Assembly: GCA_963674745.2 (NCBI GenBank)
Contig: CAXXDV010000001.1
Span: 2,464,001 to 2,528,000, forward strand
DNA length: 64,000 bases
Source of the DNA: Desulfosudaceae bacterium
GTDB lineage: Bacteria; Desulfobacterota; Desulfobacteria; Desulfobacterales; Desulfosudaceae
Direction: 5' to 3'
In this document: positions 1-64,000 of the stretch, piece after piece
Numbering within the stretch: position 1 is the first letter of the stretch
How the letters are laid out: each line of letters opens with the position of its first letter
Notes under the pieces: generated by a model
What the model saw: the letters and a program-made list of their open reading frames with translations, nothing else
Told to the model about the DNA's origin: nothing
Databases searched by the model: none
Position numbers and translations under genes: made by a program

Positions 1-1686
1 GGCTTTTTCCGGTGAGTCGGAGTGGATCCAGGAGTTCTGATTGCGGATATTGGCCATTTCGAACAGATACCTGTTCAGACCACATGCTTCCAGGGTTTCC
101 ATGAAAATCGGTTCGTGTGTTTTGGGTGAACAGGAGGCCACTACCACACGATTTAACCTGTTCTCCTTGATAATCTCCTTCATGTTGTCCTGCACATCCT
201 GGGAACAGGTGAACAGGTTGGTGTCGCAATACGTGACGTAAGGGAGGTCTTTGGCGTATTCGACGACTTTGGGGACGTCTACCACACCGGCGATGTTGAT
301 ACCGCATTTACAGACAAAGACCCCGATCCTGGGCTCTTCTCCGGAAATGTCGGTTTCCTGAGGTACTTCTTCGGTCAGGGTGCAGGTGTCCCGGGCCGGT
401 GACAGGGTTACGCCGGCACGGCATGCAGCCGCGCTGGCCTGGGTGACAGAATCGGGAATATCTTTGGGCCCCTGGAATGCGCCGCAGACATATATGCCGG
501 GCCGGGACGTCTCCACCGGCGTGAATGCACCGGTTTCGGCAAAATTATACTTGTTCAGGTTTATGCCGAGCCTTTCCGCCATTTCTACGGTAGACTCGGA
601 GGGCGTCAGCCCCACGGACAGAACCACCATATCGAAGTCTTCTTCGCAGATATCACCGGCTTCATTGGTGTAGCGCATTCTCAAGTCGCCGGTATCGTCA
701 ATCGGGACAACGGTATGAACTCTCGCCCGTTCAAAGCGAATACCCTGGCTTTTGGCCCGGTTGTAATAGGCCTCATATTCTTTGCCGAAGGTTCGCATAT
801 CCATATTAAATACGGTACATTCAAGCTCTCCCTCGGCATGTTCTTTGGCGATCATGGCATCTTTGGTGGCATACATGCAGCAGACCGAAGAACAGTAGCC
901 ATTGCCGCAACGGTTCATGTCTCTGGAACCAACACATTGCAGCCAGGCGATCTTTTTCGGCAGCTTCAGGTCAAGCGGGCGCTGCAGATGCCCTTGATAA
1001 GGACCGGTCGCGCTCAGTATCCGCTCAAATTCGAGGCTGGTGAGGATATTCGGTGATTGTCCGTATCCGTAAAAATCCAAACGGGAAGGATCAAACGGCG
1101 TGGTGCCGGCGGCAATGATGACCGAACCGGCCTCGACTTCAGTTTTGTTGACGGTATCGCTGTATTTAATGGCTTCGGCGATACAGACTTTTTCACATAA
1201 TCCGCAGCCGATACACAGTTCCGGGTCAATGGCATAGGAGAGCGGGACTGACTGGGCATATCTGATATAGGTCGCGGAACGGGTGTTAAGACTGCAGTTG
1301 AATTCATCCGGTCCTTTAACCGGACAGGCCCGGGCACATTCTCCGCAGCCGGTACATTTGACGGGATCAATGAATCGCGGCCGGTTAATCAGGGAAACCT
1401 GAAAGTTGCCCGGTTCGCCGGATATGGAATCCACTTCAGTATTGGTGATAATGTTGATGTTCAGGTGCCGGCCGACCTCGACCAGTTTGGGTGAAATCAC
1501 TCACATGGTACAATCGTTGGTCGGAAACGTTTTATCCAGCTGGGCCATCAAACCGCCCACAGTGGGTGACCGGTCCACCAGGTTCACATAATAGCCGGAA
1601 TTGGCCAGGTCAATAGACGCCTGCATGCCGGCAATACCCGCGCCGACCACGACCACGCTGCCTTTGGTTTCAGTACTGTCAGTCAT
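1..1686 (-). CDS. hdrA: HdrA-like heterodisulfide reductase flavoprotein (selenoprotein; C-terminal part runs off left edge)
   Basis: N-terminal GAGIAG FAD motif and [12 protein letters not shown], then in-frame TGA (1501-1503). The frame continues [14 protein letters not shown]...[12 protein letters not shown]...WLQCVGSRD...CSSVCCMY...GVFVCKCG. AGGA lies upstream of ATG 1686 (alternative start 1692). Confidence 0.92.
1468..1485 (-). promoter_or_regulatory. Bacterial SECIS-like hairpin (hdrA copy 1)
   Basis: CUGGUCG-AGGU-CGGCCGG stem-loop starting 16 nt after the UGA; identical in all three hdrA paralogs. Confidence 0.8.
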
Positions 1687-1753
1687 AGCCATCCTGTTAA
1701 ATAGAGTTCATATGTTTGGTATTCACAATCAATCAAATCTCGATTTCATCCAG

Positions 1754-2515
1754 TCAAGCGGCGGTACGTACGAATTTCGGGTGTTCACCGTCATATCCTT
1801 CCAGTTCCGCCAGCCCGCCTTTTTCAAGTTCAACCAGGCAGTTTGAGATCGTATGCAGATCAAGCCCGGTTTTTTCAGCCAGTTGTCTGACCTGCTGGCC
1901 TTCTGTTTCGGCCAGGGAGACCAGTATCAGTGATTTATTGTACTCATTCCTGATGGCCTCATGCAGCAGCTCCTGATAGTTATCCGGATCAATTTGTTTC
2001 CCGTAAACATTCTGCTGCTCAACCAGTTCTTTTTCCATGCCTGTCAACCAGCGTACCCGCGGCGTTTCAAACGTCCGGCGGATGGCCGCCAGAACCACGC
2101 CATGGGCCTCGACATCAAATTTTCCCAGACCGGCTATGGTATCACTGGCCTCTTGAACATAGTCGGCGAATAATTTACCTTCCGCGGAACTGACCCATCG
2201 AAGTTGCAGTCGCTCGCTGCCGATGCCTGAAAGGTCGAGCAGAAAAGCCAGGGCCGTGATTCTTTTTTGGGCGTAAAGATTACCATCCTGGTAATGACAT
2301 TCACCCGGATGTCACCCGGCCACGAATACGCCGTCATAGCCGTCGATCAGACCGTCGATAATAAATAGCGGATCGACCCGGCCGGTACACATCACGCGTA
2401 CCGGTCGAATGGCTGAGGCATACTGGAAACGGGACACACCGGCCAGGTCCGCGCCGGCATAAGCGCACCAGTTGCAAAGGAACCCCACGATTTTCGGTTG
2501 ATACGTTTCGTTCAT
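1754..2515 (-). CDS. mvhD: MvhD-like [2Fe-2S] subunit (selenoprotein) with C-terminal extension ending in a winged-helix-like domain
   Basis: FLCNWCAYAGADLAG...VMCTGRVDP...VFVAG-TGA-HPGECHY. The frame is open through 2311-2099 and joins ORF 1754..2098 (253 aa total). Confidence 0.9.
2279..2295 (-). promoter_or_regulatory. Bacterial SECIS-like hairpin (mvhD copy 1)
   Basis: AUUACCA-GGA-UGGUAAU perfect 7-bp stem; loop GG at +24/+25 from the UGA. Confidence 0.8.
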
Positions 2516-2551
2516 CTTCTTCCTTCTTTTGGGTTAGGGGTTAATTTTTAA

Positions 2552-5500
2552 TTAATTCCCTGCTGCTACGGCGACGGTTATCTGCAGGTCGCTGAAATGT
2601 TTCATGTCGATGGCTTTCTGCGGACAGGCGGCGGCGCATATCCCGCAACCCTTGCAGAGAGCGGAAATGTTTTCCGCCCGAAAACCAAGCCCTTCAACCT
2701 TTTTCAATCGGATTGCGCCAAAAGAACAGGAGATTTCACATAAACCGCAACCAATACAAAGGTCTTCGTTTACCTGAGAAACAATCGGCGTAATTTCCAT
2801 TTTTTCGCGGGAGAGAACGGTAACCGCGCGTGCCGAGGCCGCCTGGGCCTGGGCGATGGACTCTTCGAGAAATTTAGGATAGTGGGCCAGTCCGCAGATA
2901 AACACACCATCCGTGGCGCAGTCCACCGGTCGAAGTTTGGCGTGGGCCTCGGCCAGGAAGTCTTCGGCATTGGTCGAGACTTTAAACATCCGGGCAATGT
3001 CTGAATGATCGGCCGGTGTGATGGCGGTCGCCAGGTTGACCAGGTCGGCTGCAATTTCAATATTCATACCCAGAATCGGGTCGAACACGGTTACGGCAAG
3101 ACTTTCGCCGGTTTCTTCAACCCGGGGCTTTCGGTCCGTGGTATAGCGGATGAAAATGACGCCCAGTTCCCTGGCTTTTTTATAAAGCAGCTCTTTCTCC
3201 CCGTAAGTCCGGATATCCCGGTAGAGTATATAGACCTGCCTTTCCGGATTCTGCTCTTTTAAGAAAATGGCGTTTTCAACGGAAGCGGTACAGCATATTT
3301 TTGAACAGTATGGCCTGTTCTCATCTCTTGAACCGACACACTGAATAAATACCACGCTCTGTGCGTCGGCCAGGGCGGGATGATCGTGGAAATCATGCCA
3401 GCGGGTGACGCGGTCGCTTTTACCATACAGGTATTCTTCGGTATCTGCCGCCGATCCCCCGGTGGCAAGAATGGCCGCGCCGTGCCGGATTGTTCTGTTG
3501 CCGTCGCCGTTTGCCACTTCGGTGTCAAAATTACCGATGAAGCCGGATACACTGGTGATCCGCGTTGCGGTCATGACTTCGACGTCCGGATGCGCCGAAA
3601 CGTTTTCAATCAATTTGTCCAGATGGTTCCGGACAGCCTGGTTTTTATGGCCGGTCGCCGCTCCGCCTAATTGTTCAGACCGTTCAATTATTACGGCCGG
3701 AAAGCCCTGGTCGGCCAGGCTTATGGCCGCTGTCATCCCCGCAATGCCGCCGCCGATCACCAGCACATGCTTGTCGATGTCGACCGTGGAAGCGGATAGC
3801 GATTCCAAACGGTTGGCCCGGGCCACCGACATGGCCAGCAAATCTTTGGCTTTTTCCGTGGCCGTTTCTTTCTCGTTCGAGTGGACCCAGGTGCACTGGT
3901 TCCGGATATTGGCCATATCGAACAGAAAGGGATTCAGGCCGGCGTTTCTGAGGGTTTCCTGGAACAGCGGCTCATGCGTTCTGGGCGTGCAGGCGGCCAC
4001 GACGACCCGGTTTAAGCCCTTTTCGCTGATTATTTTGGTCATCACGTCCTGGGTGTCCTGGCTGCAGGTAAACAGGTTTTCCTGGGCGTAGGCGACTCCC
4101 GGCAGTGTTTTCGCGTATTCGACGATTTGCGGTACATCCGCTATGCCGCCGATATTGGAACCGCAGTTGCACACGAATACGCCGATTTTCGGTTCATCTC
4201 CGGACACGTCCGATTCCCGGGGGAATTCTTTCTGCCGCGTCAGGGAGCCCCGGGCCGGGGCCAGCATCCTTGCGGCGCTTTCGGCGGCGGCACTGGCTTC
4301 TACCACTGATTCCGGGATGTCCTTGCAGCCCCGGGCCACGCCGGCCACATAAATACCCGGCCGGGATGTCGCCGTCGGAAGCAAAAGGTCTGTTTTAACA
4401 AATCCGGAGTTGTTTAATTCAACGTCGATGCTTGCGGCCAGTTGCACGGTCGCCTTCGATGCTTCCATGCCCACAGACAGCACCGCCAGATCAAATTCTT
4501 CTTCAACAATCTGTCCGGATTCGTCGATATATCTGAATCGCAGGGTGCCGTCCGGTTTCTCGGTGATGGTATGGACTCTGGAGCGGACGAAACGGACGCC
4601 TTCCGTCTTGGCCCGCTCGTAATATTTTTCAAAATCCTTTCCGTAGGTACGGATATCCATGAAGAAAATGGATGCCTCGAAGTCCCCGTGAATATGCTCT
4701 TTGGCAAGCATGGCCTCTTTGAGGGCGTACATGCAGCAGACGGATGAACAGTACTGGTTGTCGCACCGGTTTAAATCTCGGGACCCGACGCACTGGAGCC
4801 AGGCGATTTTTGACGGTTCCTTTCCGTCGGAAATGCGCTTGATGACCCCCTTGGTGGGGCCGCCGGCCGACAGCAGTCTTTCAAATTCGATACTGGTGAC
4901 GACATTGGCGTAGCTGGCGTACTGGTAATTGTCAAGATGTGACGGGTCAAACGGTTTAAGCCCGGTGGTCATGATGACCGCCCCGACGTTCAGTTTAAGA
5001 TCAGCGCCGGTGTCGTCAAACCGGATGGCTTCCGTGGGACAGAACTTTTCGCAGGCTTTGCACCTCCCGTTTTTAAAATAGATACAACTATCGGCGTCAA
5101 TTGCATATTTCAGGGGTACTGCCTGGGGGTAGGGCACATATATGGCCTTGCGGATATCAATGCCTTCATTGTATTCGTTGACGACTTTCTTGGGGCATTT
5201 CTCCGCGCATGCGCCGCAGGCGATACATTTTTCCATGTCCACGTATCTCGGAGACTGCCTGACAGTGACGGTAAAATCGCCTGCTTTTCCGTCAATGGAT
5301 ATCACTTCGGATAAGGTGAGTAACTCGATGTTCAGGTGCCGGCCGACCTCGACCAGTTTAGGTGAAATAATTCACATGGCGCAGTCGTTGGTGGGAAAGG
5401 TCTTGTCCAGCTGTGCCATGACACCGCCAATGGCCGGGGAAGATTCCACCAGGTAAACAAAGTATCCGGAGTTGGCCAGATCCAGGGCGGATTGCATACC

Positions 5501-5584
5501 GGTAATACCGCCGCCGATGACCATGACCGCTCCTGTAAACACTGTTCCGGGCGGGGCGGACTGCGCTTGCTGCTCTGTGCTCAT
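2552..5584 (-). CDS. hdrA: Large HdrA-like flavoprotein with two FAD modules (selenoprotein)
   Basis: ORF 5372..5584 ends [12 protein letters not shown] and is in frame with ORF 2552..5305 via [18 protein letters not shown]. Two GGGxxG motifs, ferredoxin CxxCxxCxxxCP motifs and two QCVGSR motifs. Confidence 0.93.
5339..5356 (-). promoter_or_regulatory. Bacterial SECIS-like hairpin (hdrA copy 2)
   Basis: Same 18-nt stem-loop, 16 nt after the UGA at 5372-5374. Confidence 0.8.
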
Positions 5585-5644
5585 AGGTCTTTCCTTGTTT
5601 TAGCGTTGCCGAAGGCTTTATTCGAGGTTCTGTCTGTTTATGGG

Positions 5645-6517
5645 CTATCCGATGGTGCCCAGTAATTCGGGAAGCTTGTCTTCCCAACCCATGGTGGATA
5701 TACAAACACCACAAAAGTTTTCTTTTTTTAAGGCGGCGATAAGTTCTTTGGCGATTAATACGCATTCACGTGTTTTATCTCCCGCCTTCTGGATTCGTTG
5801 GATCATATCTTTGGGGATTGTAATGTGATCCATGTTTCTATCCATGTATCGCGCCATACCTACGGATTTTAACAGCAGGACCGTAGGGATAATATAGGTG
5901 TGTGTGATGTCAATCTGGTTCAGAAAAGGTTTGAGGGCTGAAATGTCAAAGACGGGCGGGGTGATAAAGAAGCGCGCGCCGCGTTTCTTTTTGTTCTCCA
6001 TTTCCTGAATCTCTTTATCCAGATGGTATTCTTTAACGGATGGGGAAATGGTTGAACCGACAAAAAAATCAGGCCAGCCGTATAGCTCGATACCGGCCAT
6101 GTCACGGCCTGTATTGAGCTGCTGGATCACATCCAGAAGTTGGTCCAGATCAATGTCGTGAACCGGTTTTGCCTGGTGGTGGTCACCGACACTGGGGTCA
6201 TCCCCGGTCACCGCCATGATGTTATTGACGCCACAGGCATAAGCGGAAAGCAGGTCGGCTTGAAGTGCCAGGCGGTTTCTATCCCGGCAGTTGGCCTGGA
6301 TAATGGTTTCCAGCCCTCTCTGTCGAAGGACAAGGGCGCCCCCCAGGGAACTCATGCGCATAACAGCATTACTCATTTCAGGAATTAAAAAAGCGTCTAC
6401 TGCGCCTTTTACCCTGGTAGCCGTGGCCACCATTTTTGACGCGTCAGCGCCTTTGGGGGGGTCCATTTCAGCAAGAATAACGAAATTTCCCGAATCAAGC
6501 CGATCCTTTAATCGCAT
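5645..6517 (-). CDS. Methylenetetrahydrofolate reductase (MetF)-family protein, divergent
   Basis: AEMDPPKG, CRDRNRLALQADL, AVTGDDP and FFITPPVFD motifs; GGAGG upstream of ATG 6517. Confidence 0.85.
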   Translation of the reverse strand: MRLKDRLDSGNFVILAEMDPPKGADASKMVATATRVKGAVDAFLIPEMSNAVMRMSSLGGALVLRQRGLETIIQANCRDRNRLALQADLLSAYACGVNNIMAVTGDDPSVGDHHQAKPVHDIDLDQLLDVIQQLNTGRDMAGIELYGWPDFFVGSTISPSVKEYHLDKEIQEMENKKKRGARFFITPPVFDISALKPFLNQIDITHTYIIPTVLLLKSVGMARYMDRNMDHITIPKDMIQRIQKAGDKTRECVLIAKELIAALKKENFCGVCISTMGWEDKLPELLGTIG

Positions 6518-6757
6518 CCGCATTCCTCCCGGTCGGTTAATTGTTTTTGACACGCTGTCTATTGCCGGACATTAATGCGCAGGGAAACGGCACGGGTACC
6601 CCGGGCAAACGACAATGAATGTACGACGGTGGTTTATTCTGTCTGTTGAATACAATGGAATTTTTAGGCACTGAAAGCTTCCTGGTCACGTTCGGGCCAG
6701 CTATACGATCTTACATTGTCCTGAGTAAAATCGTCCCCCTCTTCAGCATTCCCGATT

Positions 6758-6786
6758 TAATACTTGTCATGGGATGTTTTTGTCAA
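6758..6786 (-). promoter_or_regulatory. Putative sigma70 promoter for metF-like/hdrA operon
   Basis: Perfect TTGACA (6781-6786) with an AT-rich -10 candidate 17-18 bp downstream. Confidence 0.4.
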
Positions 6787-7159
6787 CATTAAATTTTTAA
6801 GGTCTTAAGGGCCAACGGACCGTCCTGCGTCTGCAGCCTGTGATAAAATATTATGCAGAACTTTTATGCCTGCGTCAAGCTTTTCATACCATTTTTATAT
6901 AGAATATAGAATTTCTTGTTTTATTACAGTGAGTTGTACGGTTTTGTGGGGGCATTCTCGAATCCGTCATACGCCTTTTTTTTATTTTTCAGGGAAAAAA
7001 TTATTCAATCGTGAGGGGTTCGGCTCTGGAACGGGATTCTTTGTGCCTGGTGGATTTAACCGTGCTTGTATAGTTTATATGTTATCCGGCAGCAAAAGGG
7101 CAGCAGCGGCGTCATTAGCGTTTTGAACATCAGTGCCCTTTGAGCGTATCTGATCTCAC

Positions 7160-8038
7160 TTATCTGAGTTTGGCGGCATTCAGATATTCAGGAAGTTTGT
7201 CTTCACCGCCGATGGTAATGATATGCACTCCCTGGCAGAGGTCCTTGAGCCCCTTAACGGTCTCGGCAAACAGCTCTATGCTGGCCTTGGTCTTGTCCGG
7301 GGATTTGAGCAGTTTCTGAATGACCCAGTCCGGTACCAGGCCGGACCTGAAATGCCGGTTTAAAAACTTTCCCATGCCAGCTGTTTTTAATATCATCACT
7401 TCAGCGATGACCGGCACCTTGAATGTATTGACCTGCTTCATGAACCGGTCAAACTGGTCCAGGTCAAAGATCGGAGTGGTCAAAAAATATCCGGCGCCGA
7501 CATTCATCATATCTTCCATCTCTTCCATGCCGCGCTTGGGGACATTTTTACCCCAGGGCGTTTCCACGCCTGAGCCCAGCACAAAGTCGATCTTGTTTTG
7601 CAGCTCTTTGCCGTCTATGGTATGTCCGGCTTTAAGGTGTTCCAGGACGGAGGCCAGTTTTCCCGAATCCACATGGAAAAACATGTCCTCCTGAAGGCTG
7701 TCTCCGGAGATACGATAGTCTTCGGTAAAAACCAGCAGATTTTCCACACCCGCTTCACTGGCCTGGGTCAGGTCTTTTTGAAGCTGGAGTCGGTTCTTGT
7801 CCCGGGTGGTGGTCTGGTAAATCGCGTTAAAACGGTTCTGTTTCAAAAGATCGCACGTCTTAATCGTGTCTCCGACAATGCCTTCCAGCTCAATTTCGGA
7901 CACGGACACGCCGTCGATACGGCCTCTGATTTTCTTAAGATTCTCGATAAGTGTTTCCGGACTGTCTTCACCAAGAGGCGCCTGAACTTCAGAAGTAACG
8001 ACGAATTGGTTTTTTTTCAGCGAATCCCGTAAATCCAT
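7160..8038 (-). CDS. Second MetF-family protein, more divergent
   Basis: VVTSEVQAP, TTRDKNRLQLQKDL, VFTEDY and YFLTTPIFD; colinear with the neighbouring MetF-like ORF. Confidence 0.8.
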   Translation of the reverse strand: MDLRDSLKKNQFVVTSEVQAPLGEDSPETLIENLKKIRGRIDGVSVSEIELEGIVGDTIKTCDLLKQNRFNAIYQTTTRDKNRLQLQKDLTQASEAGVENLLVFTEDYRISGDSLQEDMFFHVDSGKLASVLEHLKAGHTIDGKELQNKIDFVLGSGVETPWGKNVPKRGMEEMEDMMNVGAGYFLTTPIFDLDQFDRFMKQVNTFKVPVIAEVMILKTAGMGKFLNRHFRSGLVPDWVIQKLLKSPDKTKASIELFAETVKGLKDLCQGVHIITIGGEDKLPEYLNAAKLR

Positions 8039-8047
8039 AACAGCCTC

Positions 8048-8623
8048 CTATCCTTTCATTCCCAGCAATTTGGCCACTTCTTCCTTCAACTTCGCCAGGG
8101 GTAACGGTTTGGAAAAACAGACGTCCGCGCCATTTTCCTCCATCTGTTTGAATTTTTCTTCATCAAGGTAGGCGGAGAGGACAATGATTTTGATGTGCTT
8201 GGTGTCATCACTTTCCTTGATTTTTTTGCACACTTCGTAACCTTTGATGTCCGGCATCATGATGTCGAGGATCAGCAGGTCGGGGTTGAAGTGATTGATC
8301 TGCAGGCCCGCCTCAAAGCCATCGGCCGCCGATATGACCTCATAATTGTATTCGTCCTCCTCCAGTGCCTGAACGATTGATTCGACGATGATCAGGTCAT
8401 CGTCCACTACAAGGATCTTCTTGTGATTTCGTATCTCCTCTTTTTCAGGAATAGGAATGCCCTGGTTCTTCATAAAGCTTTCCAGATCATCCTTTTTGAT
8501 GCGCCGGTGCCCCCCAATGGTCCGGTAGGCTTTGATATGCCCGGCATCGACCCAGTTGATAATGGTTTTGGGCGAAACATTGCAGTATTTGCTGGCGGTG
8601 AATACAGTCAACGTATCTTCCAT
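8048..8623 (-). CDS. Response regulator with N-terminal excisionase/MerR-like HTH and C-terminal receiver
   Basis: LTVFTASKYCNVSPKTIINWVDAGHIKAYRTIGGHRRI (HTH_17-type), then VVDDD...LDIMMP...SKP receiver. Confidence 0.9.
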   Translation of the reverse strand: MEDTLTVFTASKYCNVSPKTIINWVDAGHIKAYRTIGGHRRIKKDDLESFMKNQGIPIPEKEEIRNHKKILVVDDDLIIVESIVQALEEDEYNYEVISAADGFEAGLQINHFNPDLLILDIMMPDIKGYEVCKKIKESDDTKHIKIIVLSAYLDEEKFKQMEENGADVCFSKPLPLAKLKEEVAKLLGMKG

Positions 8624-8670
8624 GGCCTCTCTCCCTCTTAGTTAACGATTGCCGTCTTTGAAACTTTATT

Positions 8671-8750
8671 TATTATAGTTATTATAGTATTTACAGGAAT
8701 AAAAAATGTCAATAAAAAAAATAATAACTATAATAACTATAATAACTATA
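8671..8750. repeat. Two oppositely oriented arrays of a 9-bp repeat (ATAATAACT)
   Basis: (ATAATAACT)x3+ATA at 8721-8750 and (TATTATAGT)x2 at 8671-8688. Confidence 0.85.
8684..8712 (-). promoter_or_regulatory. sigma70 promoter of the HTH response regulator
   Basis: TTGACA-17 bp-TACTAT on the minus strand. Confidence 0.65.
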
Positions 8751-8889
8751 CCTGGCGGAGCGACAAATTTTTCTGATAATCATTTGAAACTAAAGGAATA
8801 TGGCCAAAATCTTCACGCCTTACCGAATATTTCATGATATATCGGGCCAGAGTGAAACGGGAGAACCGCGGCTAGAACAATATGAGTGA

Positions 8890-10719
8890 TCAGGCGTTTT
8901 TACTGCAAGGCAAGGTAATGATAAACGTGGCCCCTTCGCCCGGTTTGCTGACCACTTGTATATCACCGTCGTGGTCTTTAATAAAACCGTAACAAACCGA
9001 TAAGCCCAGCCCGACGCCTTTGACGCTGTCTTTTTTGGTGGTAAAAAAAGAGTCAAAGATTTTTTCAATATACTCTTGTTTAATGCCCGGGCCGGTATCG
9101 GAAATGGTAATAACCAGACTACCGCTTTTGGGGGCCGTTGAAACCGTCAATGTTCCGCCATCGGGCATAGCATCCATGGCATTGGAAAAGATATTGATAA
9201 AGACCTGGCGGAGCTGATCTCTTGAGGCATAAACCTCTCCAGGCGCCTCAACAAACGCGGATTTGACTTTAATGCTGTTCTCTTTAAACCGCTTTTCATA
9301 AAAGAGAAGGAGTTCCTCAAGAACCGTGTTGATATTCAGGTTGGCTTTCTTGACCTCATCCGGCGTTGAAAACGAGAGCATCTTCTTGAGCATATCCGCC
9401 AGTCGCTCAACTTCTGAAAGTGACATGTCCAGCAGTTTTCGTCGCTTGTTGGTCGGGGGGATTTCGGTTTTTAACAACTCCAGTGTATTCATAATCCCGT
9501 AAAGGGGATTGTTGAGTTCATGGGCGATTTGAGACGTCAGGCGACCCATGGCGGCCAGTTTTTCAGAATGGAGTAATTGCTGGCGGGTCTGGCTGAGCGT
9601 GCGTTCAATTGTCAACCAATCACCGAGATCAACAAAAATACCCACCGTAGCAATCTCTTGTCCCTGTTCATCATATATTATTCCGGCTGATAAATTGCCC
9701 TCAATTTCCTCTCCGTTTTTGCTCTTCACAAGCAGCGGATATGATTTCAACACGCCTTTCCCGCCATAATCATCACTTCTTAACATTTTCATTACGGTGC
9801 GGGCCATACCCTTGGGGTAAACCTCTTCAACACTCATCTGCCCCACGACGTTTTCGGCTTTATATCCCAGAATCTTCTCCGCCCCGTTATTCCAGATAAT
9901 CAGTCCGCCTTTCAGGTTGGCCGCCATAATGGCGTTGGGCGAACATTGAATGGTCTTATCTAAAAAATCGAGCGCTTCTTTCATGATGTTTTCCATTTTT
10001 TTCCGCTCTGACTGATCGACGACGATCCCTTCATACCCGACAATGTTTCCTTCAGCGTCATAGCGGACATTACTGGTTAAAAGCACCTGGATAGTCGTGC
10101 CGTCTTTTTTCTTCCATTCAATTTCGTAGTCAACAACACTGCCTTTTTTTTCCACAATTTTCTGGTATTCTTTTCTGTCCTCAGGCTTAAGGTAAATATC
10201 TTTGGCAAGGTCCAAAGCCAGAAAAGCGTCTTTTTCATCATACCCCATCATCCTTAACAAGGCCGGGTTTACATCCAGAAATCTTCCTTCTTTACTGCTG
10301 ATGAAAACACCGCATCCGGCATGCTCGAATAATCGTTTATAATTTTCTTCCGACGATTTTAAACGTGCTTCCTGCTTTTTACTGTCTGTAATATCCCTGT
10401 AAATAGACAGTTTGGACATGGAACCGTCCTTATTGGAAACGGGCAGTTCCACTAAATGAAAGGTTCTGTCAACCTTGGGGACATAGATCTCACTGTCGTT
10501 TTCAACCCCGGTCTTCAGGATTTGTTCATACTTACACCAGGGGCAAACGTCATTTCGGTCATTCAGTACCTTAAAACATTTTTCTCCCACGCCTACCCCG
10601 AACAACTGGATCATGGCCTTGTTCATGTATTCAACAATATAGTCTTCGCCAACAATATAGATACCATCTTCAAGGGCATCCATGGCATCAATCAACCGGT
10701 TCATGCTGTGTGCGGCCAT
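8890..10719 (-). CDS. Cytoplasmic multi-PAS sensor histidine kinase
   Basis: Three PAS-like segments, H-box SEKLAAMGRLTSQIAHELNNPL and HATPase DTGPG/GVGLGL; GGAGG before ATG 10719. Confidence 0.92.
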   Translation of the reverse strand: MAAHSMNRLIDAMDALEDGIYIVGEDYIVEYMNKAMIQLFGVGVGEKCFKVLNDRNDVCPWCKYEQILKTGVENDSEIYVPKVDRTFHLVELPVSNKDGSMSKLSIYRDITDSKKQEARLKSSEENYKRLFEHAGCGVFISSKEGRFLDVNPALLRMMGYDEKDAFLALDLAKDIYLKPEDRKEYQKIVEKKGSVVDYEIEWKKKDGTTIQVLLTSNVRYDAEGNIVGYEGIVVDQSERKKMENIMKEALDFLDKTIQCSPNAIMAANLKGGLIIWNNGAEKILGYKAENVVGQMSVEEVYPKGMARTVMKMLRSDDYGGKGVLKSYPLLVKSKNGEEIEGNLSAGIIYDEQGQEIATVGIFVDLGDWLTIERTLSQTRQQLLHSEKLAAMGRLTSQIAHELNNPLYGIMNTLELLKTEIPPTNKRRKLLDMSLSEVERLADMLKKMLSFSTPDEVKKANLNINTVLEELLLFYEKRFKENSIKVKSAFVEAPGEVYASRDQLRQVFINIFSNAMDAMPDGGTLTVSTAPKSGSLVITISDTGPGIKQEYIEKIFDSFFTTKKDSVKGVGLGLSVCYGFIKDHDGDIQVVSKPGEGATFIITLPCSKNA

Positions 10720-10969
10720 GAAACAGTCCTCCATAATTGAATTTAAAATGAAATTGGTGATTAAAGAAATAGGGCGCCCGTGAGCAATTTGTCAAGGGGC
10801 TTCAGCCACATTTATTCGTATCGCCGGACGCCCGGGCAGCCGGCAGGCAAAACACCATCATGTTTTTTGCCTTTTGATCGGCAAAGGGTCGGTGCGAAGA
10901 TACCTGCGGCTGTCTGGGCCCGGCTTCTTGGCCCCCAGGAGCATGTGTATGGCTATGCATGGGTATTGT

Positions 10970-11629
10970 TCAGGATTTGCCTTTGGCCAGGGTTGCCGTC
11001 AGGTCGGACAAGGATTGCTGTAACAATACGGCATCCTTCGTCTGTGAATAGGCGCCGGTAATTCTCAGCAGTTGTTCGGTAATGGTATCGACCTCAAAAT
11101 CATATTGTTCTTCAGGCGCTGATGCCGGCGCTTTGGCGTCTTTAAACAGATCCGTCCGGGATTGTCGTATGGCATCCACCATCTGGTTAAATTCTTCAGA
11201 ATTATGAAGCTTGAATAAAAAATTCTGAAAGGCCAGGTCGTCTTCCAGGTGGAAACCCAGCTGGCTGGCCCGGCGATAAATTTTAACCACCGGCTGATTT
11301 TGCAAAACTGCGTCAAACAATAACAAAAAAACCAGTGGTTTTCGTCCCAGTCGGGAAAACACATATAGTGGCGCACTCCCCCTGGCATAAACCTTTTCGT
11401 AGAACATTTTGACGTCCGACAACTGGATCGCATCTCTTTGTACGGGAATGTTAATGTAGTTCAGCCCGAGTTCCCGGGCATGTTTTTTAACATAACCACC
11501 GAACAATTCTTCTTCGTCCCTTAAATCAATAAGGGTTTTGTAACCCAGTTCTTTTAGCTGCTTAAGATCGTCGAGGCCCGGAACCAGCCCGATGGTGATA
11601 CGTTCATTGAATTTTTTGGCGTTCTGCAT
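10970..11629 (-). CDS. DUF442/phosphatase-like (sulfurtransferase-type) domain protein lacking the catalytic Cys
   Basis: LKELGYKTLIDLR...LGLNYINIPV...PLYVFSRLGRK; AGGAGG RBS before ATG 11629. Confidence 0.7.
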   Translation of the reverse strand: MQNAKKFNERITIGLVPGLDDLKQLKELGYKTLIDLRDEEELFGGYVKKHARELGLNYINIPVQRDAIQLSDVKMFYEKVYARGSAPLYVFSRLGRKPLVFLLLFDAVLQNQPVVKIYRRASQLGFHLEDDLAFQNFLFKLHNSEEFNQMVDAIRQSRTDLFKDAKAPASAPEEQYDFEVDTITEQLLRITGAYSQTKDAVLLQQSLSDLTATLAKGKS

Positions 11630-11690
11630 GATAGTTGCCTCCTGTAAAGTCGGGGAAATTATATCAGGCGACAACCGTAACTTATCTTAA

Positions 11691-11776
11691 TTTATATCAA
11701 CACCTTTTAAGTGTGTCAATATTTTTTGGTGTTGTGTTTGATTTGTCTTGACAAGCGTTTTGGCCGGGTTTAATAT
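11691..11776. promoter_or_regulatory. Back-to-back divergent sigma70 promoters
   Basis: Minus strand: TTGACA(11714-11719)-17-TATAAA. Plus strand: TTGACA(11748-11753)-17-TAATAT. Confidence 0.65.
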
Positions 11777-12031
11777 CATACTAAATTTGTATGAATTTAT
11801 CCGAGCGCAATTGTATGATTAGGCGGGCGAGGCCGGGAGAATCAAAGCATTACATTCAAAAAGGGTTTTTGATGCTGCCGGAACAGCCTGATCCGGGGGG
11901 AGGCAAAAAATACGCGGGCGAATCGCCCGATGCGTTTTGATAATAACCATCGAATTTTCATCTCATCTGTAAAGTCGCATCCGGGACCGGCGATGGTTTA
12001 ATTCCCGATTCTTATTTCTGGGAGCGTTGTT

Positions 12032-12517
12032 TTGGAATATCAGAACATTTTATTCTGCACAGATTATTCAGATGACGCGGAGTCCGCTTTTATTCATGCT
12101 CTGGACCAGGCCGTAAAGTATGGTGCCAAACTCCATTTCATCAATGTTATCCCCTCGGTCAATCCCTGTGGCCTCCATCTCCATGAATCAATGTCAAAGG
12201 AAGACAGTAGAAAAGAAAGCGATGCCCAGGATCAACGCCTGCGACTCGAAGAATTGGGCGCTTTGAAAAAGGCCTATGAGAATAAGTGTCAGGATGTGGT
12301 TGAACATACGTTTGAGATTAAAGTCGGCTCACCTGACGTGGAGATTATTAAATACGCCGATGAAAACAGGGTTGATTTGATTATCCTCGGCACCGCGGGA
12401 CGACATGAAAAGCGTCGTCTGACCTACACCAAGACGGCCGCCAATGTTTCGAAATACGCCAATTGCCAGATCATTACCATCGGCAGTCCGGAACGGGAAA
12501 CGTCGCCGGACGGTTGA
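12032..12517 (+). CDS. Universal stress protein (single USP domain)
   Basis: NILFCTDYS...VGSPDVEIIKYA...DLIILGTAG. Confidence 0.88.
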   Translation: MEYQNILFCTDYSDDAESAFIHALDQAVKYGAKLHFINVIPSVNPCGLHLHESMSKEDSRKESDAQDQRLRLEELGALKKAYENKCQDVVEHTFEIKVGSPDVEIIKYADENRVDLIILGTAGRHEKRRLTYTKTAANVSKYANCQIITIGSPERETSPDG

Positions 12518-12539
12518 TGATGGCGGAAAAAGAGGCTCG

Positions 12540-13604
12540 ATGATGGACCTGTCACATAAAGATCGCCTGCAGGACCTGACCTTCAAGAGCATTATCGATG
12601 CCCTGCCCTGTTACCTGATGATTCAGAACAGGGATTTCCAAATCCTGTTCGCCAACCACAGTTTTTTAAAAGATTTCGGCGCTGATGCGCCCGGTAAAAC
12701 CTGCTACGCGGTCTTAAAGGGGGTTCAGCATAAATGCCAGGAATGCCCGGTAAAGGAAACGTTTAACGATAAGGGGTTTCATGTTTCCGAAGAGACCATC
12801 TATTTGAACGACGGCAGAATAATGGAAATGCTGGCCTTTTCTGCTCCCCTCTTTGACGTGGTCGGTAATGTCATGGCTTCCATCAAGCTGCTGGCTAATG
12901 TCGGGTCCATTAAAAGCATGCATCGGGAGCTGGTTGCCCTGGGGCAGTCCATTGCCTTTCTTTCCCATGATATCAAAAACATCCTTGAGAACCTGCATGG
13001 CGGCGTATATGTAGTGGATGAAGCCATCCAGGAAAAGGACTGGTCGCTTTCTCTTCAGGGATGGGATGTCGTCAAACGTAATATCACCGAAATTACCCGT
13101 ATTTCCCAGAACATTCTTTTCTCTGCCAAAGACCGGCAGCCCGTACTTCAGGATATTTCACCGGAAGAACTGGCCCGACAGGCCGGGCTGCTGTTTGCCG
13201 ACAAGGCTCAAAGTCAGGGCGTCCAATTGCTGCTTCAACTGAACCCGGATGTTCCCAACCAAAAAATGGACCCGGCGGGTATTTCACGAATGCTGAGCAA
13301 TCTTATCTGGAACGCCCTGCAAGCCTGCCAGAAAGATAAACAAAAGAAGCTGCACCAGGTGTTTGTGAGGCTTGATTTCTATGACAATTTTCATTTCATG
13401 TTTGAGATTGAAGACAATGCCGGCGGGATGGAAAGGCAAACGTATGACAATCTTTTCAAGGAAATTTTTTCCACTAAGGGGCATTCCGGCACCGGTCTCG
13501 GGCTGATGCTGGTAAGGCGTATCGTGAAAAATCACCACGGAAAAATCGAGGTACTGACCAAACCGGGCAGGGGCAGTCTTTTCCGTATTATTTTCAAGCT
13601 ATAA
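12540..13604 (+). CDS. PAS-domain sensor histidine kinase
   Basis: PAS with CYAVLKGVQHKCQECP, H-box FLSHDIKNIL, DNAGG and GTGLGL boxes. Confidence 0.88.
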   Translation: MMDLSHKDRLQDLTFKSIIDALPCYLMIQNRDFQILFANHSFLKDFGADAPGKTCYAVLKGVQHKCQECPVKETFNDKGFHVSEETIYLNDGRIMEMLAFSAPLFDVVGNVMASIKLLANVGSIKSMHRELVALGQSIAFLSHDIKNILENLHGGVYVVDEAIQEKDWSLSLQGWDVVKRNITEITRISQNILFSAKDRQPVLQDISPEELARQAGLLFADKAQSQGVQLLLQLNPDVPNQKMDPAGISRMLSNLIWNALQACQKDKQKKLHQVFVRLDFYDNFHFMFEIEDNAGGMERQTYDNLFKEIFSTKGHSGTGLGLMLVRRIVKNHHGKIEVLTKPGRGSLFRIIFKL

Positions 13605-13613
13605 GGAGGTGCC

Positions 13614-14018
13614 ATGGCCGAGAACAGCAGGAAAATACTGATTATCGATGATAATTCGGATTATCTCTTCACCATGGAGACGTTTTTGTCCAGAAACGGA
13701 TTTACGGTCGTCACCGCTGATGACGGTGAAAAAGGCCTGGAGCTGATCCGGAAGGAAAATCCGGACCTGGTTCTACTGGATGTGATGATGACGTCTCTTT
13801 ACTCGGGTTTTGAGGTCTGCCGGCAGATGAAGAACGACCCGAAGACGCGGGATATACCCATCATCGGTATTTCCGGCATGAAGGATGAGCTCGGTGTGCA
13901 GTTCGATTTGAATCGTGATGCCGAATATTTCAGCCCGAATACTTTTTTTGATAAACCGGTCGACAAACAGGCCCTGTTGAAATGCATTAATAACCTGCTG
14001 GCTGAATCAACACCATGA
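13614..14018 (+). CDS. Single-domain response regulator (CheY-like)
   Basis: ILIIDDN...LLDVMM...DKP; AAGGAGG RBS. Confidence 0.9.
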   Translation: MAENSRKILIIDDNSDYLFTMETFLSRNGFTVVTADDGEKGLELIRKENPDLVLLDVMMTSLYSGFEVCRQMKNDPKTRDIPIIGISGMKDELGVQFDLNRDAEYFSPNTFFDKPVDKQALLKCINNLLAESTP

Positions 14019-14060
14019 GTCGAAAGCTTTTCTGTGTGACCAACAACCTGGGGAAAAAGA

Positions 14061-15683
14061 ATGCAAAAACCTAAACCATTTCATGTGATGTTTTTGACAG
14101 CGGTGATCGTTGTCGTTTTGTTGTTGTCCATATCCGGTCTGACGGTTGCCATGAGCGGCCGTCCGGGTGTCAAGCAGCGTCCGGACCTGCTGGTTATTGA
14201 TATCCCGCCGGTAGAAGGGCAGGACAAAATGGCCGGGGTCAGTTTTCTGCACGGGCCCCACAGTGAAGCGGTTAAACACGACTGTTCCGTCTGTCATATG
14301 ACGGATGATGTCGGGCCGGTATTCAAATTTAAACGTCTTTCCGATACGCAAGGGAAAGACCTCATGAATCTTTTTCATGAAGAATGCACGGCCTGCCATG
14401 TGGAGCGGAAAGAGCAGAAATTAAAAACCGGGCCCCAAGCCGGTGAATGCCGTGTCTGCCACAATACCCGGCCGATGTCGGAACCGGGGCAGCAGAAGGT
14501 GGCTTTTGACCGGTCGCTTCATTTCCGCCATGAAAAATCAGCTGATATCAAACCGGCCTCAAGGCAAGGTGAGGGCAATTGCAGCGTCTGTCATCATCAA
14601 TACAACCCCAAAACGCTGGATATTTACTATGAAAAAGGGCGCGAAGGCGCATGCACTTACTGCCACAAGGAAGCGCCGGTTGACAAAATCCGATCAATCC
14701 GCCGGGCCGCCCATGATTCCTGTGTGGCCTGTCACAGCAGACTGCTTAAAAAGCAGGTTGCGGCCGGTCCGGTAACCTGTGCGGCCTGTCATGACGTAAA
14801 TGCCTTTAAAGATATCGAGCCCCTCAAGGATGTGCCCCGCCTGGAAAGAAATCAACCGGAGGCGATATTTATCAGCGCCTGGGGTGCGATGAACCTGACC
14901 CCGGCCGAAACGGAAAATATCGAAAAACAGTACATGAACGTTGTGCCTTTTGATCACCGCTCCCATGAAGAGGCCGTTGTCTCCTGTAAAACCTGTCACC
15001 ATGAATCCCTGGATAAATGCGGCCGTTGCCATACGCCGGAAGGTTCGGAAAAGGGTGGTTATGTCCGGCTCGATCAGGCCATGCATGCGCAAGACAGCGA
15101 TCACAGCTGCCGGGGATGCCATGACAGGCAGAAAACAATGCGTCCGGACTGCGCGGGATGTCATTCTCTGATGGCGGAAAAACCCTTTGCTGATCAGGCT
15201 TGCGCTAAATGCCACGCTTCCGGCATACCGGCCGTGACACTGGCGAGCATGGAACCGGCGGATCAGAAGAAGATGGCCCGATCGGCGCTGAGCGGGCTTG
15301 CGGCCATGTTCAAGCCGGTGGTTGATGAGAAGATTCCGGACAAGGTGATCATTGATGCCATCGCCAAAGAATACGCGCCCAGCCAGTTCCCCCACCGGAA
15401 AATCGTCAAATCGATTATGGAAAGAATCGAGGGCAGTGAAATGGCCCGGGTATTCCATGGCGACGGTCGCACCCTCTGTATGGGATGCCATCATAACAGC
15501 CCCCTGTCTGATGAACCGCCCCGATGTGCCTCCTGCCACGGACAATCGACATTTACCAGGGATGGACGTCCCGGTTTAAAGGGCGCTTATCACGGTCAAT
15601 GTATTACCTGTCACCAGAAGATGAACATAAAGGCGGTGGCGGCCACTGACTGTACCAAATGTCATCAGGAAAAAAGCCCATGA
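14061..15683 (+). CDS. hmcA: High-molecular-mass 16-heme cytochrome c HmcA
   Basis: Signal/anchor peptide and 16 CxxCH motifs counted by eye; first gene of an hmc operon. Confidence 0.93.
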   Translation: MQKPKPFHVMFLTAVIVVVLLLSISGLTVAMSGRPGVKQRPDLLVIDIPPVEGQDKMAGVSFLHGPHSEAVKHDCSVCHMTDDVGPVFKFKRLSDTQGKDLMNLFHEECTACHVERKEQKLKTGPQAGECRVCHNTRPMSEPGQQKVAFDRSLHFRHEKSADIKPASRQGEGNCSVCHHQYNPKTLDIYYEKGREGACTYCHKEAPVDKIRSIRRAAHDSCVACHSRLLKKQVAAGPVTCAACHDVNAFKDIEPLKDVPRLERNQPEAIFISAWGAMNLTPAETENIEKQYMNVVPFDHRSHEEAVVSCKTCHHESLDKCGRCHTPEGSEKGGYVRLDQAMHAQDSDHSCRGCHDRQKTMRPDCAGCHSLMAEKPFADQACAKCHASGIPAVTLASMEPADQKKMARSALSGLAAMFKPVVDEKIPDKVIIDAIAKEYAPSQFPHRKIVKSIMERIEGSEMARVFHGDGRTLCMGCHHNSPLSDEPPRCASCHGQSTFTRDGRPGLKGAYHGQCITCHQKMNIKAVAATDCTKCHQEKSP

Positions 15684-15706
15684 AAAAGAAGGATGAAGGT
15701 GAGTTT

Positions 15707-16819
15707 ATGAAAATTTCCCGTAGAAAATTCCTGGGGTATCTGGGTGGCTTCTGTGCCGGAACGACATTGCCGGGTGTCGGAAGGGCTTATGGCGCTGCCA
15801 ATAAACATTTTTCCGGGTATCCGGGCAGCCTTGGTGTGCTTCATGATGTCTCAAAATGTATCGGCTGCCGCAGGTGTGAAGCCGCTTGTAATGAGGCCAA
15901 TGGAATGCCCGCCCCGGAAAAACCGTTTGACGATTTGTCGGTGCTTGAACAAGGCCGCAGAACCACTGCTGAGGCCTACACCGTGGTCAACCGGTTTCTT
16001 CCGGAAGGCAGGCCGCAAAAGCCGGTGTTTGTGAAAACCCAGTGCAATCACTGCCTGGAGCCCGCCTGTGCTTCGGCCTGTTTTGTCAAGGCCCTGAAAA
16101 AGGATAAATCCGGAGCGGTGGTGTATGATGAGTCCCTCTGCGTGGGATGCCGATACTGCATGATTGCCTGCCCGTTCAATATTCCGGCCTATGAATACAA
16201 TGACCCCCTGACGCCGGCCGTGACCAAGTGTACCATGTGTTTTACCACCCGGTTACAGCAGGGAAAGAAACCGGCCTGTGTGGAGGGCTGCCCTAAAGAA
16301 GCACTGATATTCGATGAAAGGGAAAAACTGGTCAAAGCCGCCTGGAAGACGATTTTCAAATATCCGGACCGTTATGTCAGCCATGTTTATGGTGAACACG
16401 AGATGGGCGGCACCAGCTGGCTGTATATTTCGCCGGTTGCTTTTTCGGAAATCGGTATGCGGGAAGACCTCGGCATCCAGTCGGCCGCCTCTTTTACCGC
16501 CGGCCCGTTAAGCGCGGTCCCTATTGTGGTCGGTTTGTGGCCGGTTCTCTTGACCGGTATATATGCCATTTCCAAACGAAAAGACAAAATCGCACAGCAG
16601 GAGCAGGCGGCCGCCGTTCAGACGACCGTGACGGATATGCAGGCGGAGATGGCCCGGCAGTTGGAGGCTCAGAAGGAAAAACTGGCCAGGGAAAAAGAAG
16701 CCGCCATCAGCTTTGAAGTCAAAAAAGCGCTGGAAGAGGCCGCACAGCAGACCGAGGAAACACCATCCGAAGATCCCGGGCAAACGCCATCAGAGGATCA
16801 GGACTTAAAGGAGGAATAG
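15707..16819 (+). CDS. hmcB: Hmc complex periplasmic Fe-S subunit HmcB
   Basis: Tat motif SRRKFLG, four-cluster NrfC/HybA-type Cys motifs, C-terminal TM helix and coiled-coil/acidic tail. Confidence 0.9.
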   Translation: MKISRRKFLGYLGGFCAGTTLPGVGRAYGAANKHFSGYPGSLGVLHDVSKCIGCRRCEAACNEANGMPAPEKPFDDLSVLEQGRRTTAEAYTVVNRFLPEGRPQKPVFVKTQCNHCLEPACASACFVKALKKDKSGAVVYDESLCVGCRYCMIACPFNIPAYEYNDPLTPAVTKCTMCFTTRLQQGKKPACVEGCPKEALIFDEREKLVKAAWKTIFKYPDRYVSHVYGEHEMGGTSWLYISPVAFSEIGMREDLGIQSAASFTAGPLSAVPIVVGLWPVLLTGIYAISKRKDKIAQQEQAAAVQTTVTDMQAEMARQLEAQKEKLAREKEAAISFEVKKALEEAAQQTEETPSEDPGQTPSEDQDLKEE

Positions 16820-17998
16820 ATGCTTCAGGACAAGCTTTTAATCGAAAAACCTGAAATGACGCCTTTCAACATCGTTGCCGGTATCATTTTACTGGCCGGC
16901 GGCATTCTGACGATTATGCGGTTTGCGGGCGGTCTGGGCGCGGTGACCAATCTGGACAACAATTATCCCTGGGGGATCTGGATCGGGTTCGATCTGCTCT
17001 GTGGCGTGGCCCTAGCCGCCGGTGGATATGTGACATCCGCAGCCTGCTACATTTTCGGGCTGAAGCGCTTTCATTCAGCGGTGCGGCCGGCGATTCTGAC
17101 GGCCTTCCTGGGCTATGCCCTGGTGGTGCTGGCCCTGCATTATGATGTGGGACGACCGTGGCGGTTGCCGTATCCCATCTTTTTTTCCCAGGGAACGACT
17201 TCACTGCTGTTTGAAGTGGGCTTATGCGTTTTTCTTTACCTGACGGTCCTTTTTGTTGAGTACAGCCCGGCGGCCCTGGAATGGCTTGGATTGAAGACGA
17301 TCCGGAACCTGGTGGTCCGTCTGACCCTGGTGCTGACGATTTTCGGGGTCATCCTGTCCACCCTGCACCAGTCCTCTCTGGGCGCTCTGTTCATGATCGC
17401 GCCTTCAAAGCTTCACCCGTTATGGTATTCTTCCTACCTGCCGGTCTATTTCTTTGTCTCCAGTATTTTCGCGGGCATGTCCATGGTAATCGTCGAAGGC
17501 GGCCTGGCACACAAATATCTGAAGGAGAAGATGGACCAGACCCACCTGGACGAGAACCAAGGCGTGGTGCTGGGATTCGCGCGGGCGGCCTCGCTTGTCA
17601 TGATGGGGTATTTCGGTATCAAGGTCATCGGCCTGGCTGTCGATAACAACTGGCACTATCTGGGGACCGGATGGGGGGCCTGGTTTATCCTGGAAATCGC
17701 CGGGTTCATCCTGCTGCCGGCCTTTCTGTATGCCATCGCGGCCCGGGAAAAAAATATGAAACCCGCCAGAGCGGCCGCCTGGATCACGGTTCTGGGAGTC
17801 GTTTTAAACCGGCTCAACATATCGGTCGTGGCCTTCAACTGGTATCTGCCGGCTTCGCAAAGGTATGTCCCCAGCATAATGGAAATCGGTACTTCCGTAT
17901 TCATTGTCACGCTGGGCGTTGTCATTTACCGCTTTATTACCACCCGGATGCCGATTTTGTTCGAACATCCGGAATACAAGACGGAAGACAATCATTAA
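16820..17998 (+). CDS. hmcC: Hmc complex NrfD/HybB-type membrane subunit HmcC
   Basis: YPWGIWIGFD, DVGRPWR and STLHQSSLG motifs; polytopic. Confidence 0.9.
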   Translation: MLQDKLLIEKPEMTPFNIVAGIILLAGGILTIMRFAGGLGAVTNLDNNYPWGIWIGFDLLCGVALAAGGYVTSAACYIFGLKRFHSAVRPAILTAFLGYALVVLALHYDVGRPWRLPYPIFFSQGTTSLLFEVGLCVFLYLTVLFVEYSPAALEWLGLKTIRNLVVRLTLVLTIFGVILSTLHQSSLGALFMIAPSKLHPLWYSSYLPVYFFVSSIFAGMSMVIVEGGLAHKYLKEKMDQTHLDENQGVVLGFARAASLVMMGYFGIKVIGLAVDNNWHYLGTGWGAWFILEIAGFILLPAFLYAIAAREKNMKPARAAAWITVLGVVLNRLNISVVAFNWYLPASQRYVPSIMEIGTSVFIVTLGVVIYRFITTRMPILFEHPEYKTEDNH

Positions 17999-18010
17999 AG
18001 GATAAATAGA

Positions 18011-18154
18011 ATGGAAGAGATGTTTTACACATTGCAGGATTTCATGACCCATACCAAGGGTGTTGTTTACATCATTATGGGGGCCATTCTGGTACTGATG
18101 CCGCTTTTCTGGCGCTTTTTGACGGATAAGGATGATCAGAAACCCACTTTTTAA
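18011..18154 (+). CDS. hmcD: Small membrane subunit HmcD (47 aa, below ORF-track cutoff)
   Basis: MEEMFYTLQDFMTHTKGVVYIIMGAILVLMPLFWRFLTDKDDQKPTF; single TM helix, between hmcC and hmcE. Confidence 0.85.
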   Translation: MEEMFYTLQDFMTHTKGVVYIIMGAILVLMPLFWRFLTDKDDQKPTF

Positions 18155-18300
18155 GGGCACCTTTAAAAATTGCCTTTTGGCCCGATGTCGGCGTTGTGCT
18201 CAAATTTTAATCCTCGAAATACTACAATGTATTCCTCCGGTTAAAATTCTCGCACGCCTTGACCTCGAACCAAAATCCTAATTTTTAGAGATACCCTTAA
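18151..18300. mobile_element. 150-bp MITE-like element with 21-bp terminal inverted repeats
   Basis: TTAAGGGCACCTTTAAAAATT ... AATTTTTAGAGATACCCTTAA (18/21 match); no coding capacity. Confidence 0.7.
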
Positions 18301-18327
18301 TGATGCCAACAAGAGAGGGAGGTTGCG

Positions 18328-19005
18328 ATGTATGCGTTTTTAACCGGTGCGGGATTCTGGTTTTCCCTGATGGTCTTTTTCGTGGGCTGCCTGATCCGCG
18401 TGGTGCTTTATTTCAAGGGGCTGGACTGGCAGCTGGATCGCGTGGCCTATAAGGCTTATCCGGCCCAGGGGCTCAAAGGCGCGTTGCGCTCCATTTATAA
18501 ATGGCTGATGCCGTTCGGGACCTACGGCTGGCGCCGGCAGCCGGTCATGACGGTTCTTTTTTTCAGCTTCCATGCCGGAGCCATACTGGTGCCTTTGTTC
18601 CTGCTGGCCCATCAGACCTTTTTAGAAGACAAAATCGGTTTCTCTGTTTTGTCATTGCCCGTTCCGGTTGCCGATTTTTTGACCTGGGTGGTTGTGGTCA
18701 GCGCGGCCTTTATCGTTTTAAGACGTCTGGCCCTGCCCGAGGTGAGAATACTGACGACCTGGGCCGATTACCTGATCCTCCTGGTGTCGGTAGCGCCTTT
18801 TATAACAGGTTTGATTGCCCGTTATGAGCTCGGCAACTATGACTTCTGGCTGACGACTCACATCCTGAGCGGAGAGATCTTTTTGATCCTGGTGCCGTTT
18901 ACCAAATTATCTCATATCGTTTTATTTTTCGCTTCACGGGCACAGCTGGGGATGGATTTCGGCATTAAACGGGGCGGGCTGAAAGGCACTAAAATGGCCT
19001 GGTAG
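18328..19005 (+). CDS. hmcE: Hmc complex cytochrome b subunit HmcE (NarI-like)
   Basis: Polytopic with conserved His (FSFHAG, LLAHQ, THIL, KLSHI). Confidence 0.9.
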
Positions 19006-19043
19006 TTTATGTTAATTTGATTATTTTAAGGAGGCAGGAATTC

Positions 19044-20432
19044 ATGCCCGAAGGAAAATTGTGCAACAGACAACCGTTGGCGACCGCCGATGAGATCATC
19101 ACCCTGCTGGCGGATAAAAGCGGGGCCGAGTATTACCGGGAGATGAAGTCCCTGAATGTGGATACCACCCTGTTGTGGTCCACCATACAGAAGACATTCA
19201 AGTCCCGCATGAAAACCTGGCTGGAAATATGCGCCCATTGCGGCATGTGCGCCGACAGCTGTTTCTTTTATCGTATCAACGACAGGGATCCGAAACAGGT
19301 GCCGGCCTACAAGATCCAGTCCACCCTGGGTGAAATCGTCAAACGCAAGGGAAAGGTCGACAACCCGTTCATGCGTCATGCCATGGAGGTCGCCTGGGCC
19401 CAGTGCACCTGCTGCAATCGTTGTGCGCTTTACTGCCCTCATGGAATCGATACCGGCGTGATGTTCGGGTATCTGCGGGGGCTTTTGTATCAGCAGGGAT
19501 TTGTGCCCTGGGAGTTGAAAATCGGTGCCGGTATGCACCGGGTGTACCGGGCTCAGATGGATGTCACCGATGAAGATTTCGTCGAGACGTTTGAGTGGAT
19601 GGTGGAAGAATACGAGGACGAGTACCCGGGGTTGACCGTGCCGGTCGATAAAGAGAACGCCGACATCCTGTATACGGTCAACGCGCGCGAAGTCAAGCAT
19701 TATCCCGAAGACCTGGCCGAGGCGGCCATCCTTTTTCATCTGGCCGGAGAAAACTGGACGGTAACTTCCAAAGGTTGGGAGCAGACCAGCCTGGCCATGT
19801 TCGCGGGTGACTGGGCGGCCTGTAAAATGCAGGTGGAAAGCGTTTATGATGCCATGGATCGTCTGAAACCCAAAAGAATGGTCGGGACAGAGTGCGGGCA
19901 CGCCCATCGCGCCACGGTCGTGGAAGGGCCATACTGGGCGGGTCGCAAAAACGGGAAACCGCCGGTTGAGTCGATTCACTATGTGGAATGGCTGGCCGAA
20001 GCGTTAAGGGCAGGGAAGTTGAAAATAGACCCCGCCAAGCGGATAAAGGAACCGGTTACCATCCAGGATTCGTGTAACTATATACGGAACCATGGGCTAA
20101 AAGAGGCGACCCGGGAAATTGTTTCCCACATCGTGGCGCCGGGATATTTCATCGAGATGTCGCCCAACCGGGAACACAACTACTGTTGTGGCGGCGGCGG
20201 CGGGTTCAATGGCATCGGCGTTTTTCGCGCCCAGCGGAATAAAGCGCTGATTACCAAGCGGGACCAGATTCTTGCGACCGGTGCCAAACTGGTGCTTGCG
20301 CCCTGTCACAATTGCTGGGATGCCATTCGCGATCTGGAAGAAGAGTACGATATCGGGATCCGCTGGTCGTTTTTAAAACCCCTGCTGTTAAAGATGGTTG
20401 AAATTCCTGACCATTTAATGCCGCAGGAGTGA
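19044..20432 (+). CDS. hmcF: Hmc complex HdrD-like Fe-S/CCG subunit HmcF
   Basis: [27 protein letters not shown] and [16 protein letters not shown] before ATG 19044. Confidence 0.92.
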
Positions 20433-20509
20433 GGCGGGAGAAACAGGCTGAATACAAGACAATGATACGCAGGTAGATCAAAGAAATAATATAAAAGCGG
20501 GGTTTGCCA

Positions 20510-21409
20510 ATGTTTCAGAGAATACTGTTCGCGACATCAGCCACCGAGGCTTGTGATCACGCGGCCCGGGTCGCTTTTAACATCGCGGCCATGAACCGGT
20601 CGTCCTTGCACATTTTTCATGTGCTCGGCGTGCCGACCCGGGGATATAGCCAGGATGTCATGGATGTCAAAACAAAAGAAAAAGTTGAAGTCGACGCTGA
20701 ATATGTCTCATGGGTCAAGGAAGAGGTCCGCACCTATTATGAGGAACAGCTGAAGGACAAGGCCGATACCGAGATAGAGGTGGCTGTCGGCTTTCCGCAT
20801 CGGGAGATTCTGCGCCAGGCCAGGGCCATCAATGCGGACCTGATTGTTCTGGGCCGCAGCACCGGCCAGGAGGCGGATTCGGTTTATAAAAAAAGCATGG
20901 CTGGTTCAACCGTTCAGCGGGTGGCCAGGGCCGCGCGCTGCCCGGTTTTGACCGTCAGTCGTCCGGCGGCATCGTTCTGGGGGGGGCTGTCCAATATCGT
21001 TTTCGGAACGGATTTTTCCGGGGCGTCGGATAAGGCCTTTGCGTTTGCCGTCGAACTGGCCCGGTCGCTTGGCTGCGAATTGCATATCTTTCATGCCCTG
21101 GATGTCAGTGCCATGCTGGTCGGAAAGGCCATAACCCAGGATGAGATCGAGCAGGGCCGCAGGGAAGCGCTGCGTCGGATACGGGGAAAATATATTTCCG
21201 GCATGGAAGGTATCAAAAACTATACAATGGAAGTCTGGGAAGGCATACCGTTTATCGAGATCGTAAAATATGCCCGGGAAAATTACGCCGACCTGATTGT
21301 TTTGGCGCATCACTCCCGGCCCGAAGAAACGGAGATGTCCACCATCGGCAGTAATGTGGAACAGGTGATTGTCCGCGCCGGCTGCCCGGTGATCAGTATG
21401 AACCGATAG
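20510..21409 (+). CDS. Tandem-domain universal stress protein
   Basis: Two USP domains (RILFATS..., NIVFGTDFS..., AxCPV). Confidence 0.9.
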   Translation: MFQRILFATSATEACDHAARVAFNIAAMNRSSLHIFHVLGVPTRGYSQDVMDVKTKEKVEVDAEYVSWVKEEVRTYYEEQLKDKADTEIEVAVGFPHREILRQARAINADLIVLGRSTGQEADSVYKKSMAGSTVQRVARAARCPVLTVSRPAASFWGGLSNIVFGTDFSGASDKAFAFAVELARSLGCELHIFHALDVSAMLVGKAITQDEIEQGRREALRRIRGKYISGMEGIKNYTMEVWEGIPFIEIVKYARENYADLIVLAHHSRPEETEMSTIGSNVEQVIVRAGCPVISMNR

Positions 21410-21447
21410 GGATAAATGTTATTAACCATGAACATTGAGAGGTGCCT

Positions 21448-21807
21448 ATGAAAAAGATTCTGATAATCGACGATGACCCGGAGATCCGGGACTATCTGTC
21501 CACCCTGTTTGAGGACAATGGCTATCAGGCGGTTACCGCCGCCGATGTGCCAGGGGCGCTGCAGACGGCTAAAGATGAGCGGCCGGATCTGATAACACTG
21601 GATTTGGATATGCCCGGTGAATGGGGTCCCCGGTTCTACCGCCATCTTTCGCAGGACAAGGAGCTTAAAAACACGCCCGTGATCGTTATCAGCGGTTTAT
21701 CCGGAAACAAGTATGCCATTGCCAAAGCCGTGGCCAGTCTGACCAAGCCGTTTGACCGGGAAGAGCTGATGTCGATTGTAAATGAAACACTGAATCCCGG
21801 AAAATAA
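21448..21807 (+). CDS. Single-domain response regulator
   Basis: ILIIDDDP...LDLDMPGEWGPRFYR...TKP. Confidence 0.9.
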   Translation: MKKILIIDDDPEIRDYLSTLFEDNGYQAVTAADVPGALQTAKDERPDLITLDLDMPGEWGPRFYRHLSQDKELKNTPVIVISGLSGNKYAIAKAVASLTKPFDREELMSIVNETLNPGK

Positions 21808-21872
21808 CAATTTTGTGTTTGTTGTTTTTTGCTGTTGAATAAACAGTTAACCCACAAACCGGTTTTTCGAAA

Positions 21873-23381
21873 ATGGCCCAGACAGTTCTCCTGATTGACG
21901 GTGATGCCAGTCGTGCCGACGCGCTGAAAATATTTCTGGCACGAAAACACGTTGAGGTGATGACGGCCGTCACGGCGGAGAGGGCCGGCCGCTTGATGGC
22001 CGGTCATGACTACCGGATTATACTCGCCAACCCATACGGAGTCGGCACCAGATTTCCTCTGAAGCTGAAAAAATTCAAGGCGTCAAAACCGCTGCCGCCG
22101 CTTATCGTGTTTACCCCTAAAGATATGACAGACCGGGCCATGGATGACTTTGGTACGTTGGCCGTCAGTTATCTGCAAACGCCGATTAACAGCAAAGCCC
22201 TGGAACTGGCCATCCAATATGCCGAAAATGCGATCCGGGATGAAAAAAAAATGACCAATTACGCCCAGCAGCTCAGCGACCTGCACAACGCCCAGATCCT
22301 TTACCACCAGTTGTTCAATGAAGTCCCTTGTTATATTACAGTACAGAACAGGGACCTGCGGCTCACGGACAGTAATTTGAAATTCAAAGAAGACTTTGGT
22401 GATGTCGTGGGCGGGTTTTGTTACGAAATATACAAGCATCGGAAATCCCCCTGTCCGGGATGCCCGGTGGCCAAAACGTTCGCCGATGGCTTGTCCCACG
22501 GTACGGAAGAGGTCGTGACCTCGCAATCAGGACGGCAGTACAATGTTATTACCCAAACCGCGCCTGTCCGGGACGAAACCGGTGAGATTACCCAGGTCAT
22601 GGAAATATCCACCAACATTACCAAGGTTCGCCAACTTCAGGATCATCTTTCTTCCCTGGGGCTGATGATCGGTTCCATCTCCCACGGTATCAAAGGCACA
22701 TTGACCGCGCTGGACGGCAGTATATACCAGCTTGAAAGCGGACTGCAGAAAAACGACCAGCAGCGGATTGAGAAGTCCTTTTTCAAGCTGAAAAGGATAT
22801 CAGAAGGCTTAAAGCGAATGGTACTGGACATCCTCGATTATGCCAAATCAAGAGAACTCAAATACCAGAAGGTGGAGATCGGCGAACTGGTGGGAGACGT
22901 CATTTCGACTGTTTCCAAATTGGCTCAGGACAACAAGGTCAGGCTGGAGACGGATATTGAAGATGGGCCGGGCCGGATTGAAATAGACGCCAACTGGATG
23001 CAGACGGCCCTTGTCAACTTAATGGAAAACGCGATTGAAGCCTGCGGTGTCGACTCGTCGAAAAAAGACCATTGTGTCAGGCTGACAGTCCGATCCCAGG
23101 ATGATGATCAGATCTGTCTTTCAATTAAAGATAACGGCGTCGGCATGAACAAGCGAACCAAAGATTCTCTGTTTACGTTATTCGCCTCTTCCAAAGGGGC
23201 CAAAGGCACGGGATTGGGCCTTTTCATTGCCAACCACGTGGTGGCTCAGCATGGCGGCACCATAGACGTTACCTCCCGCCTGAAAAGAGGCACCAGTTTT
23301 GAAATATGTCTGCCCAGAAAGAGGGTTGAGCATCCCAGAATCTGCATTTATCCGGAAACGCATCGACAAATGACCTACTGA
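21873..23381 (+). CDS. Sensor histidine kinase with degenerate N-terminal receiver and PAS domain
   Basis: Receiver-like N-terminus (IILANP, acceptor Asp apparently replaced), PAS CYEIYKHRKSPCPGCP, SISHGIKG, DNGVG and GTGLGL. Confidence 0.88.
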   Translation: MAQTVLLIDGDASRADALKIFLARKHVEVMTAVTAERAGRLMAGHDYRIILANPYGVGTRFPLKLKKFKASKPLPPLIVFTPKDMTDRAMDDFGTLAVSYLQTPINSKALELAIQYAENAIRDEKKMTNYAQQLSDLHNAQILYHQLFNEVPCYITVQNRDLRLTDSNLKFKEDFGDVVGGFCYEIYKHRKSPCPGCPVAKTFADGLSHGTEEVVTSQSGRQYNVITQTAPVRDETGEITQVMEISTNITKVRQLQDHLSSLGLMIGSISHGIKGTLTALDGSIYQLESGLQKNDQQRIEKSFFKLKRISEGLKRMVLDILDYAKSRELKYQKVEIGELVGDVISTVSKLAQDNKVRLETDIEDGPGRIEIDANWMQTALVNLMENAIEACGVDSSKKDHCVRLTVRSQDDDQICLSIKDNGVGMNKRTKDSLFTLFASSKGAKGTGLGLFIANHVVAQHGGTIDVTSRLKRGTSFEICLPRKRVEHPRICIYPETHRQMTY

Positions 23382-23491
23382 CATAAACCGACGCTGATTA
23401 CAGATGGACAGACCGTTTAGAAAGATATAATCTAAAATATTGTACATTTTAAGTTGTGTCTCATTTTGAAAAAGAATATATGCGGGGCATC

Positions 23492-23944
23492 ATGCGCTTG
23501 ACGACAAAAAGCCGGTACGGAACCCGGTTGTTACTGGATCTGGCCATCAATGGCCGGGAGAAATATGTCCCTTTAAGTGATATTTCCAAACGTCAGAGTA
23601 TCTCTTTGAAATATCTTGAGCAATTGACCAGTAAGCTCAAAAGAGATGGCCTTATTATCAGTCGCCGCGGTCCCTTCGGCGGCCATAAACTGGCCTATGA
23701 TCCTGAAAAAATTACAATAGGTGATGTCGTCAGGAGCCTCGAGGGAAAGACGGCGCTGACGGAGTGCTCGGAGTCCAAAGAGCCTTCTTGTGGCGTCTGC
23801 AACAGAGCGGGGGCATGCCTTTCACGATGGGTCTGGGTCGAAGCCAGTAATGCCATGTTTGATCGCCTGAATCAGATTACCCTGGAGAGCCTGATCAATG
23901 GTCAGCATTCCCCCCGGCCAAAGGCGGTTTCGGAAAAGAAGTAG
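23492..23944 (+). CDS. Rrf2-family transcriptional regulator
   Basis: MRLTTKSRYG...SRRGPFGGH; Cys cluster ECSESKEPSCGVCNRAGAC. Confidence 0.9.
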   Translation: MRLTTKSRYGTRLLLDLAINGREKYVPLSDISKRQSISLKYLEQLTSKLKRDGLIISRRGPFGGHKLAYDPEKITIGDVVRSLEGKTALTECSESKEPSCGVCNRAGACLSRWVWVEASNAMFDRLNQITLESLINGQHSPRPKAVSEKK

Positions 23945-23947
23945 TCT

Positions 23948-23982
23948 GCGGGAGGGACAATCGTTCCCCCGTCCTTTGTTTC
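23948..23982 (+). terminator. Putative intrinsic terminator after rrf2
   Basis: GCGGGAGGGAC-AATC-GTTCCCCCGT hairpin followed by a pyrimidine-rich tract. Confidence 0.45.
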
Positions 23983-24066
23983 CCACTCATTTTTAATAGG
24001 TTTCATAAACCTGTTCATTTCTATGTCTGAAAAGCCGGCATAGACAGGGGACGTTTTTAAAATCCA

Positions 24067-24102
24067 TTGACAAGAAGGTGGGGAAACGATAATCATTTTC
24101 AT
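24067..24102 (+). promoter_or_regulatory. sigma70 promoter of tmc operon overlapped by a Fur-box-like site
   Basis: TTGACA-17-TAATCA; CGATAAT-C-ATTTTCA matches the 7-1-7 TGATAAT-N-ATTATCA consensus at 12/14. Confidence 0.5.
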
Positions 24103-24234
24103 CTGAGATATAACTCAAAATAATGCACGGGTCGAAATGTATAGGTTCTTTTATGCCGGTATATTAGGCATAACACCATAATTTAAAAATGTTTTATACA
24201 GCAACAAGCGCCTTTGCCGGGGGGGCCAAAGACA

Positions 24235-24975
24235 ATGCACAGGAAACAGAAGATGACAGCGCAAAAAACCAAAAAGGTGTTAAGCGGTTATATTATTATT
24301 GTGTTATTTATCCTGACGGCCGGTTGCCATCATCCGGCCGGCAATTCTGCCATCGAAAATCCGACACTGGATGTCATCGTGCTGGATGCCATGCAAATAT
24401 TCGGCCCCCTTGAACGACCGGCCGTGGCCTTTCCCCATGATCTGCATGTCACTGCCGTAAAAGACAAAGGCGGTTGCAACGCCTGTCATCAGCAGGCCGG
24501 CAAAGGCGTTCTTTTTACGTTCGTGCCCATGGCCGATATGTCGGATCGGACGGCCATGAATACCTGGCATGACCGCTGCATCGGTTGTCATGAAAGGTCG
24601 GTCGATGAAGGCCAGGCCGGCGGGCCATTGACCTGCGGCGAGTGCCATATCAAAACCCTGCCGGGCATACCGGCTGTTCAGACACCGAATTTTTATGATA
24701 CCTATCACGAGCTCCATGAAGCCCTGGATGACGGATGCGGCCTCTGCCACCACGAATACGACGCTCAAACGGGAAAGTTGTATTATGAAGAAGGCATGGA
24801 GAGCGCCTGCAGTGAATGCCATGGAAAAAGTGCGAAAGACAATATGCCGTCACTCAAAGACGCTTCCCATTTGTCATGTGTCAATTGCCATCTGGAGACG
24901 GGCTTGAGCGAGGGGCTGGAATTACCGGTGGATTGTTCCGGCTGCCATGAAACCGGGGTGAAGCCGGCTCAATAA
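24235..24975 (+). CDS. tmcA: Class III multiheme cytochrome c (7 CxxCH), TmcA position; putative lipoprotein
   Basis: Seven CxxCH motifs, c3-type FPHDLH, LTAG-C lipobox, acidic C-terminal domain; precedes tmcDCB. Start uncertain (24214/24235/24253). Confidence 0.75.
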   Translation: MHRKQKMTAQKTKKVLSGYIIIVLFILTAGCHHPAGNSAIENPTLDVIVLDAMQIFGPLERPAVAFPHDLHVTAVKDKGGCNACHQQAGKGVLFTFVPMADMSDRTAMNTWHDRCIGCHERSVDEGQAGGPLTCGECHIKTLPGIPAVQTPNFYDTYHELHEALDDGCGLCHHEYDAQTGKLYYEEGMESACSECHGKSAKDNMPSLKDASHLSCVNCHLETGLSEGLELPVDCSGCHETGVKPAQ

Positions 24976-25021
24976 AACAGACATGCTGTCGATGAGGTAA
25001 GTTTGAAGGAGAGAAAAGTCA

Positions 25022-26290
25022 ATGAATGATATGTCAACCTGGGACTGGGAAACCGGTGAGAAATGCCTCGCGGATCTCAACCAATGGCGGTCTGAATACA
25101 GCTGGGTGGAAGAACCCGTTTTCAGCCCGGACGGTGAGAGAATCGCCTGCATCGTCAATATCGACGACGCCGAATTCAATGTCTGTGTCAATGGCACATT
25201 GTGGGAAACTGAAGCGAATTTTGAAAAGGCCTGGTACCTGAGATTCGCTCCGGACGGACGCCTGACGGCCATTGTCTCCCAGGACATGGCCTGGACCCTG
25301 GGTGTGGACGGTGTCGTCTGGGAGAACAGTTTTGACTATTTATGGAATACACAGTTCAGCCCGGATGGTTCGGTGATCGCGGCCTCGATTCAATCCGGCG
25401 GCGAGTACGGACTGATTGTAGATGACGTTCCCTGGGAAAATCTTTTTTCCAACCTGACCGGAATGTGTTTAAGTGCTGACGGCAAAAGAGGCGCTGCGGC
25501 TGTTCAGAATGACGAGTGCGGCGAAACCGATCTTTTCAAGTTTCAGGAAGGGGTTTATACCGTGGCTGTTGACGGTGACCCCTGGACCCGGAATTTTACC
25601 AATGTCTGGGGCATGGCTTTCAGCCCGGATAACGAACATGTAGCCGCGGAAGTCCGTCTTAATCTTTATGATTACACCCTGGCAGTTGATGGCAAACCAT
25701 GGAGCCAGACCTTTTCCTGTGTCTGGGAACCGATTTTTCATCCGACCCGGGGAACGGTCATTGCGCCGGTAAGGTCCGGGGCCAAGTGGGGGCTGGCCGA
25801 GGACGGGACAATGATCTGGAAACCGGAATTCGACCAGTGCTGGCATCAGATGATTCATGCCGGCAGTGACCGGCTGGCCGCCATCGTGGCCCCGTCTTAT
25901 GGCAAATGGACCGTGGCCGTGGACGGTGAGCCCTGGTCCGTGCGTTTCGGCGACATTGTTCCCGAAGCTGTTTTTTCGCCGGATGGCCGGTCTGTGGCCG
26001 CCCTGGGTGTTGATAAAGGTGTTTACCGGGTGTCAATAGACGGTGACGTCTGGCCGGAAAAATTTGACATGGCCTGGGCCCCGGTGTTCTCTCCAGATGG
26101 GAAAACGGTAGCGGCCAGGGTTGAGAAACAGGGCCAATACACCATCGTTGTCAACGGGAAACTGTGGGGCCGGCAATGCCAGGCCGTGGGTGAGCCGGTA
26201 TTCAGTCCCGACGGCAGCCGTCTGCTTTTAAAGAGTGTTGAACAAGGAAAATATTACCGGCGTGTGATCGCCGTCAATGACATTGTATAG
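25022..26290 (+). CDS. tmcD: Trp-rich beta-propeller subunit TmcD
   Basis: Repeated PVFSPDG / VDGxxW units. Confidence 0.88.
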   Translation: MNDMSTWDWETGEKCLADLNQWRSEYSWVEEPVFSPDGERIACIVNIDDAEFNVCVNGTLWETEANFEKAWYLRFAPDGRLTAIVSQDMAWTLGVDGVVWENSFDYLWNTQFSPDGSVIAASIQSGGEYGLIVDDVPWENLFSNLTGMCLSADGKRGAAAVQNDECGETDLFKFQEGVYTVAVDGDPWTRNFTNVWGMAFSPDNEHVAAEVRLNLYDYTLAVDGKPWSQTFSCVWEPIFHPTRGTVIAPVRSGAKWGLAEDGTMIWKPEFDQCWHQMIHAGSDRLAAIVAPSYGKWTVAVDGEPWSVRFGDIVPEAVFSPDGRSVAALGVDKGVYRVSIDGDVWPEKFDMAWAPVFSPDGKTVAARVEKQGQYTIVVNGKLWGRQCQAVGEPVFSPDGSRLLLKSVEQGKYYRRVIAVNDIV

Positions 26291-26299
26291 GGGGGCGTT

Positions 26300-26977
26300 A
26301 TGTCGGGTCCCGATCAATTCCATGTGATTTATAATTTTATTGCCGGGCCGCTGATGTGGGGAACGGTTATTCTGTTTCTGGCGGGAAGCGTTTACCGCAT
26401 CGGCAACATGTTTTATCTGATCAATCGCAAGGAGCGGTTTATCTACTCTTATTTCAGTTTTATTTATAGTTTACGGTCCATTGTGCACTGGATCATACCC
26501 TTTGGTACCACCAACTGGCGGATGCATCCGGTCATGACGGTGGCAACCTTTGCCTTTCATTTGTCCTTGTTGATTGCTCCCGTTTTTCTGACGGCACACC
26601 TGGTGATGCTGAACAGTGCCTGGGATATCAGCTGGGTGTCTTTGCCGGCGGTTGTGGCGGATGTGATGACAGTGATCGTCATTTTATGCTGTCTGTTTTT
26701 TCTCGTGCGCCGGATATCCCAAAAAGAGGTCCGCTATCTGACCACGCCTTCGGATTATGTGCTGCTGACCCTGGCGGCAGCCCCGTTTATTACCGGGTTT
26801 CTGGCTTATCACCAGGTAGGGGATTACCGCTTGTGGGTTATTCTTCATATGCTTTCCGGGCAATTAATGCTCGTTGCCATCCCGTTTACCCGGTTGAGTC
26901 ATATGCTGTTTGCGGTATTTACCCGCGCCTATACGGGATCGGAATTTGGCGCTATCCGGAATGCCAAGGATTGGTAA
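26300..26977 (+). CDS. tmcC: Cytochrome b subunit TmcC
   Basis: Paralog of HmcE; FAFHL, TAHL, ILHML and RLSHML His ligands. Confidence 0.88.
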   Translation: MSGPDQFHVIYNFIAGPLMWGTVILFLAGSVYRIGNMFYLINRKERFIYSYFSFIYSLRSIVHWIIPFGTTNWRMHPVMTVATFAFHLSLLIAPVFLTAHLVMLNSAWDISWVSLPAVVADVMTVIVILCCLFFLVRRISQKEVRYLTTPSDYVLLTLAAAPFITGFLAYHQVGDYRLWVILHMLSGQLMLVAIPFTRLSHMLFAVFTRAYTGSEFGAIRNAKDW

Positions 26978-27014
26978 AGTGATATGTTTTTGAGTGATGA
27001 GAAAGGAAGAGAAA

Positions 27015-28349
27015 ATGGCTGAAGCCGCGGAAAAAACGGACGGCAAAATTGTTGATGAGGGGCTGGATAAGGGTGCTGCCAGGCTGACCCCGGAGCGGAT
27101 CCAGCAGGCGGTGGATCAGATACTCTCCGGAGAGTCCGGGGCGCGGCTGAAAACATATGTCAACACCTGCGCGCACTGCGGGTTGTGTGCGGATTCCTGC
27201 CATGTCTATTTGTCCAATGATAAAGACCCCAAATATTCGCCGGCCGGGAAGGTTAAACGCACGCTGGGGTTACTTTTGAAAAGCAAAGGCAAGGTCACCC
27301 CGGCACAGATAAGGGACATGTCCGAGATCGCCTCCACCGAATGCAATGCCTGCAAACGGTGTTCCATGTATTGTCCCTTCGGCATCGACGTCGGTTACCT
27401 GATGTTGACCGTGCGGCGACTGTGTCACCTGTGCGGTGTTACCCCGCTGTATATCCAGGCCACCGCCCACAGCCATTCGGTAACCATGAACCAGATGTGG
27501 TTAAAAGAAGACGAATGGATTGATACCCTGCAGTGGCAGGAGGAAGACGCCCGGGATGAAATGCCGGATGTTCGTATTCCGCTTGAAAAAGAAGGCGCCG
27601 AAGTCATGTACTCGGTTATCGCGCCGGAACCGAAATTCATGGCCCAACTGATCTACAATGCAGCCATTATCATGAATGTGGCCGGTATTGACTGGACCAT
27701 GCCGGCCACGCCCGGCTGGGATAACAGTGATATGGCCATGTATACCGGGGACAACGAAATTATGGGCCGTGTGAAACGTGCCCATTTTGAAACTGCCGCC
27801 CGGCTCAAGGTCAAGAAGATCGTCATGGGCGAGTGCGGGCACGCCTTCCGGTCGGTCTATGACATGGGCAACCGCTGGCTGGGCTGGCGGATGCCGCCCG
27901 TACCCATCGTCCATGCCATTGAATTTTATTATGACCTGATAAAGTCTGGAAAGATTAAAATCCGGGAAAAGTTCAAGCCGAAGGTGACCCTGCATGACCC
28001 CTGCAACGTCGTCCGTGGCCGGGGATTGCATGAAAAAGCCCGTTATGTGGTAAACGCCATCTGCGAAGATTTCCAGGAGATGTATCCCAACCGCGAGCAC
28101 AACTACTGCTGTAACGCCGGTGGTGGCGTGATTAACTGCGGCCCGCCTTTCAGAAACAAGCGGGTCATCAGTAACCGGGTCAAAGCGGAGCAACTTAAAG
28201 AAACCGGCGCTTCAGTGCTGATTACCCCCTGCCACAACTGCCACAGCGGGATGGAAGACATTGTCGAACACTATAAACTGGGCATGGAAATCAAGTTTTT
28301 AAGTGAAATTATTTATGAAGTCATGGAGAAACCGGAAGCACCGGCCTAA
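27015..28349 (+). CDS. tmcB: HdrD-like Fe-S/CCG subunit TmcB
   Basis: CAHCGLCADSC, CNACKRCSMYCP, GECGH and NYCCNAGGG. Confidence 0.9.
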   Translation: MAEAAEKTDGKIVDEGLDKGAARLTPERIQQAVDQILSGESGARLKTYVNTCAHCGLCADSCHVYLSNDKDPKYSPAGKVKRTLGLLLKSKGKVTPAQIRDMSEIASTECNACKRCSMYCPFGIDVGYLMLTVRRLCHLCGVTPLYIQATAHSHSVTMNQMWLKEDEWIDTLQWQEEDARDEMPDVRIPLEKEGAEVMYSVIAPEPKFMAQLIYNAAIIMNVAGIDWTMPATPGWDNSDMAMYTGDNEIMGRVKRAHFETAARLKVKKIVMGECGHAFRSVYDMGNRWLGWRMPPVPIVHAIEFYYDLIKSGKIKIREKFKPKVTLHDPCNVVRGRGLHEKARYVVNAICEDFQEMYPNREHNYCCNAGGGVINCGPPFRNKRVISNRVKAEQLKETGASVLITPCHNCHSGMEDIVEHYKLGMEIKFLSEIIYEVMEKPEAPA

Positions 28350-28691
28350 TCGGATATTTGTTTTTTTTCATAATGACTATAAAAAATCCAGCGCTTATCC
28401 TTTTGTTTGTATTCCTATCAGGGATAGCAGGTCATCACCAGCCGGGCTGAAAATTATTTGTCCAAATAAGAGCTGACCGGAGAGCTGCTATTATTCTTCG
28501 ACTATCCAGTCGTCCGTGCTTTCGGCGCTTTTCGTAAATCGACGGCATCTATATTAATTTTTAATAAAATGAATGGTTTATAATATTTAAAGGGCCCTTT
28601 CCATTATGCATTGACATTCAGGGCCGGCAGTGATAAAAAAAAAGTTTATTTTTACAGCCTATATAAAGAAAAATATGGCAAGGAGTAAGAT

Positions 28692-31600
28692 ATGTCCGAC
28701 AAAACGGGGTCAGTGCTTATCGTCGGCGGCGGTATCAGCGGCATGCAGTCGGCGCTTGATCTGGCCGATTCTGGTTATTACGTTTACCTGGCCGACAAAT
28801 CACCGTCCATTGGCGGTGTTATGGCGCAACTGGACAAGACGTTTCCCACCAATGATTGTGCCATGTGAGTGATCTCGCCTACACTGGTCGAGGTCGGCCG
28901 GCACCTGAACATAGAGATACTTCCCGATTCGGAACTGCTGGACGTTGCCGGCCAAGCCGGTAATTTTACCGCCACCCTGAGGCAGTCCCCTCGTTTTATT
29001 GATATTTCCAAGTGCACGGGATGCGGTGAATGTGCAGATGCCTGTCCGGTGGATCTTGTGGATGATTACAACGAAGGGCTGGCATTCCACAAAGCCACCT
29101 ACAAACAATACGCCCAGGCCGTTCCCGGTGCTTATGCCATCTGCAAAGGCGATACGGCTCCCTGTCGTTTGGCCTGCCCGGCCCATTTGAATGTCCAGGG
29201 TTATGTCCAGATGGTTAAAGAAGGGAAATATAAAGAAGCCCTTGAAATTATAATGAAAGACCTCCCGCTGCCAGGCGTTCTGGGCCGTGTCTGCCCCCAT
29301 GAATGCGAGAATGTCTGCCGTCGGGCGGACGTTGACGCGCCGGTTGCTATCCGCAACCTCAAGCGTCTGGCCGCGGACATGGTTGATCCCCGGGAAATTA
29401 AAATCGAATGCGCACCCCGGCGGGACGAACGGGTGGCGATTGTCGGTTCCGGTCCGGCCGGGCTGTCGGCAGCTTACCAGCTCGCCCGGCAGGGAATTGG
29501 ATCCACCATTTTCGAAGCCCTGGAAAAACCAGGCGGTATGCTGCGGGTGGGTATCCCCAATCATCGTTTACCCGAAGACGTGCTGGACCGGGAAATTGAA
29601 GTCATTACCAATCTGGGGGTGGAAATCAAAACCAACACCCGCCTGGGCCGGGATATTACCATTGACGGCCTGTTGGCGGATGGTTACAAAGCGGTTTATC
29701 TGGCTCTGGGCGCCCACCAGGGAACCTCTCTGAGTATGCCCGGCGAAGACACCGCCGGTGTTCGTCAGGGCGTTGATTTCTTAAGGGAAGTGAACCTGAC
29801 CGGAACGACCGAAGTGGGTAAAAAGATTGCCGTTATCGGTGGTGGGAACGTGGCCATTGACGTCTGCCGGGCGGCTGTTCGTCTCGGTGCCGAGGAAGTG
29901 ATTATTGTTTACCGCCGGACCCGGGCGGAAATGCCGGCCTGGGAAGAAGAAATCGTGGCTGCCGAAGAAGAAGGCGTTCAGATCAAGTATTTGAAATCAC
30001 CCAAGGAAGTCCTGACAGACAACGGACGGGTGTGCGGCCTGCGCTGCATTGAGATGGAACTTTCCGAGCCTGACGAGTCCGGGCGCAGAAGACCGGTACC
30101 GGTTGACGACAGTGAACATGACCTTGCCTTTGACCAGATCATTCTGGCTATCGGCCAGCGGCCGGATACCGCCGCTCTGGAAGAAGTCGACGGCGTGGCC
30201 ATGGAACGGTGGGGTGGTCTGCAGGTGGATCCGATTACGTTTCAGACCGGAAAGCCGGGCGTGTTTGCCGGAGGGGATGTTCAGACCGGCCCGGATATTG
30301 CCATTGCCGCCATTGCCGCCGGCAAGGAGGCGGCTGTTTCCATAGAAAGGTACCTGGATGGCGTAGACCTCCAGGCCGGCCGTCAGCAGACAGCGCCTGA
30401 AAATCCGGATTATCAACCGGTCCCCACAGATGCGGAACCCGGAACGCGGGCAGCCATGCCGGAACTGGAACCCGCCGACCGCCGGACCAATTTTGCGGAA
30501 GTGGAGCTGGGATACGGTGAAGAAGAAGGCCGTGCCGAGGCGGCCCGATGTATCAACTGCGGTTATTGCTGCGAATGTTTTCAGTGCGTGGAAGCCTGCA
30601 AGGCGGAAGCCATCAATCACGATATGACCGGCGGGGTCAAAGAACTGAACGTGGGCGCCGTCATTATGACCCCCGGGTTTGAACCTTTTGATCCGTCGAA
30701 ATTTGATAACTATAGTTACAGTCAACTGCCGGATGTGATCACCTCCATGGAATTCGAGCGGCTGCTGTCGGCGTCCGGTCCCACTGCCGGCCACCTGGTC
30801 CGGCTGTCCGATCATCAGGAGCCCAAAAAGATTGCCTGGCTCCAGTGTGTCGGTTCCCGGGACATCAATCGCTGTGACAACGCCTATTGCTCTTCGGTTT
30901 GCTGTATGTACGCCATCAAGCAGACCATCATCGCCAAGGAACATGCCGGGGATGACCTGGATTGCGCGGTTTTTTATATGGATATGCGGACCCATGGCAA
31001 GGACTTCGAACGTTATTACAACAAGGCCAAGGATGAGGTCGGTGTCCGGTTTATAAACAGCCGGGTGCATACCATCCTGCCGGACGAAAAGACCAATATG
31101 TTGTCGTTACGGTACGTTATGGAAGACGGCCAACTGGCATTAGAAGAATTTGATATGGTCGTGCTGTCCATCGGCATGGAGGTCGGTGCCGATGTGGTCG
31201 CCTTGTCCGGTAAGCTGGGCGTTGAACTGACGGCCGGTAATTTTGCCAAAACCCTGCCGTTTACGCCGGTGCAGACGTCACGTGAAGGCATTTTCGCCTG
31301 CGGCGCTTTCCAGAGTCCCAAGGATATTCCCCAGTCGGTTGTGGATGCTTCGGCTGCTTCGGCTTCCGCCGGAGAACTGTTGAGCGAAGCCCGCAACACC
31401 TGCACGGTTACCAGGGAAGTCGTTCCCGAGACCAATGTTATCGGTCTGCGGCCGCGCATCGGTGTTTTTGTGTGTAATTGCGGCAGTAATATCGCCGCTG
31501 TGGTGGATGTCCCGGCGGTCCGGGATTACGCGGCCACTCTGCCATATGTGGAATTCGCAGACGACAACCTGTATTCCTGCAGTCAGGACACCCAGGAGAG

Positions 31601-33134
31601 AATGACCGAATTGATCAAGGAGAAAAATCTCAACCGGGTGGTGGTGGCGGCCTGTACGCCCAAAACCCATGAACCGGTTTTCCAGGAGACCCTGATCAAT
31701 GCCGGCCTGAATAAATACCTGTTTGAAATGACCAATATCCGAAACCAGGATTCCTGGGTTCATCGGAACAACCCGGAAATCGCCACGGAAAAAGCCAAAG
31801 ATCTGATCCGTATGTCCGTGGCCCGGGTGGCCCTGGCTGAACCGCTGGAAGAAGCAGAGCTTCAGGTCAATCCTGTCGCCCTGGTCATCGGTGGCGGCAT
31901 ATCCGGTATGACGTCGGCCCTTTCCCTGGCCCGCCAGGGATATGAAACCCACCTGGTGGAACGTGGCGACCGGCTGGGCGGGCAGGCGCTGAACCTGTTC
32001 AAGACCGCTGACGGCACCGATGTCCAGAAGGCCCTGGCCGAACTGATCAAGGACGTTTCAGCACACGATAAAATCAGTGTTTACATGAATGCCGAACTTG
32101 TCTCGGTTGAAGGTTTTGTCGGTAATTTTAAATCAATCATTTCCAGCAGCGATCAGGAGACAAACCTGGAACACGGCGTGGCCGTGGTGGCCACCGGCGC
32201 TTCGCCCTATCAGCCGGATGAATATGCCTACGGCCAGGACCCCAGAATTATTACCAGCCTGGACATGGATAAAAAATTCATGGCCGATGATCCCGCCCTG
32301 ACGCAGATCGATTCGGCGGTTTTTATCCAGTGTGTCGGCTCCCGGGAACCGGAACGGCCCTATTGCAGCCGGGTCTGTTGTACCCATTCAATTGACAATG
32401 CCCTGGAACTGAAAAAACGCAATCCGGACATGAACGTGTACATCCTGTACCGGGATATCCGCACTTACGGTGAGCGTGAGTACCTGTTCCGTGAGGCGAG
32501 GGAAGCCGGGGTGATTTTCATCCGTTACAAGCTGGATGACAAACCAATCGTGTCTGTTGACGGTGACAGCCTGACGGTTACGGTGAACGATCATGTGCTG
32601 GGACGCAAGTTGGCGATCAATACGGACCTGCTGACACTGGCCACGGCCATTGTGCCCAATGAGACAGAGAAACTTGCCGGATTCTTTAAAATATCGGTAA
32701 ATGATGACGGCATGTTCGCCGAAAAACATGCCAAGCTTGGTCCGTCCGAGTTTGCCACCGACGGGGTTTACCTTTGCGGGATGGCCCATTATCCCAAACC
32801 TGTTGACGAAGCCGTGGCCCAGGGCAAGGCGGCGGCATCGCGGGCGGTGACCCTGCTTTCCCGGGAAATTGTTCATGCCAGCGGCAATGTGGCCCGGGTG
32901 AACCCGGCTAAATGCAGCGCCTGCGGCGTATGTTTGTCCATCTGCCCCTATTCGGCACCGTCCTTTATCGAGGCAGATGCCCGATTCTTTCCCGGCAAGG
33001 CCCAGATCAACCCGGTGCTTTGTAAAGGCTGCGGTCTGTGTGTCGCTTCCTGCCGGTCAGGCGCCATCATGCTCAAGGGCTTTGACAACAACCAGATATT
33101 TGCCCAGATTTTTGCGTTAAAGGAAACAGGCTGA
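28692..33134 (+). CDS. hdrL: HdrL-type large HdrA fusion with inserted NAD(P)H-binding GltD-like module (selenoprotein, 1480 aa)
   Basis: [26 protein letters not shown]...[12 protein letters not shown](28866-28868) in frame with ORF 28869..33134. Internal [17 protein letters not shown] and IGGGNVA module between HdrA segments. Confidence 0.92.
28884..28901 (+). promoter_or_regulatory. Bacterial SECIS-like hairpin (hdrL)
   Basis: CTGGTCG-AGGT-CGGCCGG, 16 nt after the UGA. Confidence 0.8.
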
Positions 33135-33156
33135 ACAATTACGGATTGATAGAAAA

Positions 33157-33311
33157 TTGATGAACTCGTGAATATTTAAAATTGAGATGGCAAAGTAAAA
33201 AGTTCAAGATCAAGGCGCGCAAGCCCTGAGGAATGCAGCGTACATAGGAGTACGTGAAATTCCGAAGGGAGCAGCGCAACGCAGATGTTGGGCTTTTTAT
33301 GAAGCCATCAA
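33157..33311 (+). mobile_element. 155-bp MITE/REP-like element, copy A
   Basis: Ends TTGATGAACTCGT.../...TTTTTATGAAGCCATCAA; 134/155 identical (ungapped, by hand) to the reverse complement of 33759-33913. Confidence 0.8.
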
Positions 33312-33330
33312 AATCGTATGGAGAAAAATA

Positions 33331-33762
33331 ATGTCCGAATGGGAACCAAAAATAATGGCGTTTCTCTGCAACTGGTGCAGTTACGGCGCGGCCGATCTGG
33401 CCGGCGTCAGCCGGATGCAGTATCCCCCCAATATCCGGGTCGTCCGGCTGCCCTGCACCGGTCGCATGAGCCCCAAATTTGCCCTGGCGGCCCTGCGTGA
33501 AGGCGCGGATGCCATCTGGGTGTCCGGGTGACATCCGGGTGAATGCCATTACCTGGAAGGTAATTATCACGCCAGAAGAAAATTTTCGTTGTTTAAGAAC
33601 CTCATGGAATACATGGGGGTGGAACCGGAACGAATCCATTTTTCCTGGATCTCTTCGGCGGAATCCACCAAGTTCGTGGACGTGGTCAACGCGGTCACCG
33701 ATGACGTAAAGAAAGTCGGACCCAACAAACGGTTTGTCAAAAAAATCGACAAGGAAACTTGA
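33331..33762 (+). CDS. flxD: MvhD-like subunit FlxD (selenoprotein, 143 aa)
   Basis: [15 protein letters not shown]...PCTGR...WVSG-TGA(33529-33531)[12 protein letters not shown]...WISSAE; open frame to TGA 33760-33762. Confidence 0.92.
33548..33564 (+). promoter_or_regulatory. Bacterial SECIS-like hairpin (flxD)
   Basis: ATTACCT-GGA-AGGTAAT; compensatory closing pair relative to the other mvhD. Confidence 0.8.
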
Positions 33763-33913
33763 TGGCTTCGTAAAAAATTCAATATCGGCGTTGCGCTTCG
33801 CCCTTCGGAATTTCACGTACTTCTATGTGCGCTGCATTCCTCAGGGCTTGCGCGCCTTGATCTTGAATTTTTTACTTTGCCATCCGAATATTAACTTTTT
33901 ACGAAGGCATTAA
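33759..33913 (-). mobile_element. 155-bp MITE/REP-like element, copy B (inverted relative to A)
   Basis: TIRs TTGATGGCTTCGTAAAAA ... TTTTTACGAAGGCATTAA; overlaps the flxD stop codon. Confidence 0.8.
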
Positions 33914-33920
33914 GCTTGAT

Positions 33921-34868
33921 ATGCGGGCATATTCAGAGAAAATACGTCAGATTGCGAAATCGCTTCTTGAGGCCGGCCGTGTCGATATGGTGATCGGTTT
34001 TACCGACGGTACACTGCCGATGAAATCCGCACCGCTTTGCGCCGGAACCGTTGAAGCGGCCGATCAGCTGATGATTGACGCCTTTTGCGGCATTAACCTG
34101 GCCAACTACCTGACCGGTCGCAAGGAAAAGATCGGTGTTGTGGCCAGGGGGTGTGACTCCCGGAGTATTGTCAATCATATCGTGGAGAACAAAATCAAGC
34201 GGGAGCAGCTGGTGATTATCGGTGTTCCCTGCACGGGCATGGCGGACCCGAAAAAAGTAGCCCGGGCCTATGACGGTGATATCAGTGCGGTAGTGGACGA
34301 AGGTGACATGCTGGCCGTCAGCGGCAGCGGGGGTGAAAGCCGGATCGAAAAAGCGGCCGTGATGGATGATTGCTGCGCGGTTTGTGTTCATCGTAATCCG
34401 GTCATTTCCGACGAGATGGTCGCAGACCCCGTGCCGGAACAGGACGGGGCCGGTCGGTATGAAATGGTGGAGACGGTTGAAAACATGTCAACCGACGAAA
34501 AATGGGATTATTTTGAATCCATGTTTTCTTCCTGTATCCGCTGTTATGCCTGTCGCAATGCCTGTCCGTTATGCTATTGTCCCACCTGTTTTGTGGATGA
34601 AACAGCACCCCAGTGGGTCGGTAAAGGCCAGGACGATGTCGACGTTCGGACGTTTCATTTTCTAAGGGCCTATCATTGCGCCGGCCGGTGTGTTGACTGC
34701 GGTGCCTGCGTCAGGGCCTGCCCCATGGATATCAACGTCCGGTTGCTGACCAAGAAGCTGGAAAAAGACTGCCTTGAGCTCTATGACTGGGAAGCCGGCA
34801 TGACCTTAGAAAAACGCCCCGTTCTGGATGTTTTTTCACCCAATGATCCGGATGGATTTATTAAATAG
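33921..34868 (+). CDS. flxC: Flx complex Fe-S subunit FlxC
   Basis: CIRCYACRNACPLCYC, CVDCGACVRACP and GVPCTG; operon position. Confidence 0.82.
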   Translation: MRAYSEKIRQIAKSLLEAGRVDMVIGFTDGTLPMKSAPLCAGTVEAADQLMIDAFCGINLANYLTGRKEKIGVVARGCDSRSIVNHIVENKIKREQLVIIGVPCTGMADPKKVARAYDGDISAVVDEGDMLAVSGSGGESRIEKAAVMDDCCAVCVHRNPVISDEMVADPVPEQDGAGRYEMVETVENMSTDEKWDYFESMFSSCIRCYACRNACPLCYCPTCFVDETAPQWVGKGQDDVDVRTFHFLRAYHCAGRCVDCGACVRACPMDINVRLLTKKLEKDCLELYDWEAGMTLEKRPVLDVFSPNDPDGFIK

Positions 34869-34882
34869 TGATAGAGGAGTAA

Positions 34883-35929
34883 ATGGCCAAAATAATCAAA
34901 ATCGACAAACAGAAATGGCAGGATAATTTCAGCCGACTGCTGGGGACGTATCGCGTTATTGCGCCTCGGGTTGAGGACGGCGTCTGTGAGTTCCGTCAGT
35001 TGACGGAAGGGCAGGTGCCGGACCTGGCCTTTGCCAACACGCGCCGGTCCCCGAAAGCGGTTGTGTTTCCCCAGACCGAAGTTATGATGGCATATTCTCT
35101 GGATGAGAATGACCCGGAGAAAAATATCATGAAACCGGCTGTTGACAACTTTCCGCTGACGGCGGTGGTGGGTATCCGGCCCTGTGATGCCAGAGCGCTT
35201 ACCCTGGTCAGGTTGAATTTTGACACGCCGGAATATCAGGATCCGTATTGGCTCGGGCATTATGAAAACACGGTTTTCGTCGGCCTGGCCTGTGACGCTC
35301 CGGATGCGGTCTGTTTCTGTTCTTCCACCGGCGGCGGTCCCTATGATGAAACCGGGCTTGATGTGCTTTTGTCCGACAGAGGCGATTTTTTCCTGGCCAA
35401 AGCGTTTACCGATAAGGGAGAAAAGATTTTAGAAACAGCCGGTTGGCAGGATCCGTCGGGCGATGACAATGCATTTGACGCTTTGCAGAAAGCAGCTGAG
35501 GAGAAGATCGTTTCGGCCGTCTCAACCGACCATCTGGCCGAAAAAAGCCTGCTGGATCTGCATTCAGCTCCCTTCTGGGACAATATCGCCTTTGCCTGTA
35601 TCAATTGCGGCACCTGCACCTATCTTTGTCCGACCTGCTGGTGTTTTGACATTCAGGATGAGGCTCAAGGAAAAAAAGGTGTGCGCATGCGCAACTGGGA
35701 CAGTTGCATGTTCCCTTTGTTTACGATGCACACCACCGGGCATAATCCAAGAGAAGAGAAAACGCAACGGGTACGTCAGCGCTTTATGCATAAGCTGAAA
35801 TATTTCGTGGATAAATACGACCAGGGGATCATGTGCACCGGCTGTGGCCGTTGTGTCCGTTCCTGCCCGGTCAATATTGATATCCGAACGGTTTGTAATC
35901 GGATGAACGATTATGCGGCCGAAGCGTAA
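34883..35929 (+). CDS. flxB: Flx complex AsrA-like Fe-S subunit FlxB
   Basis: GIRPCD, CINCGTCTYLCPTCWCF, RFMHKL and CTGCGRCVRSCP. Confidence 0.85.
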   Translation: MAKIIKIDKQKWQDNFSRLLGTYRVIAPRVEDGVCEFRQLTEGQVPDLAFANTRRSPKAVVFPQTEVMMAYSLDENDPEKNIMKPAVDNFPLTAVVGIRPCDARALTLVRLNFDTPEYQDPYWLGHYENTVFVGLACDAPDAVCFCSSTGGGPYDETGLDVLLSDRGDFFLAKAFTDKGEKILETAGWQDPSGDDNAFDALQKAAEEKIVSAVSTDHLAEKSLLDLHSAPFWDNIAFACINCGTCTYLCPTCWCFDIQDEAQGKKGVRMRNWDSCMFPLFTMHTTGHNPREEKTQRVRQRFMHKLKYFVDKYDQGIMCTGCGRCVRSCPVNIDIRTVCNRMNDYAAEA

Positions 35930-35955
35930 AGGCGTATAACCCGGGAGAAAAGTTA

Positions 35956-36801
35956 ATGATGAATCCATATTTGCCCTATCCGGTCCGCATTGATGATATC
36001 AAAAACGAAACCGAAGACCGGAGCTTAAAAACATTCAAGTTTGTGTTTATCAATCCTGATGATGAAGAACGGTTTGCCTACCGGGCCGGCCAGTTCGCCG
36101 AGTTGTCCATTGCCGGGCAGGGAGAGATCCCCATTGGCATTGCCTCTTCACCGGTGGAAAAGGGGTTTGTGAAGTTTACGGTCAACCGCGCCGGTGTGGT
36201 GACCACCTGTCTGCACAACATGCAGGTCGGTGACGTGATGGGTATACGGGGGCCGCTGGGTAACAGCTATCCCTGGGACACCCTGCAGGGGAAAAACATT
36301 CTCATCGTGGGCGGCGGCTTTGCCTTTACCACCCTGCGCTCGTCGATTATTTATATGCTTCATCCGGATAACCGTGATAAATACGGTAACATTGACGTGG
36401 TTTACGGTGCCCGGACGCCGGGTATGCTGCTTTACCTAGATGAGCTGGCCGAATGGGAAAAACGGGACGATATCAATATGCATATCACCGTGGACGGGAC
36501 CGATGATCCGGATTGGAAATATCATGTCGGTTTTGTGCCGCCGGTGGTTGAAGACAACGCGCCCGAGGGCGGGCCGGACAGTTACGCCATCATTTGCGGA
36601 CCGCCGGTGATGATCAAGTTTACCCTGCCAGTGCTTGAAAAGCTCGGTTACGCCCATGATAACATCATCATGTCCCTGGAAAACCGGATGAAATGCGGCA
36701 TCGGCATGTGCGGGCGATGTAATATCGGTAAAGAGCTGGTTTGCAAGGACGGACCGGTGTTTACGCTTTCAGAATTGAATCAGACACCGAAAGAATATTA
36801 A
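35956..36801 (+). CDS. flxA: FAD/NAD(P)-binding [2Fe-2S] subunit FlxA
   Basis: GQFAELS, RGPLGN, ICGPPVM and RMKCGIGMCGRC...CKDGPVF. Confidence 0.88.
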   Translation: MMNPYLPYPVRIDDIKNETEDRSLKTFKFVFINPDDEERFAYRAGQFAELSIAGQGEIPIGIASSPVEKGFVKFTVNRAGVVTTCLHNMQVGDVMGIRGPLGNSYPWDTLQGKNILIVGGGFAFTTLRSSIIYMLHPDNRDKYGNIDVVYGARTPGMLLYLDELAEWEKRDDINMHITVDGTDDPDWKYHVGFVPPVVEDNAPEGGPDSYAIICGPPVMIKFTLPVLEKLGYAHDNIIMSLENRMKCGIGMCGRCNIGKELVCKDGPVFTLSELNQTPKEY

Positions 36802-36837
36802 GGATTTCAGTAATATGTTTTTGTGGTGACAAATCAC

Positions 36838-36866
36838 TTGACAATAAGAAAAACGAGCGTTAATGT
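36838..36866 (+). promoter_or_regulatory. sigma70 promoter of dsrC
   Basis: TTGACA-17-TAATGT; AAGGAGG RBS downstream. Confidence 0.55.
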
Positions 36867-36963
36867 AAAAAATTTAGAATTAACTAAGCGGTAAAATAAA
36901 GAATAATAAGGGCTAAACAGGATCGAAACGGGAATATAAGCAACCATAAAGGAGGTTAACTCA

Positions 36964-37281
36964 ATGGCAACAGTTGAATTTCAAGGCAAATCATTTACGG
37001 TGGATGAGGACGGTTTTATTGAATCCTACAGCGATTTCGCAGAAGAGTGGGTCCAGTGGGTCAAGAAAGAAGAAGGGATTGAAGAACTGAACGAAGAACA
37101 TCGCAAGGTTATCCAGGTTCTCCAGGACTACTACGAGAAAAACGGGATTGCCCCGATGGTTCGCATTCTTTCCAAACTCACCGGCTTTAAACTGAAACAC
37201 ATTTACGAACTTTTCCCTTCAGGACCGGGAAAAGGAGCCTGTAAAATGGCTGGTCTGCCCAAACCGACAGGCTGCGTCTAA
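36964..37281 (+). CDS. dsrC: Dissimilatory sulfite reductase sulfur carrier DsrC
   Basis: VDEDGF, APMVR and C-terminal ELFPSGPGKGACKMAGLPKPTGCV with both conserved Cys. Confidence 0.96.
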   Translation: MATVEFQGKSFTVDEDGFIESYSDFAEEWVQWVKKEEGIEELNEEHRKVIQVLQDYYEKNGIAPMVRILSKLTGFKLKHIYELFPSGPGKGACKMAGLPKPTGCV

Positions 37282-37305
37282 TCTTCAGTTACATTTCGTT
37301 CATTA

Positions 37306-37341
37306 AAAAAAGCCCTGATTTGTTCAGGGCTTTTTTGTTTT
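37306..37341 (+). terminator. Intrinsic terminator after dsrC
   Basis: AAAAAAGCCCTGA-TTTGT-TCAGGGCTTTTTT. Confidence 0.85.
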
Positions 37342-37352
37342 ATGGGGGAAAA

Positions 37353-37805
37353 ATGGGTATTGACGCTGTTGACAGGCGGATTTTAAATTCGATACAGTCA
37401 AATTTTCCTATAGATCCGAATCCTTACGAGAAGGTTGCGGAAAGCCTGGGCCTGACGGAAGCAGATGTTTTAGACCGTGTCAGCGCTTTAAAAGCGGCCG
37501 GTATTATCCGGCGTATCGGCGGGAATTTCGTTCCGGATAAACTCGGATACGTCAGCACGCTTTGTGCGGCCAGGGTGCCGGCGGAAAAGCTGGACCTGTT
37601 CGCCGGCGTGGTGAATGACTATTCCGGTGTGACCCATAATTATGTGAGGGACAACGATTTTAACGTCTGGTTCACCTTTATCGCGCCTTCCATGAAAAAG
37701 ATCGAACAGAGCCTTGATGAAATCAGGCGCCGGACCGGTGTGGCTGAAGTGCTGAGTTTGCCGGCGACGAAAGTGTTTAAAATAAAAGCGGAGTTTATCT
37801 TATGA
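37353..37805 (+). CDS. ahbA: Siroheme decarboxylase alpha subunit (AsnC-like fold)
   Basis: IQSNFPI, GIIRRIGGNF, STLCAA, VTHNYVR and NVWFT. Confidence 0.85.
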   Translation: MGIDAVDRRILNSIQSNFPIDPNPYEKVAESLGLTEADVLDRVSALKAAGIIRRIGGNFVPDKLGYVSTLCAARVPAEKLDLFAGVVNDYSGVTHNYVRDNDFNVWFTFIAPSMKKIEQSLDEIRRRTGVAEVLSLPATKVFKIKAEFIL

Positions 37806-38617
37806 AAAATATCCGCATTGCCTTAATCACCTGCTGCTGTCCGGCCGGTGATGTGCGCCGGAATCTCGACACCACGATTCACTGGACCGGCCAGGCCAAA
37901 GCGGCCGGGGCGGCGCTTGTCTGTTTTCCGGAAATGAACATCTCCGGTTACGGCCTTGATTTTGAAGGCTATGAAAAAACCGCCGATCTGTTTGAAGATG
38001 TTGTCAACGCGCTTTCTGCCCTGGCGGCGCGTCAGGACATCACGGTTCTGGCCGGGACGGTTAAAAAATCACCGGAGGACAACTCCTTTCTGCCCTGTCA
38101 TGTGGTCGCCCATCCCGATGGTGAGGTGGGAACCTATGTCAAGCTCCATATTGCCCCGCCTGAAGCGGCCATTTTCATTCCCGGAGATACGGTGCCACTG
38201 TTTAACGGCCCGGGTCTCCGGTTCGGTATTCAGCTCTGTTATGACGCCCATTTTCCGGAACTGTCCACCCGCATGGCCCTTGACGGAGCCGATCTGATTT
38301 TTTTCCCCCATGCGTCTCCCCGGGGCGATACCGCTCAGGAAAAATACGATTCCTGGATGCGCCATTTGCCGGCCAGGGCCTTTGATAACGGTCTGTTTGT
38401 GGCCGCCTGCAACCAGTCCGGCCACAACGGTGCCCGGCTGGAATTCCCTGGTTTGGCCGTGGTTATCGGTCCGGATGGAAAGGTGATTGATAAAGTCCTG
38501 GCCGGGGACCGGATGCTGGTGGTTGACCTGTCGGCTGATGATCTGGCTGCGGTCCGTGATCATCGTATGCGCTATTTTCTTCCCAACCGGCGACCGGACG
38601 TTTACGGTACTGATTGA
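37802..38617 (+). CDS. Nitrilase-family carbon-nitrogen hydrolase
   Basis: FPE, YVKLH and LCYDAHFPE (Glu-Lys-Cys triad). Confidence 0.9.
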   Translation: MKNIRIALITCCCPAGDVRRNLDTTIHWTGQAKAAGAALVCFPEMNISGYGLDFEGYEKTADLFEDVVNALSALAARQDITVLAGTVKKSPEDNSFLPCHVVAHPDGEVGTYVKLHIAPPEAAIFIPGDTVPLFNGPGLRFGIQLCYDAHFPELSTRMALDGADLIFFPHASPRGDTAQEKYDSWMRHLPARAFDNGLFVAACNQSGHNGARLEFPGLAVVIGPDGKVIDKVLAGDRMLVVDLSADDLAAVRDHRMRYFLPNRRPDVYGTD

Positions 38618-38673
38618 TTCGTTGTTTAAAAGTTCATCTTATACTGATGGCTTTTCATCAATTCTACTGGCAA

Positions 38674-38760
38674 AAGGGTTCAAGGATTCAAGGGGTCAAG
38701 GTTTCCAGGGGACATGGTAGTTCACTTGAACCCTTGAATCCTCGAACCCTTGGACCCCTT
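38674..38760. repeat. Palindromic array of 8-bp repeats between convergent genes
   Basis: AAGGGTTC/AAGGATTC/AAGGGGTC/AAGGTTTC then inverted GAACCCTT/GAATCCTC/GAACCCTT/GGACCCCT. Confidence 0.8.
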
Positions 38761-39512
38761 CAATATTCGACACTTATCAGAAACAAGCCCTGGGGTGGTG
38801 CGGTAGCGCCGGCCCTGGAGCGGTCTTTTGCTTCCAGAATCTGCCCCATGTCTTCAGGTTCGCGTTTGCCCAGGCCGATCTCAACCAGGGTGCCCACAAT
38901 ATTCCTGACCATGTGTTTTAAGAAGCCGCTGGCCGTAATGTCGAAGAAAATGCGGGCATCCGGTGTCTCATGAATTTCAACCTGCAAGACATGCCGTACG
39001 GAACTGTTCTGCGGGCTGCCAGTGCCTTCAAACGAGGAAAAATCATGCTCGCCGATGATGTATGACAGGGCCCGGCGCATGGCCGTGATATCCAGCGGCC
39101 GGCGGATGTGCCAGGCATATTGGCGGCCGATGGCAACGGGCAGTTCGCGGTTGAGGATCCGGTACTGGTAGGTCTTTTGCCGGGCGTTATACCGGGCGTG
39201 AAAATCATCGGCCGCCTGGCGGCAGTCGCAGATGATCACGTCAACATCCAGCAGGCTGTTTAATCCTTTTTTAAATACATCGGCTGTAAGATGGGTATCA
39301 CACCTGAAACTGGCCACCTGGGCCAGGGCGTGGACCCCGGCGTCGGTGCGTCCGGAACCGATCACCGTAACCTTTTGGCCGGTCATGGTGAACAGCGCGG
39401 CCTCGATCTCGCCCTGGATGGAACGGTCGGTTTTCTGACGCTGCCAGCCGTGATAGTTGGTGCCGTCGTATTCGATGATCAGTTTAAAGGTTTGCGTCAT
39501 ATGAAAGTCCAT
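38760..39512 (-). CDS. truA: tRNA pseudouridine(38-40) synthase
   Basis: YDGTNYHGWQRQ, GSGRTDAGVHA, GFLKHMVR and TAPPQGL. Confidence 0.96.
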   Translation of the reverse strand: MDFHMTQTFKLIIEYDGTNYHGWQRQKTDRSIQGEIEAALFTMTGQKVTVIGSGRTDAGVHALAQVASFRCDTHLTADVFKKGLNSLLDVDVIICDCRQAADDFHARYNARQKTYQYRILNRELPVAIGRQYAWHIRRPLDITAMRRALSYIIGEHDFSSFEGTGSPQNSSVRHVLQVEIHETPDARIFFDITASGFLKHMVRNIVGTLVEIGLGKREPEDMGQILEAKDRSRAGATAPPQGLFLISVEY

Positions 39513-39554
39513 AATAATCGTTTGTCATTAACGAAAAAAAAGACAAAATGCAAG
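39508..39554. repeat. 47-bp direct repeat, copy 1 (truA promoter/start)
   Basis: 43/47 identical to 45040-45086; minus strand reads TTGCAT-17-TAATGA then the truA ATG. Confidence 0.85.
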
Positions 39555-39802
39555 TCGGGTGTATGCAGTTATCGATGGCCTCCTTTTTTCTCTTGATTAT
39601 CTCGGGTGGTTAAAAAATAAACCCTTTTTGAATAAACTCCATGACTTGCGATCGGTCGCTGGTTCGCACAATCTTTCGTCAGGGCAATGTTTAATTTGCT
39701 TTACGGTTTTGTAAAAGCTGCTATAATAATGAAAATTTGAAAACGGTTTATCGGATTATCACGTTTTTCCCTTACCAAAGTTTCAGTTCAGGAGAACGGT
39801 CA

Positions 39803-41311
39803 ATGAAAAAAAGCTTTTTAATCGTGGCACAACTGGTTGTTGTCGCCATGGCCTCATTCGTTTGGGCGGCTCCGGTGCCGTCAACCATAAACTATCAGGG
39901 CTACCTGACCGACGACGCCGGCAACCCCCTGCCTGACGGGAGTTATGATATGACGTTTCGTATCTATGACGTGGCGGCCGGCGGCGCCACCCTGTGGACC
40001 GAAAGCAGGACCGGCCCCAACCAGGTGCCGCTGGTCAACAGTCGCTTCAGTGTCGACCTGGGATCGGTGACCACTTTTGCCAGTGCCGGTCTTGATTTTA
40101 ATCAAGCCTATTTTCTGGAGGTGCAGCTCGGCGCCGATCCGCCTTTTGCCCCGCGATTCGCCTTTACCACGGTACCCTATGCCATGCATGCCGAAAATGT
40201 TGCCGGTACGCCACTTCCGGCCGGGGCAGTGGTGGGGACGACCGATGTGCAGACACTGACCAACAAGACCCTGACCAATTCGGTGATTTCCAGTAGTACC
40301 ATCGACAACGCCACCATCGGCGGGACCACACCGGCCGCCGGGACGTTTACGGACTTATCGGTAAGCGGCGATTTGACGGTGGCCGGGAGTATTATCGCCA
40401 ACATGACCATCACCGGAACCGAGAAAACCGCCGATTATACCCTGACCGCTGATGACGAGATCATTCTGGTGAATACCGCTTCCGGACCGGTGACCGTGAC
40501 CCTTCCCGCAGCCGCCGGCAATGCCGGGCGCACTTATGTTGTGGTTTTGAAAACCGCCGGCAATCCCCTGACCATATCCCCCGACGGGGCGGAAACCATT
40601 AATGGCGGTTCCGCCCTGGTCCTGGACCGATCCCATCAGGCCATCCGGCTGGTCAGTGACGGTACCGGCTGGCGGGCCGTAGGGGAAGTGGGAAATGTCG
40701 CCCTGGTCCGGCAGAACACCGATCTGGACAGCGGCGCCGGCCCGGATACCCTGTCCGACCTGGTGGTGTTGGCGGATATGATCATCAATGGCAGCCAATG
40801 CGTGGGATATGACTGCGCCGTCGGAGAGGTGTTTGATTTTGACACCCTGATCCTCAAGGAAAATAATCTTAGAATACATTTTTACGATACCAGTAACTCA
40901 GGTACTTTTCCCTCCAACGATTGGCGTATTACCGTCAATGACGCCACCAGCGGGGGGCGGAATTATTTTGCCATCGATGACGTCACCGCCGGCAAAAGGG
41001 CCCTGGAAATCGCGACCGGCGGCAATGTCGGCATCGGTACGGTTGACGCCCCTCAGGGAAGACTGGAGGTGAAAAACACCGCCCTGGAGACCGTTCTGAT
41101 GGTGACCGATGACGGCAAGGTCGGGATCGGCACGGCCACGCCCGGTGAAAAATTCGTCATCGAATTCGCCCCCGGGGTGGATATCGAGATCGGACAGGGA
41201 ACGGCTGATCCGGATGTGACCTTCATCGCCCTGAGAAGCCCTGACGGCACAAGATATTACATTACGGTGGATGATGCGGGGAACCTGGTGGCCTCTACCA
41301 TCCATCCCTGA
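39803..41311 (+). CDS. Secreted phage-tail-fibre-like protein (paralog 1)
   Basis: Sec signal; N-domain PSTINYQGYLTD..G.PL.DG.YDMTF; Thr/Gly-rich beta repeats; GSQCVGYDC...LKENNLRI domain; GNVGIGT repeats; C-terminal LRSPDGTRYYITVDDAGNL. Confidence 0.75.
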   Translation: MKKSFLIVAQLVVVAMASFVWAAPVPSTINYQGYLTDDAGNPLPDGSYDMTFRIYDVAAGGATLWTESRTGPNQVPLVNSRFSVDLGSVTTFASAGLDFNQAYFLEVQLGADPPFAPRFAFTTVPYAMHAENVAGTPLPAGAVVGTTDVQTLTNKTLTNSVISSSTIDNATIGGTTPAAGTFTDLSVSGDLTVAGSIIANMTITGTEKTADYTLTADDEIILVNTASGPVTVTLPAAAGNAGRTYVVVLKTAGNPLTISPDGAETINGGSALVLDRSHQAIRLVSDGTGWRAVGEVGNVALVRQNTDLDSGAGPDTLSDLVVLADMIINGSQCVGYDCAVGEVFDFDTLILKENNLRIHFYDTSNSGTFPSNDWRITVNDATSGGRNYFAIDDVTAGKRALEIATGGNVGIGTVDAPQGRLEVKNTALETVLMVTDDGKVGIGTATPGEKFVIEFAPGVDIEIGQGTADPDVTFIALRSPDGTRYYITVDDAGNLVASTIHP

Positions 41312-41340
41312 TGCTAATCTGAAATACAATTTTCACATGA

Positions 41341-42759
41341 GTGACAGCAAGTATGAATATGAATCTTAATAAAGATGGTTGGAAAAGAACCCCTCTGATT
41401 GTTGCCGGATTCCTTCTGGTGCTGCTCCTTTTGGCCGGCGGCTTGTCCAGCGCCCGGGCGGCAAAGCAGGTCGACCAGCTCATGTCTTCGGGCAGTGAAT
41501 GGTTTCTGGGCGCTCAAATCGCTCAATACGGCATTGTCGGTCAATCTTCGCCCCTGGGGGTTGCCGTCAGCCCCGGTACGGCCCGGCTGGTATCCGGTCC
41601 GCTGCTGATGTACAACGGCATCGCGGCTTATTCGGAAGCGGACAGTGACGGCGACGGCACGCCCGATGCCATGGACGCCTTTCCGGCAGATCCTGCCGAG
41701 GATACGGACACGGACGGCGACGGTATCGGCAATGTGGCCGATCCGGACGATGACAATGACGGCGTAAATGATAATGCCGATGCCTTTCCCCTGGATCCCA
41801 ATGAGTGGGCGGATTCGGATGGTGACGGGGTCGGTGACAATGCCGATGCCTTTCCCACCGACCCCACTGAATATGTGGACACGGACGGCGACGGGGTTGG
41901 CGACAATGCCGATGCCTTTCCCGACGATCCGGGTGAATGGCAGGATTCGGACGGCGACGGTATCGGTGATAACAGTGATGATACACCCTTCGGCCCCGAT
42001 GACGTCAAAGATACGGATGGGGACGGCGTAGATGATAACAACGATGCCTTTCCCCTGGATCCCGATGAGTGGGTGGATTCTGATGGTGACGGGGTCGGCG
42101 ACAATGCCGATGCCTTCCCCGACGATCCCACCGAATACGCAGACACGGACGGTGACGGGATCGGCGACGCAGAGGAGAACAACGGGCCCAATAACGGTGA
42201 TGGAAATAACGATGGGATACCCGACAGCCGGCAGGGCAATGTGGCCTCTTTTATTCCCTTTAACGGCCAGGGATATGTCACCCTGGAATCCCCGGCCGGT
42301 ACTTTTCTGAGCGAATGCGGGGCCGCAGACAACCCTTCCGCCGGAGAGGGACCGGATGGGATCGGTTTTCCCTATGACTTTTTGGAATTCACCATCAACC
42401 GGATCGGTGCCGGCGGGGCCACTATTTTGAAAATATATTTTTCGGATCAAGTGGCCGTTAATACCTATTATCAGTATGGACCGACACCGCAAAACCCGGC
42501 AGCCCACTGGTACGAATTTCTGTTTGATGAACTTACGGGCGCGGTCATTGATACCGCCAATCGCGTCGTTACCCTCTATTTTGAAGACGGTGCCAGGGGC
42601 GATGACGAACCGGTGCCGGATGGCCAGATTGCCTGCCTGGGCGGACCGGGTGCCGGTCAGGACGATTCACCTTCTGACGATGACGGGGATGATACGGGCG
42701 CTACGAGTGGCGGATCCGGCGGTTCCGGTGGGTGTTTTATCGAGCAGTTGCGAAAATGA
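41341..42759 (+). CDS. Secreted Ca-binding TSP type-3 repeat protein with choice-of-anchor U-like domain and Gly-rich/CFI C-terminal tail
   Basis: Signal peptide; repeated DxDGDGVGDNADAFPxDPxE units; DGNNDGIPDSRQ...YYQYGPTP...WYEF...DGARGDD domain; ends GGSGGSGGCFIEQLRK. Start uncertain (41341/41353/41359). Confidence 0.78.
   Translation: MTASMNMNLNKDGWKRTPLIVAGFLLVLLLLAGGLSSARAAKQVDQLMSSGSEWFLGAQIAQYGIVGQSSPLGVAVSPGTARLVSGPLLMYNGIAAYSEADSDGDGTPDAMDAFPADPAEDTDTDGDGIGNVADPDDDNDGVNDNADAFPLDPNEWADSDGDGVGDNADAFPTDPTEYVDTDGDGVGDNADAFPDDPGEWQDSDGDGIGDNSDDTPFGPDDVKDTDGDGVDDNNDAFPLDPDEWVDSDGDGVGDNADAFPDDPTEYADTDGDGIGDAEENNGPNNGDGNNDGIPDSRQGNVASFIPFNGQGYVTLESPAGTFLSECGAADNPSAGEGPDGIGFPYDFLEFTINRIGAGGATILKIYFSDQVAVNTYYQYGPTPQNPAAHWYEFLFDELTGAVIDTANRVVTLYFEDGARGDDEPVPDGQIACLGGPGAGQDDSPSDDDGDDTGATSGGSGGSGGCFIEQLRK
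41640..42170 (+). repeat. Intragenic tandem repeats encoding TSP3-like Ca-binding units
   Basis: Recurrent GACAATGCCGATGCCTTTCCC-containing ~63-nt units. Confidence 0.8.
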
Positions 42760-42806
42760 AAAACGTAGGCCCGATGAGGCGTGAAGACCGGGCCGGGAGA
42801 CAGAAT

Positions 42807-44897
42807 ATGCGGAAAACCTTTTTGATTTTCATCATGATCATTGCCGGCCTTGTGCCGGCAATTGTCGGCCGGGCCGCGCCCGTCCCTTCGGTCATCAATT
42901 ATCAGGGATATTTAAGCAACCTCAACGGCAACCCTCTGCCCGATGGCAATTATGACATGACCTTCACCTTTTTCGACAGCCTGACCGGCGGCAGCCCCCT
43001 GTGGACCGAGGTGTGGGACGGGGGCAACCCGGTCCCGGTGGTAAACGGCCGGTTTAACGTCAGCCTGGGCGCTATTTCCCCGTTTGCCGGCACTCCGCTT
43101 CTGTTTGACCGGAACTATTACCTGGAAGTGACCGTCGATACTTATGGCCCCATGGCCCCGCGCCTGGAACTGACGGCGGTGCCCTATACCAATCAGGCCA
43201 GGAACGTCGCTGCCATGGCCGCTCTGTCCGGGGCCGTGGCAGGCACTTCCGATACGCAGACCCTGACGGCCAAAGCCATCGTTGATGGGGCCATCAACGG
43301 CAATACCATCAATGACACCCAGATTACCGCCTCCACGGGGACCTTCACCTCGGTTTCGACCACCGGCGGCCTGACCGCCAGCGGACAAATCCTGAGCCGG
43401 GTCATAATTGATGGGGCGCCGAAAACGGCTAATTACGCGGTGACACCCGCGGACGATCATATCCTGGTGGATGCCTCGGCCGGGACCGTGACGGTGACCC
43501 TCCCTCCGGCCGCCGGCAACGGCGGCGATGCCTGTACCATTACCTTGACGACCGGGGACCCCAACCCGGTCACCCCGGACCTGATCATCAATCCGTCCGG
43601 AGCCGAAACCATCAGCGGCCGGCCGGAACTGCGGTTTTTCCGGCCGGGCCAATCCCTGCGGCTGATCAGTGACGGCGCCAACTGGCAGGCCGTCGACGAT
43701 GTCGGCAATGTCATCGGCCAGTATCTGTTCAGCAACCCCACCAACGGCGGCCTGCTGGTCGGCGGCAGCAACTGCGTCGGCACGGATTGCGCGAGCGGGG
43801 AAAATTTCGATGCCGACACCCTGCGCTTCAAGGAGAACAATCTTCGCGTTCTTTTTAACGATACCAGCGTAATCCCGGATTTTCCCGCCAATGACTGGCG
43901 GCTGACCGCCAACGATTCGACCAACGGCGGCCGCAACTATTTTTCCATCGATGACGTCACCAACGGGGTCTCGGCCCTGATGGTCGCCCCCGGCGGCAAC
44001 GTGCGCCTGGCCGCCGGAAGCGCTCCCCCCTGCGGGCGGCTGGATGTGCAGTCGGCTCTCCGTGATATCGGAACGGTCTCCATCGGGCTGGCGGACGCTA
44101 CCGGGACCATCACCACGGGAGCAGCCTACAACACGTTCATAGATATTATCTCCACTTCAGGCACGACTGTGACCGGTTTGGGTATTACAGGTGGTTTTAC
44201 CGCCACTCTGATCGTCGGTTGTCAAATATCCGCTGTCGGCGAAACCAAAACAGTCGTCGCCATTATTGATAATACGCACCTGGAAGTGGATACCGCCTGG
44301 AGCAGCGACCTGACAAATCAGGGGTTATCCCTGTCTTTAATTCCGGTGACCGGCAGCGGGACCTTGTTTATAGCCGAACTGGCGGCAAGAGGCGAGATTA
44401 CCGCCGGAGGCGATACCCAGGTCATTTACAGCGTTTTCGACAATACCTCTTTAGTAATGTTCGCTCCCTGGATCGCCCTGGCCGGGGCTACCTACCAGGC
44501 GCCCCGGGCCCTGATCGGCAGCGGCACGGCTTTTACGGAGGATATCGGCGTGGGGGATACGGTTTTCGTCGACGGCCAGCCCAGACTGGTGACCGCGGTC
44601 AACAGCGACACGGAAGCCGAATTAGACAAGGCATTTGCGACCATTGCCGCGGGCCTGACCGGCCAGGTGCAAAAACCCGCCTTGCTGGTGGCCGATGACG
44701 GCCGGGTGGGTATTGGCACGATCTCACCGGACAATACCTTTGAAGTGGAACTCGCGCCCACGGTTGATGCCGAAATGGGGCGGGGCACCGCCGATCCGGA
44801 CCTCACCTTCTTCTCTTTGAGAAGCCCGAACGGGTCCCAATTCCATATCCAGGTCGACAACGGCGGCAATCTGTCCGGTTCCCCGATTGTGCCTTGA
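42807..44897 (+). CDS. Secreted phage-tail-fibre-like protein (paralog 2, with extra nested modules)
   Basis: Colinear with paralog 1 (PSVINYQG..., GSNCVGTDC...FKENNLRV, LRSPNGSQFHIQVDNGGNL) plus a ~200-aa insertion; GGAG RBS before ATG 42807. Confidence 0.75.
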   Translation: MRKTFLIFIMIIAGLVPAIVGRAAPVPSVINYQGYLSNLNGNPLPDGNYDMTFTFFDSLTGGSPLWTEVWDGGNPVPVVNGRFNVSLGAISPFAGTPLLFDRNYYLEVTVDTYGPMAPRLELTAVPYTNQARNVAAMAALSGAVAGTSDTQTLTAKAIVDGAINGNTINDTQITASTGTFTSVSTTGGLTASGQILSRVIIDGAPKTANYAVTPADDHILVDASAGTVTVTLPPAAGNGGDACTITLTTGDPNPVTPDLIINPSGAETISGRPELRFFRPGQSLRLISDGANWQAVDDVGNVIGQYLFSNPTNGGLLVGGSNCVGTDCASGENFDADTLRFKENNLRVLFNDTSVIPDFPANDWRLTANDSTNGGRNYFSIDDVTNGVSALMVAPGGNVRLAAGSAPPCGRLDVQSALRDIGTVSIGLADATGTITTGAAYNTFIDIISTSGTTVTGLGITGGFTATLIVGCQISAVGETKTVVAIIDNTHLEVDTAWSSDLTNQGLSLSLIPVTGSGTLFIAELAARGEITAGGDTQVIYSVFDNTSLVMFAPWIALAGATYQAPRALIGSGTAFTEDIGVGDTVFVDGQPRLVTAVNSDTEAELDKAFATIAAGLTGQVQKPALLVADDGRVGIGTISPDNTFEVELAPTVDAEMGRGTADPDLTFFSLRSPNGSQFHIQVDNGGNLSGSPIVP

Positions 44898-45039
44898 TTT
44901 TTTCCAACAGGGCCCGGGCTTTCCCGGTATTCTCCCTAAAATAATCAAATGTTGTTCACAAAAGGTCTTTTCAAGTAGCAGGCTGATCATCTCGTCCTGC
45001 CGGGCGGATACACGCAGACACATCCATCTCGAGCGGGAT

Positions 45040-45086
45040 TCCATAATAATCGTTTTTAATTAACGAAAAAAATGGCAAAATGCAAG
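45040..45086. repeat. 47-bp direct repeat, copy 2
   Basis: TCCATAATAATCGTTTTTAATTAACGAAAAAAATGGCAAAATGCAAG; 4 mismatches to copy 1. Confidence 0.85.
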
Positions 45087-45143
45087 ATGGGGATAAAAAG
45101 TACAGGCAGCGTAATGACGATAGATTAAAAGGAGTTCGGTGCG

Positions 45144-45390
45144 ATGAGACCAGATTGAAATTGACGAGTGCGCCAAATGCGGCGGTATCTGGCTGGATGT
45201 GGAAGAGCTGGAACGAATACGGGAACTCTTTCCCACCCAGAAGGTTCGTGAGCGTGCCGGTGATGAACTTGTTCAACGCTTTTTGCAAAGTGATGAGTTT
45301 AAAAACCATGAGCAAAAATTTAATGCCTCAATGGAAAGCATGGGCCGTGTCGCGCGGTTTTTAGAAAGATTGGCTGGCTTTGTATATTAA
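45144..45390 (+). pseudogene. Truncated zf-TFIIB-type zinc-ribbon protein remnant
   Basis: Frame 45148-45390 encodes QIEIDECAKCGGIWLDVEELERI but lacks the first CPxC knuckle. The ATG behind the AAGGAG RBS (45144) is out of frame and stops after 4 codons. Confidence 0.6.
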
Positions 45391-45408
45391 GAGGATTTTT
45401 TCTGCACT

Positions 45409-46047
45409 ATGTTCAAAAACACAAAATATCTTTTAATCCTGCTGCTGACGGCTTTTTTTGTCGGGAATGCCAGTCGCGCGCCGGCCAATGAACTGGTAGA
45501 AGCCGCCCGGGACCAGATAGGTAAAACCGTTGCTTATGATCCGGGCTACCAGGTCCTTGATTATCCGGGCGGGGACATCCCGATGGATCGGGGTGTGTGT
45601 ACGGATGTCATCATACGGGCTTTGAGGCAGGCCTATAGGATAGATCTGCAGCAGCTGGTGCATGAAGACATGAAAGACAATTTTCCACAATATCCGAAAA
45701 ATTGGGGCTTAAGCCGGCCGGACAAAAACATTGACCATCGCCGCGTGCCCAATCTGAAGCTGTTTTTTAAACGAAAGAAATGGGCTTTGGATGTTTCAGA
45801 TCAGGCGGCTGATTATAAGGCCGGTGATCTGGTGACCTGTACCGTACCGCCCAATCTGCCGCACATCATGATGGTCAGTGACCGTAAAAACGGAAAAGGA
45901 ACGCCTTTCGTAATCCATAACATCGGTTTGGGGACGCGGGAGGAAGACCGCCTGTTCGAATTTGACATCACCGGGCATTATCGTCTGCCCGAGCTTGAAC
46001 CGGCAGGTAGCACGGCCGGGGTAACCGTTCCCCGGAGTGGCATCTGA
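45409..46047 (+). CDS. DUF1287 (YijF-like) exported protein
   Basis: YDPGY..LDYPGGD, GVCTDVIIRA, DKNIDHRRVPNL and IHNIG. Confidence 0.85.
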   Translation: MFKNTKYLLILLLTAFFVGNASRAPANELVEAARDQIGKTVAYDPGYQVLDYPGGDIPMDRGVCTDVIIRALRQAYRIDLQQLVHEDMKDNFPQYPKNWGLSRPDKNIDHRRVPNLKLFFKRKKWALDVSDQAADYKAGDLVTCTVPPNLPHIMMVSDRKNGKGTPFVIHNIGLGTREEDRLFEFDITGHYRLPELEPAGSTAGVTVPRSGI

Positions 46048-46079
46048 CGGAATAATCGGGTTTATCATAAGAGAGAGCA

Positions 46080-46343
46080 ATGAAAGAATATTTTGATGTC
46101 AGTTCAATCCTTGTTATCCTGGTAACGTTTATTTTATTTGTGATGGCCCTGTTTACAAAAGGGTTTACACATGATTTGCTGCTGGAAGCGGGTGTTTTCC
46201 TGGTCTCAGTCAAACTGATTCTGATGGCCTATAACAACCGTGTCATATCAAAGAAGATTATAGAAGAACTCGATGAGATAAAAACCGGTTGCGTGCATGA
46301 TGTTCACATGGAGAAAGAGGGAGATGAATATTCAACAGATTAA
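46080..46343 (+). CDS. Small two-TM membrane protein, hypothetical
   Basis: LFTKGFTHDLLLEAGVFLVSVKLI flanked by hydrophobic helices. Confidence 0.7.
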   Translation: MKEYFDVSSILVILVTFILFVMALFTKGFTHDLLLEAGVFLVSVKLILMAYNNRVISKKIIEELDEIKTGCVHDVHMEKEGDEYSTD

Positions 46344-46956
46344 ATTAAGCCGGATGGATACCTTCTGCTACCTGATCGCGGACGAGGTCTCAAAGGCATG
46401 CGCCCTCATCGATCCGGCTTTTGATACCGGCAAGATACTCAAGCGGGCGGGCGGGGCCGGTTATAATGTCGTTTATGTCATCAATACTCACGGGCATGCC
46501 GATCACTGTGCCGGAAATGCCGCTGTTATCAAGGCCACCGGCGCCAAACTGATGATTCATGAAAAAGATGCCCACCGTCTCAAAGGGGTGGTGAGCGGCG
46601 TCTTTTCGGCTGCTCTGGGCGGGCGGCCGTCGCCCAGACCGGATGTCCTGTTAAAACATAAGGACACCATATCCGTCGGCGATATCAAGCTGACCGTTCT
46701 GCACACCCCGGGCCATACGCCGGGCAGCATCTGTCTGTATACCACCGGGCATATCTTTACCGGTGACACCCTGTTTGTCGGCGGGGTCGGGCGTACCGAT
46801 CTGCCCGGCGGATCGGCAAGGACGCTACTTTCATCCATCAGGGGGCAGATATACACACTGCCCCAGGATACGGTGGTCTGGCCCGGTCATGATTACGGTG
46901 AAACGCCTTCCTCGACGGTTGCCAGGGAGAAAAAAACCAATCCCTTTACGCGGTAG
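46324..46956 (+). CDS. MBL-fold metallo-hydrolase (glyoxalase II/persulfide dioxygenase-like)
   Basis: THGHADH, HTPGHTPG, FTGDTLF and WPGHDY. Confidence 0.9.
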   Translation: MNIQQIKLSRMDTFCYLIADEVSKACALIDPAFDTGKILKRAGGAGYNVVYVINTHGHADHCAGNAAVIKATGAKLMIHEKDAHRLKGVVSGVFSAALGGRPSPRPDVLLKHKDTISVGDIKLTVLHTPGHTPGSICLYTTGHIFTGDTLFVGGVGRTDLPGGSARTLLSSIRGQIYTLPQDTVVWPGHDYGETPSSTVAREKKTNPFTR

Positions 46957-46998
46957 ACGTGGTCGAATGCGTCGGAAGACAAAGAAGGGCTTTTTTTG

Positions 46999-48639
46999 AT
47001 GATCGAGGAAAAACGATTGATGAAATGGCCGGCCGCCGGGCTGATTTTTTTGCTGCTTTTCGGTTTTATCCGTCCTTTTTGGGCTCTTTCTGAAGAGATG
47101 GCCGATCAGACCGATGATGTCGTGCTGGAGATGACCCTGGCCGAAGCCATCTCTTTAGCGTTGCGGACCAACCGTTCCGTCCAGATGGCCTATCTGGACC
47201 GGGCCGTTCAAAAGTTTGACCTCAAGGTTGCCGAAGACAAGTTCCGGCCGGATGTTAATTTGGACGGCAATATCAGCCGCACGGATACGGATTATGAAAC
47301 AACCCGGGGGCAGGACAGAACCAAAACCGACACCCTGACCGATGAAATATCCGGAGCCGTAAGCGTTACGGAAACCGTTCCCACCGGAGGGATGTTTCAG
47401 TTCGTCTGGAACCCCTCGCTGAGCGATTCCGAGACCGATGATTTACAGACTGATTCCGGCCTGAGCCGACTGAACTCAGACGGATATACGTCCTCATGGA
47501 ATGTCAGCTTTACCCAGCCGCTTTTAAAAGGAGGCGGTATTGACGTTAATACCGCTTCAGTGACACAGGCCAGGTTGGTGGAGCAGGCCAATATCCTGTA
47601 TTTAAAGTCCACCCTTATCAGCACAGTGACTTCCGTCATTAATGCCTATCGTGCGTTTCAGCAGGTACGGGGGCAGGTTGAGATCAGCAAGGCCTCGCTG
47701 GAAAGGGCCAGAAAACTGGTAGAAATAAACAAGCTGATGATCGAGTCCGGAAGGATGGCCGAGGTCGAATTGGTCCAGAGCGAAGCCGAGGTGGCCAGCA
47801 GAGAGTTCTCCTATGAAGGGGTGTTGAATAATTTTGACCGGGCCAGACTGGCGCTGATCAAGGTTCTGGATATCCCGAAAAACACCCGGTTTATTCTGGC
47901 CGGAGAAGACGATCTCGGGCGAATCGTTCCCGATACGGATAATTGCACCAAAACGGCTTTTAAAAACAGACCGGATTATCTTCAGTCTCTTTTGAGTCTG
48001 GAAGGCACAAAAATAAACCTGATGCTGGCCAAAAACAACCGGCTCTGGGACTTGAATCTGAACGCATCTTATGGTGAGTCAGATAATCGTTCCGAAGAAA
48101 CCATTGACGGTCTGGATGCCCCCAGGTTTAAAACCGACGGTAATGAATGGCGGGTGGGGCTGGATCTCCAGATCCCGATCTGGGGAGACCTTACCCGTGA
48201 ACAGTCCGTCTTAAGTGCGGAAACCAGCCTGAGAAAGGCTAAAATTAACCTGAAGGAGCTGGCCGATAACGTGGAGACGGAGGTTATAGACGCCATCAGG
48301 GATGTTGTGGCCAAGCTTAAACAGGTGGATCTGGCCAGGCTCAGCAGGGAACTGTCCGAGCAGAAACTCATGATAGAGGAGGCCAAACTTAAAGCCGGAC
48401 GTTCCACCAATTTCCAGCTGGTCAGCTTTCAAAACGATCTGGTGAACGCTCAGAACGCCGAGTTGAACGCCATCACCGATTACAGAAACGCTTTGACCGC
48501 TCTGGACCAGGTCCTGGGCACCACACTGGATACCTGGCAGATTGTCTTTAAAAGTGAACAGACGGTTGATGAAAGTGTCTGGCAGGACGGGAGCATGACG
48601 ATTGACGGGGTCAGGAAAAAGCTGAACCGGTCAAATTGA
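46999..48639 (+). CDS. TolC-family outer membrane protein
   Basis: Signal peptide, MTLAEAISLAL, FTQPLLKG and duplicated OEP repeats. Confidence 0.87.
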   Translation: MIEEKRLMKWPAAGLIFLLLFGFIRPFWALSEEMADQTDDVVLEMTLAEAISLALRTNRSVQMAYLDRAVQKFDLKVAEDKFRPDVNLDGNISRTDTDYETTRGQDRTKTDTLTDEISGAVSVTETVPTGGMFQFVWNPSLSDSETDDLQTDSGLSRLNSDGYTSSWNVSFTQPLLKGGGIDVNTASVTQARLVEQANILYLKSTLISTVTSVINAYRAFQQVRGQVEISKASLERARKLVEINKLMIESGRMAEVELVQSEAEVASREFSYEGVLNNFDRARLALIKVLDIPKNTRFILAGEDDLGRIVPDTDNCTKTAFKNRPDYLQSLLSLEGTKINLMLAKNNRLWDLNLNASYGESDNRSEETIDGLDAPRFKTDGNEWRVGLDLQIPIWGDLTREQSVLSAETSLRKAKINLKELADNVETEVIDAIRDVVAKLKQVDLARLSRELSEQKLMIEEAKLKAGRSTNFQLVSFQNDLVNAQNAELNAITDYRNALTALDQVLGTTLDTWQIVFKSEQTVDESVWQDGSMTIDGVRKKLNRSN

Positions 48640-48655
48640 ACTTAAAAGTGAAAAT

Positions 48656-48731
48656 TGGTACGCCCGGCAGGATTCGAACCTGCGATCTTCAGCTCCGGAG
48701 GCTGACGCCCTATCCCCTGGGCTACGGGCGC
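48656..48731 (-). tRNA. tRNA-Arg (CCG)
   Basis: GCGCCCGTAGCCCAGGGGATAGGGCGTCAGCCT-CCG-GAGCTGAAGATCGCAGGTTCGAATCCTGCCGGGCGTACCA; 76 nt, full cloverleaf, encoded CCA. Confidence 0.96.
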
Positions 48732-48784
48732 ACACGGTTATAGTCAACCTGTATTTTTAACCCTTCATGATGATGATGTCAATA

Positions 48785-50092
48785 TCAAATTCCGGGTTGC
48801 CTGACGCCTTTTCCGATCAGGGCATGCCTGGCTTCTCCGGCCACATACAGTGATCCGCTGATGCAAACGACATCTTCGGGAGACGCTTCACCGATCGACT
48901 GATGGACGGCATCCGCCACTGAATCGATGATTTCATACTTGCGGTTCAGCGAGGTGGCAATGCGTCCCAGGATCTTCGGGTCAACCGCGCGTCCGATCCG
49001 GGGCCGGGTCAGAATTACCGAATGGCACAAGGGCACCAGCTTTTTTAAGATGGCCTCATAGGGTTTATCATCCAGAATGCCTATAATTAACCGGATTTTT
49101 TTTGCCTTCACGTCCGGTGAAGCGGCCAGGTATTGTGCCAGGCTGTCAACCGCAGCCAGGTTATGGGCGCCGTCGATAATCACCATGGGTTTGTCCTGCA
49201 CGATCTCGAGTCGGGCCGGCCATTGGACGTTCAACAATCCCTGCCGGATGTGCTTTTCCTTGACAGACAACTCCTGGCGCGCGTTCAGGACTTCGCAGGA
49301 GGCCACGGCCAGGGCGGCGTTGTCAGGCTGATGAATGCCCAGCAGGCGGGTGCTGAGGTTTTTCAGGTTGGCGTTTAGTCCATAATAGGAAAAATCGCCG
49401 GAGGGATGCCGCCTGACCTTAAAATGTTCGCCCAGCCGGAAACAGTCGGCGTTGTTGTCGGCTGCGGTTTGCCGCACGGCGGCCACCGCCGGTTTCTGCC
49501 TTACACCGGTTATCACGGGAACGCGGGGTTTGATGATCCCGGCTTTTTCCCGTGCAATGGCGGCCAGGGTGTTGCCAAGGTAATCTTTATGCTCAAGGGA
49601 GATATTGGTAATAATTGACAACACCGGTTTCAGTACATTGGTGGCGTCAAAACGACCGCCCATGCCCGTTTCGATAACGGCCACATCCACCTGTTGCCGG
49701 GCGAATTCGTAAAACGCCATGGCGGTCGTATATTCAAAAAAAGTCGGTTCCCGTTTTCGGCCGTGCTTGTTCTTGACCGCTTCATAGGCGCTAACGACCC
49801 GGTCATTGCTTATCGGGCGCCCGTTGATTTTGATTCGTTCGTTAAATCTCACCAGGTGGGGGGAGGTATACAGCCCCACCCGATAGCCGGCCCGGTGCAG
49901 GATTGTTGTCAGCATGGCGGCAGTGGAACCCTTGCCGTTGGTGCCGGCGATGTGGATGCTTTTGTATTGTCGCTGGGGTTTGTCCAGCTTGTCCAGAATG
50001 GCACGGAGGGTTGTCAGCTCAAGCTTGATGCCGAAACGTCTGAGTCCGTACATTTCTTCCAGGCAGTGATTATAGGCATTTTTTTTTGTCAT
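48785..50092 (-). CDS. folC: Folylpolyglutamate synthase/dihydrofolate synthase
   Basis: IHIAGTNGKGS, YTSPHL, ETGMGGRFDATN, DGAHN and GSLY. Confidence 0.95.
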   Translation of the reverse strand: MTKKNAYNHCLEEMYGLRRFGIKLELTTLRAILDKLDKPQRQYKSIHIAGTNGKGSTAAMLTTILHRAGYRVGLYTSPHLVRFNERIKINGRPISNDRVVSAYEAVKNKHGRKREPTFFEYTTAMAFYEFARQQVDVAVIETGMGGRFDATNVLKPVLSIITNISLEHKDYLGNTLAAIAREKAGIIKPRVPVITGVRQKPAVAAVRQTAADNNADCFRLGEHFKVRRHPSGDFSYYGLNANLKNLSTRLLGIHQPDNAALAVASCEVLNARQELSVKEKHIRQGLLNVQWPARLEIVQDKPMVIIDGAHNLAAVDSLAQYLAASPDVKAKKIRLIIGILDDKPYEAILKKLVPLCHSVILTRPRIGRAVDPKILGRIATSLNRKYEIIDSVADAVHQSIGEASPEDVVCISGSLYVAGEARHALIGKGVRQPGI

Positions 50093-50247
50093 GGTAAATT
50101 CGAAAAAAGTCAAAGGTTTTATGGCAAAGTAAAAAGTTCGAAATCAAGGCGTCGCAAATCTTGAGGGATGAAGCGTACTTAAGTCGTACGTGGAATGACG
50201 AAAGATGCAGCGCAACGAAGATTTCGGGCTTTTTACGAAGCCATCAT
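50091..50247 (+). mobile_element. MITE/REP-like element, copy C (more diverged)
   Basis: Shares ATGGCAAAGTAAAAAGTTC, ATCAAGGCG, GCAGCGCAACG and GGGCTTTTTACGAAGCCATCA with copy A. Confidence 0.75.
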
Positions 50248-50254
50248 GGTTACG

Positions 50255-50287
50255 AAAAAACCCGGCCATATATATGGCCGGGTTTTT
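50255..50287 (-). terminator. Intrinsic (bidirectional-type) terminator after rpsU
   Basis: Perfect palindrome AAAAACCCGGCCATATATATGGCCGGGTTTTT. Confidence 0.85.
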
Positions 50288-50312
50288 ACAAAAAATAACT
50301 GGTGCTCAATAC

Positions 50313-50519
50313 TTAGCGATATCTACGTCGTTTGACTTCGGCGATACGCTGTCTTCTCATTGCTTCGCGCTGTTTGCGTCGCTTTAACTCGCTTGGCTTC
50401 TCAAAGTTTTTTCTGAGTCTCAAGCGCTTGAAAAGGCCGTCGTTCTGAATTTTCTTCTTCAATATTTTCATGGCCTTTTCCAGGTCATTGTCAATGACGC
50501 GAACCTCTATCTCTTTCAC
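50313..50519 (-). CDS. rpsU: 30S ribosomal protein S21
   Basis: LEKAMKILKKK...FEKPSE.KRRK. Confidence 0.93.
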   Translation of the reverse strand: MKEIEVRVIDNDLEKAMKILKKKIQNDGLFKRLRLRKNFEKPSELKRRKQREAMRRQRIAEVKRRRYR

Positions 50520-50656
50520 ATTGCCTCACCCTTTCTTTGCCTTCAAAACCGGTCGGACCTTGAAGGTTTTTTATATAAACCTTAATAAAGGTTTGTAAAA
50601 CTTAAATATTTCCCTATCAATATTATTTCTGTTTAGCAAGGAAAATATTTGTTTTT

Positions 50657-51331
50657 TTAGAGTTGAGATACCAGTTCGTCGGTTACGGTTTTTACATCCG
50701 GCTCGCCATCCAAAGGGATATATTTCATGTTGTCGTTCTTGGCGGCCAGGTCTTTGAAATAATAGGCGGCTGCCAGGGTGCCGGTGTCGGAATCATAGTA
50801 AATGGCATGCCGTTTGCTGATGGCGCCTTCGTCCTGATCGTCGTCTCTGGTTTTCAGGTCGCCGCCGCAGACCCGACACTTGTCGCCGTCAGGTTTGATG
50901 GCGTCGATGAAAATATTGTTGGGATGGTTGTTGTCGTTGACGCAAAGCCGACGGCCCATGATTCTGTTTTTGGCGATTTCACGATCCAGTACGATTTCCA
51001 CTACGATATCAAGCGTCATCCCTTTTTCCTTCAGGGCTTCATCCAGTTTTTCGGCCTGGACTTTGTTTCTGGGAAAGCCGTCCAGCAACCAGCCTTTTTG
51101 GCAGTCATCCTGCTGCAGGCGGTCAAGGATCATGGGAATGGTAATCTCGTCCGGTACCAGGTCTCCCCGGTCGATATAGCCTTTGGCTTCTTTACCCAAA
51201 TCGGTGCCATTGGAAATGTTGTCCCGGAAGATAGCGCCGGATTCTATGTGAGGCAGGTCGTATTTCTTTTTTAAGATGGCGCCCTGGGTGCCCTTGCCGC
51301 TTCCGTTCGGACCAAAAAATAAAATATTCAT
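50657..51331 (-). CDS. adk: Adenylate kinase
   Basis: GPNGSGKGTQ, GDLVPD and LDGFPR. Confidence 0.96.
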   Translation of the reverse strand: MNILFFGPNGSGKGTQGAILKKKYDLPHIESGAIFRDNISNGTDLGKEAKGYIDRGDLVPDEITIPMILDRLQQDDCQKGWLLDGFPRNKVQAEKLDEALKEKGMTLDIVVEIVLDREIAKNRIMGRRLCVNDNNHPNNIFIDAIKPDGDKCRVCGGDLKTRDDDQDEGAISKRHAIYYDSDTGTLAAAYYFKDLAAKNDNMKYIPLDGEPDVKTVTDELVSQL

Positions 51332-51786
51332 GCTGTCTTCTCCTTGTTATGAAATGTTTGACAACTTGGTCAGGCCGTCACTGTTGACGGCAAAAAAGAA
51401 TTTCTATAAAAATTATCCGTGCTTGTCAAGGTATGGATGATTTTTTTGCCAGGCGTCCGGGTCCGGGGGGGGGAGAATAATGGATCGAAATCCGTATGGA
51501 AAATGCGGAAAACACTTGACATGGTTATTTCGTTTTTTTATATCAGAGTTGAGCATGTGATTTACCAGCCTTTTGATGAATACCTAATAACTGCTGATTA
51601 AAGCAGGTTTTCAAAATTTTTTCGCAGGACAATCAAAAGTCAGGTTCTATTCAGGCGGATTGATGTTATCACGTCAAGCGCCCCCCGGCATTTTAATTCG
51701 GACGGGTTCGCCACGAATAACGGGTTGCCGACAAGGCAATACGGATACCGGCATAAAAAATTATAGTAATAAAAGGTGACGAGTGT

Positions 51787-53031
51787 ATGAATTTATCGGA
51801 ATTGAAAAAAAAGAAGATGGACGAGCTCAAAACAATCGCCAACGAGTATAAGATCGATTACGCGGGATTGAAGAAGCAGGAGTTGATTTTTTCCATACTG
51901 CAGCACGAAGCTGAAAACAACGGTTATATCTTTGGCGAAAGCACACTGGAAGTGCTGGCTGACGGTTTCGGCTTTTTACGGTCCCCGGATTACAGTTACC
52001 TGCCGGGACTGGATGATATTTATGTTTCACCGTCCCAGATCCGGCGTTTTAATCTGAGAACCGGAGACATCGTTTCCGGACAGATCCGTCAGCCCAAGGA
52101 GAACGAGCGATACTTTGCCCTGCTGAAGGTCGAAGCCATCAATCATGAAGACCCGGAAGTCGCCCGGGAAAAGACTTTTTTCGATAACCTGACCCCTCTT
52201 TTTCCCAACCAGAAAGTCAACCTGGAAAGGGAGTCAGATAATTATTCCATGCGCATAATGGACCTGCTGACGCCGATCGGATTCGGTCAGCGGGGATTGA
52301 TCGTGTCACCTCCCCGGGCCGGTAAAACCATGCTGCTGCAGAATATCGCCAACAGCATTATCGCCAGCCACAAAAAAGTCGTTCCGTTTATCCTTTTAAT
52401 TGATGAACGTCCTGAAGAAGTAACCGACATGCAGCGCTCGGTTGCTGCCGAAGTCATCAGTTCCACCTTTGACGAACCGGCTGAACGTCATGTCCAGGTG
52501 GCGGAAATGGTGATCGAAAAAGCCAAACGTCAGGTGGAGCACAAAAAAGACGTGGTCATCCTGCTTGACAGTATTACCCGGCTGGCGCGGGCCTATAACT
52601 CTGTTGTCCCCTCCAGCGGCAAGGTCCTTTCCGGTGGTGTGGATTCCAACGCCCTGCATCGCCCCAAACGGTTTTTCGGCGCGGCCCGTAATATTGAAGA
52701 GGGCGGCAGCCTGACCATTATCGCCACGGCCCTGGTTGATACCGGCAGCCGCATGGACGAAGTGATTTTCGAGGAGTTTAAGGGGACCGGCAACATGGAG
52801 CTTCAACTGGACAGAAAACTGGCCGACAGGAGGGTTTATCCGGCCATTGATATCAACCGGTCGGGTACCCGCAAGGAGGAACTGCTGGTTGAAAAAAGTG
52901 TGCTAAACCGGGTCTGGGTGCTGCGAAAATTGCTGGCCTCATTAAATTCTGTTGATGGAATGGAGTTTTTACTTGATAAAATGGGCAGCACGAAGGATAA
53001 TAAAGATTTTTTACAGGCAATGAATTCGTAA
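51787..53031 (+). CDS. rho: Transcription termination factor Rho
   Basis: [35 protein letters not shown] and EEFKGTGN. Confidence 0.98.
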
Positions 53032-53087
53032 TCAGTTAGATACAGATTTATTTGCTGATAAGACGGTCCCGATGAGGAGGAAGCAAA

Positions 53088-53327
53088 ATGAAAAAAGACA
53101 TTCACCCGGAATATTTCCAGGCCAACGCACGGTGCGTTTGCGGCAATGAGTTTACGGTCGGATCGACGAAAGAATCCATCAGTGTCGAAATCTGCTCGCA
53201 GTGTCATCCGTTTTTTACGGGCAAGCAGAAGCTGGTTGATACGGCCGGGCGGATCGAACGGTTCCGCAGGAAATACGCCAAGTTTGAAGAGCAGAAAAAA
53301 CAACAGCCTGCTGCTGATAACGAATAA
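53088..53327 (+). CDS. rpmE: 50S ribosomal protein L31 (Zn-binding type)
   Basis: [13 protein letters not shown] and [12 protein letters not shown]. Confidence 0.96.
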
Positions 53328-53362
53328 TAACGGGTTTTGACATCGGTTAAATAAGACTGCAG

Positions 53363-54442
53363 ATGTTTGACAAACTACAAGAGGTGGAAAGCCGTTATTC
53401 AGAGCTGGAAACCCTTATGTCGGATCCGGATGTTATTAATAACAGGGCGATGTATCTGCGTTACAGCCAGGAGCATTCGGAACTTTCAAAACTTGTTGAA
53501 GTCTTTCGCAAATATAAGAAAACAAGCGAAGAACTGGCGGAAAGCCGTGAACTGTTAAATGATCAGGATGCCGACATCAAGGAACTGGCCCGGCAGGAAG
53601 TAGAATCCCTGACGGCCGAAGAAGAACGCCTGCAGGATGAATTAAAAACCCTTCTTACCCCCAAAGATCCCAATGATTCCAAAAATGTAATCATCGAAAT
53701 CCGGGCCGGTACCGGCGGTGAGGAAGCGGCCCTTTTTGTTTATGATCTTTTCCGGATGTATTCGCGGTTTGTTGAAAACAAGGGCTGGAAAGCGGAGATC
53801 ATGAACAGCCATGAGACCGGCACCGGCGGTTTCAAGGAAGTGGTCTTCATGGTCTATGGTAAGGGGGCTTACAGCTTTTTCAAGTTTGAAAGCGGCACCC
53901 ACCGGGTGCAGCGGGTTCCGGAGACCGAAGCCCAGGGCAGGGTGCACACCTCGGCGGTTACGGTGGCGGTTTTGCCCGAAGCCGAAGAAGTCGAACTCGA
54001 GATTGATCCCTCGGAAATCCGCACGGATGTTTTCAGGTCCAGCGGACCGGGCGGACAATCGGTCAATACCACGGATTCGGCCGTCCGTTTGACCCATCTG
54101 CCGACCGGTCTGGTGGTGACCTGCCAGGATGAAAAATCCCAGTTGAAAAACAAAAACAAGGCGATGAAAGTACTGCGGGCGCGGCTTTTGGATAAAATGA
54201 TCCAGGAACAGAATGATCAGCGGGATGAGGCCCGAAAAGGGCAGGTCGGCAGCGGCGATCGAAGCGGCCGTATCCGGACCTACAATTTTCCCCAGGGCAG
54301 GGTAACCGATCATCGCGCGGGAATTACGCTTTATAAACTGGAGGCCATTCTCCAGGGCGAACTGAATGATCTTTTTGAAGGCCTGACCACTTATTTTAAC
54401 ACCCAGCAGATCCAGACGCTGGACACCGGCAATGCCAACTGA
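53363..54442 (+). CDS. prfA: Peptide chain release factor 1
   Basis: [16 protein letters not shown] and GPGGQSVN. Confidence 0.97.
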
Positions 54443-55328
54443 TACTTCCCCCCGAACAATTCTTGATGTTCTCAAGTTAACGACCGGTTTTTTTTGCGAC
54501 CGTTGTATTGAAAGCTCCAGAATTTCAGCCGAGCTTCTGCTGGCCCATGTGCTGAATGTCAATCGCCTTGATCTGTATCTTCGATTTGACCAGCCGCTTT
54601 ATGATGAGGAATTGGACCGCTACCGGGAGTTGATTCGTCGCCGTTTGCGACGTGAGCCCGTGGCCTATATCACGGGCACCAAATCTTTCTGGGACCTGAC
54701 CATCGAAGTCACACCGGATGTTCTGATACCGCGCCCCGATACGGAAACGCTGGTGGAAACCGCCCTGGCCCGGATATCCCGTCTCACCGCCTCGCTTGAC
54801 CGGATGCCGGTAATTTTTGAACCGGCCACCGGTTCCGGTGCCGTGATTTGCTCGTTGGCGGCAAATGCGCCGGGCAGCCGGTTTTTTGCATCTGATGTTT
54901 CTATCCCGGCACTTGGTGTTGCCCGGCGGAACGCCCGGCGGAACGGATTGGATGATAAAATCTGTTTTTTTGCCGCTGACTGGTTTTCAGGCATCAAGTC
55001 CAATATGCCCCGGTTTGACATGATTGTCGTAAACCCTCCCTATGTGCCTTTTGGCGAAATTGCCGGCCTGGAGCCGGAAGTCAGAGACCATGAACCGATA
55101 AAAGCCCTGAATGGGGGTGCTGACGGACTTGATTGTATCCGACAGATAATTGATTCGGCCGGTGGCTTTTTAACGGCCGGGGGGCTTCTGCTGATTGAAA
55201 TCGGCTGGGACCAGCTGCCCCGGGTTCAGGCCCTGGCCGAGAAATCCGCCTGGTGCGACGATTTTATGTCCGTCAAAGACCTGGCCGGTCATGACCGGGT
55301 CGTCAGATTACTGAAAAAGACCGGCTGA
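54432..55328 (+). CDS. prmC: Release factor glutamine methyltransferase
   Basis: [21 protein letters not shown] and NPPY. Confidence 0.95.
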
Positions 55329-55592
55329 ATTTTTAACCGGGACCTTGCATGCCCGCCAGTTGAAAAAATTACAGCCTGGTGCCGGTTGTCATCGCCGTGC
55401 CGAAAATTTGGTGTTTCTATCATCTTATTGATTTTATATGATATATTAAAAAATTTGAGCGGCTCAATGTGCCGGCGGGGTGTTGAATGCACCGGAATTT
55501 TATTTTTTATCACACAATCTAAAAAAAATGTTGTTTTGAAGGTGTGATGTTTGATATTATCCGACATTTATAGATTGGATAGGACTTTAAAA

Positions 55593-55670
55593 ACACACGT
55601 TTTCCGACCGCTTGCCGGTGTGTCCGCCAAGGCGGGTTCGGCGTCGGGATGAAGAAAACGGAGGCACAAC
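55593..55670 (+). ncRNA. rpsB 5' leader (S2 autoregulatory RNA element)
   Basis: ACACAC...GCCGGTGTG...TCGGC...GGAGGC with pairing CGTTTTC/GAAAACG, directly upstream of rpsB. Confidence 0.7.
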
Positions 55671-55693
55671 AACACATTTAAAGGAGATGAAGC

Positions 55694-56620
55694 ATGAGTT
55701 ACGTAACAATGAAGGAACTGCTGGAAGCCGGAGCGCATTTCGGGCATCAGACCCGTCGCTGGAACCCCAAGATGAAACCCTACATTTTTGGCGCCCGTAA
55801 CGGGATCTATATTATTGATCTTCAAAAGACGGTCCGTTTGTTCAAGAACGCTTACGATTTTGTGACCCAGGTCGTCGAAAGCGGCAAACCGGTGCTTTTT
55901 GTCGGAACCAAAAAACAGGCCCGGGAAGCGATTTATGAAGAGGCCAATCGCGCTGAAATGTATTATGTCCATAACCGCTGGCTGGGCGGCATGCTGACAA
56001 ATTTTCAGACCATTAAAAAGAGTATTGATCAGTTGCAGCACCTCAATGAGATTATAAACGATGGTTCCATCGAAATGTATCCCAAGAAGGAACAGTCCAA
56101 GCTGACCAAATCCCGCACCAAGCTGGACAGCGTTCTGGGTGGTATCCAGCATATGGCAAAGTTGCCGGGTGCCCTGTTTGTGGTTGATACCCGCAAAGAG
56201 GCGATTGCCGTAAGGGAAGCCAGGCGCCTGGGCATACCGGTGGTGGCGATTGTCGATACCAATTGCGATCCGGATGAGATCGATTACCTTGTCCCCGGCA
56301 ATGATGACGCCATTCGGGCCATTCGCCTGGTCACGTCAAAAATTGCGGATGCCTGCCTGGAAGGCGCGCAGCGCCGGGCAGAGAAGAAACAGGCGGCTGT
56401 CGACAAAGAAGCGGCGCCGGAAAAAGTGGTTGAAGAAAAACCGGCAGAGGAAACGCTTCAGCCCGGTGAACGGGAAGTCCTTTCAGATGGAAGTGACGGT
56501 CCGATTGTTGAGCGCATCAGAAAATCCGGTTTTTCTTCGATTGCGGATTTTCAGGATGATGAAGAAGACGATCAGTTGGAAAATAATGACGCAGACAACC
56601 AGGAAGCAACAGAGGAGTAA
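55694..56620 (+). CDS. rpsB: 30S ribosomal protein S2 with acidic C-terminal extension
   Basis: [34 protein letters not shown] and PGNDD. Confidence 0.98.
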
Positions 56621-56626
56621 ATAAAA

Positions 56627-57223
56627 ATGGGAACAATCAGTGCCAGCATGGTGAAACAGCTTCGAGAGCAGACCGGTGCGGGAATGATGGATTGCAAGGA
56701 AGCGTTGACCACGTGCGATGGAGATATCGAAAAAGCAGTTGATTTTTTAAGAAAAAAAGGGCTGGCCAAGGCGGCCAAACGCGCCGGCCGGGATACCGCT
56801 GAAGGTGTCGTCGAATCTTACATCCATATGGGCGGCAAGATCGGTGTCATGGTCGAAGTGAACTGTGAATCGGATTTTGTGGCCAAAACAGACGATTTCA
56901 AGGAATTTGCCAGAAATATTGCCATGCATATCGCGGCCACCAATCCGGCCGGAATCGAACAGGAAGACGTCCCCCGGGAATTGATCGAGAGGGAACGGCA
57001 GGTATACCGGGAACAAACCCTGGAAATGGGTAAACCGGAAAACATGGTGGATAAAATTGTTGAGGGAAAGCTCAAAAAATTCTTCAAGGAATCCTGTCTC
57101 ATGGAACAGGCCTATGTCAAGGATCCCAATATTTCGATTCAGGATTACTTAAATGAGACCGTCGCCAAAATCGGCGAAAGTGTTCGGATTAAACGGTTTG
57201 CCCGTTTTCAGCTGGGAGAATAA
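56627..57223 (+). CDS. tsf: Elongation factor Ts (short form)
   Basis: [13 protein letters not shown] and [10 protein letters not shown]. Confidence 0.97.
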
Positions 57224-57228
57224 TTTTT

Positions 57229-57963
57229 TTGGATACACCCCGCTATAAAAGAGTACTGATTAAGTTGAGCGGCGAAGCGCTGATGGGTGATGAGAGCTTC
57301 GGCATCAGTCCTGAAATGATCAAGTATATGGCGGAAGAGGTGGGGTCGGTCGCCAGAATGGGCGTTCAGGTGGCCGTTGTCGTCGGTGGCGGAAATATTT
57401 TCAGGGGTGTGAAGGCCAGCTCTTTCGGTATGGATCGCACGGCTGCGGACCATATGGGAATGCTGGCCACGGTTATCAACAGCATCGCCCTTCAGGACGC
57501 CATTGAAAAAGCGGGTTTTGAAACCCGCATTCAAACGGCCATTGAAATGCATGCCGTGGCCGAACCGTACATTCTGAGAAGGGCTCTGCGGCACCTGGAT
57601 AAAGGCCGAATCGTCATCTTCGGGGCGGGAACGGGTAACCCCTATTTTACGACCGATACCGCCGCCGTACTCAGGGCGGAAGAGATCCACGCCGAAGTTT
57701 TCCTCAAGGCCACCAGGGTCAACGGACTTTATGATTCAGATCCGGAAAAAACCAGTGATGCCAGTTTTATCAAGCAGACAACCTATATGCATATCCTGGA
57801 AAACCAGCTGGGTGTCATGGACTCCACGGCCATTTCACTGGCCATGGATAACAGCCTGCCGCTGGTGGTGTTTTCTATCAAGGAACCGGGGAACCTGAAG
57901 CGGATTGTCTGCGGAGAGGATCTCGGGACGCTGATCGTCAGCAAACCCGGAGAAAAGCATTAA
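57229..57963 (+). CDS. pyrH: UMP kinase
   Basis: [15 protein letters not shown] and GNPYFTTD. Confidence 0.97.
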
Positions 57964-57986
57964 TCGATATTTTGAGGTCTCGGGCC

Positions 57987-58544
57987 ATGATTGATCTGGT
58001 TTACGAAGAAATGGAAGAGAAGATGGAAAAGACGCTCTCCACGTTTAAAGGAGAGTTGCGCAAAGTAAGGACCGGCAGGGCGTCACTTTCCATTCTAGAC
58101 GGCATAATTGTGGATTATTACGGTACCCCCACGCCCATAAATCAACTGGCGTCATTATCGGTTCCGGAGAGCCGGTTGATCGTCATCCAACCCTGGGACG
58201 CAAACGCCTTAAAAGATGTGGAAAAAGCCATTCTGCAGTCCAACATCGGGTTAACGCCGAATAATGACGGCAAGATTATTCGCCTGGCCGTGCCGCCGCT
58301 GACCGAAGAACGCCGCAAGGAAATCGCCAAACAGGTTCGCCAGATGGGGGAAGATTATAAAGTGGCCATGCGGAATATCCGGCGGGATGCCAATGAAAAT
58401 TTGAAGCAGATGAAAAAAGACGGTGATATTTCCGAAGACGAGGCCTTTTCCGGAAAAGATAAAGTTCAGGAAGTAACGGATAAATATATCGACCTGATTG
58501 ATGCGGTCTATCAGGAAAAAGAGAAAGAAATCCTTGAACTCTAA
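57987..58544 (+). CDS. frr: Ribosome recycling factor
   Basis: RTGRA, VDYYG, PPLTEERR and RNIRRDAN. Confidence 0.97.
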   Translation: MIDLVYEEMEEKMEKTLSTFKGELRKVRTGRASLSILDGIIVDYYGTPTPINQLASLSVPESRLIVIQPWDANALKDVEKAILQSNIGLTPNNDGKIIRLAVPPLTEERRKEIAKQVRQMGEDYKVAMRNIRRDANENLKQMKKDGDISEDEAFSGKDKVQEVTDKYIDLIDAVYQEKEKEILEL

Positions 58545-59277
58545 CGATTCCGCTGTGAATATTTCCGGTCCGGACAGCGGCAGGTTCCCGGCGCATGTCG
58601 CCATTATCATGGATGGCAACGGCCGATGGGCCAAAAGCCGTTCCCTTGAAAGGCTGGAAGGGCATCGTCGGGGCGTGGAGGCGCTTGAGACGATCATCCG
58701 TACCAGTGTGAATATCGGTATCTCCTACCTGACCGTGTTTGCCTTTTCCACCGAGAACTGGAACCGGCCGGAATATGAGGTGACCGGCATCATGATGCTG
58801 TTAAAGGAGTTTCTTCGCAGCCGCCAGGAAGAGCTAAGAGACAACGGTATCCGGTTTAATGTTGTGGGCAATCCCGGCATGCTGTCCGAAGATGTCCTGG
58901 ATGCCCTGGATGAAGCAAAATTACTGACAAAAGACTGCCGGAAAATGGTGCTGACCATCGCCCTGAGTTACGGCGGTCGTGATGAAATCACCCGGGCCGT
59001 AAAACAGCTGGCCCTTGATGCCGTTGCCGGACGGATTGACGTTGACGGCATCGATGAACAGATAATTTCCGGCTACCTTGACACACGGGATCTGCCGGAC
59101 CCGGATATGTTGATCAGGACCAGCGGAGAAGTGCGGATCAGTAATTTCCTGCTGTGGCAGCTGGCCTATACGGAAATTTTTATTACGGACACGTTATGGC
59201 CGGACTTCGGGCCTGACGAACTGGTCAGCCTGATAAAAGAATATCAGTCCCGGGACCGCCGCTTCGGCAAAGTATAG
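58534..59277 (+). CDS. uppS: Undecaprenyl diphosphate synthase
   Basis: HVAIIMDGNGRWA, AFSTENW and RTSGEVRISNF; start approximate. Confidence 0.95.
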   Translation: MNSNDSAVNISGPDSGRFPAHVAIIMDGNGRWAKSRSLERLEGHRRGVEALETIIRTSVNIGISYLTVFAFSTENWNRPEYEVTGIMMLLKEFLRSRQEELRDNGIRFNVVGNPGMLSEDVLDALDEAKLLTKDCRKMVLTIALSYGGRDEITRAVKQLALDAVAGRIDVDGIDEQIISGYLDTRDLPDPDMLIRTSGEVRISNFLLWQLAYTEIFITDTLWPDFGPDELVSLIKEYQSRDRRFGKV

Positions 59278-59324
59278 CAGACGCTTTGTCCGGATCCATT
59301 CTGCAACTTTGGAGGAAATAGCGC

Positions 59325-60182
59325 ATGAAAAAACCGGACGCGTCGCACATCAAACGGTGGTTAACAGGGCTCGTGTTATTTCCGCTGCTGGTTTATCTCG
59401 TTCTGGCCTCGGCCAACTGGTTCTTTGCCCTTTTCATCTGTGCGGTTTCCTGTATCGCCTTTTATGAATATTATCGTATTGTGCTGCATGTTTCCGGTGC
59501 TTCTTTTTTTACCGTTATTCCCATGGCCGGTTTTTTGACAGGTGCCGCCATTGTGCTGGTGGCCATGGCCGGTCGTTTTGATATGATCTGCATGCTGATC
59601 TCGTGTATTTTTATATTTTCCGGCGCCGGTGCGCTATGCCAGTACACAAAACGGCCCGATGCCATCGACCGGGTGGTCATGCAGGTCATGGGCGTGGTTT
59701 ACCTGTCTTTGCCCATGGCCCTGTTGGTCATGATTCACCAGGACCCTCGCGGCAACACCTGGATAATATTGCTTTTTCTTCTGGTGTTTGCCGGCGATAC
59801 CGGTGCCTATTACGCCGGTACGTTTTTCGGCAAGCACAAGCTTCTGCTCGAGGTCAGCCCCGGGAAAACAATTGAAGGCGCCTTCGGCGGCATGATGGGC
59901 ACGGTGGGCATGGGCTGTTTGGTCAACCTGGGGCTGCCGCATCTGCCGTGGGGCATGGAAATGCCCACCCGTTTTCCCTGGGGGTATGCGGTACTGTTTT
60001 TCATTATTGTCAGTATTTGCGCCCAGGCCGGGGATCTGTTTGAATCGCTGCTTAAGCGTGAGGCCGGCATCAAGGACTCGGGCGTTATTTTCCCCGGACA
60101 TGGCGGATTACTGGATCGTATTGACGGCGTTCTTTTTGCCCTTCCCATCGTTTATCTTTTCAAAACATACGTGTTTGCCTGA
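59325..60182 (+). CDS. cdsA: Phosphatidate cytidylyltransferase
   Basis: SPGKTIEG, GDLFESLLKR and KDSG..FPGHGG.LDR.D. Confidence 0.95.
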   Translation: MKKPDASHIKRWLTGLVLFPLLVYLVLASANWFFALFICAVSCIAFYEYYRIVLHVSGASFFTVIPMAGFLTGAAIVLVAMAGRFDMICMLISCIFIFSGAGALCQYTKRPDAIDRVVMQVMGVVYLSLPMALLVMIHQDPRGNTWIILLFLLVFAGDTGAYYAGTFFGKHKLLLEVSPGKTIEGAFGGMMGTVGMGCLVNLGLPHLPWGMEMPTRFPWGYAVLFFIIVSICAQAGDLFESLLKREAGIKDSGVIFPGHGGLLDRIDGVLFALPIVYLFKTYVFA

Positions 60183-61330
60183 TGAAATGTTTAACCATTC
60201 TTGGCTGTACCGGTTCCATCGGTACCAATACGCTTGAGATCGTGGCCGCTTTTCCCGAGCGTTTTGACGTCCGGGCACTTTGTGCCGGAAAAAACGTGTC
60301 CCTGCTGACCGACCAGGTGCGTCAGTTCGGACCGGAGCTGGCGGTGGTCCTGGACGAAGCAGGTGCCTGCGAACTGGATGAGCGCCTGGGCCGGGGCCAT
60401 GGGGTCCGGATTCTGTTCGGTGATGAAGGGTATCGCGAAGCGGCAACACTTTCTTCGGTGGATATGGTGGTTTCGGCCATGGTGGGAGCGGCCGGCCTGG
60501 TACCGACGGTGGCCGCCATCGAAGCCGGTAAGGCCATTGCCCTGGCCAACAAGGAGGTGCTGGTCATGGCCGGAGATGTGGTCATGTCGCTGGCGGTTGA
60601 AAAAAATGTGCCTGTTCTGCCGGTTGACAGTGAGCACAGCGCTATTTTTCAGTGTCTCCAGGGACAGGACCGACGGTTTCTGGCCAGGATCCACCTGACG
60701 GCTTCGGGCGGTCCTTTTTTGAACAGCAGCCGCAATGAGATGGAAAAAGCCGGTCCGGCCGAAGCCCTGTCTCATCCCACCTGGAAGATGGGGAAAAAAA
60801 TTTCCATTGACTCGGCCACTTTGATGAACAAGGGGCTGGAGGTGATCGAGGCGGCCTTTTTATTCGCGGTTTCGGCTGCTGATATTGAAGTGGTCGTCCA
60901 CCCGCAGAGCATTATTCATTCCCTGGTGTCCTTTGTCGACGGTTCCCTGCTGGCCCAATTATCCTTACCGGACATGAAGGGGGCCATCGCCTATGCTCTG
61001 TCCTACCCGGAGCGTCTGACTTCGGTAGAACCGACCCTGGATCTGGCCGAGCTGGGTCAAATGACCTTTGAGCGGCCGGATGATGAGCGGTTTCCCTGTC
61101 TGGGGCTGGCCTTTGAGGCGGCCCGGCAGGGCGGTACCCTTCCGGCCGTGCTGAACGCGGCCAACGAAATAGCGGTCCACGCCTTTCTGGACGAACGCAT
61201 GCCGTTTTTCCGGATTCCGGCCCTGATCGAGGATGTCATGGCCAGGCATAAGGTGATGACATCACCGGCACTGTCTGATATTATGGACGCCGACGTCTGG
61301 GCCAGGCAAACGGCCCGGGAAATGATTTGA
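60182..61330 (+). CDS. dxr: 1-deoxy-D-xylulose 5-phosphate reductoisomerase
   Basis: LGCTGSIG, LANKE, PVDSEH and NKGLE. Confidence 0.97.
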   Translation: MKCLTILGCTGSIGTNTLEIVAAFPERFDVRALCAGKNVSLLTDQVRQFGPELAVVLDEAGACELDERLGRGHGVRILFGDEGYREAATLSSVDMVVSAMVGAAGLVPTVAAIEAGKAIALANKEVLVMAGDVVMSLAVEKNVPVLPVDSEHSAIFQCLQGQDRRFLARIHLTASGGPFLNSSRNEMEKAGPAEALSHPTWKMGKKISIDSATLMNKGLEVIEAAFLFAVSAADIEVVVHPQSIIHSLVSFVDGSLLAQLSLPDMKGAIAYALSYPERLTSVEPTLDLAELGQMTFERPDDERFPCLGLAFEAARQGGTLPAVLNAANEIAVHAFLDERMPFFRIPALIEDVMARHKVMTSPALSDIMDADVWARQTAREMI

Positions 61331-61343
61331 CGGGGAGTCAGTT

Positions 61344-62399
61344 TTGACAACGTTTTGGGCGACAATTATTGTTCTGGGTGTTCTGATTTTTTTTCATGAA
61401 TTCGGCCATTTTCTGATGGCCCGACTGTTCGGCGTGGGTGTGGAGCGGTTTTCCCTGGGGTTCGGCCCCAGGATATTCGGCTTTAAACGGGGCCGTACAG
61501 ACTACCGGCTGTCGGCCATTCCCCTGGGCGGGTATGTCAAGATGGTGGGCGAAGAACCGGATGACGAGATTGATGAAGCGGATATCCCAGAGTCTTTTAC
61601 CCATCAACCGGTACTCAACCGGATGGTGATCGTGGCCGCCGGTCCTTTTTTTAACCTGTTGCTGGCCATTTTGATCTTTTACGTGCTGTTCCAGGTTTAT
61701 GGAAAGCTATGGCTGAAACCGGTCGTCGGTCAGGTCAGTCCGGACATGCCGGCCATAGCGGCCGGTCTCAAATCGGGAGACCGGATCATTGATGTTAACC
61801 GTCAGCCCGTAAAAACATGGGAGGAGATGGCCGCCATGATCGAGGGCAGTGGCGGCCGGGATCTGGATCTGGTGGTAGACCGGGAAGGGGAGACGTTTCC
61901 CGTGACGGTAACGCCGGCCGTGGTGGACGGCAAAACGATTTTCGGGGAACCGCGTAAACGGTACGTGCTGGGAATTGTTGCCTCGGGCGAGGTGGTCCGG
62001 GAGTCCGTCGGCCCGGTGAAGGCCCTGATCATGAGTCTTGAGTCAACCTGGGATATCGTCCGATTGACCGCCATTGGCGTGACCAAGATGATATCCGGCG
62101 CCGTGTCGACTAAAGAACTGGGCGGTCCTATTCTGATCGCTCAGATGGCCGGCAAGCAAATGGAAGAAGGCATCAGCAGTTTCCTGGCCTTTATGGCGTT
62201 TATCAGTATTAATCTGGCCATACTTAATTTTCTACCGATACCCGTGCTTGACGGCGGGCATCTGCTTTTTTATACCATCGAAATCATCAGGCGCAAACCG
62301 GTTGAAATCAAGACCCGGGAGATCGCCCAGCAGTTCGGCATGATCATTTTGTTATCATTGATGGTGCTGGTTATTTATAATGACATTACCCGGCCTTGA
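61344..62399 (+). CDS. rseP: RIP metalloprotease RseP
   Basis: HEFGH, PLGGYVKM, PDZ domain and LPIPVLDGG. Confidence 0.95.
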   Translation: MTTFWATIIVLGVLIFFHEFGHFLMARLFGVGVERFSLGFGPRIFGFKRGRTDYRLSAIPLGGYVKMVGEEPDDEIDEADIPESFTHQPVLNRMVIVAAGPFFNLLLAILIFYVLFQVYGKLWLKPVVGQVSPDMPAIAAGLKSGDRIIDVNRQPVKTWEEMAAMIEGSGGRDLDLVVDREGETFPVTVTPAVVDGKTIFGEPRKRYVLGIVASGEVVRESVGPVKALIMSLESTWDIVRLTAIGVTKMISGAVSTKELGGPILIAQMAGKQMEEGISSFLAFMAFISINLAILNFLPIPVLDGGHLLFYTIEIIRRKPVEIKTREIAQQFGMIILLSLMVLVIYNDITRP

Positions 62400-62448
62400 A
62401 TAACCGGGCGGATATGATAATGGTAAGTATCAGGAGGTGTTAAATCAT

Positions 62449-64000
62449 ATGGCGCATCGCCTGGAAATAGCCCTGCGGTCCGATCTGACCGATCCGGCCG
62501 GGGAAACCGTCAGAACACGGGCGGCCGCATACCTGTCCGTTCATCCGGTATCGGTCAGGGTCGTTCATATTATCACCATTGACGCCGATCTTGACGAACA
62601 GCAGCAGGCCGCAGTCAGTGACATTTTTACCAATCCGGTTACCCAGATTTCTTCTTATTTACCGTTGGATATTCCTTTTGACTGGGTGATCTGGGTGGGT
62701 TACCGGCCGGGCGTCAAGGACAACCCCGGTGATACCGCCCGGGAAGCCATGGTTGACAGCCTGGGGGACGCTTTTCCGTTGGACAGCGGGGTCTACACCT
62801 CCAGGCGTTACTGCCTGCGGGCGCCGGACATGACGGCCGAACAGGTGGACCGCATTGCCCGGGAACTGCTGGCCAATGACACTATCGAGCAGTGGCGGAT
62901 TTTCTCAAAGCAGGAATGGGACGACAGCCAGGGCATCGGCCTGATTATTCCCAGGGTTAAACTCGATCACGAACCCACGGTGACGGTCATTCCGGTAGAT
63001 ACGGATGAGGCCCTGCTGGCGGTCAGCGATCAGCGTAACCTGGCTTTGAACCCCAATGACGTGCCGACCATCCGGGAATATTTTCTGCGGCCGGATGTGC
63101 GGCAACAGCGACAGGCCGTGGGCCTGTCCGATCCCACCGATATTGAACTGGAATACATATCCCAGGCCCGCAGCGACCACTGCAATCACAATACCTTTAA
63201 CGGACTGTTTCACTACCGGGATCTGGCCACCGGGGAGGGCCGGACCATTGACAGCCTGTTTGTCACCTGTATCCGTCAGCCGACCCTGGAGCAGAAACAA
63301 AAGAAACCCTGGGTGGTGTCGGTGTTGTGGGACAATGCCGGTGCCGCGCGTTTTGATGACAGCCATAATTATGTGATCACCGGTGAAACCCATAACTCGC
63401 CCTCCAACATGGAAGCTTACGGCGGGGCCATGACCGGTATCGTCGGTGTTTATCGCGACCCCATGGGTACGGGCAAGGGCGCCCGGCTGGTGATGGGCGG
63501 ATACGGTTTTTGCACCGGCCATCGCGATTATGCCGGTGAGCTTACGCCCCGCCTTCATCCCCGGCGTCTGCTGGATGGTGTTATCGAGGGTGTTCGTGAC
63601 GGGGGCAACAAGAGCGGTATTCCGACCACCTTCGGACAGGTTTATTTTGATGACGGTTACCTGGGTAAGTGCCTGGTGTTTGTGACCGCCATTGGTATCA
63701 TGCCGGCCCGGGTAGACGGCAAGCCTTCCGAAGAAAAGACCACCACGCCCGGAGAGCTGATCATCATGTGCGGCGGCAGGGTGGGTAAAGACGGCATCCA
63801 CGGGGTGACCGCGTCTTCGGAGGTCTTTTCCGAGACCACGCCGGCCGGTCATGTACAGATCGGCGACCCCTATACCCAGAAAAAGATGCACGATTTTCTG
63901 TTAGAAGCCCGTGACCGGGGGATGATCCGTTTTATTACCGACAACGGCGGCGGCGGGCTTTCCTCGTCCGTTGGTGAGTCGGCTGAATTCGCCGGTGGCT
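62449..64000 (+). CDS. purL: Phosphoribosylformylglycinamidine synthase PurL-type (partial, runs off right edge)
   Basis: AGGAGG RBS; MAHRLEIALR...QARSDHCNHNTF...ETHNSPS...GGNKSG...GGRVGKDGIHG...VQIGDP...DNGGGGLSS. Confidence 0.9.
   Translation, partial: MAHRLEIALRSDLTDPAGETVRTRAAAYLSVHPVSVRVVHIITIDADLDEQQQAAVSDIFTNPVTQISSYLPLDIPFDWVIWVGYRPGVKDNPGDTAREAMVDSLGDAFPLDSGVYTSRRYCLRAPDMTAEQVDRIARELLANDTIEQWRIFSKQEWDDSQGIGLIIPRVKLDHEPTVTVIPVDTDEALLAVSDQRNLALNPNDVPTIREYFLRPDVRQQRQAVGLSDPTDIELEYISQARSDHCNHNTFNGLFHYRDLATGEGRTIDSLFVTCIRQPTLEQKQKKPWVVSVLWDNAGAARFDDSHNYVITGETHNSPSNMEAYGGAMTGIVGVYRDPMGTGKGARLVMGGYGFCTGHRDYAGELTPRLHPRRLLDGVIEGVRDGGNKSGIPTTFGQVYFDDGYLGKCLVFVTAIGIMPARVDGKPSEEKTTTPGELIIMCGGRVGKDGIHGVTASSEVFSETTPAGHVQIGDPYTQKKMHDFLLEARDRGMIRFITDNGGGGLSSSVGESAEFAGG

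What the first reader, a model, noticed from the sequence alone, without database searches (positions are those of the whole stretch)
39803..44897. Fibre-anchor-fibre cassette: candidate uncharacterised cell-surface fibre display system built from phage-tail-fibre parts
Seen: two paralogous Sec-signal proteins share an N-terminal 'PSxINYQGYL..G.PL.DG.YDMTF' domain, tail-fibre-like beta repeats (GxVGIGT), a disulfide-containing 'GSxCVGxDC...KENNLR...NDWR' domain and a C-terminal LRSPxG motif. They flank a third secreted protein with a short Gly/Ser-rich N-terminal segment (SSGS...YGIVGQSSPLG...LVSG), TSP3 Ca-binding stalk repeats, a choice-of-anchor U-like domain and a GGSGGCFI tail. There are no phage, pilus or autotransporter-barrel genes nearby. 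From family knowledge: the tail resembles deltaproteobacterial CFI-box sorting signals. Inference: the anchorless fibres trimerise and dock via their INYQG domain on the N-terminal segment of the anchored protein, giving a modular adhesin with two alternative tips. I recall INYQG-type genes often sitting next to partners with a similar short motif but different anchors; this is unverified here.
Basis: partly seen in the sequence, partly recalled or inferred. Interest (0 to 1): 0.8.

Follow-up and report, generated by a model that had tools for sequence, protein, structure and literature searches.

The report
Surface fibres with separate docking anchor
Two secreted fibre-like proteins related to the prey-binding fibres of Bdellovibrio flank a third surface protein whose short N-terminal piece likely clips them to the cell; fibre and clip-type genes sit side by side in many bacterial phyla, which points to the so far unknown anchor of such fibres.

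Summary
The three-gene cassette is real. The outer genes encode paralogous fibres. Their INYQG domain is a distant relative of the N-terminal domain of Bdellovibrio MAT fibres (NF053851, below cut-off), whose surface anchor is unknown. Genes with this domain lie beside genes carrying a ~57-residue N-terminal 'dock' motif fused to varied anchors. A profile built beforehand found the dock in 19 of 29 new fibre loci, all on the same strand. In Patescibacteria, 36 of 41 dock-bearing genomes have the fibre domain, against 22 of 148 without. The dock is a three-fold 19-residue pseudo-repeat and also matches the N-terminus of the pilus tip protein PamT. One relative has dock + choice-of-anchor U + CFI box beside a fibre, the middle gene's layout. 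The weak link is this window's own copy: its N-terminus does not score as a dock by sequence, and a predicted complex with the fibre trimer passed only weakly (0.47, best control 0.07). Corrections: both fibres end in the same tip and differ by an internal insertion; only some modules are phage-like. This scan noted fibre-plus-partner pairs before in other genomes. I found no paper describing the dock.

The parts
39508..39559 (+). left copy of a 52-bp direct repeat that brackets the cassette (overlaps the truA start)
   Evidence: 88% to the right copy; only these two copies in the genome, and a single copy at the site in same-genus G092
39700..39727 (+). sigma-70-like promoter candidate with extended -10, upstream of fibre A
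   Evidence: 10 of 12 matches; consensus match only (8 sites found, shuffle mean 4.1)
39803..41311 (+). fibre A, 502 aa, with Sec-type signal (residues 1-22, by eye)
39869..40207 (+). A: INYQG base domain (MAT-N-like beta-sandwich), predicted trimer and dock-binding part
   Evidence: NF053851 32 bits, cut-off 60; model strands 29-109; three copies pLDDT 87-88
40403..40696 (+). A: T4 gp10-like XD module as in phage tailspikes and baseplates
   Evidence: 7rfv_A Z 12.0, rmsd 2.2, 93 aligned; 24qj_A Z 12.8; 21 phage records; phrog_20556 E 4e-9
40748..41032 (+). A: GSxCVGxDC...NDWR domain, a mobile module often found in S74-chaperone fibre proteins
   Evidence: no match in phages or PHROGs
41090..41308 (+). 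A: GxVGIGT repeat and C-terminal LRSPxG cap (tip)
41353..42759 (+). middle protein B, 468 aa, candidate anchor
   Evidence: orthologue P0136, 74% over the N-terminal region
41461..41634 (+). B: candidate divergent dock segment (residues 37-94, core IVGQSSPLG)
   Evidence: aligned in register by MAFFT; not significant against the general profile; marginal against a lineage-tuned one; weak complex pass
41635..42222 (+). B: TSP3-like acidic repeats (likely Ca-binding stalk)
42352..42651 (+). B: choice-of-anchor U domain
   Evidence: NF041766 45.6 bits, cut-off 32
42709..42756 (+). B: short Gly-rich CFI tail, shared by about 19 secreted-looking proteins of this genome; likely sorting signal
   Evidence: picked by eye from 40 pattern hits plus 9 homologue rows; no match to NF041770
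42807..44897 (+). fibre C, 696 aa, paralogue of A
42876..43211 (+). C: INYQG base domain
   Evidence: 55% to A; NF053851 14.9 bits on the whole protein
44037..44681 (+). C: insertion of about 200 aa absent from A, with weak likeness to tail-fibre modules; varies in length among homologues
   Evidence: phrog_1980 E 8e-4; no tblastn match in phages
45040..45091 (+). right copy of the 52-bp direct repeat

Best explanation
The cassette encodes two paralogous secreted fibre proteins with a Bdellovibrio MAT-like base domain, which likely trimerise and are likely held on the cell surface by clipping that base onto the short N-terminal segment of the middle protein, itself likely surface-attached through its CFI tail. 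Steps: (1) all three proteins cross the inner membrane by Sec (signal peptides seen by eye); the route across the outer membrane is unknown. (2) A and C each form a trimer (inferred from the MAT family, from the tailspike-type XD module and from natural three-in-a-row fusions of the base domain). (3) The dock, three 19-residue strand units in one chain, gives one strand to each subunit of the trimer base, one dock per trimer (inferred from the repeat; no interface was obtained). (4) B's acidic repeats lift the dock off the surface, and its choice-of-anchor U domain and CFI tail retain it (inferred). One anchor would serve a short and a long fibre with the same tip, probably as adhesins. Shown: sequence anatomy, homologies and family-wide gene linkage. 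Inferred: trimer, binding, anchoring, adhesion.
For: Base domain: all 26 aligned homologues hit NF053851; the profile finds 81,743 clusters at E<=1e-3; 138 of the best 150 have it within the first 60 residues, and P0137-P0139 carry it three times in tandem. Linkage: leave-out dock profiles hit 42 of 114 fibre loci (19 of 87 non-seed loci), all on the same strand. The profile built earlier hit 19 of 29 newly fetched phylum loci, all same strand, 16 within 134 bp, and 0 of 5 loci that had only the GSxC domain. Own class: 7 of 9 dock genomes have the base domain, which is found in 22 of 400. Patescibacteria: 36 of 41 against 22 of 148. Partners carry T9SS tails, PEP-CTERM, dockerin or CFI-box. 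L188 has a canonical dock, choice-of-anchor U and a full CFI box 108 bp after a fibre gene; L183 has dock + CFI box. The dock profile repeats at lag 19 (z 5.2) and lag 38 (z 3.5). No canonical dock was found in this 99.96%-complete genome, so B is the only candidate found. Complex of three A bases with B 36-95: 0.47 (runs 0.47, 0.50, 0.41), best of 3 controls 0.07, contacts agreeing at least 58%, partner pLDDT 46-47. This is a weak pass: the mark was reached by 116 of 157 solved and 2 of 215 mismatched pairs, but at 0.60 or under by only 18 of the 157 and by both mismatches.
Against: B's N-terminus got no hit with the seed profile, probability 0.3% by profile-profile comparison, and scored below its own shuffles in a glocal test (z -0.8, 240 of 300 shuffles as high). 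A lineage-tuned profile, made post hoc, gave 5.2 bits (17 of 1000 shuffles as high) and rank 617 in the genome. The segment is not specially conserved in the orthologue (40/58, against 162/196 for the repeats and 94/149 for the anchor domain). Many fibre loci have no detectable dock: 72 of 114 (many with only 1.5 kb flanks), 10 of 29 in the phylum set and 6 of 6 extra own-class loci. Five of 11 class dock matches have no base domain within 7 kb. The complex score lies in the range the tool calls more often wrong than right unless likely beforehand, and no interface was given. B's tail lacks the full CFI box and any membrane helix, so anchoring is unproven. Kin are not independent, so the co-occurrence counts overstate.
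Confidence: 0.55

Rival explanations
1. B is an ordinary member of the genome's CFI-tail surface proteins whose dock has decayed or never existed. The fibres are released, or bind a partner that is encoded elsewhere or that the profile cannot see.
For: B fails the sequence tests; about 19 proteins share the tail, so B's layout is common here; many fibre loci lack a dock.
Against: B sits between the two fibre genes with a 41-bp gap after A and 47 bp before C, inside one repeat-bracketed insertion, and is probably kept with them in a second species. L188 has the same layout with a clear dock. The weak complex pass stands 0.40 above the controls.
Confidence: 0.27
2. A branched assembly as in phage tailspike complexes: one fibre binds B, and the second, or an unlinked protein, hangs on the gp10-like XD module of the first.
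For: A 203-298 matches the TSP4 assembly region (Z 12.0, rmsd 2.2), whose XD domains bind other tailspikes (PMC8825819, abstract). Two fibres share one anchor gene.
Against: Both fibres keep a full base domain, well conserved in orthologues (95/112 and 98/112), and both have the XD module, so neither looks like a dedicated branch. No A-C complex was tested.
Confidence: 0.12
3. A remnant of a prophage or tailocin tail region without a cellular role.
For: Phage-like XD module; insertion next to tRNA-Arg, absent beside truA in five relatives.
Against: Intact genes with signal peptides; the base domain has no match in 50,697 phage records; I saw no phage genes in the window; B carries a host-type tail.
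Confidence: 0.03

Closest known systems
Bdellovibrio bacteriovorus MAT (mosaic adhesive trimer) fibres, non-S74 subgroup (Caulton et al. 2024, PMC10769870; passages and Discussion read)
   Same: Signal peptide followed by a conserved beta-rich base domain (NF053851 hit below cut-off), a mosaic phage-like shaft and no S74 chaperone; trimer expected.
   Different: Found in a non-predatory-looking sulfate-reducer-type genome (my reading of the Hdr/Qmo-like neighbours). Two copies, not 21. Encoded with a candidate anchor, whereas the paper says the surface element bound by the base domain awaits identification.
Pam pilus of CPR bacteria, tip protein PamT (Troman et al. 2026 preprint, PMC13278184; parts 1-3 of 7 and passages read)
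   Same: Dock segments match the N-terminal part of the PamT model NF058579. CPR loci place the fibre gene after a chaperone-like, PamT-like and PamR-like series (PamT-like by sub-cut-off hits, the others by my reading). The paper notes a tail-fibre-like gene consistently beside the pam operon.
   Different: No pilins or chaperones here; B is a stalked single anchor. In what I read, the paper gives the fibre no role and describes PamT as a single truncated Ig domain.
Phage CBA120 TSP4 / T4 gp10 XD modules (Chao et al. 2022, PMC8825819; abstract only)
   Same: A 203-298 has the same fold (Z 12.0, rmsd 2.2, 93 aligned).
   Different: One module in a secreted cellular protein; no baseplate, and no branching shown.
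CFI-box-CTERM (NF041770) and choice-of-anchor U (NF041766) surface proteins (NCBIfam labels; no paper found)
   Same: B has choice-of-anchor U above cut-off and a Gly-rich GCFI end.
   Different: The tail stops 5 residues after CFI, lacks the 69-position box and has no membrane helix.

Membership tests
MAT fibres | conserved beta-rich domain right after the signal peptide (NF053851, cut-off 60) | tested here: inconclusive
   A 32 bits, C 15 bits, below cut-off and covering model positions 5-80 of 162; 26 of 26 homologues hit at E<=0.01: homologous, not a formal member
MAT fibres | mosaic shaft with phage-fibre modules and swappable parts | tested here: met
   XD module, weak tail-fibre hits, modules recombined among homologues
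MAT fibres | homotrimer | tested here: inconclusive
   three copies of residues 23-160 had pLDDT 87-88, but the trimer itself was not scored; tandem triple fusions exist
MAT fibres | surface exposure and an adhesive tip | not testable with these tools
   needs experiment
MAT fibres, S74 subgroup | C-terminal S74 chaperone/protease | tested here: not met
   no Pfam hit in A or C at E<=0.1
dock motif (defined here; PamT N-terminus-like) | score of 13 bits or more against the dock profile | tested here: not met
   B: no hit, z -0.8, 5.2 bits with a tuned profile
dock motif (defined here; PamT N-terminus-like) | position right after the signal peptide, in a same-strand neighbour of a fibre gene, with an anchor at the other end | tested here: met
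   same layout as L188
dock motif (defined here; PamT N-terminus-like) | binds the fibre base | tested here: inconclusive
   weak pass 0.47 against best control 0.07, partner pLDDT 46-47
CFI-box-CTERM | match to NF041770 (cut-off 40) | tested here: not met
   no hit for B at E<=0.1 or for its orthologue at E<=0.05; L183 and L188 do hit
choice-of-anchor U | match to NF041766 (cut-off 32) | tested here: met
   45.6 bits
Pam pilus | pilins and chaperones with donor-strand Ig domains in the operon | tested here: not met
   no Pam model hit in A, B or C
trimeric autotransporter adhesins (recalled) | C-terminal YadA-type membrane barrel | tested here: not met
   no Pfam or NCBIfam hit; the C-terminus is the LRSPxG cap

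The most novel reading that the evidence does not exclude
A universal bacterial 'plug and socket' for trimeric fibres. A ~57-residue peptide of three 19-residue units binds the three-fold base of MAT-type fibres. It has been fused to whatever anchor each envelope offers (T9SS tail, PEP-CTERM, dockerin, CFI box, membrane helix) and to the pilus tip protein PamT, so that in CPR bacteria the fibre caps the Pam pilus. This window is a deltaproteobacterial-type version in which one strongly diverged dock serves two fibres.
Probability: 0.45. Interest if true: 0.85.

Novelty: new variant of a known kind. Interest (0 to 1): 0.63.

Why it matters
The MAT paper leaves open what the conserved fibre base binds on the cell. 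The linkage found here names a concrete, short candidate that can be tested with a peptide pull-down. The base domain is very common (81,743 clusters at 50% identity) and has no Pfam model, so a confirmed dock would explain how a large class of 'tail fibre domain' proteins without their own anchor are displayed. It would also give the unexplained tail-fibre gene of the CPR pam neighbourhood a place at the pilus tip. For this window alone the gain is smaller, because its own dock is the least typical one seen.

Tried and rejected
Sequence search of solved structures with A: nothing significant. Fold search: the base domain gave only generic beta-sandwich matches (best Z 6.4), which shows neither novelty nor kinship. 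A model of the base domain alone and a Foldseek search were not obtained, so that domain is barely tested. ESM Atlas: unnamed clusters only, 0.92 for the base and 0.78 for B's segment. Four attempts to show by sequence that B's N-terminus belongs to the dock family failed or were marginal. A search for more B orthologues found one, and no close cassette turned up in 400 class or 390 phylum genomes. No RNA holder listed. Bdellovibrio genomes could not be reached, so whether they carry a dock is untested (NF053851 rang in none of 14 control genomes). Literature searches that found no description of the dock or the pairing: 'mosaic adhesive trimer' (7 papers); a six-term fibre/anchor query (0); 'MAT proteins + Bdellovibrio + N-terminal domain + anchored' (0); 'CFI-box-CTERM' (0); 'choice-of-anchor U / CFI-box / CTERM' (0); 'MAT family...adaptor' (4 listed, only the MAT paper relevant by title). 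Subscription papers are not covered, and I did not read the supplements of the MAT and Pam papers, which may bear on this. Rejected: 'two alternative tips' (tips homologous); an all-phage origin; the TolC-like neighbour as exporter (the proteins have Sec-type signals; not tested further).
Full report
Observation. The window holds three co-oriented genes between truA and a DUF1287 gene: A (39803-41311), B (41353-42759) and C (42807-44897). A and C are paralogues (47% over 452 columns, 58% over the last 71 residues) and the only carriers of the INYQG domain in this 5.5-Mb, 99.96%-complete genome. A promoter-like site lies 75 bp upstream of A (consensus only). A 52-bp direct repeat brackets the cassette. 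The same-genus genome G092 has one copy of that sequence and no cassette at the site; three other family members have tRNA-Arg directly beside truA. The cassette is therefore likely an insertion in a variable region near tRNA-Arg. Orthologues of A, B and C all have a longest contig of 37,976 bases, which suggests the same order in a second species (inferred, DNA not seen).

The fibres. A has a signal peptide (by eye), a base domain (23-135), a stem, a module at 201-298, the GSxC domain and an LRSPxG cap. The base domain hits NF053851, the N-terminal domain of Bdellovibrio MAT fibres, below cut-off (32 of 60 bits), as do all 26 aligned homologues at E<=0.01. The MAT paper (PMC10769870; passages and Discussion read) describes trimeric adhesive fibres with a conserved domain of about 130 residues after the signal peptide, and says it would presumably bind a surface element whose identification awaits study. 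A profile of the base finds 81,743 clusters at 50% identity. Among the best 150, 138 have it within the first 60 residues and 13 have several copies; P0137-P0139 have three in tandem, which fits a trimer. The 201-298 module matches tailspike and baseplate modules in fold (7rfv_A Z 12.0, rmsd 2.2, 93 aligned) and in sequence (21 phage records). The base and the GSxC-plus-cap region have no match in 50,697 phage records. The monomer model is middling (mean pLDDT 64.5). C differs from A mainly by an insertion of about 200 residues before the same cap, with a weak tail-fibre hit. So the two products differ in length, not in tip.

The middle protein. B has a signal peptide (by eye), a 58-residue segment, TSP3-like acidic repeats, a choice-of-anchor U domain above cut-off and a Gly-rich CFI end. 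About 19 secreted-looking proteins of this genome end in such a short tail (picked by eye), so it is likely a sorting signal. It is not the full CFI box and has no membrane helix.

Family-level test. I collected loci of the base domain and read the neighbours. Many neighbours begin with a motif of consensus SxNYxIxxxVIxxGGGxxxSxNYxLxxTLGQxxxGxSxSxxYxLxxGF and end in unlike anchors: T9SS tail, PEP-CTERM, dockerin, CFI box. From 29 hand-picked segments I built a profile.

With each locus's own seeds and their near-copies left out, it scored 13 bits or more in 42 of 114 loci (23 of 27 seed loci, 19 of 87 others), always on the fibre's strand. I dropped 11 loci as own-genome or duplicate and 3 without the base domain; many class loci had only 1.5-kb flanks. 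None of 29,259 ORFs of this genome reached that score.

Prospectively, the same profile hit 19 of 29 loci fetched later from other classes of the phylum: all same strand, 16 within 134 bp, 17 within the first 76 residues. It hit 0 of 6 further own-class loci and 0 of 5 loci with only the GSxC domain. In 400 class genomes the dock was found in 9 and the base in 22, both in 7 (5 of 7 without the two seed genomes); 6 of 11 dock matches lie within 7 kb of a base. In 189 Patescibacteria genomes (the centre and one unpublished genome left out), 36 of 41 with a dock have the base, against 22 of 148 without; 31 of 51 dock matches lie within 11 kb, and 18 have no base on their contig. Kin are not independent, so these counts overstate; but the link appears in separate phyla. 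Docks without a linked fibre and fibres without a linked dock both occur.

Mechanism clue. The profile of 75 dock segments resembles itself at lag 19 (z 5.2) and lag 38 (z 3.5), and at no other lag above z 1.4. Three similar strand units in one chain are what a partner of a three-fold symmetric base would need: one dock per trimer, one unit per subunit. This is inference; no interface was obtained.

Link to the Pam pilus. Dock segments match positions 4-92 of the PamT model NF058579. In several CPR loci the fibre gene follows a chaperone-like, a PamT-like (27-51 bits, cut-off 240) and a PamR-like gene (neighbours other than PamT by my reading). The Pam preprint (PMC13278184; parts 1-3 of 7 and passages read) places PamT at the tip and notes a tail-fibre-like gene consistently beside the operon, with no role given in what I read. 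The simplest reading is that the fibre caps that pilus through PamT's N-terminus. This is untested.

Is B a dock? By sequence, not demonstrably. It got no hit with the seed profile, 0.3% by profile-profile comparison and z -0.8 against shuffles. A lineage-tuned profile made afterwards gave 5.2 bits, with 17 of 1000 shuffles as high and rank 617 in the genome. Only the core IVGQSSPLG and the glycine spacing agree (L177 has VVAQSSPLG). The segment is no better conserved than the rest of B. By position the case is better: L188 has a clear dock, choice-of-anchor U and a CFI box 108 bp behind a fibre gene, and this genome has no canonical dock elsewhere. I folded three copies of A 23-160 with B 36-95, giving B only its own two-row alignment so that true docks could not lift the score. 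The result was weak support: 0.47 against a best control of 0.07, contacts agreeing at least 58% between runs, partner pLDDT 46-47. The mark was reached by 116 of 157 solved and 2 of 215 mismatched pairs, but at 0.60 or under by only 18 of the 157 and by both mismatches; these counts hold only roughly for this job. C with B was not tested.

Verdict. Most likely a fibre-display cassette in which B anchors both fibres through a diverged dock (0.55). Rivals: B merely a neighbouring surface protein (0.27); branching through the XD module as in TSP4 (0.12; PMC8825819, abstract only); phage remnant (0.03). It works like a MAT fibre but is not a formal member by cut-off. I found no paper on the dock (subscription papers and supplements not seen). 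After I had recorded my reading, look-ups showed that this scan had noted MAT-like fibres with small anchored partners in other genomes several times. Those notes are unchecked and not independent evidence. Look-ups for the CFI-anchored form, the three-fold repeat and the PamT-dock link found no note holding all the words. The taxonomic reading of the host as a sulfate-reducer-type deltaproteobacterium is mine, from neighbouring genes.

Noticed in passing
genome G000, e.g. C1:410619-413609, C1:723553-729477, C3:900749-904492, C3:1468568-1472821: About 19 secreted-looking proteins end in a short Gly-rich CF[ILF] tail without a membrane helix; several have a choice-of-anchor U-like domain just before it. 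Likely an undescribed short form of the CFI-box sorting signal.
   Followed up: partly
window 39508-39559 and 45040-45091; tRNA-Arg 48656-48731: A 52-bp direct repeat brackets the cassette. The stretch between truA and tRNA-Arg is a variable island: other genes in G092, empty in three family members.
   Followed up: yes
L054, L064, L109, L124, L125: CPR operons with a chaperone-like, a PamT-like (dock at its N-terminus) and a PamR-like gene followed by a giant fibre with the base domain.
   Followed up: partly
P0137, P0138, P0139: Proteins with three base domains in tandem, followed in P0137 and P0139 by Ig-like domains: possible single-chain pseudo-trimers.
   Followed up: no
L014:2317-3309, L018, L019, L022: Desulfobacterales fibre neighbours begin with another divergent dock-like segment (S[GS]G...S..T....HNM.P[YF]) that the profile misses.
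   Followed up: no
L170:6498-7106, L193:5034-5858: Dock motif at the C-terminal end of the partner rather than after the signal peptide.
   Followed up: no
L067, L081, L085, L099 (Omnitrophota-type): Dock at the N-terminus of very large (over 1,600 aa) proteins directly after a short fibre gene.
   Followed up: no
A 316-410; P0018-P0122: The GSxCVGxDC...NDWR domain is a widespread mobile module (about 100 of the listed homologues match only there), often with an S74 chaperone or T9SS tail; no Pfam or PHROG model.
   Followed up: partly
window 46996-48639: Lone TolC-like outer-membrane efflux gene without adjacent transporter genes, inside the same variable island.
   Followed up: no
window 1-5305 and 28869-36801: Several HdrA/QmoA-like flavoprotein genes and an Hdr-Flx-like cluster; ordinary for sulfate reducers (by eye).
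   Followed up: no
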